This document shows positions 1 through 64,000 of a DNA stretch of 64,000 nucleotides, one piece after another (position 1 is the stretch's first letter; every line of letters begins with the position of its first letter). Origin of the DNA: Escherichia coli (GTDB taxonomy: Bacteria > Pseudomonadota > Gammaproteobacteria > Enterobacterales > Enterobacteriaceae); the NCBI RefSeq assembly GCF_013315695.1, contig NZ_CP054353.1, one strand, 5' to 3'. The translations under genes were made by a program, and so were the position numbers. A model generated the notes under the pieces. That model was given only the letters and a program-made list of their open reading frames with translations. It was not told the origin of the DNA and did no database searches.

Positions 1-612
1 GAAGTGCTCACGCTGGACGGTTTCTGCAAACTGCGTCGTGAACTGGATGCGCAACCAACTGGTTTCCTCGACAGCCGCATTCGTCGCTTCCAGTCATTTG
101 CTGAAATTAGCACTGAACCCGGTCCTCACTTTGGCCTCGGTCTGGAGGCATACGCCACCTGGACTTCGCCGATCCGTAAATATGGCGACATGATCAACCA
201 CCGTCTGCTGAAAGCGGTTATCAAAGGCGAAACTGCGACGCGTCCGCAGGATGAAATCACTGTCCAAATGGCCGAGCGTCGCCGTCTCAACCGAATGGCA
301 GAACGTGATGTTGGCGACTGGTTATACGCACGCTTCCTGAAAGACAAAGCCGGGACCGACACCCGTTTCGCGGCGGAAATTGTCGATATCAGCCGTGGCG
401 GCATGCGTGTGCGTTTGGTTGATAACGGCGCTATCGCCTTTATTCCAGCACCTTTCTTACACGCTGTGCGCGATGAACTGGTTTGCAGCCAGGAAAACGG
501 CACCGTACAAATTAAAGGTGAAACGGTTTATAAAGTGACTGACGTTATTGACGTCACTATTGCCGAAGTCCGCATGGAAACCCGCAGCATTATTGCGCGC
601 CCAGTCGCGTAA
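1..612 (+). CDS. rnb: ribonuclease II, C-terminal part (gene begins upstream of window)
   Basis: ORF in frame to window edge; C-terminal sequence (...[43 protein letters not shown]...) recognised as E. coli RNase II S1-domain region. Confidence 0.85.
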
Positions 613-847
613 TCTCCTTTCACGGCCCATTTCTCATGGATGGGCCGTTTATTTCCCCGCTCCACCTTCGTCATATCCCGGCAGTTTTTTTAACTGACTT
701 TCGTTTGAAAACTGGCGTTTTTCCAAAACTGGATTACAAATAAATATATAAAAAAAACAATGCGTTTAGCCGCCGTTAATTTCATGTAAGTCATGTTGTT
801 CCTTTTATTTAACCGCGGACTCCGCTGTTAACCGGAGGATATGCATC

Positions 848-2833
848 ATGAAAACCGTTAGGGAGTCCACAACGTTGTACAACTTTCTCGGATCGCACAA
901 TCCATACTGGCGGTTAACGGAAAGCAGCGATGTTTTGCGCTTTTCTACCACCGAAACCACAGAACCTGAACGTACGTTGCAGTTATCTGCCGAACAGGCT
1001 GCTCGCATCAGGGAAATGACGGTCATCACCTCCAGCCTGATGATGAGTCTGACCGTCGATGAAAGCGATCTTTCTGTGCATCTGGTAGGACGAAAAATCA
1101 ATAAACGGGAATGGGCTGGCAACGCGTCTGCATGGCATGACACACCAGCAGTTGCTCGTGATTTATCACACGGACTTTCCTTTGCTGAGCAGGTAGTTTC
1201 TGAAGCACATTCCGCAATAGTGATTCTCGACAGCCGGGGGAATATCCAACGCTTCAATCGGTTATGTGAAGATTACACTGGGTTGAAAGAACACGACGTC
1301 ATTGGCCAAAGCGTGTTTAAACTGTTTATGAGCCGTCGTGAAGCTGCGGCATCCAGGCGCAATAACCGTGTATTTTTTCGAAGCGGCAATGCATATGAAG
1401 TCGAACTGTGGATACCAACACGTAAAGGCCAGCGGCTGTTTCTGTTTCGCAATAAATTTGTCCACAGCGGCAGTGGCAAGAACGAGATTTTTTTAATCTG
1501 TTCCGGCACCGACATTACCGAAGAGCGCCGCGCTCAGGAGCGACTGCGTATTCTGGCAAATACCGACAGTATCACCGGACTGCCGAATCGTAACGCAATG
1601 CAGGAGTTAATCGATCACGCTATTAATCAGGCAGATAACAATAAAGTTGGGGTTGTGTATCTTGATTTGGATAATTTTAAAAAGGTCAACGACGCCTATG
1701 GGCATTTATTTGGTGACCAGTTATTACGCGACGTGTCATTGGCCATTTTAAGCTGTCTCGAACATGACCAGGTGTTGGCGCGTCCAGGTGGCGATGAGTT
1801 TCTGGTACTGGCATCCAATACCTCACAAAGCGCGCTGGCAGCAATGGCATCACGAATTTTGACCCGCTTACGACTCCCCTTCCGCATTGGTTTAATTGAA
1901 GTTTATACCAGCTGTTCAGTGGGTATTTCACTCTCTCCCGAACATGGTTCGGACAGCGCGGCTATTATTCGTCACGCCGACACAGCAATGTACACAGCGA
2001 AGGAAGGCGGACGAGGACAATTTTGCGTTTTTACTCCAGAAATGAATCAGCGGGTATTTGAATATCTCTGGCTGGATACCAACTTGCGTAAAGCACTGGA
2101 AAACGATCAGTTGGTTATTCACTATCAACCGAAAATCACCTGGCGTGGCGAAGTGCGCAGTCTGGAAGCACTAGTACGTTGGCAGTCACCTGAACGTGGG
2201 TTGATTCCACCGTTGGACTTCATTTCCTACGCCGAAGAGTCAGGGCTAATTGTGCCTTTAGGCCGTTGGGTGATTCTCGATGTCGTACGCCAGGTGGCAA
2301 AGTGGCGGGATAAAGGTATTAACCTGCGAGTGGCGGTAAACATTTCTGCACGTCAGCTCGCCGATCAAACCATTTTCACCGCCCTGAAACAGGTTCTCCA
2401 GGAACTCAATTTTGAATACTGCCCTATTGATGTTGAACTGACGGAGAGCTGCCTGATTGAGAATGATGAACTTGCACTGTCTGTTATTCAACAATTTAGC
2501 CAACTAGGTGCGCAAGTGCATCTGGACGATTTTGGTACCGGCTACTCTTCACTTTCGCAACTGGCGCGCTTTCCGATCGATGCGATTAAACTTGACCAGG
2601 TTTTTGTTCGGGATATTCACAAACAACCTGTCTCGCAGTCGCTGGTCCGGGCGATCGTCGCTGTGGCCCAGGCATTGAATCTTCAGGTGATCGCTGAAGG
2701 AGTGGAGAGTAAAAAGGAAGATGCTTTTTTAACCAAGAACGGGATCAATGAGCGGCAAGGATTTTTGTTTGCCAAACCGATGCCCGCCGTCGCCTTCGAA
2801 CGTTGGTATAAACGCTATCTGAAGCGCGCATAA
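848..2833 (+). CDS. pdeR: cyclic-di-GMP phosphodiesterase PdeR (PAS-GGDEF-EAL protein)
   Basis: 661-aa ORF with degenerate GGDEF region and EAL domain; position between rnb and yciT as in K-12 (gmr/yciR). Confidence 0.85.
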   Translation: MKTVRESTTLYNFLGSHNPYWRLTESSDVLRFSTTETTEPERTLQLSAEQAARIREMTVITSSLMMSLTVDESDLSVHLVGRKINKREWAGNASAWHDTPAVARDLSHGLSFAEQVVSEAHSAIVILDSRGNIQRFNRLCEDYTGLKEHDVIGQSVFKLFMSRREAAASRRNNRVFFRSGNAYEVELWIPTRKGQRLFLFRNKFVHSGSGKNEIFLICSGTDITEERRAQERLRILANTDSITGLPNRNAMQELIDHAINQADNNKVGVVYLDLDNFKKVNDAYGHLFGDQLLRDVSLAILSCLEHDQVLARPGGDEFLVLASNTSQSALAAMASRILTRLRLPFRIGLIEVYTSCSVGISLSPEHGSDSAAIIRHADTAMYTAKEGGRGQFCVFTPEMNQRVFEYLWLDTNLRKALENDQLVIHYQPKITWRGEVRSLEALVRWQSPERGLIPPLDFISYAEESGLIVPLGRWVILDVVRQVAKWRDKGINLRVAVNISARQLADQTIFTALKQVLQELNFEYCPIDVELTESCLIENDELALSVIQQFSQLGAQVHLDDFGTGYSSLSQLARFPIDAIKLDQVFVRDIHKQPVSQSLVRAIVAVAQALNLQVIAEGVESKKEDAFLTKNGINERQGFLFAKPMPAVAFERWYKRYLKRA

Positions 2834-2980
2834 GTAGATGAATATATATACTTAGCGATATATTCCGTCATTATATATCGTATTCCCGGATGATAATTAG
2901 CCGTTGCTGTTAAACACTTCTCTTTTAGCGGCAATTTTTGCATTATTCATTTTCCCCCTTTTGCTATAAGGATGTCCTTG

Positions 2981-3154
2981 ATGTCTGAATTTGATGCCCA
3001 GCGCGTTGCCGAACGTATTGATATTGTGTTAGATATCCTTGTGGCAGGCGATTACCACTCTGCGATCCATAATCTCGAGATACTTAAAGCAGAACTCTTG
3101 CGCCAGGTTGCTGAATCTACGCCAGACATCCCGAAGGCACCGTGGGAGATTTAA
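2981..3154 (+). CDS. yciZ: small protein YciZ (UPF0509)
   Basis: 57-aa [60 protein letters not shown] matches remembered YciZ; start chosen at internal Met of 2972..3154 ORF. Confidence 0.75.
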
Positions 3155-3243
3155 CAATCGTGCCTTCAGGTTTTCCTATTTGAGGATGCCCGGCGCGTCA
3201 GTATTTTTTTATTTAGTATTATAACGTTATAAGAATTACAGCG

Positions 3244-3993
3244 ATGAATTCCCGACAACAAACTATTCTACAGATGGTCATTGACCAGGGTCAGGTTAGC
3301 GTAACCGATCTGGCAAAAGCCACTGGAGTTTCTGAAGTTACCATTCGCCAGGATCTCAACACCCTCGAAAAACTGAGTTACCTCCGCCGTGCACATGGCT
3401 TTGCAGTATCGCTTGATAGTGATGACGTCGAAACTCGTATGATGAGCAACTATACGCTGAAGCGTGAACTCGCTGAGTTTGCCGCGTCACTGGTTCAACC
3501 GGGCGAAACCATCTTTATCGAAAATGGCAGCAGCAATGCCTTGCTCGCCCGGACTCTGGGCGAGCAGAAGAAAAATGTCACGATCATCACGGTCAGCAGC
3601 TACATCGCGCATTTGCTGAAAGACGCGCCTTGTGAAGTTATTTTGCTCGGTGGCGTGTACCAGAAAAAAAGCGAAAGTATGGTTGGTCCTTTGACACGCC
3701 AGTGCATCCAACAGGTGCATTTCAGCAAAGCATTTATTGGTATTGATGGCTGGCAACCTGAAACTGGGTTTACCGGTCGCGATATGATGCGTACCGATGT
3801 GGTCAATGCCGTGCTGGAAAAAGAGTGCGAGGCGATAGTCCTGACTGACAGCTCGAAATTTAGTGCTGTACATTCATACTCCATCGGCCCCGTTGAGCGA
3901 TTCAATCGCGTGATTACCGATTCGAAAATACGCGCCAGCGATCTGATGCATCTTGAGCACAGTAAACTCACCGTTCACGTCGTTGACATTTAA
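3244..3993 (+). CDS. yciT: DeoR-family transcriptional regulator YciT
   Basis: 249-aa ORF with N-terminal HTH and DeoR C-terminal sugar-binding domain; synteny. Confidence 0.85.
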
Positions 3994-4261
3994 CCATTTC
4001 CCTTCTCTACGGATGATTTGCTGTTTTGCAAATCATCCGCTCTAAGATGATTCCTGGTTGATAATTAAGACTATTTACCTGTTATTAACACTTTCAAGAT
4101 ATAAAATTATTATCAGCGATATAACAGGAAGTCATTATCACCTGCGTGATATAACCCTGCGCGCGAGCGGATTTCACGGAATAATTTCACCAGGCTTATT
4201 CTTAGCTATTATAGTTATAGAGAGCTTACTTCCGTGAATCATAAATTCAGGAGAGAGTATT

Positions 4262-4480
4262 ATGTTTGTAACGAGCAAAAAAATGACCGCGGCTGTTCTG
4301 GCAATTACCCTGGCAATGTCTCTGAGTGCCTGTTCTAACTGGTCTAAACGAGACCGTAACACCGCAATTGGCGCGGGCGCAGGTGCATTAGGCGGTGCAG
4401 TACTGACCGATGGCAGTACGTTGGGTACATTAGGTGGTGCAGCCATCGGTGGTGTTATTGGTCACCAGGTCGGTAAATAA
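4262..4480 (+). CDS. osmB: osmotically inducible lipoprotein OsmB
   Basis: 72-aa ORF with lipobox (LSAC) and Gly-rich repeats; good RBS; synteny. Confidence 0.9.
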   Translation: MFVTSKKMTAAVLAITLAMSLSACSNWSKRDRNTAIGAGAGALGGAVLTDGSTLGTLGGAAIGGVIGHQVGK

Positions 4481-4574
4481 TCGTAAATAAATGTCGATTA
4501 TCGACTCGCAATTATAATACGCTTGATTCTGTTCAGTACGAAATAACTGAATAATACACACAGTAAAATATTCG

Positions 4575-4602
4575 AAAGCCACGGATATATCCGTGGCTTT
4601 TT
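4575..4602 (+). terminator. rho-independent terminator downstream of osmB
   Basis: GC hairpin gccacggatatatccgtggc followed by TTTTT. Confidence 0.6.
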
Positions 4603-4605
4603 ATG

Positions 4606-4932
4606 TTAGCCGCCTGCGAGTTTTACCTTCATCCCTTTCGCTTCAAGCAGTGATTTTAATAAATCACGCTTATCGCCCTGGATTTCAATAATTCCATCTT
4701 TAACTGCTCCGCCGCAGCCGCATTTTTTCTTCAGTTCCGCTGCCAGTTTCGTCAGTTCGGCATCATCGAGATCGACACCGGTAATCAGGCAAACGCCCTT
4801 ACCTTTACGTCCACTGGTCTGACGCTGAATACGCACCACACCGTCGCCTTTAGGGCGTACAGGGGCCGCTTTTGGCTCATCAATACGTCCGGTTTCCGTT
4901 GAGTAGACCAGACGGCTGTTGGAATCACTCAT
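4606..4932 (-). CDS. yciH: SUI1/eIF1-like translation factor YciH
   Basis: 108-aa product [21 protein letters not shown]...; overlaps pyrF stop as in K-12. Confidence 0.85.
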   Translation of the reverse strand: MSDSNSRLVYSTETGRIDEPKAAPVRPKGDGVVRIQRQTSGRKGKGVCLITGVDLDDAELTKLAAELKKKCGCGGAVKDGIIEIQGDKRDLLKSLLEAKGMKVKLAGG

Positions 4933-5669
4933 CATGCACTCCGCTGTAAAGAGGCGTTGATCGCTTTCAGCGTCTGCGCTGGATCTACCGATTGCGTTAC
5001 CGGGCGACCAATCACCATATAATCAACACCAGCCGCCAACGCCTGTTCTGGCGTCATAATGCGGCGCTGGTCACCTGCTTCACTCCCCTGCGGACGAATG
5101 CCCGGTGTAACCAGTTTGAACTCCTGACCGAATACCTGTTTAAAGCGCACAGCTTCCTGAGCAGAACACACCACACCATCAAGGCCACATTTTTGCGTCA
5201 GTGCCGCCAGACGTTCTGCATAATCTGCAGGTGACAGTGTCACGCCAAGATCGGCCAGGTCGCTGGCTTCCATGCTGGTCAATACTGTCACAGCAATCAA
5301 AAGCGGTGCATCTTTGCCAAACGGAACCAGTGCCTCACGCGCTGCGGTCATCATACGCGCCCCACCGGAGGCGTGAACATTCACCATCCACACGCCTAAG
5401 TCAGCTGCAGCAGCGACAGCGTGCGCTGCAGTGTTGGGAATATCGTGAAATTTCAGGTCGAGGAAGATATCAAAACCACGCTGTTGAAGTTCGCGTACAA
5501 ATTGAGGTCCAAACAGCGTAAACATCTCTTTGCCGACTTTCAGACGACAATCGCGTGGGTCGATCTTGTCGACAAAGGCCAGCGCGGCATCACGATTATG
5601 ATAATCAAGGGCAACAACCACAGGAGAATTCGTAACAGCGCGGGAAGAAGATGAAGCAGTTAACGTCAT
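4932..5669 (-). CDS. pyrF: orotidine-5'-phosphate decarboxylase
   Basis: Start chosen at [23 protein letters not shown]... within longer ORF 4932..5729; OMP decarboxylase family. Confidence 0.9.
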
Positions 5670-5860
5670 GACCAGACCTTCTTGATGATGGGCACCGGAA
5701 GTGGCGCGAAACAGGTAAACGGCGAGCATTCTACCCGTGGAAATAAAAAATTAACAGTTGCGATTTCTCCCCTGGCAGGCTTTTCCGCGCCGTCGGTGCC
5801 GGAGCACAATAGAACATCAATAATTAGTATGTTGTAACTAAAGTCGGATTTTTTTGAAAA

Positions 5861-7030
5861 TTACAGGCCATCAAGACCGCGAATCGGTTTAATGGTTGAC
5901 CAGGCCCGACAAGACGGACAATGCCAGTAGAGAGTGTATGCGGTAAAACCACATTTCTGGCAGCGATAACGAGGCTTACTACGCACCCTCTCGCCAACCA
6001 TGTCACGCAGCACCATCAGACTCTCTTTGGCACGCCCTTCTTCTGCTTCATTTAAGTGGTAATCCATTAACTTATGGAACACACGCATGGTCGGATGACG
6101 CTGAAGCTGGCGCGTAATATAGACCTGTGCGGCCTCACTACCGTCGCGCGCTTCGATGATATCCGCAAGCATCAATTCAGCATCGGCACCGGTGTTCTCT
6201 TCCACCGCGCGCTGCAGGAATTCTGCCCATTCGGCAGTTTTACCCAACTGCTGATAGCATGTTTGCAGCATTTCCAGCGTTTCGCTGACCAGTTCTCTGT
6301 CCTGGGATATCACGCGTTGCAGACTTTCGACGGCTTTGGCGTATTCTCCTTTCGCCATAAATACGCGTCCCATCATGATGGATACGCGGGCGCTGTTTTT
6401 ATCTGCCGCCGCACCTTTTTTTAACAAGGCCATGGCACGATCGAGATCGTCGCTGGCCATATGCTGCAGGGCTAACTCACAGTAGAAATGGGCAATTTCG
6501 ACGCGCTGTTTATCTTTACCCAGCTTCACCAGGCGTTCGGCAACATCAATTGCTTTCTGCCACTCGCTGGTAGCCTGGTAGATTTGTAGCAACTGTTGCA
6601 GCGCGCCAATGCGGAAGTCAGTTTCATCGGTCAGCTGATTGAACATGTCTTCCGCGCGGTCGTATAACCCGGCGGCCATGTAATCACGCCCCAATTGTTG
6701 AATCGCCAACAGACGCTGTTCATAGGTCAGCGAGGCGCTTTCCATTAGGGTCTGATGGATGCGAATAGCGCGATCAACTTCGCCACGCGAACGGAACAGG
6801 TTTCCGAGCGTAAGGTGGGCTTCAACGGTACCTGTATCCTCTTTAAGCATATCGAGAAACAGATCTACCGCTTTATCCTGTTGATTACTAAGCAGGAAGT
6901 TAACCCCCGCTACGTAATCACGCGACAAGCGGTTGGCTTCATCTTGCTTGTTTTGTTGCGCACTTCTGCGGCCCATATACCAGCCATAGGCAGCGGCTAC
7001 AGGCAAAAGCAGAAACAACAACTCCAGCAT
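5861..7030 (-). CDS. lapB: LPS assembly protein LapB (YciM), TPR plus rubredoxin-like C-terminus
   Basis: 389-aa ORF with TPR repeats and C-terminal CxxC...CxxC motif; adjacent to lapA. Confidence 0.9.
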   Translation of the reverse strand: MLELLFLLLPVAAAYGWYMGRRSAQQNKQDEANRLSRDYVAGVNFLLSNQQDKAVDLFLDMLKEDTGTVEAHLTLGNLFRSRGEVDRAIRIHQTLMESASLTYEQRLLAIQQLGRDYMAAGLYDRAEDMFNQLTDETDFRIGALQQLLQIYQATSEWQKAIDVAERLVKLGKDKQRVEIAHFYCELALQHMASDDLDRAMALLKKGAAADKNSARVSIMMGRVFMAKGEYAKAVESLQRVISQDRELVSETLEMLQTCYQQLGKTAEWAEFLQRAVEENTGADAELMLADIIEARDGSEAAQVYITRQLQRHPTMRVFHKLMDYHLNEAEEGRAKESLMVLRDMVGERVRSKPRYRCQKCGFTAYTLYWHCPSCRAWSTIKPIRGLDGL

Positions 7031-7036
7031 AGAAAG

Positions 7037-7345
7037 TTATTCCTTCGACGCAGACGAGTGCGGCGCTACAGCCACGTCAGTCGCGGGTGAAAGCTGGTTT
7101 TCCAGTCGCTTTATTTTACGTTCAGCGCGCGCCAGGGAAACACGAACTCGCAGCCAGAAAAGGCCGCAAATCAGCCAACCGATAGCAAACCCCGCAGCAA
7201 ACAATACCGCCAGCAATGTGGAAATACGGTACTCCCCTTGCGCTAACAGATAATTAAACGTCACCTGTTGATCGTTCTGCGCACCTAACGTAACCGAAAT
7301 CACGAAGATCGCTAACACCAGTAAGAAAATGAGTAAATATTTCAC
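7037..7345 (-). CDS. lapA: LPS assembly protein LapA (YciS)
   Basis: 102-aa inner-membrane protein immediately upstream of lapB. Confidence 0.85.
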   Translation of the reverse strand: MKYLLIFLLVLAIFVISVTLGAQNDQQVTFNYLLAQGEYRISTLLAVLFAAGFAIGWLICGLFWLRVRVSLARAERKIKRLENQLSPATDVAVAPHSSASKE

Positions 7346-7493
7346 ATTACTTCCCGTTATGTGGTTAGAGCGAATAAATTATGATCAACTTACCGCAATA
7401 GCCCTTTAAAGTACCATTTTCGCGCCGTCTGCGAAATGGCATCCACGCGCATTGTTGATGATTTAAGGCCTAAATTCGGAAAATCAACCAGCG

Positions 7494-8258
7494 TTAACTT
7501 TCTTGTTCTCGTTGCGCTATTTCGCGATTTTCTTCCGCAGGTGGTGTTAATGGCCCACAAATTCGTTGCGCAAGCCACGTTGCCACCGCCACCAGCGCCC
7601 ACGAAATCAACGTAGCTACTACCAGATCGCGTGGCCAATGCATCCCGAGCAGCAGGCGGCTTCCCATGACTCCAGTTGCCCAGACCAGCAAGATAGCAAT
7701 GGTTAACGTTCGCCGACGCGGCCACAGCAAACCAACGGCCAGCAGTGCCCAACTGGCAGCAAACATCGTGTGACCGGAAGGAAAGGCAAACCCCGTCTCT
7801 TTCTGCCAGTGTGAACGCAAATATTGTGGGATATTTTTCTCTTCAGCCAACTGTTCTTTCACTAGATTTCCGCGTTCTGCTCGCTTTAAAGTGTAGAACT
7901 CATCAACCGGAATATGATGTGTTTTTTCCAGCCAGATAACAAAAGGTCGTGGTTCCTGGACTTTGTCTTTGATCCAGGATTTAACGCCTTGTCCCACAAG
8001 GATTGCGGCCGCCAGAATGGCAAATAATACAAAGGCAGCCTTAATGCGAAAACGCAGACACCAGAAAAACCAGCCGAATAAAATCAAATGTGTAATGACG
8101 CCCCAGGGCTGGGTGACAGTTTCAGTAACCCAAAAAGCCGCTTTTAGTAGCCAACTTTGTTCTCCAGGTTGCCAACGCCAGCCAGAAATCCATACGGCTA
8201 CTGGCATGACAAGCAATAGTGCAGCTCCCACTGCGGTACGTCTGGCAATCGAACGCAT
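7494..8258 (-). CDS. pgpB: phosphatidylglycerophosphatase B (PAP2 family)
   Basis: 254-aa polytopic membrane ORF with PAP2 motifs (PSGH, SRxxxxxH); synteny. Confidence 0.9.
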   Translation of the reverse strand: MRSIARRTAVGAALLLVMPVAVWISGWRWQPGEQSWLLKAAFWVTETVTQPWGVITHLILFGWFFWCLRFRIKAAFVLFAILAAAILVGQGVKSWIKDKVQEPRPFVIWLEKTHHIPVDEFYTLKRAERGNLVKEQLAEEKNIPQYLRSHWQKETGFAFPSGHTMFAASWALLAVGLLWPRRRTLTIAILLVWATGVMGSRLLLGMHWPRDLVVATLISWALVAVATWLAQRICGPLTPPAEENREIAQREQES

Positions 8259-8427
8259 GGCCTCTCCTTTTTGATAAGTCCCACAATCATAACTGAAAAC
8301 GCCAGTTCCAGGAAAAATTGACAGATTTGTGCCATTCCGTGAACGATCGACGCGTCGTGATTAGGTGAACCCCTTCTCGTTATGGCAAAATAAGCCAATA
8401 CAGAACCAGCATTATCTGGAGAATTTC

Positions 8428-9018
8428 ATGCAGCTTAAACGTGTGGCAGAAGCCAAACTGCCAACCCCATGGGGCGATTTCCTGATGGTGGGATTTGAAG
8501 AACTGGCAACCGGACACGATCATGTCGCGCTAGTCTATGGCGATACTTCCGGGCATACCCCGGTACTTGCGCGCGTCCATTCCGAATGTCTGACCGGTGA
8601 CGCCCTGTTCAGCTTGCGCTGCGATTGTGGCTTCCAGCTCGAAGCGGCACTGACGCAAATTGCCGAAGAAGGCCGTGGTATTTTGCTGTATCACCGTCAG
8701 GAAGGTCGTAACATTGGTCTGCTGAATAAAATCCGCGCTTATGCACTGCAGGATCAAGGTTACGATACTGTAGAGGCTAACCACCAGTTAGGCTTCGCCG
8801 CTGATGAGCGCGACTTCACTCTTTGCGCTGATATGTTCAAACTCCTTGGCGTCAATGAAGTCCGCTTGTTAACCAACAACCCGAAAAAAGTCGAAATTCT
8901 GACCGAAGCAGGGATTAATATTGTTGAACGCGTACCGTTGATTGTAGGTCGTAACCCCAATAACGAACATTATCTCGATACCAAAGCCGAGAAAATGGGT
9001 CATTTGCTGAACAAATAA
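8428..9018 (+). CDS. ribA: GTP cyclohydrolase II
   Basis: 196-aa product [18 protein letters not shown]... with Cys-rich zinc motif [14 protein letters not shown]; start at internal Met of ORF 8365..9018. Confidence 0.9.
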
Positions 9019-9081
9019 CCCTCTTGCATTGTGTAATTCATTTGCTTGCCGGAAGCAAAATAACCGGCAAGCAAATACTCG

Positions 9082-11757
9082 TTACTTCAACATATTACGA
9101 ATGACATAATGCAAAATGCCGTCGTTCTGGTAGTAGGTCAACTCCGTCGCGGTGTCGATACGACAACGGCAGGGTACGACCTCCTGGCTACCATCCGCGC
9201 GCGTAAGCGTCACCGGAACCGTCGCACCGGGCTGTAGATTTTGCAGATCGCCAATATCAATCTTCTCTTCCCCGGTTAGCCCTAACGTTTTACGCGTTAC
9301 GCCTTGCGGAAATTCCAGCGGCAGGATGCCCATGCCAATTAAATTCGAACGGTGAATTCGTTCAAACGATTCGGCAATCACCACACGAATGCCAAGTAGA
9401 CGCGGACCTTTTGCCGCCCAGTCACGGCTGGAGCCTGATCCATACTCTTTCCCGGCAATCACCGCCAGCGGCGTTTGCTCCTGCTTATAGCGCATCGCGG
9501 CATCATAAATAGAGATGACCTCGCTGTCAGGTAAATGCCGCGTCATCCCCCCTTCAACGCCAGGCACCATTTCATTACGGATGCGAATATTGGCGAAGGT
9601 GCCGCGCATCATCACTTCATGGTTACCACGCCGCGAACCGTAGGAGTTAAAGTCTTTGCGCTCAACACCCCGACCTTGTAGATATCGCCCCGCTGGGCTG
9701 TCGGGCTTAATACTGCCCGCCGGAGAGATATGGTCAGTGGTGACTGAATCCCCCAGCATTGCGAGGATCCGCGCACCGTGAATATCTTCCACAGGTGCTG
9801 GTGTTGCCTGCATTTCATCAAAGAAAGGCGATAAGCGAATATAGGTTGAATCCTCCTGCCAACCGTAGGTATCGGATCGTGCGACGTTAATTTCCTTCCA
9901 CTCTGCTGTGCCTTCAAAAACTTCTGCGTACTCTTTACGGAACATTTCTGTGGAGACTTGTTCTACCGCACGGGCAATTTCTTGTGCCGAGGGCCAGATA
10001 TCTTTCAGATATACCGGGTCGCCTTTACGATCGTGACCAATAGGCTCAGAAGCGAGGTTAATATTCATATTTCCCGCTAGCGCATAGGCAACCACCAGCG
10101 GCGGCGAGGCCAGCCAGTTAGTTTTAACCAGCGGATGGATACGGCCTTCAAAGTTACGGTTGCCGGACAGCACCGCACCGACGGTTAAATCGCCTTTTTT
10201 GATTGCCGTTTCGATAGGATCGGGCAATGGACCAGAGTTACCAATACAGGTGGTACAACCGTATCCCACAAGGTTAAACCCCAGTTCATCGAGATACGGT
10301 GTCAGTTTCGCTTTTGCCAAATAATCAGAAACGACTTTCGAGCCTGGTGCCAGCGACGCTTTGACCCACGGTTGCCGCTTGAGGCCCAGAGTTACAGCTT
10401 TTTTCGCCAGCAAACCTGCGGCCATCAGCACACTTGGGTTAGAGGTGTTGGTGCACGACGTTATCGCAGCAATGACCACCGCGCCATCAGGTAACTGATA
10501 CTGATGTCCGTTCATAACATAATCGACCGGCTGGCGATCTTTATGCGTGGCATTTACTTCCAGTTCGTTACTGGCGGCAAATGCTTTTGGTACATCGGGC
10601 AGTGCAACGCGATCCTGTGGGCGTTTTGGCCCTGCCAGGCTCGCTTCAACGTCATTCATATCCAGTTCTAACGTACTGGTAAAAATCGGTTCATCGCCCG
10701 GGTTACGCCACATGCCCTGCGCTTTGGCATATTTTTCGACCAACTCGACCTGATCTTCGCTGCGCCCGCTTAAACGCATGTAATCGAGGGTGACAGCATC
10801 GATTGGGAAGAAGCCACAGGTGGCACCATATTCTGGCGACATATTGGCAATGGTGGCGCGATCCGCCAGCGGTAGTGAATCCAGACCATCACCATAAAAT
10901 TCGACGAATTTCCCCACCACGCCATGTTTGCGCAGCATTTGGGTAACGGTGAGAACCAGGTCTGTGGCGGTAATACCTTCACGTAATTTTCCGGTAAGTT
11001 TAAAGCCTACTACGTCCGGGATAAGCATGGAAACCGGCTGGCCTAACATTGCGGCTTCGGCTTCGATCCCACCAACGCCCCACCCCAGCACGCCAAGGCC
11101 GTTGATCATGGTGGTGTGCGAGTCAGTACCAACGAGTGTATCCGGATAAGCAATCCATTCACCGTCCTGCAATTCGCTCCACACTGCTTTGCCGAGATAT
11201 TCGAGGTTAACCTGATGGCAAATGCCTGTGCCTGGCGGCACGACACTAAAACGACTGAACGCCTGCTTTCCCCATTTCAGGAACACATAACGTTCGTGGT
11301 TGCGCTCCATTTCCAGGCGCACGTTTTCTTCAAATGCCTCATCATCACCAAAACGATCGACGGTCACCGAGTGGTCAATGACCAGGTCGACCGGTGAGAG
11401 CGGGTTAACCTTTGCAGTATCGCCGCCGAGGCGTTTAACCGCTTCGCGCATTGCCGCCAGATCAACAACGGCAGGTACGCCGGTAAAGTCCTGCATCAGC
11501 ACTCTTGCCGGGCGGTAGGCAATTTCACGGTCAGCATGGGCATTTTTCAGCCATCCCGCCAGCGCGTGGATATCCTCTTCGGTAACCGATTTACCATCCT
11601 GCCAACGCAGCAGGTTTTCGAGCAAAACTTTGAGTGACTTGGGTAGACGGGTGATATCGCCCAGTGATTTGGCAGCAAGCGGCAAGCTGTAGTAGTGGTA
11701 AGTTTTATCTTTGGCCTGCAACGTGTCCTTACTGGCTTCTCGTAGGGTTGACGACAT
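9082..11757 (-). CDS. acnA: aconitate hydratase A
   Basis: 891-aa ORF, aconitase family with Fe-S ligand Cys residues; synteny. Confidence 0.95.
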
Positions 11758-12115
11758 AGCTCCTCCTTAATGACAGGGTTGCGAAGCCCTGATTCTCTTC
11801 AGGGTGAATATTAAAGATAACACAAACATCGCGTAACGATTTGATAACAACCCAAATTGATAAAAGAGGAGAAACCTTGAGACAAAGCAAACAGCGGGGT
11901 CAGGGATCAGTGAGTAATGATCCAGAGGAGTTCGGCCCAGAAGAGCATCGACAGAGAAAATGCGCCCATCCAGGACCAATATTTCATATTTGTGTTGATC
12001 ATAGGCTACACCCTTAACGGTTATTACTTTGTGTTGAGATAACTCAACCTGTTATTGCTGCGGTGTATTAAAAGCCCTGTGATTCATTAAAAATGGGTAA
12101 TAAGAATGATGATAA

Positions 12116-12283
12116 TTATTGTTTCGGCTGATCATCTTCAGCAAACAGTTCTATAAAGGCTTGTTGCTGCGATGTTAGTTGCCAGTCGTCTGGAATAACG
12201 ACGGAACATTCCCGTTTTGCTTCTGGTTCATTGTCACTATGCTGACATAATGGTGACGACTCCAGTTGCTCCTGACCGACCAT
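12116..12283 (-). CDS. yciX: small protein YciX
   Basis: Short ORF between acnA and cysB at the K-12 yciX position; start uncertain. Confidence 0.5.
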   Translation of the reverse strand: MVGQEQLESSPLCQHSDNEPEAKRECSVVIPDDWQLTSQQQAFIELFAEDDQPKQ

Positions 12284-12285
12284 AG

Positions 12286-12414
12286 TTATCCCCACACTTT
12301 CCAAATCAGCAGTGCGACAACCACCCAGAAAAGTGCAGAACCAAGAAAAACCGCCAGCCAGGCTTTACGTTTTAATTCAGGATCGCGGCGGGGTTCCTGA
12401 TTTCCAGAAGGCAT
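12286..12414 (-). CDS. ymiA: small membrane protein YmiA
   Basis: 42-aa ORF MPSGNQEPRRDPELKRKAWLAVFLGSALFWVVVALLIWKVWG read from sequence (below ORF-track length cutoff). Confidence 0.6.
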   Translation of the reverse strand: MPSGNQEPRRDPELKRKAWLAVFLGSALFWVVVALLIWKVWG

Positions 12415-12744
12415 TGCTAACCTCATATAATCGCCATCACTTATCAGCAAGACGTTGAACGATTGGTGTAATTAATCATACGATGAGACAAATCCTAAAG
12501 AAACTTTAGTCAAAAATCCAGCGAATTTACGAATCGTCTCCAGTGAATAATTCAATCTTTTGACCTGAAATAGATATTTGAAAACTGGAGTTTGCGAGGC
12601 GGGTAATTAGACACTACTTTACAGGTAATTTACCCTATAAATATGAGGGATAAAAATATTGTGCACGGTATAGAAATAAGTAACAAAAGAGAATATATTC
12701 CGGCACCTTCGCTACATAAAAGGTGCCGAAAATAACGCAAGAAA

Positions 12745-13743
<999 letters not shown>

Positions 13744-13928
13744 TCAGAACATCGTTTTTTCGTCACGCCAGGCGGGTGACTAATACGATTTAATAATAAA
13801 AAAGGGGCTAACTATAACCACTATATCATTTATAGCCTTAGTGTATAGGTGTGAAGAAAAAATAATATGCAATAAAAAAGGGCCGCTTTCGCGACCCTTT
13901 GTTTATAAAAACCTGACAAAATTAAAGG

Positions 13929-16526
13929 TTATTTTTTCCCTTCAACCCATTTGCCATCAACATAAAATGCTGACCAGCCAGTCGCCTTTCCGTCTTTTTC
14001 CGAAGAGACATATTGCTGTTTGGTTTTACGGCTAAAGCGAACCATGGTCTTATTACCTTCCGGATCCTGCTGTGGCGCATCGGCCAGATAACGCAGTTTT
14101 TCCGGCAGACGGTCGCGGAAGCGATAAAGCTCTTCCACCAGTGGCGCACGTGTTTCACGCGATTTCGGGAAGGTATTGGCCGCCAGGAACACACCGGCAG
14201 CACCGTCACGCAGCACGAAATAAGCATCTGATTTTTCGCACGGCAGCTCAGGTAATGGCACCGGATCTTCTTTCGGTGGTGCCACTTCGCCGTTACGTAA
14301 AATCTTACGTGTGTTTTTACACTCTTCGTTGGTGCAGGCCATGTATTTACCGAAACGGCCCATTTTCAGGTGCATTTCAGAGCCACATTTTTCACACTCA
14401 ACGATCGGGCCGTCATAACCTTTAATGCGGAATTCGCCCTCTTCGATCTCGTAACCGTCGCAGGTTGGGTTATTACCACAGACATGCAACTTACGTTTCG
14501 GATCGATGAGATAGCTGTCCATCGCCGTGCCGCATTTCGGGCAACGACGTTTTGCGCGCAGCGCGTTGGTTTCAGCGTCTTCGCCTTCCAGCACGTTCAG
14601 CACTTCGTTTTCCGGCACCAGGTTAATGGTGGTTTTGCAACGCTCTTTCGGCGGCAGCGCATAACCAGAACAGCCAAGGAATACCCCGGTGCTCGCTGTG
14701 CGAATCCCCATTTTGCGACCACAAGTCGGGCAGTCAATGCTGGTCAGAACCATCTGGTTCGGGCGCATACCACCCTCTTCCGGATCTTTTTCAGCTTTAT
14801 CTAACTGCTGAGTGAAATCCGAGAAGAAGTGATCCAGTACAGCTTTCCACTCTGCTTCGTGATTGGCCACCTGGTCGAGGCTGTTTTCCATCTGCGCAGT
14901 AAAGTCGTAGTTCATTAACTCGCGGAAATTCTCTTCCAGGCGATCGGTGACGATTTCGCCCATTTTTTCCGCATAGAAACGACGATTTTCTACTCGCACA
15001 TAGCCACGATCCTGAATGGTCGAAATGATCGACGCATAGGTAGAAGGACGACCGATACCGCGTTTTTCCAGCTCTTTGACCAGCGATGCTTCACTGAAAC
15101 GGGCTGGAGGCTTGGTAAAGTGCTGGGCTGGTGTCAGTTCAACGAGCGTCAGAGCATCGCCTTTATCGACTGCCGGTAAGATACGATCTTCATCGCCTTT
15201 ACGCAGTGCAGGCATCACTTTCGTCCAGCCATCAAAGCGTAAAATACGACCGCGTGCTTTCAGGCGGAAATCGCCCGCACCAACGGTCAGCGTCGTGGAG
15301 TCATATTTCGCTGGGGTCATCTGGCAGGCTACGAACTGACGCCAGATTAACTGGTACAGTTTCTGCGCATCTGCTTCCATATCCTTCAACGATTCCGCCA
15401 TCACATTGACGTCAGAAGGACGAATCGCTTCGTGCGCTTCCTGTGAGTTTTCTTTGCTGGCGTACTGATTCGGACTTTCCGGCAGATATTTCTTACCAAA
15501 ATTATCGCTGATATAACCGCGAACCATATTTACCGCGTCCTGACTCAGGTTAGTGGAGTCGGTACGCATGTAAGTGATATAGCCTGCTTCATACAAACGC
15601 TGCGCCATCATCATGGTTTTTTTCACGCCAAATCCAAGACGGGTGCTGGCAGCTTGTTGCAGCGTAGAGGTAATAAAAGGAGCGCCAGGTTTACTGGTTG
15701 TCGGTTTGTCTTCACGTTCCAGCACGCTGTAGCGCGCTTTTTCCAGCAGACTTACCGCAGCCTGAGTTTGTTCTTTGTTGACCGGACGGAACGGTTTGTC
15801 GTTCTGATGAGTCACCTGTAACGCCAACGCTTCACCAGATGGCGTGGTCGTGCTGGCATCGACTTCCCAGAACTCTTCCGGCACGAACGCTTTAATTTCA
15901 CGCTCACGCTCGACCACCAGGCGGACCGCCACCGACTGCACACGACCGGCAGACAGACCACGAGCGATCTTTTTCCATAGCAGCGGCGAAACCATATACC
16001 CCACCACGCGGTCCATAAAGCGACGCGCCTGCTGGGCATTAACACGATCAATATTCAGCTCACCCGGTTTGTTAAATGCCTGGCGGATCGCGTTTTTAGT
16101 AATTTCGTTAAACACCACTCGGCTATAGCGCGCATCATCACCACCAATCACTTCCCGCAGGTGCCATGCAATGGCTTCCCCTTCGCGGTCAAGGTCGGTT
16201 GCGAGATAGATGTGGTCGGCTTTTTCAGCCAGTTGTTTCAGTTCAGAGACGACCTTCTCTTTACCAGGCAACACTTCATAGTGCGCCTCCCAATTGTGCC
16301 ACGGGTCAACCCCCATACGGTTGACGAGAGCGCCACGTTCATCCTTTTTAGGCTTTTTAGCCGTCTTGGTGGAGGTAGAGTCGGCACTCTTTTTGGCAGC
16401 TGAGCCACTGGTCGGCAAATCGCGGATGTGACCGACGCTGGATTTCACCACGTAGTCACTACCCAGATACTTGTTGATCGTTTTGGCTTTTGCCGGGGAC
16501 TCAACGATGACAAGAGCTTTACCCAT
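13929..16526 (-). CDS. topA: DNA topoisomerase I
   Basis: Start at [22 protein letters not shown] within ORF 13929..16568; TOPRIM domain and C-terminal zinc ribbons. Confidence 0.95.
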
Positions 16527-16905
16527 ATTCACCTTACCTAATTTGATTCTTCCAGGAATGCGTCGCACGTTGATAAACCTTCCACTGGCAACGAGTTACC
16601 GATATGGACTCGCTCTCTGCGGATATCAACCCCTTGTCGTGACTCTGTTCACGAAAATTCAGGTGACTGAGTTAACAGGTCTTGGCCTACAGGCGCTATA
16701 GCACGACGGAATTTTGGTCGAATGTCAAGCAAATCTATTGCCAGATTGACGAAAGCGTCACACTGTACCTGATAAAATCCGATACGCAACTTTATTAGCA
16801 TGCAAAATCCAAAGTTGCCAGTAAGGCGCTCTTGCCACCAGCGTGGTATATTTGTCTGCAAGCCATGCCTGGCGTAGACTAATGTCCTTGTTTAAGGAGT
16901 AAATA

Positions 16906-17157
16906 ATGAACAAAGAGACACAACCCATCGACCGCGAGACGCTGTTGAAAGAGGCCAACAAAATCATTCGTGAGCATGAGGATACGCTCGCAGGGATTGA
17001 AGCCACCGGCGTCACGCAGCGTAATGGCGTGCTGGTATTTACCGGCGACTACTTTTTAGATGAACAAGGATTGCCAACAGCCAAAAGCACCGCGGTGTTT
17101 AATATGTTCAAACACCTGGCCCATGTGCTTTCAGAAAAATATCACCTGGTTGATTAA
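16906..17157 (+). CDS. yciN: small protein YciN
   Basis: 83-aa ORF between topA and sohB. Confidence 0.8.
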
Positions 17158-17192
17158 AGCAAAACGCGAGGTCTTAGCCTCGCGTTTGTCTT

Positions 17193-18242
17193 TTACATCA
17201 ATGGCTTTTGACCCCGCTGCCACCAGCGTAACAACAATCGATCGGCGCTCTCTGCCGCGCTGCCGGTGAATCGGTCAATGAGTCGTTTACGTTGCATATA
17301 GCGTACATTGACCACTTCACGGCCTTCCATCAGGCTAAGAATAACTTCATCACTGGTGTTGATTTCATCAACCAGGCCTTTCTCTACCGCCTGTTGTCCG
17401 TACCAGTGTTCACCCGTTGCCACCTGTTCAATATCCAGAGACGGACGCATACGCTTCACAAAATCTTTAAATAACTGATGCGTTTCGTTCAGCTCTTCGC
17501 GGAATTTCTCCCGCCCTTCTTCGGTGTTTTCACCCAGCAAGGTCAGCGTGCGCTTATACTGCCCGGCGGTGTGCAGTTCGATATCAATATCTTTGCTTTT
17601 CAGGAAGCGGTTAAAGTTGGGCATTTGTGCCACCACGCCAATGGAACCCACAATAGCAAACGGTGCGGAAACAATTTTGTCCGCCACACAGGCCATCATG
17701 TAACCGCCGCTGGCAGCGACTTTGTCTACCGTAACAGTTAAAGGAATGTTTTTATCACGCAGACGCTGCAGCTGCGAAGCCGCCAACCCGTAACCATGCA
17801 CCATGCCACCAGGGCTTTCCAGACGGAGCACAACCTGATCCTGCGGTTTGAATGCTGCGAGTACCGCCGTTATCTCTTCACGTAGCGAGTTCACTTCATG
17901 GGCGTCCATGCTGCCTTTAAAATCCAGCACCCAGACGCGAGGTTTACTGTCAGTTGCCATCTCGCCCAGTTTGGCTTTCGCTTTTGCTGCTTTCGCTTCT
18001 TGCTTGTGCTTTTTCTTCTGCGCTTTGTGCCACTGTTTTTGCTGATGTGAGTCCATCAGCGCCGCGGCCAGTTCTTCTTTCATCTCCTTATACTGTTCGC
18101 TGAGATTGTTGACCCGTAACTCGCCACGCTGGCGTTTATTACGTTGAGCAACATTGACTATAATGGCGGCAATCGCCGCAATCGCTAGCACAACGGTAAC
18201 GATTTTCGCCAAAAACAAACCATATTCAGACAACAATTCCAC
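17193..18242 (-). CDS. sohB: S49-family periplasmic protease SohB
   Basis: 349-aa ORF with N-terminal TM segment and ClpP/SppA-like domain. Confidence 0.9.
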   Translation of the reverse strand: MELLSEYGLFLAKIVTVVLAIAAIAAIIVNVAQRNKRQRGELRVNNLSEQYKEMKEELAAALMDSHQQKQWHKAQKKKHKQEAKAAKAKAKLGEMATDSKPRVWVLDFKGSMDAHEVNSLREEITAVLAAFKPQDQVVLRLESPGGMVHGYGLAASQLQRLRDKNIPLTVTVDKVAASGGYMMACVADKIVSAPFAIVGSIGVVAQMPNFNRFLKSKDIDIELHTAGQYKRTLTLLGENTEEGREKFREELNETHQLFKDFVKRMRPSLDIEQVATGEHWYGQQAVEKGLVDEINTSDEVILSLMEGREVVNVRYMQRKRLIDRFTGSAAESADRLLLRWWQRGQKPLM

Positions 18243-18461
18243 GAGTCCCCACCTTGGTTAAACAACGCTTTGGCTCACAGTTTACAACAGGCATGTTAAG
18301 CCGTCTCGCAGAGATGTTATTGCAGCGAAAGTATGACAAAGTATCCATTTTGCGGTGTTATCGCCCCAGGCTGATTGAAATGCCCTTCTGTTTCAGGCAT
18401 AAAGCCCCAAAGTCTTAAAGTACACTGGCAGCGCGACAGACAACGTCGTTGAGGAGTAGCC

Positions 18462-19220
18462 ATGCATTACCAGCCAAAACAAGATTTACTCAATGATCGC
18501 ATTATCCTGGTGACGGGAGCCAGCAATGGTATTGGTCGTGAAGCCGCGATGACGTATGCACGCTATGGTGCGACAGTGATTCTGTTGGGCCGTAATGAAG
18601 AAAAATTACGTCAGGTAGCCAGCCACATAAACGAAGAAACTGGGCGTCAGCCACAGTGGTTTATTCTCGATTTGCTGACCTGCACGTCCGAAGATTGCCA
18701 ACAACTGGCACAGCGCATTGCCGTTAATTATCCGCGTCTGGATGGTGTTTTGCATAATGCCGGATTGCTCGGCGATGTTTGCCCAATGAGCGAACAAAAT
18801 CCGCAGGTCTGGCAGGACGTCATGCAGGTCAACGTTAATGCCACCTTTATGCTCACCCAGGCACTGCTTCCTTTATTACTCAAATCGGACGCCGGTTCAC
18901 TGGTCTTTACTTCATCAAGCGTTGGACGTCAGGGGCGTGCAAACTGGGGCGCTTATGCAGCGTCGAAATTTGCCACCGAAGGGATGATGCAGGTACTGGC
19001 CGATGAATATCAGCAGCGCCTGCGCGTCAACTGCATTAACCCAGGCGGTACGCGCACCGCAATGCGTGCCAGCGCCTTCCCGACCGAAGATCCACAGAAA
19101 CTTAAAACACCCGCTGATATCATGCCGCTCTACCTCTGGCTGATGGGCGATGACAGCCGCCGTAAAACCGGCATGACCTTTGACGCCCAACCGGGCCGTA
19201 AACCAGGAATTTCCCAATGA
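18462..19220 (+). CDS. yciK: short-chain dehydrogenase/reductase YciK
   Basis: 252-aa ORF with TGASNGIG Rossmann motif. Confidence 0.9.
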   Translation: MHYQPKQDLLNDRIILVTGASNGIGREAAMTYARYGATVILLGRNEEKLRQVASHINEETGRQPQWFILDLLTCTSEDCQQLAQRIAVNYPRLDGVLHNAGLLGDVCPMSEQNPQVWQDVMQVNVNATFMLTQALLPLLLKSDAGSLVFTSSSVGRQGRANWGAYAASKFATEGMMQVLADEYQQRLRVNCINPGGTRTAMRASAFPTEDPQKLKTPADIMPLYLWLMGDDSRRKTGMTFDAQPGRKPGISQ

Positions 19221-19807
19221 GTGATGAACGCTACCAACAGCGTCAGCAGCGAGTGAAAGAAAAAGTCGATGCTCGTGTGGCCCAGGCCCAGGATGAACGC
19301 GGTATTATCATCGTCTTTACCGGCAATGGAAAAGGCAAAACCACCGCGGCATTTGGTACGGCAACACGCGCAGTTGGTCACGGAAAAAAAGTGGGCGTCG
19401 TGCAGTTTATTAAAGGCACCTGGCCTAATGGCGAACGAAATCTGCTGGAGCCGCATGGCGTTGAGTTTCAGGTAATGGCAACGGGCTTTACCTGGGATAC
19501 GCAGAATCGCGAGTCGGATACCGCCGCCTGCCGTGAAGTCTGGCAACATGCCAAACGGATGTTGGCAGATCCCTCACTGGATATGGTTTTGCTCGATGAG
19601 CTGACTTATATGGTCGCGTATGACTATTTGCCACCTGAAGAAGTGATTCAGGCGTTAAATGAACGTCCACATCAGCAAACCGTCATTATTACGGGTCGAG
19701 GCTGTCATCGGGATATACTCGAACTGGCGGATACGGTAAGTGAGTTACGCCCCGTGAAACATGCGTTTGATGCTGGCGTAAAAGCACAGATAGGGATTGA
19801 TTACTAA
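19217..19807 (+). CDS. btuR: cob(I)alamin adenosyltransferase
   Basis: 196-aa ORF with P-loop GNGKGKTTAAFG; overlaps yciK stop. Confidence 0.9.
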   Translation: MSDERYQQRQQRVKEKVDARVAQAQDERGIIIVFTGNGKGKTTAAFGTATRAVGHGKKVGVVQFIKGTWPNGERNLLEPHGVEFQVMATGFTWDTQNRESDTAACREVWQHAKRMLADPSLDMVLLDELTYMVAYDYLPPEEVIQALNERPHQQTVIITGRGCHRDILELADTVSELRPVKHAFDAGVKAQIGIDY

Positions 19808-19812
19808 GTGAA

Positions 19813-19846
19813 AGCACCTCAAAAGATTGCCTCTTGAGGTGCTTTA
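19813..19846. terminator. hairpin terminator downstream of btuR, at left edge of inserted islet
   Basis: Inverted repeat gcacctcaa...ttgaggtgc followed by T-rich tract. Confidence 0.5.
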
Positions 19847-19859
19847 ATCATAATTATAT

Positions 19860-20168
19860 TCAAGCGGCAATAGCAAAATTCAGAATGCGTATAATCTCAT
19901 TGAAATGTCTCTGATATGTTTCATGATTCTCAGCGTCAACATCTTCAATAAATAATATCAGTTCAGTAATTAGCGCATTAGCATCGTCATAATTTATCCC
20001 TGCTAACTCTGGCGAAGTTTCAGTACCATAGTTAATCGTCAGGTTGTTCATAACTGTGAGGATATGGATAAAATATTTATGACAAACATTACATGTGGTT
20101 TTATTGCCCAGGGTATTATACAGCATATCAAGTAATGCCAGTATTCTACGATTTTGCACATCGTTCAT
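19860..20168 (-). CDS. hypothetical 102-aa protein, co-operonic with upstream lipoprotein gene (islet)
   Basis: ORF 11 bp downstream of lipoprotein ORF stop; AT-rich; not recognised. Confidence 0.5.
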   Translation of the reverse strand: MNDVQNRRILALLDMLYNTLGNKTTCNVCHKYFIHILTVMNNLTINYGTETSPELAGINYDDANALITELILFIEDVDAENHETYQRHFNEIIRILNFAIAA

Positions 20169-20178
20169 AAAAAGCCTC

Positions 20179-21144
20179 CTATAACATTATTCCGCTGGCA
20201 ATAAGTAATTTTGCCAGCCCCTCAGACGCCTTTAACCCACTAATGACCTGTGCGCGCAATATCTCATTTAACCTTTTTTGTTCAGCTGCCGTGCGTGTTT
20301 TATTAACATATAAATTATTCAGATAATCACCCTTATCTATAAAGGCATTTAAAGCCTCAATTGCGGGCATGGCAGGTGCCGATGCCTGTAGCCTGGTTTC
20401 ATTCACATTGATTACTGAACTTAGAAACTCCTTCCTGTTTTTCAGAGTGTTAAACTCTGTATTCTTAGCGTTTTTAGATGCCGTACTATAATAAAACATA
20501 TTATCATGCACATTCGCAAAGGTATAATTTTCAATCTTATTGCTTTTTGTATAAATATCATTACGCAAAACTGTCATGTTCCCTATAAGTCTTACCCAGT
20601 TTTCATCTACCGTTTTGCCTATTTTTCCAGAATTGACTTTTATTATATATAACTCATTGAAATAATTTACCAAATCTTTAACCGCTGCTGCAGATTGTGC
20701 TAAATCTTTGCTATGTGAAATACCAAGTAGTGTTTGTGCGTTATTTGCGTGATCCAGAGCCTGTTTAAGTAATGCCACTTGCTGACTTTCTGTCGTTGCC
20801 ATGTCCTCATTCAGAAGTTCTACATAAGCGCTCATGCTATTAATGACTTCCATTGAAGCCAGTAATTTTTCTTTCTCGAAAGTGACTAATTGTACTTTTT
20901 TTGTATTTGGCCCAGGGCGCTGGCATAATTTTCCGCCATTACCATCACCGCCTATATCTATGGTATAATCAGGTCGCAATGCACAATCCGGATTAGTCGC
21001 ATAAAAATTAACAAGGAAGTTTTCACGAGAAGCATAGTATTGTTTAAAGAAACTTGCATTCGCCGCAACCGCCTTGTTACCCGCAGTAATAACAGTTTCA
21101 GCTTGTTCATTCTTCAATGCTTCGGTTGCACAACCTGAAAGCAT
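20179..21144 (-). CDS. hypothetical lipoprotein, 5' end (signal-peptide region) split by IS1
   Basis: ORF begins MLSGCATE (lipobox Cys); remaining N-terminal codons MIRYSGIFLSLL lie across IS1 at 21921..21957 on the minus strand; low GC. Confidence 0.6.
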   Translation of the reverse strand: MLSGCATEALKNEQAETVITAGNKAVAANASFFKQYYASRENFLVNFYATNPDCALRPDYTIDIGGDGNGGKLCQRPGPNTKKVQLVTFEKEKLLASMEVINSMSAYVELLNEDMATTESQQVALLKQALDHANNAQTLLGISHSKDLAQSAAAVKDLVNYFNELYIIKVNSGKIGKTVDENWVRLIGNMTVLRNDIYTKSNKIENYTFANVHDNMFYYSTASKNAKNTEFNTLKNRKEFLSSVINVNETRLQASAPAMPAIEALNAFIDKGDYLNNLYVNKTRTAAEQKRLNEILRAQVISGLKASEGLAKLLIASGIML

Positions 21145-21207
21145 TAACAGCGGGTGATGCTGCCAACTTACTGATTTAGTGTATGATGGTGTTTTTGAGG
21201 TGCTCCA

Positions 21208-21483
21208 GTGGCTTCTGTTTCTATCAGCTGTCCCTCCTGTTCAGCTACTGACGGGGTGGTGCGTAACGGCAAAAGCACCGCCGGACATCAGCGCTATCTC
21301 TGCTCTCACTGCCGTAAAACATGGCAACTGCAGTTCACTTACACCGCTTCTCAACCCGGTACGCACCAGAAAATCATTGATATGGCCATGAATGGCGTTG
21401 GATGCCGGGCAACAGCCCGCATTATGGGCGTTGGCCTCAACACGATTTTACGTCACTTAAAAAACTCAGGCCGCAGTCGGTAA
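21208..21483 (+). CDS. insA: IS1 InsA
   Basis: 91-aa [46 protein letters not shown]... (zinc finger plus HTH). Confidence 0.95.
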
Positions 21484-21905
21484 CCTCGCGCATACAGCCG
21501 GGCAGTGACGTCATCGTCTGCGCGGAAATGGACGAACAGTGGGGCTATGTCGGGGCTAAATCGCGCCAGCGCTGGCTGTTTTACGCGTATGACAGGCTCC
21601 GGAAGACGGTTGTTGCGCACGTATTCGGTGAACGCACTATGGCGACGCTGGGGCGTCTTATGAGCCTGCTGTCACCCTTTGACGTGGTGATATGGATGAC
21701 GGATGGCTGGCCGCTGTATGAATCCCGCCTGAAGGGAAAGCTGCACGTAATCAGCAAGCGATATACGCAGCGAATTGAGCGGCATAACCTGAATCTGAGG
21801 CAGCACCTGGCACGGCTGGGACGGAAGTCGCTGTCGTTCTCAAAATCGGTGGAGCTGCATGACAAAGTCATCGGGCATTATCTGAACATAAAACACTATC
21901 AATAA
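21402..21905 (+). CDS. insB: IS1 InsB (expressed as InsAB' transposase by -1 frameshift)
   Basis: 167-aa ORF overlapping insA 3' end, typical IS1 organisation. Confidence 0.9.
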
Positions 21906-22126
21906 GTTGGAGTCATTACCTTAACAGCGATAGAAATATTCCACTATATCTAATCATAACCCACCTCTTGACGTTGAGTTTATCTCAGATAATTAAATAG
22001 TAATGTGGCTATTTCCTGGTAATATTCATAAGCAAGTATGAAATTAAATTAAAATACTGCGACTATTTATCATACTTCAAATGAAGAAAAGGCCCCGCAG
22101 GGCCTTTATTTTATACTTAACTTAAA

Positions 22127-23002
22127 TTAACCGTTATTATTACGTCCGCCAGAACGACGACCGCCGCTCACCTGACTGTGACGTTTCACCGCACGACGAA
22201 TCTGATTCGCCTTCATGCGACGACGGTCTTTTTCTACAGCGACTTTAGAGCTGGTTTCTGGCGGTAGCTCCACCAGTTCGCGCAGATAGTTAGTCTGGGC
22301 GAGGTCCAGCTCCGTCCAGCCACCGCGTGGCAGACCTTTTGGCAGTGGGATATCACCGTAACGAACACGGATCAGGCGGCTCACCTGCACACCAACCGCT
22401 TCCCAAAGACGACGAACTTCACGGTTACGGCCTTCGGTCAGAGTAACGTTGTACCACTGGTTGATCCCTTCGCCGCCGCTGAACTTGATGGTTTTAAAGG
22501 CTGCCGGACCATCTTCCAACTGCACGCCACGACTCAAATCACGCAGTTTCGCGTCGTCAACCTGACCAAATACACGCACGGCATATTCACGTTCAACTTC
22601 ACGGCTTGGGTGCATTAAACGGTTTGCCAGTTCACCATCGGTGGTGAACAGCAGCAGACCACAGGTATTAACGTCCAGGCGCCCCACGGCAATCCAGCGT
22701 GCGCCACGCAGTTTTGGCAGACGGTCAAACACCGTTGGACGTCCTTCCGGATCGTTACGGGTACACAACTCACCTTCCGGTTTGTAATAGGCCAGAACGC
22801 GACAAATTTGTTCAGCGGACTCACGTACCGAAATCAGGTGACCATCGATACGGATTTTCAATCCAGGGGTAACTTCAACGCGATCGCCGAGTTTAGCAAT
22901 TTTGCCATCAACACTCACACGACCGGCTTCAATAATAGATTCGATTTCACGGCGAGAGCCGTGGCCGGCACGCGCCAGCACTTTCTGTAGCTTTTCGCTC
23001 AT
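22127..23002 (-). CDS. rluB: 23S rRNA pseudouridine(2605) synthase
   Basis: 291-aa ORF with S4 domain and RsuA/RluB catalytic domain, Arg/Gly-rich C-terminal tail. Confidence 0.9.
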
Positions 23003-23212
23003 AGAGCTTCCTTTTGGTGTCGCCTTCCCAGGCGTCTGATATGCTTTTGTGCAACAGTGAGTCAGAATTTACATCTGACTCACTGATAGTAAAGTCTGTT
23101 TGAACTCTTCAGGCCTTAAGTAAACGACTCGACGTTTATCGGCCTGGCTTTGAGGCGCAACATACTACACTATCTTTATGGTTAAAGCTTGTTTCGATTA
23201 ACATCAGCTTAA

Positions 23213-25108
23213 TTACCAGCCACCACCGCCTCCGCCACCCGCCCCGCCGCCAGCACCACCACCGGAATAACTTCGCCCCAACAAACTGGTATTGGCCCCC
23301 AGGCTCAGGTGCATCTGTAATGAAAACAAAACGCCACTACGGGCAATTTCCGGGGCGTGAACAGCCGCTGTGAGTGATGGGGTGATACGTGCTGCCCATT
23401 CTTTTCCAAGGTTTGCCGAGACTGCCCAACCTAGCAACGCGTAATCCAGTTTCCGTGTTTCCCCTTTCCGCCGCCGCCCACTGTGTGTTGCTGCCTCTTT
23501 ACGCGCAAGATAGTTAACGATAGCTTCACCGTGGGCATAACGTTGCTGCCCAGTTTGGGTAAACTTTGGCAGAAAAATATACCCCATGCCAGTGAGATAA
23601 CCGGTCAGGAAAACAGCGCTAAAATAACCCGCTGGCATATACCAGTAAAAGAATACATCTCCGACATTGATATAGAGAGAATAAAAGGCCACGCCTGAAC
23701 AAATCAGCGGTAAAAACAAAGTGATGATTACACGATTAACGCAAGGCTTGTCATCATCGCGGACAAACAAAAGCTCAAGGGAACAAAATAAAAAAGGAAG
23801 AAGCCAGCAGATCATAATAAACATATCGCCAACCAGACTCATTCCTGCCCAACCTACGGGACTCAGGTTACCGTAGAGAATGACCGCCAATATCGCCATT
23901 CCGCCCCATTGCAAAAACGTATCTGGTCGATAAAACGAAGACTTTTTACGCGGCAGATAAAATTTCTGCATCCGTAAAAATGCCCTGCGTAAGACTCTGT
24001 TGCGTCTCCCCGTAAGAACGACCTTATCGCCTTTACGAAATAACGCTTCCAGTAATAACTGCTCTGCGGGCAGTAATACCGCATTATTTCTGGTCGCGCC
24101 TTCATTAACACAAATCAGGATTTGCTGGTTCTTGTCATACTGATCTTCCAGATGAATTTTTCCTTTAACAATCAGATTTACGATATCGGCACAAAAACCT
24201 TTATCGTCGTAAACCAGCTTCGCATCGAGACGTAACATGCCGGGTGTGTAATCTGGCGGAATGACATCGGTTTCAATCACATCTACCGGCGTAAATTGCG
24301 GCCTGCGCTTCCAGAGATATAACCATCCACACGCCAGGAAGAGACACGGAAACCAAATTAACAACGATGACGTAGAGGGTAAAAGAAGATGGCTGAAAAT
24401 ATTCGTCGTTTGTGGTGCCGGGGCATTACCAAGTAAAGCGTGAGGCCAGCGGTAGAGGACCGTGAAATCTTCACGATAAAACGGATCGCGGGATTCAATT
24501 CTTCCGTCCTCAAGGATGCGGCCATTTCGATATGTGTCGCCCTCTTCTCCAGTAAAGAGATCGATTTCGCTAAATGGATTACCCGCAATATCAGGCAACT
24601 TGAGTGAAAATAGGGTCTTATAAATTTCAAACGGCCAGTGGTTACCGGTCACGTTCCAGATTAGCAGATCAGAATCCCCTTCACGCAGGAAAGCATTTTT
24701 AACCTGATAATGAATTTGATAATGATAGTCGCCTTGAGGCAAGAAACGTTGTTTATCGCCCACGACAATACTCATTAACCCGATATGCCAGTCAAGATGC
24801 CAGGGTTCAGGAATACCATCACGGGTGACGCCAACAATATGATAGTTCAGCAGTGCAGCGTCCCCATCAGGCTGCATCCAGAGTCGTGGTAAATCACGAT
24901 AAAATCCGTGCTTAATCTGCTGATTTCGCGCCTGAAAATGAATATTTTCTTTGATGTCGAGCACCCCATCCGGTTGCAGAGTGGCTTCAACATCAAAGAG
25001 AGAGATCCCTTCTTCATAAGAAGGGATCTCCGTGTTTTTCGCATAACTCAACGAAGAGAAAAAAAGCCCAACTATCAACAGCAAAATGCAGCGAAACTTC
25101 CCTGCCAT
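23213..25108 (-). CDS. yciQ: DUF2207 membrane protein YciQ
   Basis: 631-aa ORF with signal peptide, TM segments and Gly-rich C-terminus; synteny. Confidence 0.85.
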   Translation of the reverse strand: MAGKFRCILLLIVGLFFSSLSYAKNTEIPSYEEGISLFDVEATLQPDGVLDIKENIHFQARNQQIKHGFYRDLPRLWMQPDGDAALLNYHIVGVTRDGIPEPWHLDWHIGLMSIVVGDKQRFLPQGDYHYQIHYQVKNAFLREGDSDLLIWNVTGNHWPFEIYKTLFSLKLPDIAGNPFSEIDLFTGEEGDTYRNGRILEDGRIESRDPFYREDFTVLYRWPHALLGNAPAPQTTNIFSHLLLPSTSSLLIWFPCLFLACGWLYLWKRRPQFTPVDVIETDVIPPDYTPGMLRLDAKLVYDDKGFCADIVNLIVKGKIHLEDQYDKNQQILICVNEGATRNNAVLLPAEQLLLEALFRKGDKVVLTGRRNRVLRRAFLRMQKFYLPRKKSSFYRPDTFLQWGGMAILAVILYGNLSPVGWAGMSLVGDMFIMICWLLPFLFCSLELLFVRDDDKPCVNRVIITLFLPLICSGVAFYSLYINVGDVFFYWYMPAGYFSAVFLTGYLTGMGYIFLPKFTQTGQQRYAHGEAIVNYLARKEAATHSGRRRKGETRKLDYALLGWAVSANLGKEWAARITPSLTAAVHAPEIARSGVLFSLQMHLSLGANTSLLGRSYSGGGAGGGAGGGGGGGW

Positions 25109-25135
25109 AGTCTTCCATCCGTGGAACGCAATTTG

Positions 25136-25756
25136 TTATAAGAAAGGCTTCACATCACCTACGCCTTCACGCACCACGACCGGCGTATCATCGGTAAGAT
25201 CAATAACCGTTGTCGGTTTCTGCCCGAGATAGCCACCGTGAATAATCAAATCCACCTGTTTTTCCAGACGGTCTTTAATTTCTTCCGGATCGGATTCGGT
25301 AAATTCACTGCCTGGCAGCATTAGCGAAGTGGAAAGCATCGGTTCGCCCAATGCTTCAAGCAGCGCCTGCGCAATCGGGTTAGACGGCACACGCATACCG
25401 ATGGTTTTGCGTTTTTCCTGCAACAGACGGCGTGGCACTTCCTTCGTCCCCTTCAGGATGAAGGTATAGTTGCCCGGCGTGTTGTTTTTCATTAAACGAA
25501 ACGCAACGTTATCGACAAATGAATAGGTCGAGAGTTCAGAAAGATCGCGACACATCAGGGTAAAGTTGTGACCGTCCGGCAGCTGGCGAATACGACAAAT
25601 ACGCTCCATGGCGTTTTTATCTTCAATTTTACAGCCGAGCGCATAGCCGGAATCAGTTGGATAAACAATCACCCCGCCTTTACGCACGATCTCCACCGCC
25701 TGGTTGATCAGACGTTGCTGCGGGTTATCAGGATGAATATAAAAAAACTGGCTCAT
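25136..25756 (-). CDS. yciO: YrdC/Sua5-like dsRNA-binding protein YciO
   Basis: Start at MSQFFYIHPDNPQQRLINQAVEIVRKGG... within ORF 25136..25792. Confidence 0.9.
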   Translation of the reverse strand: MSQFFYIHPDNPQQRLINQAVEIVRKGGVIVYPTDSGYALGCKIEDKNAMERICRIRQLPDGHNFTLMCRDLSELSTYSFVDNVAFRLMKNNTPGNYTFILKGTKEVPRRLLQEKRKTIGMRVPSNPIAQALLEALGEPMLSTSLMLPGSEFTESDPEEIKDRLEKQVDLIIHGGYLGQKPTTVIDLTDDTPVVVREGVGDVKPFL

Positions 25757-26634
25757 AATTCCCTCTCTGTGGTGTTCTGCGGCTGTTCCCATAGCTGCCA
25801 GACGCCTTCAACGCCTGCGGGCAGCCAGAGTTTACGACCCAGTTCGATCCACGGGCATGGCTGATGAAAATCAGATCCTTGTGATGCCCATAAATGATGC
25901 TGACGCGCAAGTGTCGCCAGCTGGGTGCGTTCATTGGGCGATTGCTGGCACTGCGCGACTTCCATCGCGTCGCCGTGGTGTTCAGCAAAATGCGCAACCA
26001 ATCTTTTCAGCCATTTAGCACTAAGATTGTACCGCCCAGGATGAGCTAGCACCGCCTTACCGCCAGAATGATGAATGACATCAATAGCTTGTTCTATTGT
26101 ACACCACTGTGGCGGAACGTATCCGGTTTTCCCGCGCGCCAGATATTTTTTAAAGACATCCGCCATTGAACTGGCTTTGCCGCACTCCACAAGGAAACGA
26201 GCAAAATGACCGCGCGTCACCGCACCGCCCTGCGCCAGTCGTTGCGCGCCTTCCAGTGCCCCAGGTATTTGCGCTTTTTCAAGTCTTTCGGCAATCAGCT
26301 GCGCCCGCTGATTGCGCCGTTCTGTCTGCTGCGCGAGGAACTCACACATTAGCGGATGAGTAATATCAATATTCAGCCCGACAATATGAATTTCATGATT
26401 TTCCCAGACCGTGGAAATTTCCACGCCGGGAATAAGATTCAGCGCCAGTCCCGAACGTGAAATTTCCTCTCTTGCTGGTGCAATTGCAGCTGTGGTGTCA
26501 TGGTCGGTGATCGCCAGGGTGCCGACGCGCATCTCGACTGCACGGCGCACCAATGCTTCTGGCGTCAGGCAGCCATCGGAAGCTGTGGTATGGCTGTGCA
26601 GGTCGTAAATCACTGCGTAATTCGTGTCGCTCAA
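25753..26634 (-). CDS. yciV: PHP-domain 5'-3' exoribonuclease (RNase AM; TrpH/YciV)
   Basis: 293-aa ORF with PHP motifs (HSHTTASDG ... DHDT). Confidence 0.9.
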   Translation of the reverse strand: MSDTNYAVIYDLHSHTTASDGCLTPEALVRRAVEMRVGTLAITDHDTTAAIAPAREEISRSGLALNLIPGVEISTVWENHEIHIVGLNIDITHPLMCEFLAQQTERRNQRAQLIAERLEKAQIPGALEGAQRLAQGGAVTRGHFARFLVECGKASSMADVFKKYLARGKTGYVPPQWCTIEQAIDVIHHSGGKAVLAHPGRYNLSAKWLKRLVAHFAEHHGDAMEVAQCQQSPNERTQLATLARQHHLWASQGSDFHQPCPWIELGRKLWLPAGVEGVWQLWEQPQNTTEREL

Positions 26635-26709
26635 GGCGCACTCCCGTTCTGGATAATGTTTTTTGCGCCGACATCATAACGGTTCTGGCAAATATTCTGA
26701 AATGAGCTG

Positions 26710-26744
26710 TTGACAATTAATCATCGAACTAGTTAACTAGTACG
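26710..26744 (+). promoter_or_regulatory. trp promoter (-35 ttgaca, -10 ttaact) with TrpR operator palindrome cgaactagttaactagtacg
   Basis: Canonical trp promoter/operator sequence read directly upstream of trpL. Confidence 0.9.
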
Positions 26745-26771
26745 CAAGTTCACGTAAAAAGGGTATCGACA

Positions 26772-26816
26772 ATGAAAGCAATTTTCGTACTGAAAGGTTG
26801 GTGGCGCACTTCCTGA
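26772..26816 (+). CDS. trpL: trp operon leader peptide
   Basis: 14-codon [17 protein letters not shown] with tandem Trp codons. Confidence 0.95.
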
Positions 26817-26857
26817 AACGGGCAGTGTATTCACCATGCGTAAAGCAATCAGATACC

Positions 26858-26887
26858 CAGCCCGCCTAATTAGCGGGCTTTTTTTTG
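26858..26887 (+). terminator. trp attenuator (3:4 terminator hairpin)
   Basis: cagcccgcctaattagcgggc followed by T8. Confidence 0.9.
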
Positions 26888-26907
26888 AACAAAATTAGAG
26901 AATAACA

Positions 26908-28470
26908 ATGCAAACACAAAAACCGACTCTCGAACTGCTAACTTGCAAAGGCGCTTATCGCGACAACCCGACTGCGCTTTTTCACCAGTTGTGTGGGGAT
27001 CGTCCGGCAACGCTGCTGCTGGAATCCGCAGATATCGACAGCAAAGATGATTTAAAAAGTCTATTGCTAGTGGACAGTGCGCTGCGCATTACAGCATTAG
27101 GTGACACTGTCACTATTCAGGCACTTTCCGGCAATGGCGAAGCCCTGTTGGCATTACTGGATAACGCCCTGCCTGCGGGTGTGGAAAATGAACAATCACC
27201 AAACTGCCGCGTGCTGCGCTTCCCTCCTGTCAGTCCATTGCTGGATGAAGACGCCCGCTTATGCTCCCTTTCGGTTTTTGACGCTTTCCGCTTATTGCAG
27301 AATCTGTTGAATGTACCGAAGGAAGAACGGGAAGCGATGTTCTTTGGTGGCCTGTTCTCTTACGACCTGGTCGCAGGATTTGAAGATTTACCGCAACTGG
27401 CAGCGGAAAATAACTGCCCTGATTTCTGTTTTTATCTCGCTGAAACGCTGATGGTGATTGACCATCAGAAAAAAAGCACCCGTATTCAGGCCAGCCTGTT
27501 TGCTCCCAATGAAAAAGAAAAACAACGTCTCACTGCTCGCCTGAACGAACTTCGCCAGCAACTGACCGAAACCGCGCCACCGCTGCCGGTGGTTTCCGTG
27601 CCGCATATGCGTTGTGAATGTAATCAGAGCGATGAAGAGTTCGGTGGCGTGGTGCGTTCGTTGCAAAAAGCGATTCGCGCCGGAGAAATTTTCCAGGTGG
27701 TGCCATCTCGCCGTTTCTCTCTACCCTGCCCGTCACCGCTGGCGGCTTATTACGTGCTGAAAAAGAGTAATCCCAGCCCGTACATGTTTTTTATGCAGGA
27801 TAATGATTTCACCCTGTTTGGCGCGTCGCCGGAAAGTTCGCTCAAGTATGACGCCACCAGCCGCCAGATTGAGATCTACCCGATTGCCGGAACACGCCCA
27901 CGCGGTCGTCGTGCCGATGGTTCACTGGACAGAGACCTCGACAGCCGCATCGAACTCGAAATGCGTACCGACCATAAAGAGCTTTCTGAACATCTGATGC
28001 TGGTGGATCTCGCCCGTAATGACCTGGCTCGCATTTGCACACCCGGCAGCCGCTACGTTGCCGATCTCACCAAAGTTGACCGTTACTCTTACGTGATGCA
28101 CCTGGTCTCCCGCGTTGTTGGTGAGCTGCGCCACGATCTCGACGCCCTGCACGCTTACCGCGCCTGTATGAATATGGGGACGTTAAGCGGTGCGCCGAAA
28201 GTACGCGCTATGCAGTTAATTGCCGAAGCAGAAGGTCGTCGACGCGGCAGCTACGGCGGCGCGGTAGGTTATTTTACCGCGCATGGCGATCTCGACACCT
28301 GCATTGTGATCCGCTCGGCGCTGGTGGAAAACGGTATCGCCACCGTGCAAGCCGGTGCTGGCGTAGTCCTTGATTCTGTTCCGCAGTCGGAAGCCGACGA
28401 AACCCGTAATAAAGCCCGCGCTGTACTGCGCGCTATTGCCACCGCGCATCATGCACAGGAGACCTTCTGA
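26908..28470 (+). CDS. trpE: anthranilate synthase component I
   Basis: 520-aa ORF, chorismate-binding family; operon context. Confidence 0.95.
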
Positions 28471-30065
28471 TGGCTGACATTCTGCTGCTCGATAATATCG
28501 ATTCTTTTACTTACAACCTGGCAGATCAGTTGCGCAGCAATGGTCATAACGTGGTGATTTACCGCAACCATATTCCGGCGCAGACCTTAATTGAACGCCT
28601 GGCGACGATGAGCAATCCGGTGCTGATGCTCTCTCCTGGCCCCGGTGTGCCGAGCGAAGCCGGTTGTATGCCGGAACTCCTCACCCGCCTGCGCGGCAAG
28701 CTGCCAATTATTGGCATTTGCCTCGGTCATCAGGCGATTGTCGAAGCTTACGGGGGCTATGTCGGTCAGGCGGGCGAAATTCTTCACGGTAAAGCGTCGA
28801 GCATTGAACATGACGGTCAGGCGATGTTTGCCGGATTAACAAACCCGCTGCCAGTGGCGCGTTATCACTCGCTGGTTGGCAGTAATATTCCGGCAGGTTT
28901 AACCATCAACGCCCATTTTAATGGCATGGTGATGGCGGTGCGCCATGATGCGGATCGCGTTTGTGGATTCCAGTTCCATCCGGAATCCATTCTTACTACC
29001 CAGGGCGCTCGCCTGCTGGAACAAACGCTGGCCTGGGCGCAGCAGAAACTAGAGCCAACCAACACGCTGCAACCGATTCTGGAAAAACTGTATCAGGCGC
29101 AGACCCTTAGTCAGCAGGAAAGCCACCAGCTATTTTCAGCGGTGGTGCGTGGCGAACTGAAACCGGAACAACTGGCGGCGGCGCTGGTGAGCATGAAAAT
29201 TCGCGGCGAGCACCCGAATGAAATCGCCGGGGCAGCAACCGCGCTACTGGAAAACGCCGCGCCGTTCCCGCGCCCGGATTATCTGTTTGCCGATATCGTC
29301 GGTACTGGCGGTGACGGCAGCAACAGTATCAATATTTCTACCGCCAGTGCGTTTGTCGCCGCGGCCTGCGGGCTGAAAGTGGCGAAACACGGCAACCGTA
29401 GCGTCTCCAGTAAATCCGGCTCGTCGGATCTGCTGGCGGCGTTCGGTATTAATCTTGATATGAACGCCGATAAATCGCGCCAGGCGCTGGATGAGTTAGG
29501 CGTCTGTTTCCTCTTTGCGCCGAAATATCACACCGGATTCCGCCATGCAATGCCGGTTCGCCAGCAACTGAAAACCCGCACCCTGTTCAATGTTCTGGGG
29601 CCATTAATTAACCCGGCGCATCCTCCGCTGGCGTTAATTGGTGTCTACAGCCCGGAGCTGGTGCTGCCGATTGCCGAAACCTTGCGCGTGCTGGGGTATC
29701 AACGCGCGGCGGTGGTGCACAGCGGCGGGATGGATGAAGTTTCATTACACGCGCCGACAATCGTTGCCGAACTGCATGACGGCGAAATTAAAAGCTATCA
29801 GCTCACCGCAGAAGACTTTGGCCTGACACCCTACCACCAGGAGCAATTGGCAGGCGGAACACCGGAAGAAAACCGTGACATTTTAACACGCTTGTTACAA
29901 GGTAAAGGCGACGCCGCCCATGAAGCAGCCGTCGCGGCGAATGTCGCCATGTTAATGCGCCTGCATGGCCATGAAGATCTGCAAGCCAATGCGCAAACCG
30001 TTCTTGAGGTACTGCGCAGTGGTTCCGCTTACGACAGAGTCACCGCACTGGCGGCACGAGGGTAA
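28470..30065 (+). CDS. trpD: anthranilate synthase component II / anthranilate phosphoribosyltransferase
   Basis: 531-aa bifunctional ORF (GATase plus PRT domain), overlapping trpE stop. Confidence 0.95.
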
Positions 30066-31427
30066 ATGATGCAAACCGTTTTAGCGAAAATCGTCGCAGA
30101 CAAGGCGATTTGGGTAGAAACCCGCAAAGAGCAGCAACCGCTGGCCAGTTTTCAGAATGAGGTTCAGCCGAGCACGCGACATTTTTATGATGCACTTCAG
30201 GGCGCACGCACGGCGTTTATTCTGGAGTGTAAAAAAGCGTCGCCGTCAAAAGGCGTGATCCGTGATGATTTCGATCCGGCACGCATTGCAACCGTCTACA
30301 GAAATTACGCTTCGGCAATTTCGGTGCTGACTGACGAGAAATATTTTCAGGGGAGCTTTGATTTCCTCCCCATTGTCAGCCAAATCGCCCCACAGCCGAT
30401 TTTATGTAAAGACTTTATTATCGACCCTTACCAGATCTATCTGGCGCGCTATTACCAGGCTGATGCCTGCTTATTAATGCTTTCAGTACTGGATGACGAA
30501 CAATATCGCCAGCTTGCCGCCGTCGCCCACAGTCTGGAGATGGGTGTGCTGACCGAAGTCAGTAATGAAGAGGAACTGGAGCGCGCCATTGCATTGGGGG
30601 CAAAGGTCGTTGGCATCAACAACCGCGATCTGCGCGATTTGTCGATTGATCTCAACCGTACCCGCGAGCTTGCACCGAAACTGGGGCACAACGTGACGGT
30701 AATCAGCGAATCCGGCATCAATACTTACGCTCAGGTGCGCGAGTTAAGCCACTTCGCTAACGGTTTTCTGATTGGTTCGGCGTTGATGGCCCATGACGAT
30801 TTGAACGCCGCCGTGCGCCGGGTGTTGCTGGGTGAGAATAAAGTGTGTGGCCTGACGCGTGGGCAAGATGCTAAAGCAGCTTATGACGCGGGCGCGATTT
30901 ACGGTGGGTTGATTTTTGTTGCGACATCACCGCGTTGCGTCAACGTTGAACAGGCGCAGGAAGTGATGGCTGCGGCACCGTTGCAGTATGTTGGCGTGTT
31001 CCGCAATCACGATATTGCCGATGTGGTGGACAAAGCTAAGGTGTTATCGCTGGCGGCAGTGCAACTGCATGGTAAAGAAGATCAGCTGTATATCGACACT
31101 CTGCGTGAGGCTCTGCCAGCACACGTCGCCATCTGGAAGGCTTTAAGTGTCGGTGAAACTCTTCCCGCGCGCGATTTTCAGCACATCGATAAATATGTAT
31201 TCGACAACGGTCAGGGCGGGAGCGGACAACGTTTCGACTGGTCACTATTAAATGGTCAATCGCTTGGCAACGTTCTGCTGGCGGGGGGCTTAGGCGCAGA
31301 TAACTGCGTGGAAGCGGCACAAACCGGCTGCGCCGGACTTGATTTTAATTCTGCTGTAGAGTCGCAACCGGGCATCAAAGACGCACGTCTTTTGGCCTCG
31401 GTTTTCCAGACGCTGCGCGCATATTAA
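30066..31427 (+). CDS. trpC: indole-3-glycerol phosphate synthase / phosphoribosylanthranilate isomerase
   Basis: 453-aa bifunctional ORF. Confidence 0.95.
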
Positions 31428-31438
31428 GGAAAGGAACA

Positions 31439-32632
31439 ATGACAACATTACTTAACCCGTATTTTGGTGAGTTTGGCGGCATGTACGTGCCACAAATCCT
31501 GATGCCTGCTCTGCGCCAGCTGGAAGAAGCTTTTGTCAGTGCGCAAAAAGATCCTGAATTTCAGGCTCAGTTCAACGACCTGCTGAAAAACTATGCCGGG
31601 CGTCCAACCGCGCTGACCAAATGCCAGAACATTACAGCCGGGACGAACACCACGCTGTATCTGAAGCGCGAAGATTTGCTGCACGGCGGCGCGCATAAAA
31701 CTAACCAGGTGCTGGGACAGGCGTTGCTGGCGAAGCGGATGGGTAAAACGGAAATCATCGCCGAAACCGGAGCCGGTCAGCATGGCGTGGCGTCGGCCCT
31801 TGCCAGCGCCCTGCTCGGCCTGAAATGCCGTATTTATATGGGTGCCAAAGACGTTGAACGCCAGTCGCCAAACGTTTTTCGTATGCGCTTAATGGGTGCG
31901 GAAGTGATCCCGGTACATAGCGGTTCCGCGACGCTGAAAGATGCCTGTAACGAGGCGCTGCGCGACTGGTCCGGCAGTTATGAAACCGCGCACTATATGC
32001 TGGGCACCGCAGCTGGCCCACATCCTTATCCGACCATTGTCCGTGAGTTTCAGCGAATGATTGGCGAAGAAACCAAAGCACAGATTCTGGAAAGAGAAGG
32101 TCGCCTGCCGGATGCGGTTATCGCCTGTGTTGGCGGCGGTTCGAATGCCATCGGCATGTTTGCAGATTTCATCAACGAAACCGACGTCGGCCTGATTGGT
32201 GTGGAGCCTGGCGGCCACGGTATCGAAACTGGCGAGCACGGCGCACCGTTAAAACATGGTCGCGTGGGCATCTATTTCGGTATGAAAGCGCCGATGATGC
32301 AAACCGAAGACGGGCAAATTGAAGAGTCTTACTCCATTTCTGCCGGGCTGGATTTCCCGTCCGTCGGCCCGCAACATGCGTATCTCAACAGCACTGGACG
32401 CGCTGATTACGTGTCTATTACCGACGATGAAGCCCTGGAAGCCTTTAAAACGCTTTGCCTGCATGAAGGGATCATCCCGGCGCTGGAATCCTCCCACGCC
32501 CTGGCCCATGCGCTGAAAATGATGCGCGAAAATCCGGAAAAAGAGCAGCTATTGGTGGTTAACCTTTCCGGTCGCGGCGATAAAGACATCTTCACCGTTC
32601 ACGATATTTTGAAAGCACGAGGGGAAATCTGA
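31439..32632 (+). CDS. trpB: tryptophan synthase beta chain
   Basis: 397-aa PLP enzyme (HGGAHKTNQ lysine motif). Confidence 0.95.
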
Positions 32633-33438
32633 TGGAACGCTACGAATCTCTGTTTGCCCGTTTGAAGGAGCGCAAAGAAGGCGCATTCGTTCCTTTCGTC
32701 ACCCTCGGTGATCCGGGCATTGAGCAGTCGCTGAAAATTATCGATGCGCTAATTGAAGCCGGTGCTGACGCGCTGGAGTTAGGCATCCCCTTCTCCGACC
32801 CACTGGCAGATGGCCCGACGATTCAAAACGCCACACTGCGTGCCTTTGCGGCAGGTGTGACCCCGGCGCAGTGCTTTGAGATGCTGGCACTCATTCGCCA
32901 GAAACACCCGACCATTCCCATTGGCCTGCTGATGTATGCCAACCTGGTGTTTAACAAAGGCATTGATGAGTTTTATGCCCAGTGCGAAAAAGTCGGCGTC
33001 GATTCGGTGCTGGTTGCCGATGTGCCCGTGGAAGAGTCCGCGCCCTTCCGCCAGGCCGCGTTGCGTCATAATGTCGCACCTATCTTTATCTGCCCGCCAA
33101 ATGCCGATGACGACCTGCTGCGCCAGATAGCCTCTTACGGTCGTGGTTACACCTATTTATTGTCGCGTGCGGGCGTGACCGGCGCAGAAAACCGCGCCGC
33201 GTTACCCCTCAATCATCTGGTCACGAAGCTGAAAGAATACAATGCTGCGCCTCCATTGCAGGGATTTGGTATTTCCGCCCCGGATCAGGTAAAAGCAGCG
33301 ATTGATGCAGGAGCTGCGGGCGCGATTTCTGGTTCGGCCATCGTTAAAATCATCGAGCAACATATTAATGAGCCAGAGAAAATGCTGGCGGCACTGAAAG
33401 CTTTTGTACAACCGATGAAAGCGGCGACGCGCAGTTAA
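32632..33438 (+). CDS. trpA: tryptophan synthase alpha chain
   Basis: 268-aa ORF overlapping trpB stop. Confidence 0.95.
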
Positions 33439-33442
33439 TCCC

Positions 33443-33470
33443 ACAGCCGCCAGTTCCGCTGGCGGCATTT
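33443..33470 (+). terminator. trp operon terminator
   Basis: cagccgccagttccgctggcggc hairpin followed by T-run. Confidence 0.8.
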
Positions 33471-33818
33471 TTACTTTCTTTAACGAAGCCGGAAAAATCC
33501 TAAATTCATTTATTATTTATCTTTTTACCGTTTCGCTTACCCCTGTCGAACGTCAACTTACGTCTTTTTTCCGCCCAACAGTAATATAATCAAACAAATT
33601 AATCCCGCAACATAACACCAGTAAAGTCAATAATTTTCTCTAAGTCACTTATTCCTCAGGCAATTGTTAATATATCCAGAATGTTCCTCAAAATATATTT
33701 TTCCTCTTTTTTCTCGTTACGCTTAATTTGACTAATTCTCATTTGCGACTAATTTTAATGAGTGTCGACACACAACACTCATATTAATCAAACAATGCAG
33801 CGCAACGGGAGAAATAAC

Positions 33819-33998
33819 ATGGCCGAACATCGTGGTGGTTCAGGAAATTTCGCCGAAGACCGTGAGAAGGCATCCGACGCAGGCCGTAAAGGCGGTCAGC
33901 ATAGCGGCGGTAATTTTAAAAATGATCCGCAACGCGCATCTGAAGCAGGTAAAAAATGCGGTCAACAAAGCGGTGGTAATAAATCAGGAAAATCCTGA
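33819..33998 (+). CDS. yciG: KGG-repeat stress protein YciG
   Basis: 59-aa ORF MAEHRGGSGNFAEDREKASDAGRKGGQHSGGNFKNDPQRASEAGKKCGQQSGGNKSGKS. Confidence 0.85.
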   Translation: MAEHRGGSGNFAEDREKASDAGRKGGQHSGGNFKNDPQRASEAGKKCGQQSGGNKSGKS

Positions 33999-34083
33999 TT
34001 CACCGTTCATTATTAATATCAGCTGATAAAGATAATTGCATCTGCGGGCCGTATGGCTCGCAGTGATTTCACTGGAGAAAAAT

Positions 34084-34584
34084 ATGAATATGAAGACCAT
34101 TGAAGATGTATTTATTCACCTGCTTTCAGACACCTACAGTGCAGAAAAACAATTAACACGTGCACTGGCAAAACTCGCTAGAGCAACATCAAACGAAAAA
34201 TTAAGTCAGGCTTTTCATGCGCACCTCGAGGAAACACATGGACAGATTGAACGTATTGATCAAGTTGTGGAATCAGAATCGAATCTGAAAATTAAGCGCA
34301 TGAAATGTGTGGCAATGGAAGGTCTTATTGAAGAAGCTAATGAGGTCATCGAAAGTACCGAGAAAAACGAAGTGCGTGATGCCGCACTGATTGCCGCAGC
34401 ACAGAAAGTCGAGCATTATGAGATTGCCAGTTACGGGACATTAGCGACGCTGGCTGAACAATTAGGTTACCGTAAAGCAGCTAAGCTTCTGAAAGAAACT
34501 CTTGAAGAAGAAAAGGCCACCGACATCAAACTAACTGATCTGGCCCTTAATAACGTAAATAAGAAAGCCGAAAATAAAGCCTGA
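34084..34584 (+). CDS. yciF: DUF892/ferritin-like protein YciF
   Basis: 166-aa ORF MNMKTIEDVFIHLLSDTYSAEKQLTRALAKLARATS... Confidence 0.9.
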   Translation: MNMKTIEDVFIHLLSDTYSAEKQLTRALAKLARATSNEKLSQAFHAHLEETHGQIERIDQVVESESNLKIKRMKCVAMEGLIEEANEVIESTEKNEVRDAALIAAAQKVEHYEIASYGTLATLAEQLGYRKAAKLLKETLEEEKATDIKLTDLALNNVNKKAENKA

Positions 34585-34629
34585 AATATGAACTTTAACT
34601 TTTAGTCATTTTATAAAGAGGACATTTTC

Positions 34630-34921
34630 ATGAATCGTATTGAACATTATCATGACTGGTTACGTGACGCCCACGCAATGGAAAAGCAAGCCGAATCTAT
34701 GCTTTAATCCATGGCCAGCCGTATAGATAATTATCCTGAACTACGCGCTCGTATTGAACAACATCTTAGTGAAACCAAAAACCGATTGTTCAACTGGAAA
34801 CTATTCTTGATCGTAATGACATTTCACGTTCAGTCATTAAAGATTCCATGAGTAAAATGGCTGCGCTTGGGCAGTCAATCGGTGGTATATTTCCTTCTGA
34901 TGAAATAGTCAAAGGCTCTAT
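34630..34921 (+). pseudogene. yciE: yciE pseudogene: in-frame TAA at codon 26, 1-bp deletion frameshift, 3' end removed by IS1
   Basis: MNRIEHYHDWLRDAHAMEKQAESML* then YciE-like sequence continues in the same frame (SMASRIDNYPELRARIEQHLSETKN), then shifts frame (…SVIKDSMSKMAALGQSIGGIFPSDEIVKGS) until the IS1 end. Confidence 0.8.
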
Positions 34922-34976
34922 GGTGATGCTGCCAACTTACTGATTTAGTGTATGATGGTGTTTTTGAGGTGCTCCA

Positions 34977-35252
34977 GTGGCTTCTGTTTCTATCAGCTGT
35001 CCCTCCTGTTCAGCTACTGACGGGGTGGTGCGTAACGGCAAAAGCACCGCCGGACATCAGCGCTATCTCTGCTCTCACTGCCGTAAAACATGGCAACTGC
35101 AGTTCACTTACACCGCTTCTCAACCCGGTACGCACCAGAAAATCATTGATATGGCCATGAATGGCGTTGGATGCCGGGCAACAGCCCGCATTATGGGCGT
35201 TGGCCTCAACACGATTTTACGTCACTTAAAAAACTCAGGCCGCAGTCGGTAA
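34977..35252 (+). CDS. insA: IS1 InsA
   Basis: Identical translation to copy 1. Confidence 0.95.
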
Positions 35253-35674
35253 CCTCGCGCATACAGCCGGGCAGTGACGTCATCGTCTGCGCGGAAATGG
35301 ACGAACAGTGGGGCTATGTCGGGGCTAAATCGCGCCAGCGCTGGCTGTTTTACGCGTATGACAGGCTCCGGAAGACGGTTGTTGCGCACGTATTCGGTGA
35401 ACGCACTATGGCGACGCTGGGGCGTCTTATGAGCCTGCTGTCACCCTTTGACGTGGTGATATGGATGACGGATGGCTGGCCGCTGTATGAATCCCGCCTG
35501 AAGGGAAAGCTGCACGTAATCAGCAAGCGATATACGCAGCGAATTGAGCGGCATAACCTGAATCTGAGGCAGCACCTGGCACGGCTGGGACGGAAGTCGC
35601 TGTCGTTCTCAAAATCGGTGGAGCTGCATGACAAAGTCATCGGGCATTATCTGAACATAAAACACTATCAATAA
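35171..35674 (+). CDS. insB: IS1 InsB
   Basis: Identical translation to copy 1. Confidence 0.9.
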
Positions 35675-35888
35675 GTTGGAGTCATTACCGTGATAAACAT
35701 CCGGTTTCTTCCACCATCGCACCGGACAGGCGACTATGAGGGGACAACGCCGCGCTCCGTTAACGCGGTAAACCCCGGTGTGTATCGTTTTTGATTATCC
35801 CCGCACACTCGCGCAGAGGAGTCTCCCTGTCGGGCTGCGGTCTCTGTTAATGAGGGAATACAGCGACGATACGGCGCATCAACAAAAC

Positions 35889-36356
35889 TTATTTCAGGCA
35901 CTGAGTACGGATATATTCCTGCGCCCCTTCCAGTTGCTTCTGCATCGTCATCAGCCGCTCTCTGAGGGTGAAATAATCCCGTGTAACGGTGTCTGCCAGT
36001 TGGGGGCCGGTTGCATTATCCACGCGGGCGGTGCCGGTGGCTTCACGCACGGGACCTGGACAGGTGGCGTTGATACGCAGGCGCTTACGACCAGCGGCAA
36101 CGTCAGCGCGAAGAGTTTCATTTTCAGCTTTCGCATCAGCTAACTCCTTCGTGTATTTTGCATCGAGCGCAGCAACATCACGCTGACGCATCTGCATGTC
36201 AGTAATTGCCGCGTTCGCCAGCTTCAGTTCTCTGACATTTTTGTCGCGCTGGGCTTTGTAGGTAATGGCGTTATCACGGTAATGATTCAGCCCCAGACTA
36301 AGCGCACCACAGGCCACCAGCAGGGCAATGATGACCACGCACAGTACGCGGTTCAT
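35889..36356 (-). CDS. i-spanin Rz
   Basis: 155-aa ORF …[70 protein letters not shown]… closely resembles lambda Rz. Confidence 0.9.
35951..36136 (-). CDS. o-spanin Rz1 lipoprotein (embedded in Rz, +1 frame)
   Basis: 61-aa [25 protein letters not shown]…[32 protein letters not shown]; lipobox and Pro-rich, lambda Rz1-like. Confidence 0.85.
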
Positions 36357-36357
36357 T

Positions 36358-36456
36358 TCACCACCAGCGTATCTGACCGATGAAATAACCGGAGGCCATA
36401 ATCACAAACACCAGCCAGATAAGAATGAACTTCCAGGTGGATAATTTTTCAGCCAT
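36358..36456 (-). CDS. possible 32-aa single-TM peptide between endolysin and Rz
   Basis: [35 protein letters not shown] read from sequence; stop two bases before the Rz start codon; below ORF-track cutoff. Confidence 0.3.
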
Positions 36457-36654
36457 CACTCGAATCTCCCGAATCAGTTTGCTAAAATCAAACACACTTT
36501 CTCCTTTGACTTTTCCGGAGTCAGGAAACACAAAACCCCGCTTGGTGCCAACAAACGGGGTTTTTACTTTTATTCACTTACGTTTCGCCAGTTCGCAGGA
36601 TTTCGTGTTATCCGCCCGCGTGGCCATGCCTTATTTTTCAGCAAAATATTCTGC

Positions 36655-37188
36655 TTATCTGTCGATTCCCCAGCACGCCAGCGCGCTCTCCTGGTCACGA
36701 CGGGATACCTGACCATAACAGTTGTTTGAGCGGATACGGCAGTCTCTGCCACCGTCCTTAATCCACCAGCGAATCGCCTCACACGCTCCCCTGCGATCAC
36801 CTGCATTAATTCGTTTATAAAACGTCGACGGGAAACACTTACCGGGACCAATGTTGTACGGACAGAATGACGCGATCCCCGCTTTCTGGGGTTCACTCAA
36901 TGGCACTCTGATGTTTTTCTCCACCCATGCCAGCGCCTCATCACGCTCAATGGCGTTAACCCGGTCGCATTTTTCCTTCGACAACTTCATGCCCGGAACG
37001 ACAGGTTTGCCATCCACCAGGATGGCACCGCGGCAGATGGTCCAGATACCCGCACCATCACGGTATGCCGTGGTGTGGTTACCTTCCTTTTCATCCAGAA
37101 ACTGGTCGAGAATGTCAGGCGCAGGCGCACCAGCGGCAATCAGCGCCAGAACGGCAGCCGACAGGCCGTATCTGATTTTTGCGTTCAT
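36655..37188 (-). CDS. phage endolysin (GH24 lysozyme with N-terminal signal-anchor-release-like segment), RrrD-like
   Basis: 177-aa ORF MNAKIRYGLSAAVLALIAAGAPAPDILDQFLDEKEGNHTTAYRDGAGIWTICRG… closely resembles cryptic-prophage lysozyme RrrD. Confidence 0.9.
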   Translation of the reverse strand: MNAKIRYGLSAAVLALIAAGAPAPDILDQFLDEKEGNHTTAYRDGAGIWTICRGAILVDGKPVVPGMKLSKEKCDRVNAIERDEALAWVEKNIRVPLSEPQKAGIASFCPYNIGPGKCFPSTFYKRINAGDRRGACEAIRWWIKDGGRDCRIRSNNCYGQVSRRDQESALACWGIDR

Positions 37189-37293
37189 GGATATTTATCA
37201 GGATTTATCGGTTTCTGAGCCCTGGATATGTTTATCAGTTCCAGCCTGTTGCCTCAGGCTGCTAACAGGTCAATACAATCATGAGGATTATTT

Positions 37294-37566
37294 ATGGACA
37301 ATAACACCATTTCTCTACAGGAGTTGCTCGACAGCATTTCCAGGCTTCGGGAAGACGTGAATACCCTTACCGTCGCCTTCTCATATCTGGCATTCTCAAT
37401 TCCAAGGGAACAGATGCAATCAACGCTGGCATCAATCCAGTTTGAATCATGCAATCCCAAATGGTCTCAGGAACAACAAGACTCTTTCAGGCGGCTTGCT
37501 GTATTACTGGATGAAAAATATGCTGGTAAAATTACCATTTCGGCGGACTCTTCAGAGAACCCGTAA
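37294..37566 (+). CDS. hypothetical 90-aa protein, antisense-oriented inside lysis cassette
   Basis: ORF with strong SD (gaggatt, 6 nt before ATG); convergent with orf114, overlapping it by 35 nt. Confidence 0.45.
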   Translation: MDNNTISLQELLDSISRLREDVNTLTVAFSYLAFSIPREQMQSTLASIQFESCNPKWSQEQQDSFRRLAVLLDEKYAGKITISADSSENP

Positions 37567-37876
37567 TTATTCCCGGTAGTTTTCCTCTGTAGGTTATCAA
37601 CACATCCTGCGCCTCTAAAATTACGGGGCGCTTTTCCGGCGACTGCTCATCCCCTTCACATAACCCGGCAGCAACATCCAGGAAGACCTGTCTGATGCTC
37701 CTTCTGGCTGCTGCCTCATAAAACTCCAGCGCGGCACCTTCAACACGGTCCAGCGAGATGTCCAGGTCAAAAATTTCACCGTCAAAGCGTTTTTTGTCCC
37801 GTAACGCTAAAGTTACCGTAACTTTATTCTCAAAATTGCGGATCCCTTTCACAATCAGTTCATAGTTTTGAGTCAT
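37532..37876 (-). CDS. hypothetical 114-aa phage protein between holin and endolysin (position of ydfR-type genes)
   Basis: ORF immediately downstream of holin stop, co-directional with lysis genes. Confidence 0.55.
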   Translation of the reverse strand: MTQNYELIVKGIRNFENKVTVTLALRDKKRFDGEIFDLDISLDRVEGAALEFYEAAARRSIRQVFLDVAAGLCEGDEQSPEKRPVILEAQDVLITYRGKLPGIITGSLKSPPKW

Positions 37877-37880
37877 TGAA

Positions 37881-38096
37881 TTACTCTCCCCGTGCAGCCT
37901 TACGACGGTCCTCTCTGATTTTGAAATACAGGTTAGTCAGATATGTCAGCAGCCCAAACAGCAGACTCCCCAGCACGCCTATTGCCGCCCACTGAGACGG
38001 GGAAACCCTGTCCAGCAACTGCAGGAACCAGTAGCCCGTTCCCACCGCTGACGTGGTGTATGACACACCTGTTGTGATTTTTTCCATCTGGTACAT
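37881..38096 (-). CDS. phage 21-type pinholin S with dual-start motif
   Basis: [71 protein letters not shown] resembles S21 (MKSMDKISTG…); start set at dual-start Met within ORF 37881..38174. Confidence 0.85.
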
Positions 38097-38246
38097 ACCC
38101 CGTCTCCCGTTATCCGGAAGCTGACAACAATAAAAAAAGCCACCAGTTAAGTACTGATGGCTCTGATAACTCATGCAGGCATCTCAGACGACCCACTGAC
38201 ACTACCGGTGAGTTTAACGATACCTTCCATTTGGCTGGCTCACTTT

Positions 38247-40100
38247 TTATGATGATGCCGGTGCATTTATCTCCAGCACCAGACTTTCTATCTCAACGCC
38301 ATACGCTGCATTTTTGGTAATATCCGTCAGCGTCAGCGCATTCAGCCCCAGTGTCAGACTGTCTTTTATGACCTGGAATGCCGGGCCAGCCACTCCATTC
38401 AGTTTCGGAGTAACCGTGGCACTGCCGGCGGTGAACACCAGCTCCAGCGTCTGCCAGTCGTTACTGTAATTCCCGAACTCGCCCAACTTTGTGTTTCCTG
38501 CTTTCTTGTGATGCATCAGATTCAGTTTGCCGTCTGTGGTCTGGGTGAAGAACGACATCAGGAACGGGTTACCAGTCCCGGTCATCGCCACGACGTCAGG
38601 TAACGCTACATCGGTATACAGATAAATTCCCAGACCGAACTGGTTGTTGGTCAGTGCGCCTGACAGTCGAAACTTACAGCTCAGTCTGCCACCCCGTGTC
38701 AGCAGGGAGACTGCGTCATCCACCGGGCGCGTCAGGGACCAGGCTTTATTGCTCTGCTTGGTGATCTTAAATACACCATCTGACAACTGAATTCCGCCAT
38801 TCTTAATGCTCCAGCCCTGCGCAGCAGCGTCTCCGGCTGTCGGCAACAGGGAGATTGTGCGTATGGATGCATCTTCAGACGGCCCCGATGGCGTGTCGCC
38901 GCCGGGCGAGGGTTTGATTTCCGGTGCCTTACCACTAATGAAGGCTAAGGTGCGACCGGCTACGTTCAGAATAGCAGTTGCCATACGATCGGGAATAATG
39001 CCACGACGCGCCCATGAGCTGAAATGCGTCGGGCGATTTGATGATACCCAGTTTTTGTTCGTTCGGGATGCCGAACCGTAATAACCAGACCCGGCAATAT
39101 CAGGATCTTCTGACGGGTTGTTTGTCGGTGTATTAACTCCGCTACCATCGGTCATAAAGGGAACAAAATAAATCTGCTGGGATTCTTTACCTTTATATGC
39201 ACCATATACCACTTCATATTGCGTACCGTGTTCTTGTTTCCACGCGTATGTCGTGTCGCCACAAATCCAGGGGACTGATGCCGGACTTCCACCGTGACAC
39301 TGCGCCGCCAGCCCGGCAAGGTCAGCACGGAACTGCTGTACCATTGCAAGAAATGCTGCTGGCTGCTGGGCGTAACTGGCATTCGTCATATCGAATTCCC
39401 CCTGCATCCAGCATATCGCCAGCAAAACGTTTTTCGGGTTTTTCTGCAATGCTGCCTTCGTGCGGAAAAGCAGATCCTGATATAACGGCTTACCCACTCC
39501 CCAGCGAGCCGAATCCTGACTGGCTCCCGTGGACTCGCTGAATGTCCCCTCCGTGCCCTGGGTGAATGCCGAACCACCACGACAGCATGGTACCAGCAGG
39601 ATCCCCGCATTATTAGGGATATACGGAAGCAGTTTTTTGGCAATATGTAAGCCCTGTCCGACACAGCCGTACTGCCCTTTGCTCAGGTCAGCCCGGGGAT
39701 GGTTAATCGTACTCATATCCTGAACATCATGCAGACAATGGTCAGCAGGAATGATGTCGTTAAATACGCATACTTCACCACCGGGAGTCACTGTGTTACG
39801 ACGGGCCAGTTGCTTAATGCGCGGATGGGGCGCATCGTATGAATCCGGAAGCGGAAGCCCTTCACCGTAAGCCATGGCATTGGATTGCCCGGCCAGTACG
39901 ATGACGTAGTACCACTCCGGCTCAGTTGCACCACTGACGACCACATCACCTTCTGCTGCAATCGCCTGCATCAGGGTATAAGGGGTTATGGCCACCGGAC
40001 TACCAAACGGCTGCCAGCCCTCCTTCAGTTTTTGTGTCAGTCGTTTCGCAAGGTCTGACGGCGATGCCGCCCTGACCACGTCATAGTGTTTAAATGCCAT
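38247..40100 (-). CDS. prophage sialate O-acetylesterase NanS-p (N-terminal DUF1737-like, SASA/SGNH esterase domain)
   Basis: 617-aa ORF; N-terminus MAFKHYDVVRAASPSDLAKRL…; VIVLAGQSNAMAYGEG esterase motif; located between tRNAs and holin as in Stx-type phages. Confidence 0.8.
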   Translation of the reverse strand: MAFKHYDVVRAASPSDLAKRLTQKLKEGWQPFGSPVAITPYTLMQAIAAEGDVVVSGATEPEWYYVIVLAGQSNAMAYGEGLPLPDSYDAPHPRIKQLARRNTVTPGGEVCVFNDIIPADHCLHDVQDMSTINHPRADLSKGQYGCVGQGLHIAKKLLPYIPNNAGILLVPCCRGGSAFTQGTEGTFSESTGASQDSARWGVGKPLYQDLLFRTKAALQKNPKNVLLAICWMQGEFDMTNASYAQQPAAFLAMVQQFRADLAGLAAQCHGGSPASVPWICGDTTYAWKQEHGTQYEVVYGAYKGKESQQIYFVPFMTDGSGVNTPTNNPSEDPDIAGSGYYGSASRTNKNWVSSNRPTHFSSWARRGIIPDRMATAILNVAGRTLAFISGKAPEIKPSPGGDTPSGPSEDASIRTISLLPTAGDAAAQGWSIKNGGIQLSDGVFKITKQSNKAWSLTRPVDDAVSLLTRGGRLSCKFRLSGALTNNQFGLGIYLYTDVALPDVVAMTGTGNPFLMSFFTQTTDGKLNLMHHKKAGNTKLGEFGNYSNDWQTLELVFTAGSATVTPKLNGVAGPAFQVIKDSLTLGLNALTLTDITKNAAYGVEIESLVLEINAPASS

Positions 40101-40330
40101 GAATCCTCCCGGGCGGGATAATGTTGTGAGTCAGATAAGGAGCAGGCTGAAGTCCGGAAGTTACAGGACAATGGCAGAAGGGAGACTACAGCCCGCAATT
40201 CGAAAAAGACCGCGCAGTTGCGCAGAGTGATTACTATGGGGTATTATTCGCCAGCTGAAATATTACTTCACGTTTTATTGTTTATTCCTTGCCGCCCGCG
40301 TCTCCCAGCGCGGGCTTTTTTTGTCCATAA

Positions 40331-40568
40331 GAAAGCCCCTCCGGAGAGGGGCTAAAGCCGCGTATCTGTATCATCATGCACATGGTGCCGGGTGCCTCCC
40401 GGTGAGTTCAGCCCGGTGCCACTAAACCCGCGTCATTCTCGTTTTGATAATCAGAGATTATACCGTCACCAGTCGCCCCTCCGCTCAGGGGGATTCACCA
40501 TGCGAAATTTTTTTAACAAATGCCCAGTCTGACAGGCAACTGTCAACTTACTGAATTGTGAGCAACAT
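40331..40568. repeat. hairpin-rich noncoding repeat unit, copy A
   Basis: Shares blocks aaagcccctccggagaggggct, catggtgccgggtgcctcccggtga, cccctccgc.cagggggattcaccatgc, ttttaacaaa, ctgaattgtgag with copy B. Confidence 0.7.
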
Positions 40569-40815
40569 AGCATTTAACGGGGAACCTGTTTTCTGCAGTA
40601 AAAAGGCCCACCGGAGCGGATGGGCCTGGAAGGATAGCGGTCATGTGATGCCGGTTTCCCGGTAACTCAGCACCGGTATCTGAGTCAACGTTTTCTCTAC
40701 TGGGTCATTTCCGATACGCCCTGCCTGCTGACAGGCTTTCATCACATCTGAAAATATAGCACCCTGACTGATACTGTAGTACCTAAGGTTCCAGAAACTG
40801 TGATGTATCCGGCAC

Positions 40816-41036
40816 AGAAAAGCCCCTCCGGAGAGGGGCTGGAGAGTGGCGCTATGTGCCATTGCATGGTGCCGGGTGCCTCCCGGTGAATTCAGTACCA
40901 GCACCTGAATCCGCGATTATCCCATATACCTACTCGCTGATTGCCCCTCCGCACAGGGGGATTCACCATGCCAGTTTCTTTTAACAAACTCCCCGCAAAC
41001 CAGACAACAGTCAACCGCCTGAATTGTGAGACATTT
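40816..41036. repeat. hairpin-rich noncoding repeat unit, copy B
   Basis: Degenerate direct repeat of copy A (~485 bp period); a third partial copy of the ccgg-hairpin block lies at ~40690..40740. Confidence 0.7.
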
Positions 41037-41074
41037 AAAAAAAGCCCGCAAAAGCGAGCCAGGGAAAATAAGTG

Positions 41075-41151
41075 TGGCGCGTTGTACTGGATTCGAACCA
41101 GTGACCGATTGCTTAGAAGGCAATTGCTCTGTCCGGCTGAGCTAACAACGC
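41075..41151 (-). tRNA. tRNA-Arg (anticodon UCU)
   Basis: Manual fold: acceptor GCGTTGT/ACAACGC, D-arm GCTC..GAGC, anticodon stem ATTGC/GCAAT with loop CTTCTAA, T-arm ACTGG TTCGAAT CCAGT, CCA end. Confidence 0.9.
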
Positions 41152-41164
41152 AGGATACAGATAA

Positions 41165-41241
41165 TGGACCGCCTTCGGGGACCCGAACTCCGCGCAACCA
41201 GCTTCGAAAGCTGGCGCTCTTTCCTGATGAGCTAATGGCGG
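41165..41241 (-). tRNA. tRNA-Arg-like (anticodon UCG), possibly degenerate
   Basis: Perfect anticodon stem CCAGC/GCTGG with loop TTTCGAA, but one mismatch each in acceptor and T stems and T-loop TTCGGGT lacks the conserved A58. Confidence 0.5.
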
Positions 41242-41248
41242 TATGTGA

Positions 41249-41324
41249 TGGTGGCCCTTGCTGGATTTGAACCAGCGACCTGGCGATTATGAGTCGCTCG
41301 CTCTCACCACTGAGCTAAAGGGCC
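41249..41324 (-). tRNA. tRNA-Ile2/Met type (anticodon CAU), ileX/ileZ-like
   Basis: GGCCCTTTAGCTCAGTGGTGAGAGCGAGCGACTCATAATCGCCAGGTCGCTGGTTCAAATCCAGCAAGGGCCACCA; near-identical to remembered E. coli tRNA-Ile2 (k2CAU). Confidence 0.85.
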
Positions 41325-41373
41325 GGGAGCAGAATAATAATGGTGCGTAATTAATTCTGCAATCTCATCCGTT

Positions 41374-42423
41374 TCAAACGATTAAATCCTGAACTTCCCT
41401 GACTGTCTGCTCAAAACGTCCGGTCTCCAGTTCAACGCCAATCGCACGACGCCCAAGCGCCAGTGCCGCTTTTACCGTTGAACCTGAGCCCATAAAAAAA
41501 TCTGCAACCAGGTCACCCGGACGACTGCTTGCGCTGATTATCTGCTGCAGCATTTCTGCCGGTTTTTCGCACGGATGTTTCCCGGGATAGAACTGCACCG
41601 GTTTATGTGTCCACACATCCGTGTACGGCACCTGCGCCGTCACACCAAAATACCGCCGCAGATGCTTATATTCACTCTGCAGCTCCACATACTGCCGGTT
41701 CAGTGACGTATACGTATCCACCAGCTGGTGGTGGGGCTTTTCCAGTTCACCGCGCTGATGTTTCTCTTCTGCCACCCGGGCAAACAGCGACTGTAATTTC
41801 AGATAATCGCTTTCGTTCGGTAGCTGCCACTGACTGGCACTGAACCAGTGCGACACCATGTTTTTCTTTCCTGTGGCATCTGCAATCTGTTTTGCCGTTA
41901 TCCCCAGGGCAGCGCGCGCATCACGAAAGTAAGAAATCAGCGGGGCCATCACATGCTGTTTCAGTGCACTGCCCTTCGCCGCATACCCGGCATCTTTCGG
42001 ACGATACGGCCCCTGATAATGTTCCGCGAACAGAATGCGCTCTGTGGCGGGGAAATACGCCCGCAGGCTTTCCTTGTTGCATCCGTTCCAGCGTCCGGAC
42101 GGCTTCGCCCAGATAATATGGTTCAGCACACTGAAGCGTTCACGCATCATGATTTCGATATCAGATGCCAGGCGATGACCACAGAACAGGTAAAGACTTC
42201 CGACAGGTTTCAGCACCCGCCAGAACTGCGCCAGACACTGGTCCAGCCACTTCAGGTAATCATCGTCGCCCTTCCACTGGTTATCCCAGCCCTCAGGCTT
42301 CACTTTAAAGTACGGCGGGTCCGTGACTATCAGGTCAACAGAATTTTCGGGTAACGACCGGATAAATTCCAGGCAGTCGGCGTTGATTAACTCACAACTG
42401 GATATTTTTACAGTATTAAGCAT
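41374..42423 (-). CDS. orphan DNA methyltransferase (N6-adenine/N4-cytosine class, DPPY motif)
   Basis: 349-aa ORF with DPPY catalytic motif (LIVTDPPYF) and C-terminal AdoMet-binding FxGSGST motif; no adjacent restriction endonuclease gene. Confidence 0.8.
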   Translation of the reverse strand: MLNTVKISSCELINADCLEFIRSLPENSVDLIVTDPPYFKVKPEGWDNQWKGDDDYLKWLDQCLAQFWRVLKPVGSLYLFCGHRLASDIEIMMRERFSVLNHIIWAKPSGRWNGCNKESLRAYFPATERILFAEHYQGPYRPKDAGYAAKGSALKQHVMAPLISYFRDARAALGITAKQIADATGKKNMVSHWFSASQWQLPNESDYLKLQSLFARVAEEKHQRGELEKPHHQLVDTYTSLNRQYVELQSEYKHLRRYFGVTAQVPYTDVWTHKPVQFYPGKHPCEKPAEMLQQIISASSRPGDLVADFFMGSGSTVKAALALGRRAIGVELETGRFEQTVREVQDLIV

Positions 42424-42573
42424 GGATCATTAAGCCTGTCTCTGATAGGCTCATTCTGCTTTTGCGCAAAGCAGTGGGCCTGAGGTTTGCTTGTGAACCC
42501 AACGCATGAGCAGATGGCTGGTGGGTGCCCCTAACACCCACCAGCCGCCCATTTACCACAAATAAAAAAGCCT

Positions 42574-42858
42574 TCAGGACTGAAGGCGTCTGTAACAACC
42601 GAACTGATAGTCTGCCAGACCCGCCATAACCAGCTGGGTCAGTATTAACTGGCAGCGTTCGCGTGAAAGGTAAGTATTCTGCGCTATCTCCCCGACTGTC
42701 GCCGGTTCGGTAACGCTTAATTCATTAAACACCACTCTGGCGGTTTCTGTCATATCCTGCTGTTTTAGCATGTCTTTTTCCTTTTTCCGGTTAACGTGAC
42801 ATACCAATAACTCTTGTCGAAAAAGCCAGCAAGCTGAAAGACCCGTATTCGCAACCAC
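42574..42858 (-). CDS. hypothetical small phage protein (possible HTH)
   Basis: ORF between the Q-like gene/terminator and the methyltransferase; start may be an internal Met (MLKQQDMTETAR…). Confidence 0.4.
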   Translation of the reverse strand: MVANTGLSACWLFRQELLVCHVNRKKEKDMLKQQDMTETARVVFNELSVTEPATVGEIAQNTYLSRERCQLILTQLVMAGLADYQFGCYRRLQS

Positions 42859-42896
42859 CAGCGTGTTTACTGTACTGACGCGATTTTGGGCATAAA

Positions 42897-42930
42897 AAAA
42901 AACCGCCTGACGGCAGTTTTTTTTCTTACT
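42897..42930 (-). terminator. candidate tR'-like terminator downstream of Q-like gene
   Basis: A-run, short GC hairpin (ccgcctgacggcag), T-run; reads as terminator on both strands. Confidence 0.45.
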
Positions 42931-42985
42931 TTGCCATCGCGTACAAAATCGGCAAAATATCAGATTTATATGAAACGTACGCTAT

Positions 42986-43675
42986 TTAATTGACTTTTGC
43001 AATATCTCGTCGTGAAAAAGTCGCTTTTTGTTGCGCTCTTATTTTCACGGTGCAAATCACAGATTCTCTATCGAGACTCTTAAAAATATCGCACATCTCA
43101 CGCCAGTAGTTCGCATAATTATGGCTCCAGTTATCAGGCTTAACTCCACACAGTCTGGCAAGCTCCTGTCTCTGGTAGACCTCACACCCGGTAATCCATC
43201 CTCTGACATCCTGTGCCGCCAGCCAGATCAACTTCTTCACGCGCTCCTGCGTTTTCCCTGCAATTTTTCTGGTGCCGTACCGGGTTTTAAATTCATTCCA
43301 CACCCACTGCGTTATCGCGATCTGATATTCCCAACAAATACTCCCGCTGTAACACCACAACAACCAGGCTTTATGATGTTCTTCAAGAGACAGAACAGCC
43401 CGCCGCCACGATGATGTCGAAAACTCAACCGGACTGACGAGAGGAATTGACACCCCCTTCGCCAGCGATTGCTTTCCCGGGATTGGTGGATTATCCCGCG
43501 TTATCATTTTTCCAGTCACTTCATCGCGGTACCGGATTTTTTTACGCCTGTAACGCCCTGTATCAAACATGGCATTCTCCTGCCAGGCCTCAAGCTGCCC
43601 TTTTGTTGATCCACTCAAATCGGCGGTGGCAATCATGAGTTGCTCACGAACAAACTGTAAATACTGGTTATTCAT
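42986..43675 (-). CDS. putative late-gene antiterminator (Q-like), assigned by position
   Basis: 229-aa ORF immediately downstream of rusA and upstream of terminator and late genes; sequence itself not confidently recognised. Confidence 0.4.
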   Translation of the reverse strand: MNNQYLQFVREQLMIATADLSGSTKGQLEAWQENAMFDTGRYRRKKIRYRDEVTGKMITRDNPPIPGKQSLAKGVSIPLVSPVEFSTSSWRRAVLSLEEHHKAWLLWCYSGSICWEYQIAITQWVWNEFKTRYGTRKIAGKTQERVKKLIWLAAQDVRGWITGCEVYQRQELARLCGVKPDNWSHNYANYWREMCDIFKSLDRESVICTVKIRAQQKATFSRRDIAKVN

Positions 43676-44037
43676 GCGTACTCCAGTTCTGTGATTTTTA
43701 TCCCCAACCGCCCACCAGGAACAAGCTGACCGCGCACAATATTAATTTCATCAAACTGCTCGTCGTCTATGAGCAGCCCCGCATGCGTCAGTACATCCAG
43801 TGGTGCCTTCAGGATATTGTCCAGGTCACGACGGCGCTTATCCGGTGGCTCTGCAATAATTTCTATTGCCGGCCTTCCGGACAGGTTTAATTTCAGTTGC
43901 TGCTGGCGAACAATAAGCGCCACATCACGGCGATAACGCTCACCGACTTTTGATACAAAATATGTGCTGCCACGACGTCGCCAGTAAGTGTTCACCGTTG
44001 GCGGGTAAGGCAAAACAAATTCTATGCGTTCAGTCAT
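43672..44037 (-). CDS. rusA: Holliday-junction resolvase RusA
   Basis: 121-aa ORF with RusA motifs (LPYPPTVNTYW…, PDKRRRDLDNILKAPLDVLTHAGLLIDD). Confidence 0.85.
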   Translation of the reverse strand: MTERIEFVLPYPPTVNTYWRRRGSTYFVSKVGERYRRDVALIVRQQQLKLNLSGRPAIEIIAEPPDKRRRDLDNILKAPLDVLTHAGLLIDDEQFDEINIVRGQLVPGGRLGIKITELEYA

Positions 44038-45093
44038 TTATGCTTTCCACTTCAGAACACCCGAATTTCTCGCGTGCATTAAAAAACGAATCAGCAACAA
44101 CAGCTGGCTGCCGTGTTTTTCTTCAAAATCTTTTACCCCGGCGTGTAGTTCGCTATGGCATTTACGGCACAGCGGAATAACAAACAAATCATCAGCCTTT
44201 GTTCCCATCCCTCCCAGTCCATGACCAATGATGTGATGCGGATCATCTGCCTGATTGCCACACGTCATGCATTTCTGCGTTTTTACCCAACGCGTGTATA
44301 CAGGCATCTCTTCCCGTTGTGATTTCTGGCGCTGGAGATACTGAGCCGGTGACTCCGGATCAACGGCAATGCTGACCACCGTCTTTTCCTGTGGCGGGTT
44401 TTGCTGGTGGGCGTGAGGCAGCGGCGCAAGATTTTTTGTGCGCTGCTTCAGTATGCTGGTGGCGGTCTGCTCTCCCGGTACGATGTCGCTTTCACGGTAC
44501 ATTGAGCGGATTTTTTCCGCACGCAACCCCAGCGAACGACGTAATACCGCTTCCGGTAGCGCGTCCGCCACCTGATTGCGGACCGCCCACCAGGATAATT
44601 CAGCCAGCGATAATTCCCGTTCCTGCGAGCCATTCATTGCATGGCGTATGACGTCAATCATCCATGCAGACAGGTTTTGGTGAGCAAGTTGCCCGAGTGA
44701 TTCGGAGGTCTGGTCGCGCAGCTGGTTGTCGCAGTGCCAGCACAACACCATTGCGCCGGTACCATAACGGTGAATGACGGTTTCACTGTGGTGATAATCG
44801 CCGTGTGGCCACTGGCAGGATTTAACATGGCGCAGTAACCAGTCAGACAATGCGCCAGCGCCACCAGCAGCACGAATCACTCGTTCGTCGCTGAAAAATG
44901 GCAGTAATGATTTATCCTCCGCCAGCGGCTGGCGAACGGCAGGAACGACCCCGGACGGCAGATTACGCATGCTTTTCGGTTCCGGCTCCACCAGTACCCG
45001 GGTATTGTGGAATACCGGCATGGATTCACGGCCCGGCTTAACGATCACCAGCCCGAGTTCCGGTACCAGAACAGGTCGAAGTAATACCCGCAC
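44038..45093 (-). CDS. nin-region protein, DUF968-like with Cys/His-rich C-terminal region
   Basis: 351-aa ORF; C-terminus …CMTCGNQADDPHHIIGHGLGG…CRKCHSELH…; translationally coupled to upstream orf90. Confidence 0.45.
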   Translation of the reverse strand: MRVLLRPVLVPELGLVIVKPGRESMPVFHNTRVLVEPEPKSMRNLPSGVVPAVRQPLAEDKSLLPFFSDERVIRAAGGAGALSDWLLRHVKSCQWPHGDYHHSETVIHRYGTGAMVLCWHCDNQLRDQTSESLGQLAHQNLSAWMIDVIRHAMNGSQERELSLAELSWWAVRNQVADALPEAVLRRSLGLRAEKIRSMYRESDIVPGEQTATSILKQRTKNLAPLPHAHQQNPPQEKTVVSIAVDPESPAQYLQRQKSQREEMPVYTRWVKTQKCMTCGNQADDPHHIIGHGLGGMGTKADDLFVIPLCRKCHSELHAGVKDFEEKHGSQLLLLIRFLMHARNSGVLKWKA

Positions 45094-45094
45094 G

Positions 45095-45367
45095 TTACCT
45101 CCAGATGCGTTGCTGGAATGTGCGGGACGGACGCGGTGGGCGTTCAGAGTAAGGAAGCCTGACGGAGATTATCCAGTGACGATAATCGAGGCTGAGGGCT
45201 TTCTTAATCTCGTATCCGCGTCTGCGGTAGTTATGAATTAGCCATTCGGCCTGTTCTTCAGTACATGGTGGGTGTTGGTACCAGTCGGTTTTAAATGCGT
45301 GTGAACGCCGCCCATGCCGGATGGCAAGGTCGGTATCAGAATTGTGAAATTTGGTTTTGTGCGCCAT
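45095..45367 (-). CDS. hypothetical nin-region protein
   Basis: 90-aa ORF whose stop abuts the next start. Confidence 0.45.
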   Translation of the reverse strand: MAHKTKFHNSDTDLAIRHGRRSHAFKTDWYQHPPCTEEQAEWLIHNYRRRGYEIKKALSLDYRHWIISVRLPYSERPPRPSRTFQQRIWR

Positions 45368-45534
45368 CTGTTTTCTCTGCTGGCGCAGCAGGTGTCAGGT
45401 GTTCAGGCTGACGTGCGAATTGTAAACCAGAATGCCAGAAAAAAACAAAACCCGCCGAAGCGGGTTAAGTGCGGGTGCGTTGAGGATGCCTGACACATCA
45501 GAGGTGGCGAGGGATTTCTCCCCCGCCAGGTCTC

Positions 45535-45690
45535 TTACTCCTCAGGTTCGTAAGCTGTGAAGACAGCGACCTCCGTCTGGCCGGTTCGGAGTCGTACCTC
45601 GCAGAGGTCTTTCCTCGTTACCAGTGCCGTCACTATGACGGTTAAACAGATGACGATCAGGGCGATTAACATCGCCTTTTGCTGCTTCAT
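45535..45690 (-). CDS. hok: Hok/Gef-family type I toxin (HokD/RelF-like)
   Basis: MKQQKAMLIALIVICLTVIVTALVTRKDLCEVRLRTGQTEVAVFTAYEPEE, essentially the remembered HokD sequence; extended upstream frame (to 45747) corresponds to mok-like leader. Confidence 0.9.
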   Translation of the reverse strand: MKQQKAMLIALIVICLTVIVTALVTRKDLCEVRLRTGQTEVAVFTAYEPEE

Positions 45691-45927
45691 AGCCTGCTTC
45701 CCCTTGCCTTTCGGCACGTAAGAGGCTAACCTACATTTGTGAGACATAGATTGGGCCTCAGATTAATGTTAAGCGTCTTGCAGGACGCGAAATGTTAACT
45801 GGGGCTTTTCTCTATCTGCCTTTCAGTGTTCATGCCTGAGACAGATAGCCTCAAGCACCCGCAGCCATTCTACTTAACTCACGTCACCTCGCCAATATGA
45901 AATCAATCAGAAAGGTGATCCATAAAA

Positions 45928-46614
45928 TCACTCCTTCTCTTCTTTTCCGTAGTGGAGTTGGCCAATTTTGATAAGAGGGCGTCCCTGAGATTTGCGGTGT
46001 AGATTGGTATCGCGCAGAGAATACACACAGCCACAATATTCCTGCTGATAGAATTTTTCGCGCTTGCTGATTTCAATCATACGGGACGAGCCGCCCTGCT
46101 TGCGCCAGTTATAATCCCAGTACACCATACCCGGATAATGCGCAACAGCTCGCCGCCCACACTCGTTAACCTGCTGCATATTTTTCCAGCGTGAAATGCC
46201 CAGTGAACTGCTGATCACACTGAAACCATTTTCAGCAGCGTACAACGCTGTCCGCTCAAAACGCATGTCAAAACACATGGTACAACGGATCCCCCTCTCA
46301 GGCTCCCATTCCATTCCTTTGGCACGTTCAAACCAGTTGTCGGTGTCGTAATCAGCATCGATAAACGGCACGCCGTGTTGTTCAGCAAAGCGAATATTTT
46401 CATCCTTACGAATTAAATACTCTTTCTGAGGATGAATGTTCGGGTTGTAGAAAAAGATGGTGTAGTCGATTCCCGAGGCCTGAAGCGCCTCCATCACTTC
46501 ACCGGAACATGGAGCACAGCAAGAGTGCAGTAGTAGTTTGTTTGCCCCGTTTGGGAGCTCCAATTTAGGCCGTTTGAAATCAGCAATAGTCATAAATATT
46601 TTTATTGGGGTCAT
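45928..46614 (-). CDS. QueH-like (DUF208) putative epoxyqueuosine reductase
   Basis: 228-aa ORF with [11 protein letters not shown] motif plus additional Cys clusters (CTMCFD, YCGC) recalled as QueH/DUF208 signature; not verified by search. Confidence 0.5.
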
Positions 46615-46767
46615 GAAAATAGCACAGAGTGTAGCATCAGAGCAGGTCTATCGGGAATATATGTCTAAATCTGGTAATATCTGGTTTTGACGCAAAGCGG
46701 ACAACCACGCTGGCTCTACCCTGCGCCATGAAAATGTCAATTCACATCTGAACTAATGCTCTTTAAT

Positions 46768-47208
46768 CTAGTAACGTCTAAAATACCTAACATTTCCTTG
46801 ATAAAATGCCAGTACACGCTGCATAGCTTCGCTCTTCCGGCACTCGCGACAGATTATATTCAGGCGCCTGTCGTAGCGGCGTATTTCGCCGTCTGGTAAC
46901 GACCAGATAAGGTCCGGATCAACCACTGCAGGTTTCTTCACCTTTGCCCTTGAGAGTTTTTTGCGAGCATTTTGCCAGTCCTTACGCGCCTGTTCAGACG
47001 GGAATAACCCGTAACCAGAGTTGTATACATCGCCACTGGCAACCAGCTCTCTGGCGAGAACACTCATCAGATATCTTGTCGCACCTGTCCTGGCTTCCAG
47101 TTGCCGCAACGTCTCGCGACCGCTCAGACGTACAAGTTCAACAACCTGCCCTTTAATTTTTTCCCGCTCTTCTTGTGTAAATACTTTTGCCATAAGCGCC
47201 TCCGGCAA
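46768..47208 (-). CDS. hypothetical phage protein
   Basis: 146-aa ORF in replication/nin region. Confidence 0.5.
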   Translation of the reverse strand: MPEALMAKVFTQEEREKIKGQVVELVRLSGRETLRQLEARTGATRYLMSVLARELVASGDVYNSGYGLFPSEQARKDWQNARKKLSRAKVKKPAVVDPDLIWSLPDGEIRRYDRRLNIICRECRKSEAMQRVLAFYQGNVRYFRRY

Positions 47209-47979
47209 TCACTTTTCCGATACAACACGGCGGGAAGAATCAGTAATCTGTCGAACAATATCCCGGTGCTTGTTCAGCTCCCGCAGCGCGGCGCAGACTC
47301 GCTCCCACTTCTGAACATCACTTTTCGCCCTGCGCAGCGCCAGGTTTGCCCTGCGAAGGGACGGAAAAATCAGCTCATCTGCTTGCGTTTCGGTAAACGA
47401 TGGCAACGGCTGCACAATGTCCGCCACAGTTTCTGTTTTAATTTCTTCCTGTGTTGCGGCTTCCCGGACTGGTAACGCAGCACCTGCTGGCTGAGGAAAG
47501 GCCTTACCATCACTTTCCGTTACCAGCGCGGCTTTCGGCTCTGCTGGTAAATTATCGCCCGGCATGCAGTAACGAAATTTACCGTTCTGATTAACGCGTG
47601 CCAGCCGCCCCGTTGCGGTTACCACCGCCAGCGTGGAAGCAACCTTGCGAGTACTGACACCGAACTTACCCGCCAGTTCCTCACACGTTTTAGCCCCATC
47701 CTGACCGATAAACTCAATCATCATGTCTGCGGTAACTTTTTGTTCGACCTCCCCGGTCAGCATATCCTGTGCTTCAGATTTTACTGGCCGCTCTTCGGTT
47801 ACCCGGGATTCACCTTCGCCAGCCAGAAACCAGGTGTGACCAGTTTTATCAACGACGCCTTTTCTTTTGAGTTCCCACAGCTCGTTGACAGCCTCTTCAC
47901 GACTGATTCCAAGGCGAGCTGCCACCACATGTGAAGAGGCTTTTTTCAGTGCTTTCAGTGCGTCAGATACGGTTTCCAT
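47209..47979 (-). CDS. hypothetical phage protein with putative winged-helix segment
   Basis: 256-aa ORF immediately downstream of DnaC-like gene. Confidence 0.5.
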   Translation of the reverse strand: METVSDALKALKKASSHVVAARLGISREEAVNELWELKRKGVVDKTGHTWFLAGEGESRVTEERPVKSEAQDMLTGEVEQKVTADMMIEFIGQDGAKTCEELAGKFGVSTRKVASTLAVVTATGRLARVNQNGKFRYCMPGDNLPAEPKAALVTESDGKAFPQPAGAALPVREAATQEEIKTETVADIVQPLPSFTETQADELIFPSLRRANLALRRAKSDVQKWERVCAALRELNKHRDIVRQITDSSRRVVSEK

Positions 47980-48000
47980 TAAAATTTCCTCCGGACAAAA

Positions 48001-48747
48001 TTACTTCACAACCCTCATATTGCTGACATTTGGACGCCAGCTATCCCAGTTAAACGTCACCCATCGACCACCGTTCATGGTCATGCGGTCCATAATCCTC
48101 TCACCAAGAAGCGTACTCATTGCGGCATGATTCAGGTTTGTTAACATCCCGACACTGCACAGTGATGCTGTCCGGCGATCAATTATCTGGTGCAATACCA
48201 CCTGCTCGTTTTTCGTCTCCCGCTGAACGCCTATTTCATCCAGGACCAGCAAATCAACCCCGCAAAGCTCCTGTAAAAATTTTTCCCCGGATTTGCCGTT
48301 GTCGTAGCTGTCATGCAACACGCTCATGACGTCAGACACGGTGACGATAATCACGCTGCGCCCCTTCACCATCAGCCGGTTGCCCATCGCCGCTGCAAGG
48401 TGATTTTTCCCGGTGCCGGTTTTACCGCTGAACACAAAATTCGTGCACCCGGTCATCAGTTCGTCAGCTATGGATTTGGCCTGGCTCAGCGCGTATTTTT
48501 GCCCGTCGTTCTGCACCTGATAATTTGCAAACGAGCATTTGCTGTGCAGAGGCTGGATGCCCGAACGATTCAGGATTTTTTCCACCCGCAACTGGCGATT
48601 CTGGCGGTTAATCTCCTCGCTGCGTTTTCGTCCTTCAGCAAGTTGCCATTCCCGCCACTCCTCCACCGTCCGGTACGGTGGAACCGACCCCTGTGGTGCA
48701 AGTCTGCGAATACGTTCAAGACCCCCAACTGCCGCAATGTTTTTCAT
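48001..48747 (-). CDS. DnaC/IstB-like replication ATPase (helicase loader)
   Basis: 248-aa ORF with Walker A GKTGTGKNHLAAA and Walker B LLVLDEIG. Confidence 0.85.
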   Translation of the reverse strand: MKNIAAVGGLERIRRLAPQGSVPPYRTVEEWREWQLAEGRKRSEEINRQNRQLRVEKILNRSGIQPLHSKCSFANYQVQNDGQKYALSQAKSIADELMTGCTNFVFSGKTGTGKNHLAAAMGNRLMVKGRSVIIVTVSDVMSVLHDSYDNGKSGEKFLQELCGVDLLVLDEIGVQRETKNEQVVLHQIIDRRTASLCSVGMLTNLNHAAMSTLLGERIMDRMTMNGGRWVTFNWDSWRPNVSNMRVVK

Positions 48748-48753
48748 GACACG

Positions 48754-49731
48754 TCACCCCCTGAATCCCGGCGGTATTTCAGTGTCCGGTTCAGAAATGT
48801 GATTCACGCAACGCTGCGCAGGCGAACGCCCCAGGCGGATAACCAGTTCATCCCATTTTTCCCGGAGTTTTGCCGGACTCATGATGTTTTTTACCCAGAA
48901 CGAATCCCGCTGGAGACGCCCAAACATTTCACAAATTTGTCTGTGAGTTCTGCCATCCAGCATCCGCATTGTGCGAACGTCATTGGCCCATGCTGTCCAG
49001 TTGGGTTCTTTCGGTCTAGTGATCTCGCCATCATAGCTGGCCGCCTGCTCGTAAAGACTCACGATTCGTCCCCAGATCCACTGTGCGCACACCAAATCTT
49101 CCTGACTTCCCCACTGGCGTTTTTTCGCACTGAACACAACCGCGTCAGGGTGTCGGGTTAAAAAATCCTGTTCAGCCGTCTGCGGGTCCGGTTGCGAAGC
49201 GTCCGGACAAGAAGATCTTTTATCTGACGGATCAGGTTTTAATACTGACGGATCGGGGTCAATCATCGCCCCCCTAATCGGCAGTTTTTTATCAACAGTT
49301 GATCCATCAAAATTTGACGGGTCAACCGTTGAGGGGTCAATATTTGACGGGTCAACTGTTAACGGGTCATTTTTTGCCGGGCTAATTTTTCTTTTCGGTT
49401 TATATGACTCACGCGCCGCCGCCGCAGCTGCTTCGAGTTTTTCCACATTAAGCCGATAGATATTGCTTACATTACGCCCACCGACCTTACGCTCTTCCTT
49501 CGTCAGCCAGCCCTCTTTCGCCAGTTCTGCAATAGCCGATTTCACTGTGGATTCACTTCTTGCACCGATCTGACGCCGGATAGTTTCAATGGCAGGCCAT
49601 GACACGCCCTCGTCATTGCTGTAGTCTGCAAGACGGGCCATAACCGCCACCCTGGATAAGATCATGCCGGTGAAGGCGCACCCTTCCCAGACAAGACCAT
49701 GAAGCTTGCTGCTCATAAAACCCCCGAACAC
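48754..49731 (-). CDS. replication initiator (lambda O / YdaU-like) with internal origin iterons
   Basis: 325-aa ORF; N-terminal HTH region; repeated DPSNIDPSTVDPSNFDGSTVD peptide encoded by DNA iterons. Confidence 0.75.
   Translation of the reverse strand: MFGGFMSSKLHGLVWEGCAFTGMILSRVAVMARLADYSNDEGVSWPAIETIRRQIGARSESTVKSAIAELAKEGWLTKEERKVGGRNVSNIYRLNVEKLEAAAAAARESYKPKRKISPAKNDPLTVDPSNIDPSTVDPSNFDGSTVDKKLPIRGAMIDPDPSVLKPDPSDKRSSCPDASQPDPQTAEQDFLTRHPDAVVFSAKKRQWGSQEDLVCAQWIWGRIVSLYEQAASYDGEITRPKEPNWTAWANDVRTMRMLDGRTHRQICEMFGRLQRDSFWVKNIMSPAKLREKWDELVIRLGRSPAQRCVNHISEPDTEIPPGFRG
49299..49373. repeat. origin-like iterons (five ~15-bp direct repeats, ttgacgggtcaac-type) inside the O-like gene
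   Basis: ttgatccatcaaaat / ttgacgggtcaaccg / ttgaggggtcaatat / ttgacgggtcaactg / ttaacgggtcatttt. Confidence 0.7.
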
Positions 49732-49738
49732 CGTGCTT

Positions 49739-50164
49739 TTAGTGCATCACCACAGCATTCCCTGCCGGGCCGCCGCGATTCATCTGGTCATACAAAACAA
49801 CCGCTGACGCAACAAAATCATCGACATCCTTCACCAGCCGATCCCTCCGTTCGACGATCTCACGGTAATATTCAGAACTGTGGCTGCGCATACGGGCCAC
49901 CAGCAAAGGCGGCATCGCCTTTTCGATCGCCGGTAACAGAGCCTGCATTTTTTCAACAGCATCAGGGGGGGCTTTCTCTACCCAGCGGAAAATTTTCTGG
50001 GTATTGCGAGCCAGGGCTTCCGGATGGCTGTCGTCATACAGTTCCGGGAACGTCATACCCAACTCAAAATAAGCCTGGGTTATTCCAGCTGCTGGAACTT
50101 TTTCGCCATCAGGACGCGCCCAGGCATTCATCGCCATGCGGATGTGTTCATGCTTGATTTTCAT
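49739..50164 (-). CDS. YdaT-like protein (cII-position gene)
   Basis: 141-aa ORF beginning MKIKHEHI…, as remembered for Rac YdaT. Confidence 0.65.
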   Translation of the reverse strand: MKIKHEHIRMAMNAWARPDGEKVPAAGITQAYFELGMTFPELYDDSHPEALARNTQKIFRWVEKAPPDAVEKMQALLPAIEKAMPPLLVARMRSHSSEYYREIVERRDRLVKDVDDFVASAVVLYDQMNRGGPAGNAVVMH

Positions 50165-50429
50165 GAATCAAGCTCCTAGAAAGTGGTTGTGTTAACGTTT
50201 TGGTATCTTCCAGCTCGGGCCAAATATTCATCCAATCAAAAGGCCTTAGTTGCTGACGTGTAACTTCACCATTACTGGCTCGCTCAATAAGGACACATAA
50301 CGATGCCCCTAACACTTGACCTTTACTCAATGCCTTTCTTAGATAACCGATGCTGGTACCACACTCGCATGCAAACATACGCTGTTCATCTGACGAAAGA
50401 GAATTGAGAAATATTCTTAATTCTTCCAT
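50148..50429 (-). CDS. Cro-like/YdaS-family HTH regulator
   Basis: 93-aa ORF with HTH (ECGTSIGYLRKALSKGQ) and YdaS-like C-terminus (QQLRPFDWMNIWPEL); divergent from repressor gene. Confidence 0.7.
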   Translation of the reverse strand: MEELRIFLNSLSSDEQRMFACECGTSIGYLRKALSKGQVLGASLCVLIERASNGEVTRQQLRPFDWMNIWPELEDTKTLTQPLSRSLIHENQA

Positions 50430-50456
50430 AGCTACTCCTTAGTAAACACAGCAAAG

Positions 50457-50493
50457 AATACCCACAGGTAAACAAAAGCCAATACCCACAGGT
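50457..50493. promoter_or_regulatory. right operator region (two aatacccacaggt sites within gtaaacaa/ttgtttac inverted repeat)
   Basis: Repeated 13-mers at 50457..50469 and 50481..50493 in the 100-bp divergent intergenic region. Confidence 0.6.
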
Positions 50494-50529
50494 TGTTTAC
50501 CTTGCGGTAATCGCATCTATTATTTACCT

Positions 50530-50949
50530 ATGGACAAATATGAATTTAGACGACAGCAACTCATCAAAATTCGTGATGAGAAATGCGATGGTAAAGCGGT
50601 TAACGTGGCCAGAAAGATCGGGCGCGAGCCTTCTTATGTATCAAGAATGTTGTACCCAGAGGGGAAAAAGGGAAAAAAACGGATCGCTGATGATATGGTG
50701 GAGATTATCGAAGAGTCCTTTGGGTTACCCCGGGGATGGATGGATGGTATCGTTTCATCATCAACGAACACAGCCTCCAGTTATGAAACAAGGGTTCTAA
50801 CGCCACGACAACGTATTTTTTTAGATCTCTTAGACGAACTGCCAGAAAGTGAAGCGGATAAATTATTAAAAACTCTTGAAGAGAAAAAACAGTATTACAA
50901 TATGATCTACGAAGAAATCCGTAAAAAGAAAGCACAAAACGCATCATAG
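50530..50949 (+). CDS. prophage repressor, RacR-like (HTH, no S24 peptidase domain)
   Basis: 139-aa ORF with HTH (AVNVARKIGREPSYVSRMLY); divergent from cro-like gene. Confidence 0.7.
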   Translation: MDKYEFRRQQLIKIRDEKCDGKAVNVARKIGREPSYVSRMLYPEGKKGKKRIADDMVEIIEESFGLPRGWMDGIVSSSTNTASSYETRVLTPRQRIFLDLLDELPESEADKLLKTLEEKKQYYNMIYEEIRKKKAQNAS

Positions 50950-50989
50950 CTCACCAAACAACTAGTCACCAGTTAAGACACCGCAAAAT

Positions 50990-51028
50990 TTACCCATGGG
51001 TATTTACTTTTTAAATACCTATGGGTAT
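50990..51028. promoter_or_regulatory. left operator-like palindromes (tacccatgggta, atacctatgggtat)
   Basis: Palindromes sharing the accca.(g)ggt core with the right operator, just upstream of the leftward early operon. Confidence 0.5.
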
Positions 51029-51213
51029 CCTTCTTTTCATACCAACCCACCCCGCCCCACAGAATGCAGGGCAATACTTCGAGTTACCAGGCAGTGGTCA
51101 GGGGTTAAGTAGCCAGCCCGAGGCGTAAGAACATGACGGCAGGGTTCAACTTTAATAACTATGCAGCAGGTTTTTGTTCCGCTACCCCGGCGTTAAGGGG
51201 AAATGAGGTCAGC

Positions 51214-51366
51214 ATGGATACTATCGATCTTGGCAACAGCGAATCTCTGGTATGTGGCGTGTTCCCCAACCAGGACGGTACGTTCACCGCGATGACGTAT
51301 ACCAGAAGCAAAACGTTTAAAACTGAAGCTGGCGCGCGTCGCTGGTTAACCAGAAACACTGACTGA
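51214..51366 (+). CDS. hypothetical small early protein (YdaF-like by position)
   Basis: 50-aa ORF MDTIDLGNSESLVCGVFPNQDGTFTAMTYTRSKTFKTEAGARRWLTRNTD with RBS; alternative start at 51133. Confidence 0.45.
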   Translation: MDTIDLGNSESLVCGVFPNQDGTFTAMTYTRSKTFKTEAGARRWLTRNTD

Positions 51367-51779
51367 TGAGGTTGACGATGGAATTTAAAGATTTACCAGT
51401 ACCATTCCAGGAAATGGCATCGAATGTGGTTCGCTCTCAACTGGCGACTCTTGACCTGAGTACCGTAGAAAAGGAAACCATCGATACTATATCCGGTAAC
51501 GTGCGTCGTGCCTTTATAGGTCTGTATGAAGAGAAGCGCCTATTCGGCGGACAGAATTCGCCTGAAAACAAGAATCAAGCAAATGATGAGAAGCTGAAAC
51601 ACATTATCGCCTTACTTTTGGAAGACGCAAAACGTCTACAGCAACTGGAACCAAATGCAGGCACAGAGGCCCGCATTTGGATTGCCATGAAATCACTCAA
51701 ATGTGAAAGCAGTGATTATTTCAAAACAACAATTAAAACTACTCAACTTTCGGGAGAGCTACTGAAGAAATTGCCATAA
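51366..51779 (+). CDS. hypothetical early protein
   Basis: 137-aa ORF whose start overlaps the previous stop. Confidence 0.5.
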   Translation: MRLTMEFKDLPVPFQEMASNVVRSQLATLDLSTVEKETIDTISGNVRRAFIGLYEEKRLFGGQNSPENKNQANDEKLKHIIALLLEDAKRLQQLEPNAGTEARIWIAMKSLKCESSDYFKTTIKTTQLSGELLKKLP

Positions 51780-52056
51780 GAGCATGGTCTTTCTCTTGTT
51801 CTGCAAGATGAGCATTAATACCTGGTATGGTTTTTTCAAATTTATCTATCTGTTGAATAACAACTTCGCGGTATACGTTTGTTTTTGTACCACCAAGCGC
51901 AGCCGTTAATGCAGAAAGCATATTTAGTATCATATCAGTGCGATATGAAAGAATCCTGATAGCTTCATCTTGTTCTTCAATAATAGATTGCAGGGCCTCA
52001 ATTTGCTTTTTATCCATTTCACCCTCCTGAGGGTTGGTAATTAAGGAGTTCTCCAC
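51739..52056 (-). CDS. hypothetical protein, opposite orientation within early-left operon
   Basis: 105-aa ORF convergent with orf137; predicted coiled-coil-like composition. Confidence 0.4.
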   Translation of the reverse strand: MENSLITNPQEGEMDKKQIEALQSIIEEQDEAIRILSYRTDMILNMLSALTAALGGTKTNVYREVVIQQIDKFEKTIPGINAHLAEQEKDHALMAISSVALPKVE

Positions 52057-52588
52057 GGGTCAGGTGGAGTGCGTGCGCCGGACACGGGTGAGCATCCGGC
52101 ACTGACAGCTTACTGAAAGGATATGTCCCTGAAAAGTCAGGGCATAACGCGAAAGCGCACGGCGAAATTGGTCTCTCTGTACGGTGTCGTTAAATTTAGT
52201 TCGACCGTGCGCTTCCGGTTGTGGCACTCCGCGAAATGGCGCGGCGGTAAGTATGGCTGGGGTTTCCTCCATTGCTCCAGAAAATGCACCGGGTTGTCAG
52301 GTTGACCATACGCTTAAGTGACAACCCCGCTACAACGCCCTCTGTTATCAATTTTCTGGTGACATTTGGCGGTATCAGTTTTACTCCGTGACTGCTCTGC
52401 CGCCCTTTTTAAAGTGAATTTTGTGATGCGGTGAATGCGGCTATGCGCACGCGGAACAGTTAAAGCAGTAAGGCGGTATTTTACGGGCGTAACGAGCATC
52501 AACTAACCCGGCGTTAATTGTTAACTGGTTAACGTCACCTGGAGGCACCAGGCACTGCATCACAAAATTCATTGTTGAGGACGCGATA

Positions 52589-52777
52589 ATGGAAACGTTA
52601 TTACCAAACGTTAATACGTCTGAAGGTTGTTTTGATATTGGTGTTCTGCTCAGTAACCGGGAGTTTACTGAAGATGCCATTAATATGAGGAAATATGAGC
52701 CTTATCTGCTCAATGATAATTCCATACTTTCCCGAATTGCTCTTCTTGAACTTGGTATTTTCGGAGAACGTCAATGA
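52589..52777 (+). CDS. hypothetical small protein
   Basis: 62-aa ORF with RBS; stop overlaps next start (ATGA). Confidence 0.45.
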   Translation: METLLPNVNTSEGCFDIGVLLSNREFTEDAINMRKYEPYLLNDNSILSRIALLELGIFGERQ

Positions 52778-52962
52778 CTTCAGCATTTGCACTGATGATG
52801 ACGGTTTTTCTTATAACGGGTGAATCACAGAATGTGATTACCGGAATTTATGCAAGTAAAGAATCCTGCCTCCAGGCAAGAGACGAGCAAAAAATTTCTG
52901 GTGAATGCCTCCCGCTAAAAAAAGTATCGCTGTACCTGAATAACGAAACACCGGCTGGATAA
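52774..52962 (+). CDS. hypothetical small protein with N-terminal hydrophobic segment
   Basis: 62-aa ORF MTSAFALMMTVFLITGESQ…, translationally coupled to previous ORF. Confidence 0.45.
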   Translation: MTSAFALMMTVFLITGESQNVITGIYASKESCLQARDEQKISGECLPLKKVSLYLNNETPAG

Positions 52963-53057
52963 CCCTCCAGCCATATTAACACCATACCAACGGATTAAAA
53001 ATGCCAGCAATGGCAGGGATTCGTTCACCCTGAAATCTGTAATGAGGTTAAAACAAA

Positions 53058-55529
53058 ATGAGTAAGGTCTTTATTTGCGCTGCTATTCCTGATGAACAGG
53101 CCATAAAAGAAGATAGCGCTGTTGCGGTGGCCACTGCCATTGAAGCTGGTGATGAGCGTCGCGCACGCGCAAAATTTCATTGGCAATTTCTGGAGCAATT
53201 CCCTGCAGCTCAGGACTGCGCTTATAAATTTATTGTCTGTGAGGATAAACCCGGCATACCCCGCCCTGCCCTCGATTCCTGGGATGCTGAATATATGCAG
53301 GAAAACCGCTGGGATGAGGAGTCTGCTTCCTTTGTCCCGGTTGAGACTGAATCCGATCCGATGAACGTCACTTTTGACAAGCTGGCCCCTGAAGTACAGA
53401 ACGCTGTCATGGTTAAGTTCGACACATGTGAAAACATCACCGTTGATATGGTTATTAGCGCACAGGAATTGTTGCAGGAAGACATGGCAACATTCGACGG
53501 ACATATCGTTGAAGCGTTGATGAAAATGCCAGAAGTTAACGCCATGTATCCGGAGCTTAAGCTGCATGCCATCGGGTGGGTTAAGCATAAATGTAAGCCT
53601 GGTGCCAAATGGCCCGAAATTCAGGCAGAGATGCGCATCTGGAAAAAACGTCGCGAAGGTGAACGTAAGGAAACCGGAAAATACACGTCTGTTATTGATC
53701 TCGCCCGCGCCAGAACCAATCAACAGCACAGTGAAAATTCAACAGGAAAAATCAGCCCGGTCATTGCTGCCATTCATCGCGAATACAAGCAGACATGGAA
53801 AACACTGGATGACGAACTGGCCTACGCTCTCTGGCCTGGTGATGTGGATGCCGGAAACATTGACGGCAGCATCCATCGCTGGGCAAAAAATGAAGTTATC
53901 GACAACGACCGCGAAGACTGGAAGCGTATCTCGGCATCAATGCGCAAACAGCCTGATGCCCTTCGCTACGACCGCCAAACTATTTTTGGCCTTGTCCGTG
54001 AGCGTCCGATCGACATTCACAAAGATCCCGTAGCACTGAACAAATATATCTGCGAATACCTGACGACAAAGGGCGTGTTTGAGAATGAAGAAACAGACCT
54101 GGGCACTGTTGATGTTCTCCAGTCATCAGAAACACAAACTGATGCAGTGGAAACTGAGGTATCTGATATCCCAAAAAATGAAACCGCGCCGGAAGCTGAA
54201 CCATCTGTAGAGCGTGAGGGGCCGTTCTATTTCCTCTTCGCAGATAAGGACGGAGAAAAATGCGGTCGCGCAAACAAACTTTCTGGTCTGGATAAGGCAC
54301 TGGCTGCTGGCGCCACTGAAATCACAAAAGAAGAATATTTTGCCCGAAAAAATGGCACATACACGGGCTTACCGCAAAATGTAGATACCGCTGAAGATTC
54401 AGAACAACCAGAGCCGATAAAAGTTACCGCTGACGAAGTAAACAAAATTATGCAGGCAGCCAATATCAGCCAGCCTGACGCCGATAAGTTGCTTGCTGCA
54501 TCACGTGGTGAATTTGTTGAAGGGATTAGTGACCCGAATGATCCGAAATGGGTTAAGGGGATCCAGACCCGCGATTCTGTGAACCAGAACCAGCATGAAT
54601 CGGAACGGAACTACCAAAAAGCGGAACAAAACAGCCCAAATGCGTTACAAAACGAGCCAGAAACGAAACAGCCTGAACCAGTGGCGCAACAGGAAGTGGA
54701 AAAAGTCTGCACCGCCTGCGGTCAGACCGGCGGCGGCAACTGCCCTGATTGTGGCGCGGTGATGGGCGACGCAACATACCAGGAAACATTCGATGAAGAG
54801 TATCAGGTTGAAGTTCAGGAAGATGATCCGGAGGAAATGGAAGGCGCTGAACATCCACACAAGGAGAACACTGGCGGCAATCAGCATCACGATAGCGATA
54901 ATGAAACTGGCGAGACGGCAGATCGCTCAATTAAGGTGAACGGTCATCACGAAATCACATCCACCAGCAGGACGTGTGACCATCTAATGATCGACCTTGA
55001 AACCATGGGAAAAAATCCTGATGCCCCGATCATCTCAATAGGTGCAATATTTTTCGATCCGCAAACCGGAGATATGGGACCGGAATTTAGTAAGACTATC
55101 GATCTGGAAACTGCTGGCGGAGTCATTGATCGGGACACCATTAAATGGTGGCTTAAGCAATCACGCGAAGCGCAATCTGCCATTATGACCGATGAAATCC
55201 CGTTAGATGATGCACTGTTACAATTGCGGGAATTTATCGACGAAAACTCCGGTGAATTTTTTGTTCAGGTTTGGGGAAATGGAGCCAACTTCGACAACAC
55301 GATTTTGCGCCGTTCATACGAACGGCAGGGGATCCCCTGCCCGTGGCGTTACTACAACGATCGCGATGTACGCACAATCGTTGAGCTGGGGAAAGCCATA
55401 GACTTCGATGCCAGAACGGCTATTCCATTCGAAGGTGAGCGCCATAATGCACTTGATGACGCCCGTTACCAGGCAAAATACGTTTCAGTTATCTGGCAAA
55501 AACTGATCCCGAGTCAGGCTGATTTTTAA
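53058..55529 (+). CDS. exodeoxyribonuclease VIII-like protein with C-terminal DnaQ-type (DEDDh) 3'-5' exonuclease domain
   Basis: 823-aa ORF; acidic linker; C-terminal HLMIDLETMG…WGNGANFDNTIL…HNALDDARYQA exonuclease motifs. Confidence 0.7.
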   Translation: MSKVFICAAIPDEQAIKEDSAVAVATAIEAGDERRARAKFHWQFLEQFPAAQDCAYKFIVCEDKPGIPRPALDSWDAEYMQENRWDEESASFVPVETESDPMNVTFDKLAPEVQNAVMVKFDTCENITVDMVISAQELLQEDMATFDGHIVEALMKMPEVNAMYPELKLHAIGWVKHKCKPGAKWPEIQAEMRIWKKRREGERKETGKYTSVIDLARARTNQQHSENSTGKISPVIAAIHREYKQTWKTLDDELAYALWPGDVDAGNIDGSIHRWAKNEVIDNDREDWKRISASMRKQPDALRYDRQTIFGLVRERPIDIHKDPVALNKYICEYLTTKGVFENEETDLGTVDVLQSSETQTDAVETEVSDIPKNETAPEAEPSVEREGPFYFLFADKDGEKCGRANKLSGLDKALAAGATEITKEEYFARKNGTYTGLPQNVDTAEDSEQPEPIKVTADEVNKIMQAANISQPDADKLLAASRGEFVEGISDPNDPKWVKGIQTRDSVNQNQHESERNYQKAEQNSPNALQNEPETKQPEPVAQQEVEKVCTACGQTGGGNCPDCGAVMGDATYQETFDEEYQVEVQEDDPEEMEGAEHPHKENTGGNQHHDSDNETGETADRSIKVNGHHEITSTSRTCDHLMIDLETMGKNPDAPIISIGAIFFDPQTGDMGPEFSKTIDLETAGGVIDRDTIKWWLKQSREAQSAIMTDEIPLDDALLQLREFIDENSGEFFVQVWGNGANFDNTILRRSYERQGIPCPWRYYNDRDVRTIVELGKAIDFDARTAIPFEGERHNALDDARYQAKYVSVIWQKLIPSQADF

Positions 55530-55593
55530 TGTTCAACCCCGGTCGTTGCCCACCAGCTATAGTGGCGGCGACCATGATTAGCGAACGACGCCC

Positions 55594-55842
55594 ATGGCAA
55601 GACTTATTCTGCTCACTGAGTGGGCAAAAGAGGAATTCAGTGAACCGGTCCCTACTCCGAGTACGTTAAGTAAATACGCTAAAGCCGGAATGATATTTCC
55701 TCTCCCCAAAAAAGTTGGAAGACGCTGGCGAGTGGATCCGCAAGCTCGCTTTGTCGGAATGGTAAACAAGCCGGAGGTGATCGCCACAGATCACCCTGCT
55801 TTGAAGAGGATACTGGAAGATGGCGCGCCCGCGAAAATATAA
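55594..55842 (+). CDS. xis: excisionase-like protein
   Basis: 82-aa ORF immediately upstream of and overlapping the integrase gene. Confidence 0.6.
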   Translation: MARLILLTEWAKEEFSEPVPTPSTLSKYAKAGMIFPLPKKVGRRWRVDPQARFVGMVNKPEVIATDHPALKRILEDGAPAKI

Positions 55843-56950
55843 AACCGATGTTCCGGGATTATCTCCGTATTTTGACAAAAGAAATAACAAAGTTTACTGG
55901 CGTTACAGGCATCCCATAACAGGCAAAAATCACGGTCTCGGCAGTATTGACCAGAAACTGGCAGAAACTATTGCAGCAGAAGCGAACAGCCGTCTTGCCC
56001 GGCAGCAAATGGAACAAATGCTCAGTCTGCAGGAGAAAATTATTAGTGATACCGGCGGTTCATCAACCGTTACCATTTTTCTGAATAATTACAGAAAAAT
56101 TCAACAGGAAAGATATGAAAACGGCGAGATCAAACTCAACACGCTGAAACAGAAAGCAGCTCCTCTCAGGGTATTTGATGAACGTTTTGGCACCAGACCG
56201 TTAGATGCCATAACCGTAAAAGATGTGGTATCAGTACTGGAAGAGTACAAGGCCAGAGGACATAACAGAATGGGACAAATTTTCAGGAAAGTACTGATCG
56301 ATGTTTTCCGGGAAGCTCAGCAAACGGGCGATGTCCCGCCAGGCTTTAACCCTGCAGAATCGGCAAAAAAACCGCAGGTGCGGATATCAAGACAGCGACT
56401 GACTTTTGATGAGTGGATGATGATTTATAACGCAGCGGAAAAGGATGGTTACTTTTTACAGCGCGGTATGCTGCTGGCACTGATGACAGGCCAGCGCCTT
56501 TCAGATATTTGCAAAATGCAATTTTCGGATATCCGGGATGGTTATCTTCATGTCGAACAGCAAAAAACAGGAACCCGGATTGCCATCCCTCTGGCTCTGC
56601 GTTGCGATAAATTAAATCTCACCCTGGATGATGTGGTGTCATCCTGCCGCGATTGCGTTCTTAGTCCGTGGCTATTGCACCACCATCACGCGAAAGGGAC
56701 AGCTAAGCGCGGCGGGATGGTTAAGCCAGCAACATTAACCGTTGCATTTAAAAAAGCCCGGGATTCTGTGGATTACAACTGGCGTGCTAATGGCACCCCT
56801 CCCTCTTTCCATGAGCAGAGATCTTTATCAGAGCGATTGTTCAGAGAGCAGGGGGTTGATACCAAAATTTTGCTAGGCCATTCGAATCAAAAAATGACCG
56901 ATATTTACAACGACGCACGCGGTAAGGAATGGAAAAAACTGGTCATTTGA
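55820..56950 (+). CDS. int: tyrosine recombinase (lambda-type integrase)
   Basis: 376-aa ORF with catalytic-region motifs (…LMTGQRLSDICKMQFSDI…, …HHHAKGTAKRGG…, …LLGHSNQKMTDIY…); 3' end 35 bp from ompW stop. Confidence 0.85.
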   Translation: MARPRKYKTDVPGLSPYFDKRNNKVYWRYRHPITGKNHGLGSIDQKLAETIAAEANSRLARQQMEQMLSLQEKIISDTGGSSTVTIFLNNYRKIQQERYENGEIKLNTLKQKAAPLRVFDERFGTRPLDAITVKDVVSVLEEYKARGHNRMGQIFRKVLIDVFREAQQTGDVPPGFNPAESAKKPQVRISRQRLTFDEWMMIYNAAEKDGYFLQRGMLLALMTGQRLSDICKMQFSDIRDGYLHVEQQKTGTRIAIPLALRCDKLNLTLDDVVSSCRDCVLSPWLLHHHHAKGTAKRGGMVKPATLTVAFKKARDSVDYNWRANGTPPSFHEQRSLSERLFREQGVDTKILLGHSNQKMTDIYNDARGKEWKKLVI

Positions 56951-56984
56951 TGACCAGTTTTGCAGAGGGGTTTTGCAGAGAAAA

Positions 56985-57623
56985 TTAAAAACGATATCCT
57001 GCGGAGAACATAAACACCCACGGATCCAGTCGTACCGAGTCTTTTACGGTAGTAACACCAGATTTGTACTTAGCCGTGGTATCGATATCCATGTACCACA
57101 CTGACATGTTAACCAACCAGTCACGGTTAATCAGATAATCAACCCCCACCTGCCCGGCAGCTCCCCAGGAATCTTTCAGACTGAGATCGGAAAGCCCCGC
57201 CTCTTTGCCATGATCGTTAAATCCATTATCAAAGAAGGTGGTGTAGTTAATACCTGCCCCAACGTAAGGACGGAATTTGCTGCTGGCATCACCAAAATAC
57301 CACTGCGCCATCAGTGTTGGCGGCAGATGATGAACGGTTGCAATATCGCCGGTCGCCCGGGTGCCGATTTTATGGCGGAACGGCGTCGCAGCCAGTAATT
57401 CCACACCAATGTTGTCGGTCGCCATATAAGTAAACGTCAGGCCCAGTTGCGTGTTATTGGTCACGCTGAATCCACCCAGACTTCCTAACGTACCACCAGC
57501 ACCTTCTGTTGGACGTACGGTTGCAGACCCTGCACGCATAAAAAATTCGCCTGCTTCATGCGCATAGGCACTGCCAGAGAGAAGAGTTGTTACTGCCAAA
57601 GCCGCCACTGTTAACTTTTTCAT
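56985..57623 (-). CDS. ompW: outer membrane protein W
   Basis: Start at MKKLTVAALAVTTLLSGSAYA… within ORF 56985..57701; C-terminus …SAGYRF. Confidence 0.9.
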   Translation of the reverse strand: MKKLTVAALAVTTLLSGSAYAHEAGEFFMRAGSATVRPTEGAGGTLGSLGGFSVTNNTQLGLTFTYMATDNIGVELLAATPFRHKIGTRATGDIATVHHLPPTLMAQWYFGDASSKFRPYVGAGINYTTFFDNGFNDHGKEAGLSDLSLKDSWGAAGQVGVDYLINRDWLVNMSVWYMDIDTTAKYKSGVTTVKDSVRLDPWVFMFSAGYRF

Positions 57624-57977
57624 ATCCGCTCCGTCGTTATGGTTATAAAAACGTGACGAATATACCCACATTGGAGTAACAAATGATCCTACACAGATCA
57701 CATTATATATGATAATTCACCCTTTATTGATCTGGATTAATTTAGAAGTTGCACTGTGAATCCTGGTTAATGTGATTTAAATCAATTCCTATATATTTCA
57801 CTACGCAAACATTAACTCGCTCGCCACTTGCTGCGGTTTGCCCATAGCTTAGACCCGCAATTACCTCCGCTTTACAAAGATATGCTTTTCCATACAAGAC
57901 CTGATGCTGCCACCCGAGGCTTAACCAGGGTACAATTGCCCGCTAATTAACACCTGCATAAAACTCAAGGAGAGTGC

Positions 57978-58721
57978 ATGTCTATCACGGCGCAGTCCGT
58001 ATACCGTGACACCGGAAATTTCTTCCGTAATCAATTTATGACCATTCTGTTGGTATCGTTGCTATGTGCGTTTATCACAGTGGTGTTAGGGCATGTTTTC
58101 TCACCCAGTGATGCACAGCTTGCTCAGCTCAATGACGGCGTGCCCGTTAGCGGCAGTAGTGGGTTGTTCGACCTGGTTCAGAATATGTCACCTGAACAGC
58201 AACAAATTTTGCTGCAGGCTTCAGCGGCGTCCACTTTTTCAGGATTAATCGGTAACGCCATTCTCGCCGGAGGCGTAATATTAATTATCCAGCTGGTGTC
58301 TGCGGGTCAGAGAGTCAGTGCGCTTCGAGCTATTGGTGCCAGTGCGCCGATATTGCCAAAGTTATTTATTCTGATTTTTCTGACTACCCTTTTAGTACAG
58401 ATTGGCATCATGCTGGTGGTCGTTCCGGGAATTATCATGGCCATTTTACTGGCTCTGGCACCGGTGATGTTGGTACAGGACAAAATGGGCATTTTTGCCT
58501 CGATGCGTAGCAGTATGCGGCTGACATGGGCGAATATGCGTCTGGTGGCACCCGCAGTACTGAGCTGGTTGCTGGCAAAAACACTGTTGCTGCTTTTTGC
58601 CTCTTCTTTTGCCGCATTAACCCCGGAAATTGGTGCCGTACTGGCGAACACCTTGAGCAACCTGATTTCAGCCGTATTGCTCATCTATCTGTTCCGCCTG
58701 TATATGTTGATTCGCCAATAA
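57978..58721 (+). CDS. yciC: UPF0259 inner membrane protein YciC
   Basis: 247-aa polytopic membrane ORF; synteny. Confidence 0.85.
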
Positions 58722-58750
58722 CCTTAAGCATTTGATTACGGAATCGTAAA

Positions 58751-59290
58751 ATGAAGCAGTTTCTTGATTTTTTACCGCTGGTTGTCTTTTTCGCGTTCTA
58801 CAAGATTTATGACATCTATGCGGCTACTGCGGCGCTCATCGTCGCCACGGCGATTGTGCTTATCTATAGCTGGGTTCGCTTTCGTAAGGTTGAGAAGATG
58901 GCCCTGATCACTTTTGTTCTGGTGGTCGTCTTCGGTGGCTTAACGCTGTTCTTCCACAATGATGAGTTTATTAAATGGAAGGTTACTGTCATTTATGCCC
59001 TGTTTGCGGGTGCCCTGTTAGTCAGTCAATGGGTGATGAAAAAGCCGCTAATTCAGCGGATGCTGGGTAAAGAACTCACCCTGCCGCAATCGGTATGGTC
59101 GAAGCTGAATCTGGCCTGGGCTGTTTTCTTTATCCTTTGCGGCCTGGCAAACATCTACATCGCATTCTGGCTGCCGCAAAATATTTGGGTCAACTTTAAA
59201 GTCTTTGGCCTGACCGCCCTTACCTTAATCTTCACATTGTTAAGCGGTATCTATATCTACCGCCACATGCCGCAGGAAGATAAATCCTAA
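58751..59290 (+). CDS. yciB: inner membrane protein YciB
   Basis: 179-aa membrane [26 protein letters not shown]…. Confidence 0.9.
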
Positions 59291-59394
59291 CCAGACTGCC
59301 AGTCCTTCGGGGCTGGCGCTGTATCTCCTCTGTTCTCCTCAGGAAAATCATAGTAGCATCGCGCCTGTGATTTTCCTTTTAAGTCGGTTTTACC

Positions 59395-59793
59395 ATGTCT
59401 ACAACACATAACGTCCCTCAGGGCGATCTTGTTTTACGTACTTTAGCCATGCCCGCCGATACCAATGCCAATGGTGACATCTTTGGTGGTTGGTTAATGT
59501 CACAAATGGATATTGGCGGCGCTATTCTGGCGAAAGAAATTGCCCACGGTCGTGTAGTGACCGTGCGGGTTGAAGGAATGACTTTCTTACGACCGGTTGC
59601 GGTCGGCGATGTGGTGTGCTGCTATGCACGCTGTGTCCAGAAAGGGACGACATCGGTCAGCATTAATATTGAAGTGTGGGTGAAAAAAGTCGCGTCTGAA
59701 CCCATCGGGCAACGCTATAAAGCGACAGAAGCATTATTTAAGTATGTCGCGGTTGATCCTGAAGGAAAACCTCGCGCCTTACCTGTTGAGTAA
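59395..59793 (+). CDS. yciA: acyl-CoA thioesterase YciA (hotdog fold)
   Basis: 132-aa ORF MSTTHNVPQGDLVLRTLAMPADTNANGDIFGG…. Confidence 0.9.
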   Translation: MSTTHNVPQGDLVLRTLAMPADTNANGDIFGGWLMSQMDIGGAILAKEIAHGRVVTVRVEGMTFLRPVAVGDVVCCYARCVQKGTTSVSINIEVWVKKVASEPIGQRYKATEALFKYVAVDPEGKPRALPVE

Positions 59794-59832
59794 TAGTCAA
59801 AAGCCTCCGGTCGGAGGCTTTTGACTTTATGC

Positions 59833-60549
59833 TTACTGAATTTCGGTAGTGCCGTTAATTTTAAACAGGATATTCACCACAATCCCACTGCCTGGCTTAC
59901 CCGGCTCATAACGCCATCTGCGCATCGCATTTTTCACTTCACGCTCAAACATGTTCGCAGGCTTGGCTGAGAGGATTTGTACGTTATCCACGCGACCATC
60001 TGGCGTGACATCAAATTTAACTTTAACCTGCCCTTCAATGCGCAATGCCTGTGCTCGTGCCGGATACTGCGGCTGATTACGGCTTAATGCGCGTGGTCCT
60101 GAAGCCACACTGGTAACCGGCTTGCTGGTTGCAGCCGTTGCCGTACTTGATGTCGGGCGCGCGGGTGCCGTATTTTCAAACGGTGATGCCGGACGCGACT
60201 CTACGGGTTTGACATCGCGTTTTGGCTGCTCCACCTTTTTCACCGGCTTCGGTTTTGGCTTAGGTTTCGGCTTCGGCTTTTCAATGACCACCGGAGCTTC
60301 TTTTGGCGGTTCAGGGATCGGCTCAGGTTCCGGTTCTGGCTCTACCACCGGCTCCGGTGGTGGTTGAACGGCTTGTGGCGGTTCGAGATCCGCTGGCGCA
60401 ACCATCGTGACAGAAATCGGCTGCGCGGGCGCAGGTAGTTCAATAACCTGATGTACCGAGGTATAGAGCAAACCCGCCACAACAGCACCATGAATGCAGA
60501 CCGAAAGTAACGTCGGCCAGGGGAAGCGGCGAGGTAAATCAAGGGTCAT
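59833..60549 (-). CDS. tonB: energy transducer TonB
   Basis: Start at [26 protein letters not shown]… within ORF 59833..60600; Pro-rich EP/KP repeats. Confidence 0.9.
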
Positions 60550-60772
60550 TGAAGTCATAATCATTTCAGTAGAAAAACCAGGCCCCGATTTTAAATGCAA
60601 ATAGCAATCATATTCAATAAGGCAAGACGATCAGGATCAGTGAAAATGTCATTTTTGGCGTAATTGACCTTACTTTATGCATGGTCTTAACAAAGACATC
60701 ATCTTTCCGTTGCAGATCTTCGCCCTTTCAAATAACGTACTTTACAACTTTCCCGAACAAGGAGTTGTGCCT

Positions 60773-61069
60773 GTGTTGTATGTTATTTACGCTCAAGACA
60801 AAGCTGATAGCCTCGAAAAACGCCTTTCCGTTCGTCCGGCACATTTAGCACGTTTACAGTTACTGCATGATGAAGGTCGTTTGTTGACCGCCGGTCCAAT
60901 GCCAGCAGTAGACAGTAACGATCCAGGGGCTGCGGGATTTACTGGCTCAACCGTTATTGCTGAATTTGAGTCGCTGGAAGCAGCTCAGGCCTGGGCCGAT
61001 GCTGACCCGTACGTAGCGGCAGGAGTCTATGAACACGTTTCAGTGAAACCATTTAAGAAAGTGTTTTGA
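60773..61069 (+). CDS. yciI: YciI-like protein (GTG start)
   Basis: GTG start preceded by aaggag; product [38 protein letters not shown]…. Confidence 0.8.
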
Positions 61070-61221
61070 ATAAATTAAATATTATTTAAATTCAAAGCAA
61101 TAACGAAAGACAGTCAACATAATCAATAATAAAGGGCGCATTTAAGTACACATTAATCTAAGCGCCCCTTTTTTTTCGCTACGACTTATACTTTCAGTCT
61201 GACATCTGGCTGGAGGTTTCT

Positions 61222-61479
61222 ATGTGCGGACGCTTTTCACAGTCAATGACGCGTGAAGACTATCTCGCCCTTCTCGCAGATGAAGTCGAGCAAGACATTC
61301 CATATGACCCTGAACCGATCGGACGTTTCAACGTTGCGCCAGGCACCAAAGTTCTGCTTCTGAGCGAACGTGACGAGAAACTCCATCTTGATCCAGTTTT
61401 CTGGGGATACGCCCCGGATGGTGGGATAAACCTGGATTTTTACACATACCAAAGACAGATTAGATACTCTACTAATTAG
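61222..61479 (+). pseudogene. 5' fragment of an SOS-response-associated peptidase (SRAP/YedK-family) gene, truncated after ~70 codons
   Basis: MCGRFSQSMTREDYLALLADEVEQDIPYDPEPIGRFNVAPGTKVLLLSERDEKLHLDPVFWGYAP then unrelated residues and stop at the AT-rich junction. Confidence 0.7.
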
Positions 61480-61587
61480 ATTTTAAACTCATGATTAGTA
61501 AGAGAGACTACCATGATTTATTTAACCAAAATGTCATTTTGTGATATTCTGCATAAAAGTTCATTATTCTAGAGATAGAGCATTAAT

Positions 61588-63381
61588 ATGAGTATCGGTT
61601 TGAGCAAAGTCGTTACAAGATATAAAAACTTAAAGTTGAAATCATATGTTTTCGACATTGTCAACGTTATGTTTTTATTGTACTTATTTTGTTTTCTAAA
61701 TCAGTCAATAGTTATCATAGGAAATATTGAACCGCCTAAAGAGTTAATTGGTGCAATATTGAATTTCATCTGGCGTTCATCCCCCATTTTGTTTATTTAT
61801 TTGTTATTTAGAATAATAAACATTCCAATTTTTCTATGTTCTTATTTATCAGGCATCGCAATTATAACATTGATGTTTGTGAACAGTACTAAAATGGCGT
61901 TAACCGGTGAGCCTTTATCATTTAATGACATTGTTTCTGGATTCAATTTGAGTGTCGCAGGAAAATACCTCAACTTATCATCCATTACTTACTCTGTCGC
62001 TATTCTAATTGGCGCAATAATCTCAATCCTACTTAGCAAAAAAACGGTCACAACAAGAAAAAATTATATATCGTTATTTCTTTTAATTATCATTACGATC
62101 CCCTTTTCATTCTACCCCTATATTGGAACCATTTTTAGCCCTAACAATAGGATTTCTGAAATCATAAACTCCAGCGCGAACAACTTAAATATAAAATATA
62201 TTTACTGGAATTGGTCTCAAAATATTGGCGTTAATGGCTTGCCAATGCATATAATACAAACAAGTGTCAGAAAATCTGTACCACATGCAACTGATGCAGA
62301 ACAATTAAGATATTTAGATGAAAAAAGATCTTTAGTATCCACTCATATAAAAAATAAAACCATTATTTATGTTTTATGTGAATCATGTTGGTATGATAAA
62401 AAAAACTTCCGAGAAAATTTCAAACCTGTTATTGATGAAGGTTACAGTGAATTACGGGCCATCTCACCAGTTTACGGTGGAGGTACCGCAAATGCCGAAT
62501 TTGAAATGCTGACAGGACTACCAAGTAATTCAGATAAAATATCAGGAATCATCTATCAAGAATATTCAGATGCATTCAAACCAAAAGTTGACGCATTACC
62601 TAATGCCCTGAAAAACAAAGGCTATATTACTTTCGCAGCACATAATTACCAAGCAGACTTTTGGTATAGGAATAAAATTTACCCTAAATTTGGATTTGAT
62701 AGATTTGATAGCATTATTAATATGGGAGATTTACCACCAGAGTATAGCAGTATTAAAAAACCATGGCAGTGGCAACCTGATGACTACCTGCTTTACAATG
62801 CAGCATTAAAAGCCATCCAAAATGCAGGAAACAAAGATATTTTTGTACATTTGATCACTATGTCAACTCATGGTCCTTATCAACACATTAATGATTATGG
62901 TGAAGGTGTTTATACCTATGAGATTAATGAGGCAGTCAAAAGATTCGTTCAATTTTCACAGCAAGTAGAAAAAATAGATCCAAATGCTGTAATCGTCTTT
63001 TACGGTGACCATAAACCACCACTAAATAAATATTTCGTCGAAAATGGGGTGCTACCAAGTAATATTTTCAACAAAATCGGAGAAGAAAAAGATGAAGATT
63101 TCGTCTTTAAAATGAGCACAACCCCACTCGATTTTGGTGATGTTCCTGTGCTTATTAAATCAAATGATAAAGACGCCATTAAAAAATTCATAACCGACGC
63201 CAATGGAAAACCTTTTTTCTGTGTATCTTCATTAGTTGATAAACATTTCATTCAATCTGGATTGGTATCATTTAATCACAACGCAAAGCATGTCTGTGAA
63301 AACAGTGATAACTTTAATTATGATAAGTTAATTAACATGACCCCGTCGTGGATTTATTCAATGTCATTATTTCACGATTAG
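61588..63381 (+). CDS. LtaS-like sulfatase-family membrane enzyme (5 N-terminal TM helices plus alkaline-phosphatase-superfamily domain), very AT-rich
   Basis: 597-aa ORF; N-terminal TM segments; GGGTANAEFEMLTG nucleophile-type motif and YGDHKP metal-binding motif typical of LtaS/phosphoglycerol-transferase-like enzymes. Confidence 0.6.
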   Translation: MSIGLSKVVTRYKNLKLKSYVFDIVNVMFLLYLFCFLNQSIVIIGNIEPPKELIGAILNFIWRSSPILFIYLLFRIINIPIFLCSYLSGIAIITLMFVNSTKMALTGEPLSFNDIVSGFNLSVAGKYLNLSSITYSVAILIGAIISILLSKKTVTTRKNYISLFLLIIITIPFSFYPYIGTIFSPNNRISEIINSSANNLNIKYIYWNWSQNIGVNGLPMHIIQTSVRKSVPHATDAEQLRYLDEKRSLVSTHIKNKTIIYVLCESCWYDKKNFRENFKPVIDEGYSELRAISPVYGGGTANAEFEMLTGLPSNSDKISGIIYQEYSDAFKPKVDALPNALKNKGYITFAAHNYQADFWYRNKIYPKFGFDRFDSIINMGDLPPEYSSIKKPWQWQPDDYLLYNAALKAIQNAGNKDIFVHLITMSTHGPYQHINDYGEGVYTYEINEAVKRFVQFSQQVEKIDPNAVIVFYGDHKPPLNKYFVENGVLPSNIFNKIGEEKDEDFVFKMSTTPLDFGDVPVLIKSNDKDAIKKFITDANGKPFFCVSSLVDKHFIQSGLVSFNHNAKHVCENSDNFNYDKLINMTPSWIYSMSLFHD

Positions 63382-63731
63382 TATCTAGAAAATAATTGTA
63401 ATAAATCATCATTAATTATGTAGACGCCTAAAATTAGGCATCTACATTTTATTAGAAAAGAGGTTGTCCTGACTAGGTTGTGGAAATGTGCATCGCATAA
63501 ATCAAGGCTATAGAGCATGAAAGTGCGTTCTTCCCCCTCTACCATTGATAAATATTTAAAAGTGCTCACGCTGGATTCGATCCAGGCATTAGCATCTTTG
63601 AGTGAGAATTCCCAGTTAACTTTGCTCAACCCCTGAACAAATCGCTGTGTAGTGACGGTCTTCCGGCCATTCGGCTCTTGCTGTATCGAAGAATACCAGG
63701 CTATTTCAATATCGCTGCGTCGTGGCATCAT
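63378..63731 (-). pseudogene. 5' fragment of an unidentified (likely mobile-element-associated) gene running into the AT-rich cassette
   Basis: First ~85 codons (MMPRRSDIEIAWYSSIQQEPNGRKTVTTQRFVQGLSKVNWEF…) look like a real protein; remainder reads into low-complexity AT-rich DNA. Confidence 0.35.
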
Positions 63732-63806
63732 TACGCCCTCTCTTGAATACCGGATAAAAACACAGTATAAATACTGTATATACACCCAGTAAAGAGGCAA
63801 TGAGCA

Positions 63807-64000
63807 ATGTTCGTGGAACTCGTTTATGGCAAAAGGAATTTTGATGGACTGCCCGGTGCAAAAGATATCATTCTGGGCGAGTTGACCAAGAGGGTTCACC
63901 GGATTTTCCCCGGCGCTGATGTCCGGGTTAAACCGATGATGACATTGCCGGCGATCAACACTGACGCCAACAAGCATGAGAATGAACAGATAAGCCGTAC
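63807..64000 (+). CDS. DinI-like protein (partial; runs off window end)
   Basis: RBS aaagagg then MFVELVYGKRNFDGLPGAKDIILGELTKRVHRIFPGADVRVKPMMTLPAINTDANKHENEQISR, recalled as prophage DinI-family protein. Confidence 0.6.
   Translation, partial: MFVELVYGKRNFDGLPGAKDIILGELTKRVHRIFPGADVRVKPMMTLPAINTDANKHENEQISR

Follow-up and report, generated by a model that had tools for sequence, protein, structure and literature searches.

The DNA analysed, hereafter the window, is a 64,000-nucleotide stretch from Escherichia coli. Its core E. coli DNA ends at position 61083, beyond which lies a prophage remnant of approximately 5-6 kb situated between yciI and kch. A preliminary description of the window had expected kch after yciI; the gene is indeed present as in the K-12 order according to the RefSeq annotation, but only beyond the island. 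The features at the right end of the window are as follows:

61084..61221, no strand: left edge of the island, non-core DNA before the SRAP start codon (homology breakpoint)
61222..61432, plus strand: SRAP/YedK-family pseudogene, codons 1-70 of about 222 (NCBIfam PRK09951, phrog_1599)
61433..63509, no strand: AT-rich single-gene cassette, about 2.08 kb, 32% GC (composition and junctions)
61439..61468, plus strand: candidate sigma-70 promoter, TTTACA-18-GATACT, about 120 nt 5' of the ATG (9/12 consensus match, weak)
61588..63381, plus strand: LtaS-family gene, 597 aa, five-TM anchor and predicted periplasmic phosphotransferase domain (ORF, Pfam, AF2)
63418..63454, plus strand: intrinsic-terminator-like hairpin (63418-63447), then UUUUAUU (fold statistics)
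63510..63731, minus strand: small phage gene, phrog_3893, residues 1-73 of about 79 kept (PHROG match, homologue alignment)
63774..63789, no strand: LexA-box-like sequence taCTGTATATACACCCAGta (one mismatch to CTGT-N8-ACAG)
63807..64000, plus strand: 5' part of a DinI-like gene running off the window end (phrog_189 DinI, E 7e-11)

The prophage remnant and its AT-rich cassette

With positions 60900-61260 of the window as query, coverage of at least 80% was obtained in the 30 island-bearing records only; in the remaining approximately 5,390 records, the match ended at query position 184 (window 61083) in 13 of 14 sampled rows, and that to ATCC 25922 ended at query position 164. The island is thus present in 30 of 5,426 complete E. 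coli genomes, and its carriers, strain SMS-3-5 among them, are a rare E. coli lineage. An ancestral island devoid of the cassette was not found among the complete E. coli genomes, all 30 carriers possessing it. As read from the RefSeq annotation of identical loci, the remnant is a degraded prophage comprised of the truncated SRAP gene, the DinI-like gene, a tail-fibre fragment, IS3 copies and an integrase Arm-domain fragment adjoining kch. Neither RNA elements nor a tRNA integration site were found between 60 and 64 kb.

The two genes bordering the cassette are both incomplete. The SRAP fragment matches positions 1-66 of 222 of PRK09951 (E 1e-36), carries a 1-nt deletion (-1 frameshift) in the C-run at 61412-61415, and can be aligned with the SRAP gene of strain 1943, which is intact, exactly to position 61432, in agreement with the earlier estimate of some 70 retained codons; in RefSeq, the fragment is a pseudogene with a frameshift and a truncated C-terminus. 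On the right, the small minus-strand gene starts at 63731 or 63728, matches positions 1-74 of 79 of phrog_3893, and is conserved with intact 79-80-aa phage homologues up to residue 73, with its reading frame continuing into cassette DNA as far as 63381. RefSeq records 63507-63731 as a C-terminally truncated pseudogene. The truncation proposed in the preliminary description was therefore real, but not its extent, since about 73 of about 79 codons are kept and not some 85 codons of a longer gene.

Downstream of the small gene, intact phages carry a UmuD-like gene (for which the PHROG match is significant and Pfam provides no significant match) that is wholly absent here. In strain C1, an intact relative, the SRAP gene (plus strand) and the S24/UmuD-like gene (minus strand) converge and abut, with DinI beside them. 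This arrangement bears out the earlier view that the 3' ends of two convergent units had been replaced, with the amendment that the unit on the right is an operon of two genes, the first nearly complete and the second gone. With junctions at 61432/61433 and approximately 63509/63510, the cassette has replaced the 3' two-thirds of the SRAP/YedK gene, the whole UmuD-like gene and the last six or so codons of the small phage gene. The DinI-like gene (WP_000497462.1 in RefSeq, 228 nt) follows with its start at 63807, as had been noted, and the LexA-box-like sequence sits in the divergent promoter region between it and the small gene. The position of this putative LexA site is alone suggestive; the loose LexA pattern is not enriched over the whole window (19 found vs 18.4 expected).

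The GC content of the cassette is 32.0% over 61433-63506, compared with 49.6% over positions 1-61000 of the window and 46-52% in the flanking phage fragments, and the GC3 of the ORF is 29.6%. The sharply AT-rich block of about 2 kb that had been described earlier is thus clearly delimited, and by composition the cassette is foreign to E. coli. Two possibilities could have spoken against the view of an acquired cassette: instead of being a conserved core E. coli gene at this locus, the gene occurs in those 30 genomes only, and instead of being intact, both flanking genes are pseudogenes in RefSeq.

Promoter sites of the 9/12 type number 10 in the region against 13.8 in the shuffled expectation, and hence are not above chance. 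The hairpin located 37 nt past the stop codon has a predicted dG of -16.4 kcal/mol and a z-score of -4.07, with none of 200 shuffled sequences folding as well. A consensus terminator scan overlooked this hairpin, its one internal mismatch being the probable reason. Two hallmarks of a moron, a compositionally distinct insert within prophage DNA and a terminator of its own, are present; for a third, a promoter of its own with expression from the prophage, the one candidate is the 9/12 site at 61439-61468. A transposon or IS vehicle was rejected: a repeat search at the cassette edges returned short chance matches only and no terminal repeats, the cassette holds a single ORF and no transposase, and DNA homology to five other loci of the family is limited to the coding sequence, ending at the stop codon, with no flanks in common. 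Of the earlier suggestion that the gene is carried on a mobile element, what holds is the degraded, dead prophage around the cassette, but the cassette itself lacks mobility machinery. A reading as an anti-phage defence system was dropped following zero matches with PADLOC.

Given these surroundings, the gene could be an inert passenger, transcriptionally silenced and contributing nothing in these E. coli strains, its survival owed solely to the youth of the lineage. It lies in a dead prophage, no significant promoter was recognized, and H-NS commonly silences such AT-rich DNA in E. coli, a content of 32% GC being typical of H-NS targets. Moreover, the 30 E. coli copies of the gene are 99.9-100% identical and provide no signal of selection; because the flanking pseudogenes are equally near-identical across these copies, the intactness of the ORF is no demonstration of selection. 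Against such inertness, every family-invariant residue is kept in the ORF, the terminator is well formed, and the ORF is intact in three forms of the island that differ in structure, having gained different IS elements or introns around the gene. On balance, the passenger explanation is considered unlikely.

Predicted topology, enzyme class and catalytic residues

The ORF encodes a protein of 597 residues with five hydrophobic segments (about residues 21-43, 56-76, 78-100, 131-151 and 160-182), with which the helices of an AF2 model (pLDDT 89.7, pTM 0.86) agree, followed by a Pfam Sulfatase domain (PF00884) over residues 257-481 (E 1.4e-25). These data uphold the five-TM, LtaS-like protein of the preliminary description. 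With the N-terminus and the TM4-TM5 loop rich in Lys and Arg, the catalytic domain would, by the positive-inside rule only, be placed in the periplasm. The RefSeq annotations begin at 61873 (M96) or 61894 (M103). Both starts remove three of the five helices and split an invariant K102-x-x-LTGEPLS motif, part of the family-specific loop K102-x-x-LTGEPLSxND predicted to be periplasmic between TM3 and TM4, and the long form is backed by 43 homologues. Cloning from the PGAP/RefSeq annotation would thus be expected to give a non-functional construct.

By fold, profile and catalytic residues, assignment of the protein to the LtaS family of membrane enzymes is supported. The best PDB matches in a Foldseek search were LtaP (2e-13), GacH (9e-12) and LtaS (1e-10), and a family profile run against 177,635 PDB sequences recovered glycerophosphate transferases only (GacH 1e-18, LtaP 1e-15, LtaS 8e-12). 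With the single sequence, the best match among solved structures was again GacH (E 2e-10), while identity to glycerophosphate transferases of solved structure is low, at about 18-25% (about 15-19% for LtaS and LtaP). The motifs GGGTANAEFE (T300) and YGDHKP (D474, H475), parts of which had been singled out earlier, are invariant in 44 family members. Together with the equally invariant E265, these residues align with E255, T300, D475 and H476 of LtaS, which like E488, T530, D711 and H712 of GacH constitute the nucleophile and metal ligands (10.1101/337519). In profile alignments to 2W5Q and 4UOP, H352, W359, R361 and H428 align with H347, W354, R356 and H416 of LtaS, its glycerophosphate-binding residues (10.1101/337519); H352, R361 and H428 are invariant in the 44 members, and W359 is the majority residue, outside the columns conserved at 90% or more. 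T300 is therefore predicted to be the nucleophile, E265, D474 and H475 to be metal ligands, and H352, W359, R361 and H428 to form the glycerophosphate pocket.

The protein falls outside LtaS sensu stricto, the GacH clade and PbgA/YejM/LapC. The NCBIfam equivalog for LtaS sensu stricto (NF053595) scored 27.4 bits against a cut-off of 970, over residues 332-475 only. The GacH clade is defined by eleven TM helices and an identity of 33% or more to GacH itself (10.1101/337519), compared with five helices and about 18% identity (by Foldseek) here. Likeness to PbgA/YejM/LapC is limited to a Foldseek value of 4e-8 with a TM-score of 0.33 and an rmsd of 16-18 Å, and DUF3413 is absent.

A true polymerase building a polyglycerophosphate chain, akin to lipoteichoic acid, in a Gram-negative periplasm would be in keeping with the five-TM architecture and the full set of LtaS catalytic and glycerophosphate-binding residues. 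However, the equivalog score falls far below its cut-off, the best sequence match is an enzyme that decorates with single units, and no glycolipid-anchor genes were adjacent in any of the contexts examined. This activity is exceedingly improbable.

Another alternative is transfer of phosphoethanolamine (PEtN) or a different phospholipid head group in place of glycerophosphate, by which the protein would be functionally equivalent to Opt/Lpt-O of Shigella flexneri or to EptA/B/C. The fold is common to MCR-1 and EptC (Foldseek 1e-11 to 1e-7, with MCR-1 at 1.4e-11), Lpt-O has been proven to transfer PEtN to O-antigen and is encoded by a single mobile gene (PMC3458804), and the RefSeq name 'LTA synthase family' also covers Lpt-O-type proteins (PMC9376355). 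But the likeness is at the level of fold only. Although the PDB sequences include several PEtN transferases, none was among the profile matches at E <= 0.01; PF00884 is the only Pfam match, the EptA_B_N domain (PF08019) being absent; and the equivalents of the LtaS H347/W354/R356 triad are present. Transfer of PEtN is accordingly regarded as decidedly unlikely.

The family and its gene neighbourhoods

The family is small, with approximately 120 clusters at 50% identity, and is proteobacterial with a patchy distribution. In the five other contexts measured, the enterobacterial homologues are AT-rich as well (32-38% GC in hosts of 48-57%), a composition typical of surface-polysaccharide genes. 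The protein had no PHROG match, and searches of 50,697 phage records with tblastn returned remote Gram-positive-type matches only (at most 32% identity over part of the protein) and no intact phage carrying the gene; a phage gene proper was therefore rejected. A plasmid gene was likewise rejected upon tblastn against 72,556 plasmids, in which only remote matches were obtained; no Shigella record was returned from this collection, which may lack the Opt plasmid. A full-text literature search found no study of the gene or its clade, and no experiment on any member of the family.

The relatives nearest in sequence (45-63% identity, Enterobacterales) stand alone, with no polysaccharide genes around them, whereas six members at 34-40% identity are located inside O-antigen or other polysaccharide clusters. 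In Aeromonas salmonicida, a wecA-like gene, a GT4 glycosyltransferase and epimerases precede or follow the gene, with rmlC, wzz and a ligase at its opposite flank; in Pseudomonas putida, it is bordered by rmlB, rmlC and rmlD at one flank and by Bac_transf and GT2 at the second. A Desulfuromonadaceae MAG has it with Wzm, Wzt and a large GT2, another genome beside Acyl_transf_3, Bac_transf, Wzt and Wzm, and the order GT2, family gene, Wzm, Wzt occurs in two clusters. Acyl_transf_3 O-acetyltransferase genes directly adjoin family members in two O-antigen clusters. These neighbourhoods of distant relatives suggest that the enzyme modifies the envelope, as the preliminary description had proposed. 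The acceptor is deduced from the distant members because the closest relatives are solitary, and specificity may have changed between them.

The same chemistry could instead be directed at a conserved periplasmic glycan, be it osmoregulated periplasmic glucan (OPG, as for OpgB and rhizobial CgmB), enterobacterial common antigen (ECA), or the LPS core or lipid A. In addition to the solitary nature of the close relatives, the gene occurs in several species of Kosakonia, where four of the loci examined are at the cpxP-fieF site, a location next to cpxP that is related to envelope stress; this occurrence fits a conserved acceptor at least as well as it does a strain-variable O-antigen. The second tier of AFDB50 matches also includes proteins for 'cyclic beta-1,2-glucan modification'. 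However, identity to these CgmB-type proteins is no more than 18-20%, at TM-scores of 0.45-0.6, and the two NCBIfam matches at E <= 10 comprise the weak LtaS equivalog and no family named for OpgB, a model of which may be lacking from the library. Furthermore, E. coli already possesses OpgB, and the six distant members lie in polysaccharide clusters, with neither opgGH nor wec genes seen adjoining those examined. A conserved acceptor is considered fairly unlikely.

Four IMG/VR proviruses of Kosakonia end with the gene directly after ogr. Its status as cargo of a P2-like prophage is nonetheless not demonstrable: the gene, the 128 bp preceding it and fieF run collinear with a Kosakonia genome that lacks the prophage, and the prophage edge, marked by a 50-bp perfect repeat, lies upstream of the gene, which places the prophage adjacent to the gene.

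Proposed function and comparison with known systems

The anatomy and junctions of the locus, the family membership of the protein, its residue conservation and the neighbourhood statistics are observations, from which we infer donor, chemistry, acceptor and expression as well as the succession of events in evolution. With a probability of roughly 0.55, the locus is a moron cassette in a decayed prophage encoding a phosphatidylglycerol-dependent glycerophosphate transferase that acts on O-antigen or a related LPS-linked glycan. A moron comprised of a possible promoter, the gene and its terminator would have entered an e14/lambdoid-type prophage by illegitimate recombination, overwriting about 0.9 kb of an SOS-related accessory module (the 3' part of SRAP, the UmuD-like gene and the tip of the small gene), after which the prophage would have decayed to its present remnant with the cassette gene remaining intact. 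Anchored in the inner membrane by its five helices, the enzyme may bind phosphatidylglycerol at the outer face of this membrane by analogy with LtaS, LtaP and GacH. A metal-activated Thr300 would then attack the phosphodiester, releasing diacylglycerol and leaving a covalent glycerophosphate-Thr300 intermediate, from which sn-glycerol-1-phosphate would be passed to a hydroxyl group of a periplasm-exposed glycan. Decoration of a surface glycan with glycerol phosphate is thus the most likely activity; the acceptor is probably O-antigen, or else another LPS-linked polysaccharide, modified following export. The overall role would be that of a single-gene surface-conversion function. More tentatively, this small proteobacterial clade as a whole may carry out a hitherto undescribed modification of Gram-negative surfaces and add phosphatidylglycerol-derived sn-glycerol-1-phosphate to exported O-antigen, its genes residing in O-antigen clusters or in cassettes at prophage ends and serving in E. 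coli as a one-gene converter of serotype or phage receptor.

If a glycan is indeed glycerophosphorylated, negative charge would be added to the surface, and serotype, phage or tailocin adsorption, sensitivity to cationic peptides and metal binding could change; glycerophosphate on streptococcal polysaccharides matters for zinc and hGIIA (10.1101/337519). Such an activity would also explain glycerol-phosphate side groups for which O-antigen gene clusters provide no account. The enzyme may plausibly provide a new surface modification, though not a new kind of system; apart from it, the locus is ordinary foreign cargo in a decaying prophage.

Among known systems, OpgB (MdoB) of E. coli and CgmB of Sinorhizobium are inner-membrane enzymes of Gram-negative bacteria belonging to the same superfamily, and transfer sn-glycerol-1-phosphate from phosphatidylglycerol to periplasmic glucan. 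They differ in their gene neighbourhoods and, for CgmB-type proteins, in the low identity given above. The prophage conversion genes gtrABC and oac/oafA and the phage morons are likewise foreign, AT-rich accessory genes with a terminator of their own near a prophage end. However, the chemistry and protein family of gtrABC and oac/oafA are different, the E. coli insert destroyed phage genes instead of sitting between them, and the Kosakonia gene lies just outside a P2-like prophage, with no intact phage carrier among the records searched. The LtaS and LtaP enzymes of Staphylococcus, Listeria and Bacillus have in common with the E. coli protein the five-TM anchor, the extracytoplasmic alkaline-phosphatase-fold domain, the Thr nucleophile, the E/D/H metal ligands and the H/W/R/H glycerophosphate-binding residues. 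They differ from it in sequence and equivalog score, in the Gram-negative host, in the K102-x-x-LTGEPLSxND loop found only in the family of the E. coli protein, and in polymerization, for which the latter offers no evidence.

The closest parallels in mechanism and in genetics are provided by GacH and Opt/Lpt-O, respectively. GacH of Streptococcus pyogenes (PDB 5U9Z/6DGM), the best match among solved structures, has the motifs YGGGTAN-EF and VFYGDH-P in common with the E. coli protein and decorates the finished group A carbohydrate with single glycerophosphate units from phosphatidylglycerol (10.1101/337519), the mechanism proposed by analogy here. It differs in its 11 TM helices, its mostly streptococcal clade (10.1101/337519), and in N586, the counterpart of which is F358 in the E. 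coli protein, where W359 is the equivalent of LtaS W354. Opt/Lpt-O of S. flexneri Xv, Yv and 4av is also a membrane enzyme with a C-terminal sulfatase-superfamily domain encoded by a single gene on mobile DNA, a small element by which a phospholipid-derived phospho-group is added to O-antigen to change the serotype (PMC3458804). It differs in being plasmid-borne and in transferring PEtN, the transferases of which were absent from the profile matches of the E. coli protein. Should O-antigen be the acceptor, the enzyme would correspond to Shigella Opt, with glycerophosphate as the group transferred, and would be to Gram-negative bacteria what GacH is to streptococci.

A prophage remnant between yciI and kch

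The core genes of the window (ompW, yciC, yciB, yciA, tonB and yciI) were identified from the RefSeq annotation of identical DNA. Beyond position 61083, which lies 14 nt downstream of the yciI stop codon, matches were confined to island-bearing genomes, and in 13 of 14 sampled genomes without the island the match ended at this position. The same insert was present in 30 of 5,426 genomes at 99.9-100% identity; SMS-3-5 is one carrier, and the sources of the carriers include humans, chickens, dogs and river water. In all, the carrier sequences gathered in the 90% cluster number about 415. The RefSeq gene order in these genomes runs yciI, an SRAP-family pseudogene, an 'LTA synthase family protein', a truncated hypothetical gene (minus strand), a DinI-like gene, a tail-fibre-domain fragment, IS3-family transposase(s), an integrase Arm-domain fragment and kch, and hence the insert is a degraded prophage of ~5-6 kb in the yciI-kch intergenic region. 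The kch gene that the preliminary description expected downstream of yciI is thus in place, displaced only by the island. A second lambdoid prophage, apparently more complete, lies left of ompW (about 48000-56950; integrase at 55820-56950, 823-aa exonuclease at 53058-55529, dicB-type genes in the matching RefSeq records); consequently, prophage elements flank the core segment from ompW to yciI on both sides. The part of the island within the window comprises:

61222-61432 (+): fragment of an SRAP/YedK-family gene
61433-63509: AT-rich cassette
61439-61468: promoter-like site, statistically not meaningful
61588-63381 (+): LtaS-like gene, 597 aa
63510-63731 (-): small gene, fragment of phrog_3893
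63774-63789: LexA-box-like sequence, taCTGTATATACACCCAGta
63807-64000 (+): DinI-like gene, 5' part (continues beyond the window)

The cassette is a foreign, single-gene, terminator-bearing block within this dead prophage. Its GC content (32.0% over 61433-63506; GC3 of the LtaS-like ORF, 29.6%) compares with 49.6% for window 1-61000, 52% for the SRAP fragment and 46% for the right-hand gene fragment. At the left junction, alignment with the intact SRAP gene of strain 1943 starts in the promoter region and breaks off at 61432, leaving 70 of ~222 codons (NCBIfam PRK09951 positions 1-66 of 222); one C missing from the run at 61412-61415 accounts for the frameshift noted by RefSeq. On the right, the minus-strand gene, with its start at 63731/63728, is a member of phrog_3893 (proteins of ~79 aa) and has intact homologues in Erwinia phage Midgardsormr38 (80 aa) and Escherichia phage vB_EcoS-733R5 (79 aa), each immediately followed by a ~108-aa gene labeled UmuD-like in PHROGs. 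The protein encoded by the small gene aligns with its phage homologues through residue 73 before diverging into cassette DNA, which places the right junction at ~63509/63510. A mechanically called 199-aa ORF at 63378-63977 (-) is a composite that lies opposite the DinI-like gene over its upstream third; homology to the real gene begins only at the MM at 63731/63728, and the final 43 codons extend by read-through into the cassette, terminator hairpin included.

In E. coli strain C1, SRAP (+) and the gene for an S24-family peptidase (-) are convergent and directly adjacent, and DinI is divergent from the peptidase gene. This comparison, taken together with the junction alignments, suggests that ~2.08 kb of foreign DNA took the place of ~0.9 kb, the missing stretch probably consisting of the 3' 458 nt of SRAP, the UmuD-like gene and ~6 codons of the small gene. 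The earlier picture of a cassette replacing the 3' ends of two convergent genes therefore holds in outline, but the gene on the right has lost very little, and the loss on that side falls on its operon partner. At the strain C1 locus (3630-4968), the homologous SRAP gene is interrupted by IS421 immediately after '...GGGGATACGCCCC', the same C-run as the 1-nt deletion in the window; the cassette junction follows 17 nt further on. These three independent lesions, spaced within ~20 nt of one another, may reflect a fragile or targeted site or may simply be coincidental.

A repeat search of the cassette edges returned only short chance matches, with no inverted or direct terminal repeats, and apart from the LtaS-like gene the cassette has no notable ORF. 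Similarity at DNA level to five other family loci starts within the CDS and goes no further than the stop codon, and a terminator-like hairpin with a U-tract follows 37 nt after the LtaS-like stop (dG -16.4 kcal/mol, z -4.07). Because edge repeats are absent, the ORF is single, homology is limited to the CDS and the gene has its own terminator, the anatomy is that of a phage 'moron', probably acquired via illegitimate recombination, and not that of a transposon. The LexA-box-like sequence lies between the divergent small and DinI-like genes, and transcription from this region would enter the LtaS-like gene antisense. In combination with SRAP and the UmuD-like gene that was lost, it suggests a putative SOS-regulated accessory module at the prophage end; a loose LexA-box pattern showed no enrichment across the window.

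The island of E. coli MS 21-1 (11534-13543 of its locus) carries ISEc53 and a gene of the ClbS/DfsB family, a colibactin self-protection family, inserted in the right-hand small-gene fragment, with a group II intron further right and the LtaS-like ORF untouched. This ORF is intact through three different IS/intron rearrangements of the island; its intactness says little about selection, since the 30 copies are as identical in the pseudogene flanks as in the ORF.

The LtaS-like enzyme

An alignment of 43 homologues of 559-611 aa revealed that they share the N-terminal methionine column of the 597-aa ORF. RefSeq/PGAP models start instead at window position 61873 (M96, 502 aa) or 61894 (M103, 495 aa), compared to 61588 for the long form, and these starts are straddled by the invariant K102 and the motif LTGEPLSxND. 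It follows from the alignment and these residues that the 597-aa model is the correct prediction and that the RefSeq models lack TM1-TM3, a useful correction to the annotation. Hydropathy analysis identified five TM segments, and with the N-terminus and the TM4-TM5 loop both K/R-rich, a periplasmic location is predicted for the C-terminal domain.

The AF2 model was confident (pLDDT 89.7, pTM 0.86). Foldseek searches of the PDB ranked LtaP (2e-13), GacH (9e-12) and LtaS (1e-10) at the top, and also returned full-length MCR-1 (1.4e-11), MCR/EptC catalytic domains (1e-9 to 1e-7) and PbgA (4e-8). A family profile searched against all PDB sequences retrieved glycerophosphate transferases only (GacH, 1e-18; LtaP, 1e-15; LtaS/LtaS2, 8e-12 to 6e-10); the enzyme class is discriminated more cleanly by sequence profile than by fold. 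Pfam assigned the Sulfatase domain only, and the sole relevant NCBIfam match was a sub-threshold one to LtaS, with no OpgB-named family among the NCBIfam matches. Alignments, coupled with the residue roles reported for GacH and LtaS (10.1101/337519), mapped E265, T300, D474 and H475 to the metal ligands and nucleophile, and H352, W359, R361 and H428 to the LtaS glycerophosphate pocket (H347, W354, R356 and H416). These residues are invariant in the 44 aligned members, save W359, which is the majority residue only, and the E. coli copy keeps every family-invariant residue. The protein thus has both the structure and the residues of an LtaS-type glycerophosphate transferase, with five TM segments and a complete predicted active site, and that a glycerophosphate-type transferase of the LtaS family is encoded on the prophage remnant is considered highly probable. 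It would take sn-glycerol-1-phosphate from phosphatidylglycerol via a covalent Thr300 intermediate, releasing diacylglycerol.

In specific membership tests, the protein fell outside the LtaS equivalog, the GacH clade, the PEtN transferases and PbgA; tests for transposon cargo and for a PADLOC defence system were likewise negative.

Family distribution and the candidate acceptor

The family is a small clade of patchy distribution. A full phmmer scan of 1.84 billion representatives gave 120 clusters at E <= 1e-30, the weakest among the 150 matches listed having E ~1e-20 to 1e-19, and a motif-seeded scan of 100,044 species genomes gave 19 loci, spread over Enterobacterales, Pseudomonas, Vitreoscilla, Rhodocyclaceae, Lysobacteraceae, Rhizobiales, Geobacter/Desulfuromonadaceae and Bdellovibrio. 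AFDB50 neighbours were all uncharacterised proteins, with 'Cyclic beta-1,2-glucan modification' proteins and Gram-positive LtaS proteins in the second tier only. Enterobacterial homologues measured in five contexts have 32-38% GC compared to 48-57% for their hosts. RefSeq already gives the protein a generic name; in the literature searched, neither experimental work on any member of this proteobacterial clade nor a characterised member was found.

The close relatives, at 45-63% identity, stand alone at chromosomal sites that are unrelated to one another: adjoining an Ogr/Delta-type ORF in Citrobacter, between cpxP and fieF in Kosakonia, between tyrA and pheA on two metagenome contigs, and beside an ABC transporter (in one strain also an integrase island) in Enterobacter. 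In Kosakonia-like IMG/VR proviruses, the LtaS-like homologue lies ~360 nt downstream of the end of a P2-like prophage (sheath, tube, tape measure, U, D, ogr), the prophage edge being marked by a 50-bp perfect copy of host sequence; 75 nt unmatched in a prophage-free Kosakonia genome follow, and collinearity then resumes 11 nt earlier.

More remote members, which share 34-40% identity, are full length and keep the invariant residues, are associated with O-antigen or other surface-polysaccharide clusters. The Aeromonas salmonicida member is flanked on one side by a wecA-like gene, a GT4 glycosyltransferase and epimerases, and on the other by rmlC, wzz and a ligase; since IS66-family and IS1595-family transposases bracket the gene (4674-10034 of the locus), it may have been brought into this O-antigen cluster by IS activity. 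In Pseudomonas putida the family gene separates rmlB, rmlC and rmlD from Bac_transf, GT2 and Acyl_transf_3, a further genome has Acyl_transf_3, Bac_transf, Wzt and Wzm adjoining, two clusters share the order GT2, family gene, Wzm, Wzt(Wzt_C), and a Desulfuromonadaceae MAG has Wzm, Wzt and a large GT2. Weaker contexts involve a Wzx-like flippase 1 kb away, Bdellovibrio-type contigs with sugar-nucleotide genes and an RmlD-like neighbour on a short contig. Polysaccharide clusters make up ~1/3 of the distinct contexts examined, the rest being solitary or uninformative.

The acceptor of the glycerophosphate would then be a glycan exposed to the periplasm. The likeliest candidate is O-antigen that has already been exported, an acceptor that is proposed tentatively, at somewhat short of even odds. 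A generic acceptor (OPG, ECA or core) fits as well: the polysaccharide-cluster contexts belong to distant members, the nearest relatives being solitary, and in Kosakonia the gene occurs in several species, with four of the examined loci at the cpxP-fieF site. For the combined reading, a prophage-remnant LtaS-family glycerophosphate transferase acting on O-antigen or a related glycan, the probability is put at roughly 0.55.

Comparison with known systems

Were O-antigen glycerophosphorylation true, the locus would represent a Gram-negative, mobile, one-gene surface-conversion function; unsurprising in kind, it is a sound and testable lead for LPS and phage-receptor biology. The proposed transfer would resemble that of GacH, which adds glycerophosphate to the streptococcal rhamnose polysaccharide (10.1101/337519). 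The functional comparison among Gram-negative bacteria is Opt/Lpt-O, encoded on a small plasmid, which adds PEtN to the Shigella O-antigen (PMC3458804), whereas the group transferred by the LtaS-like enzyme would be glycerophosphate.
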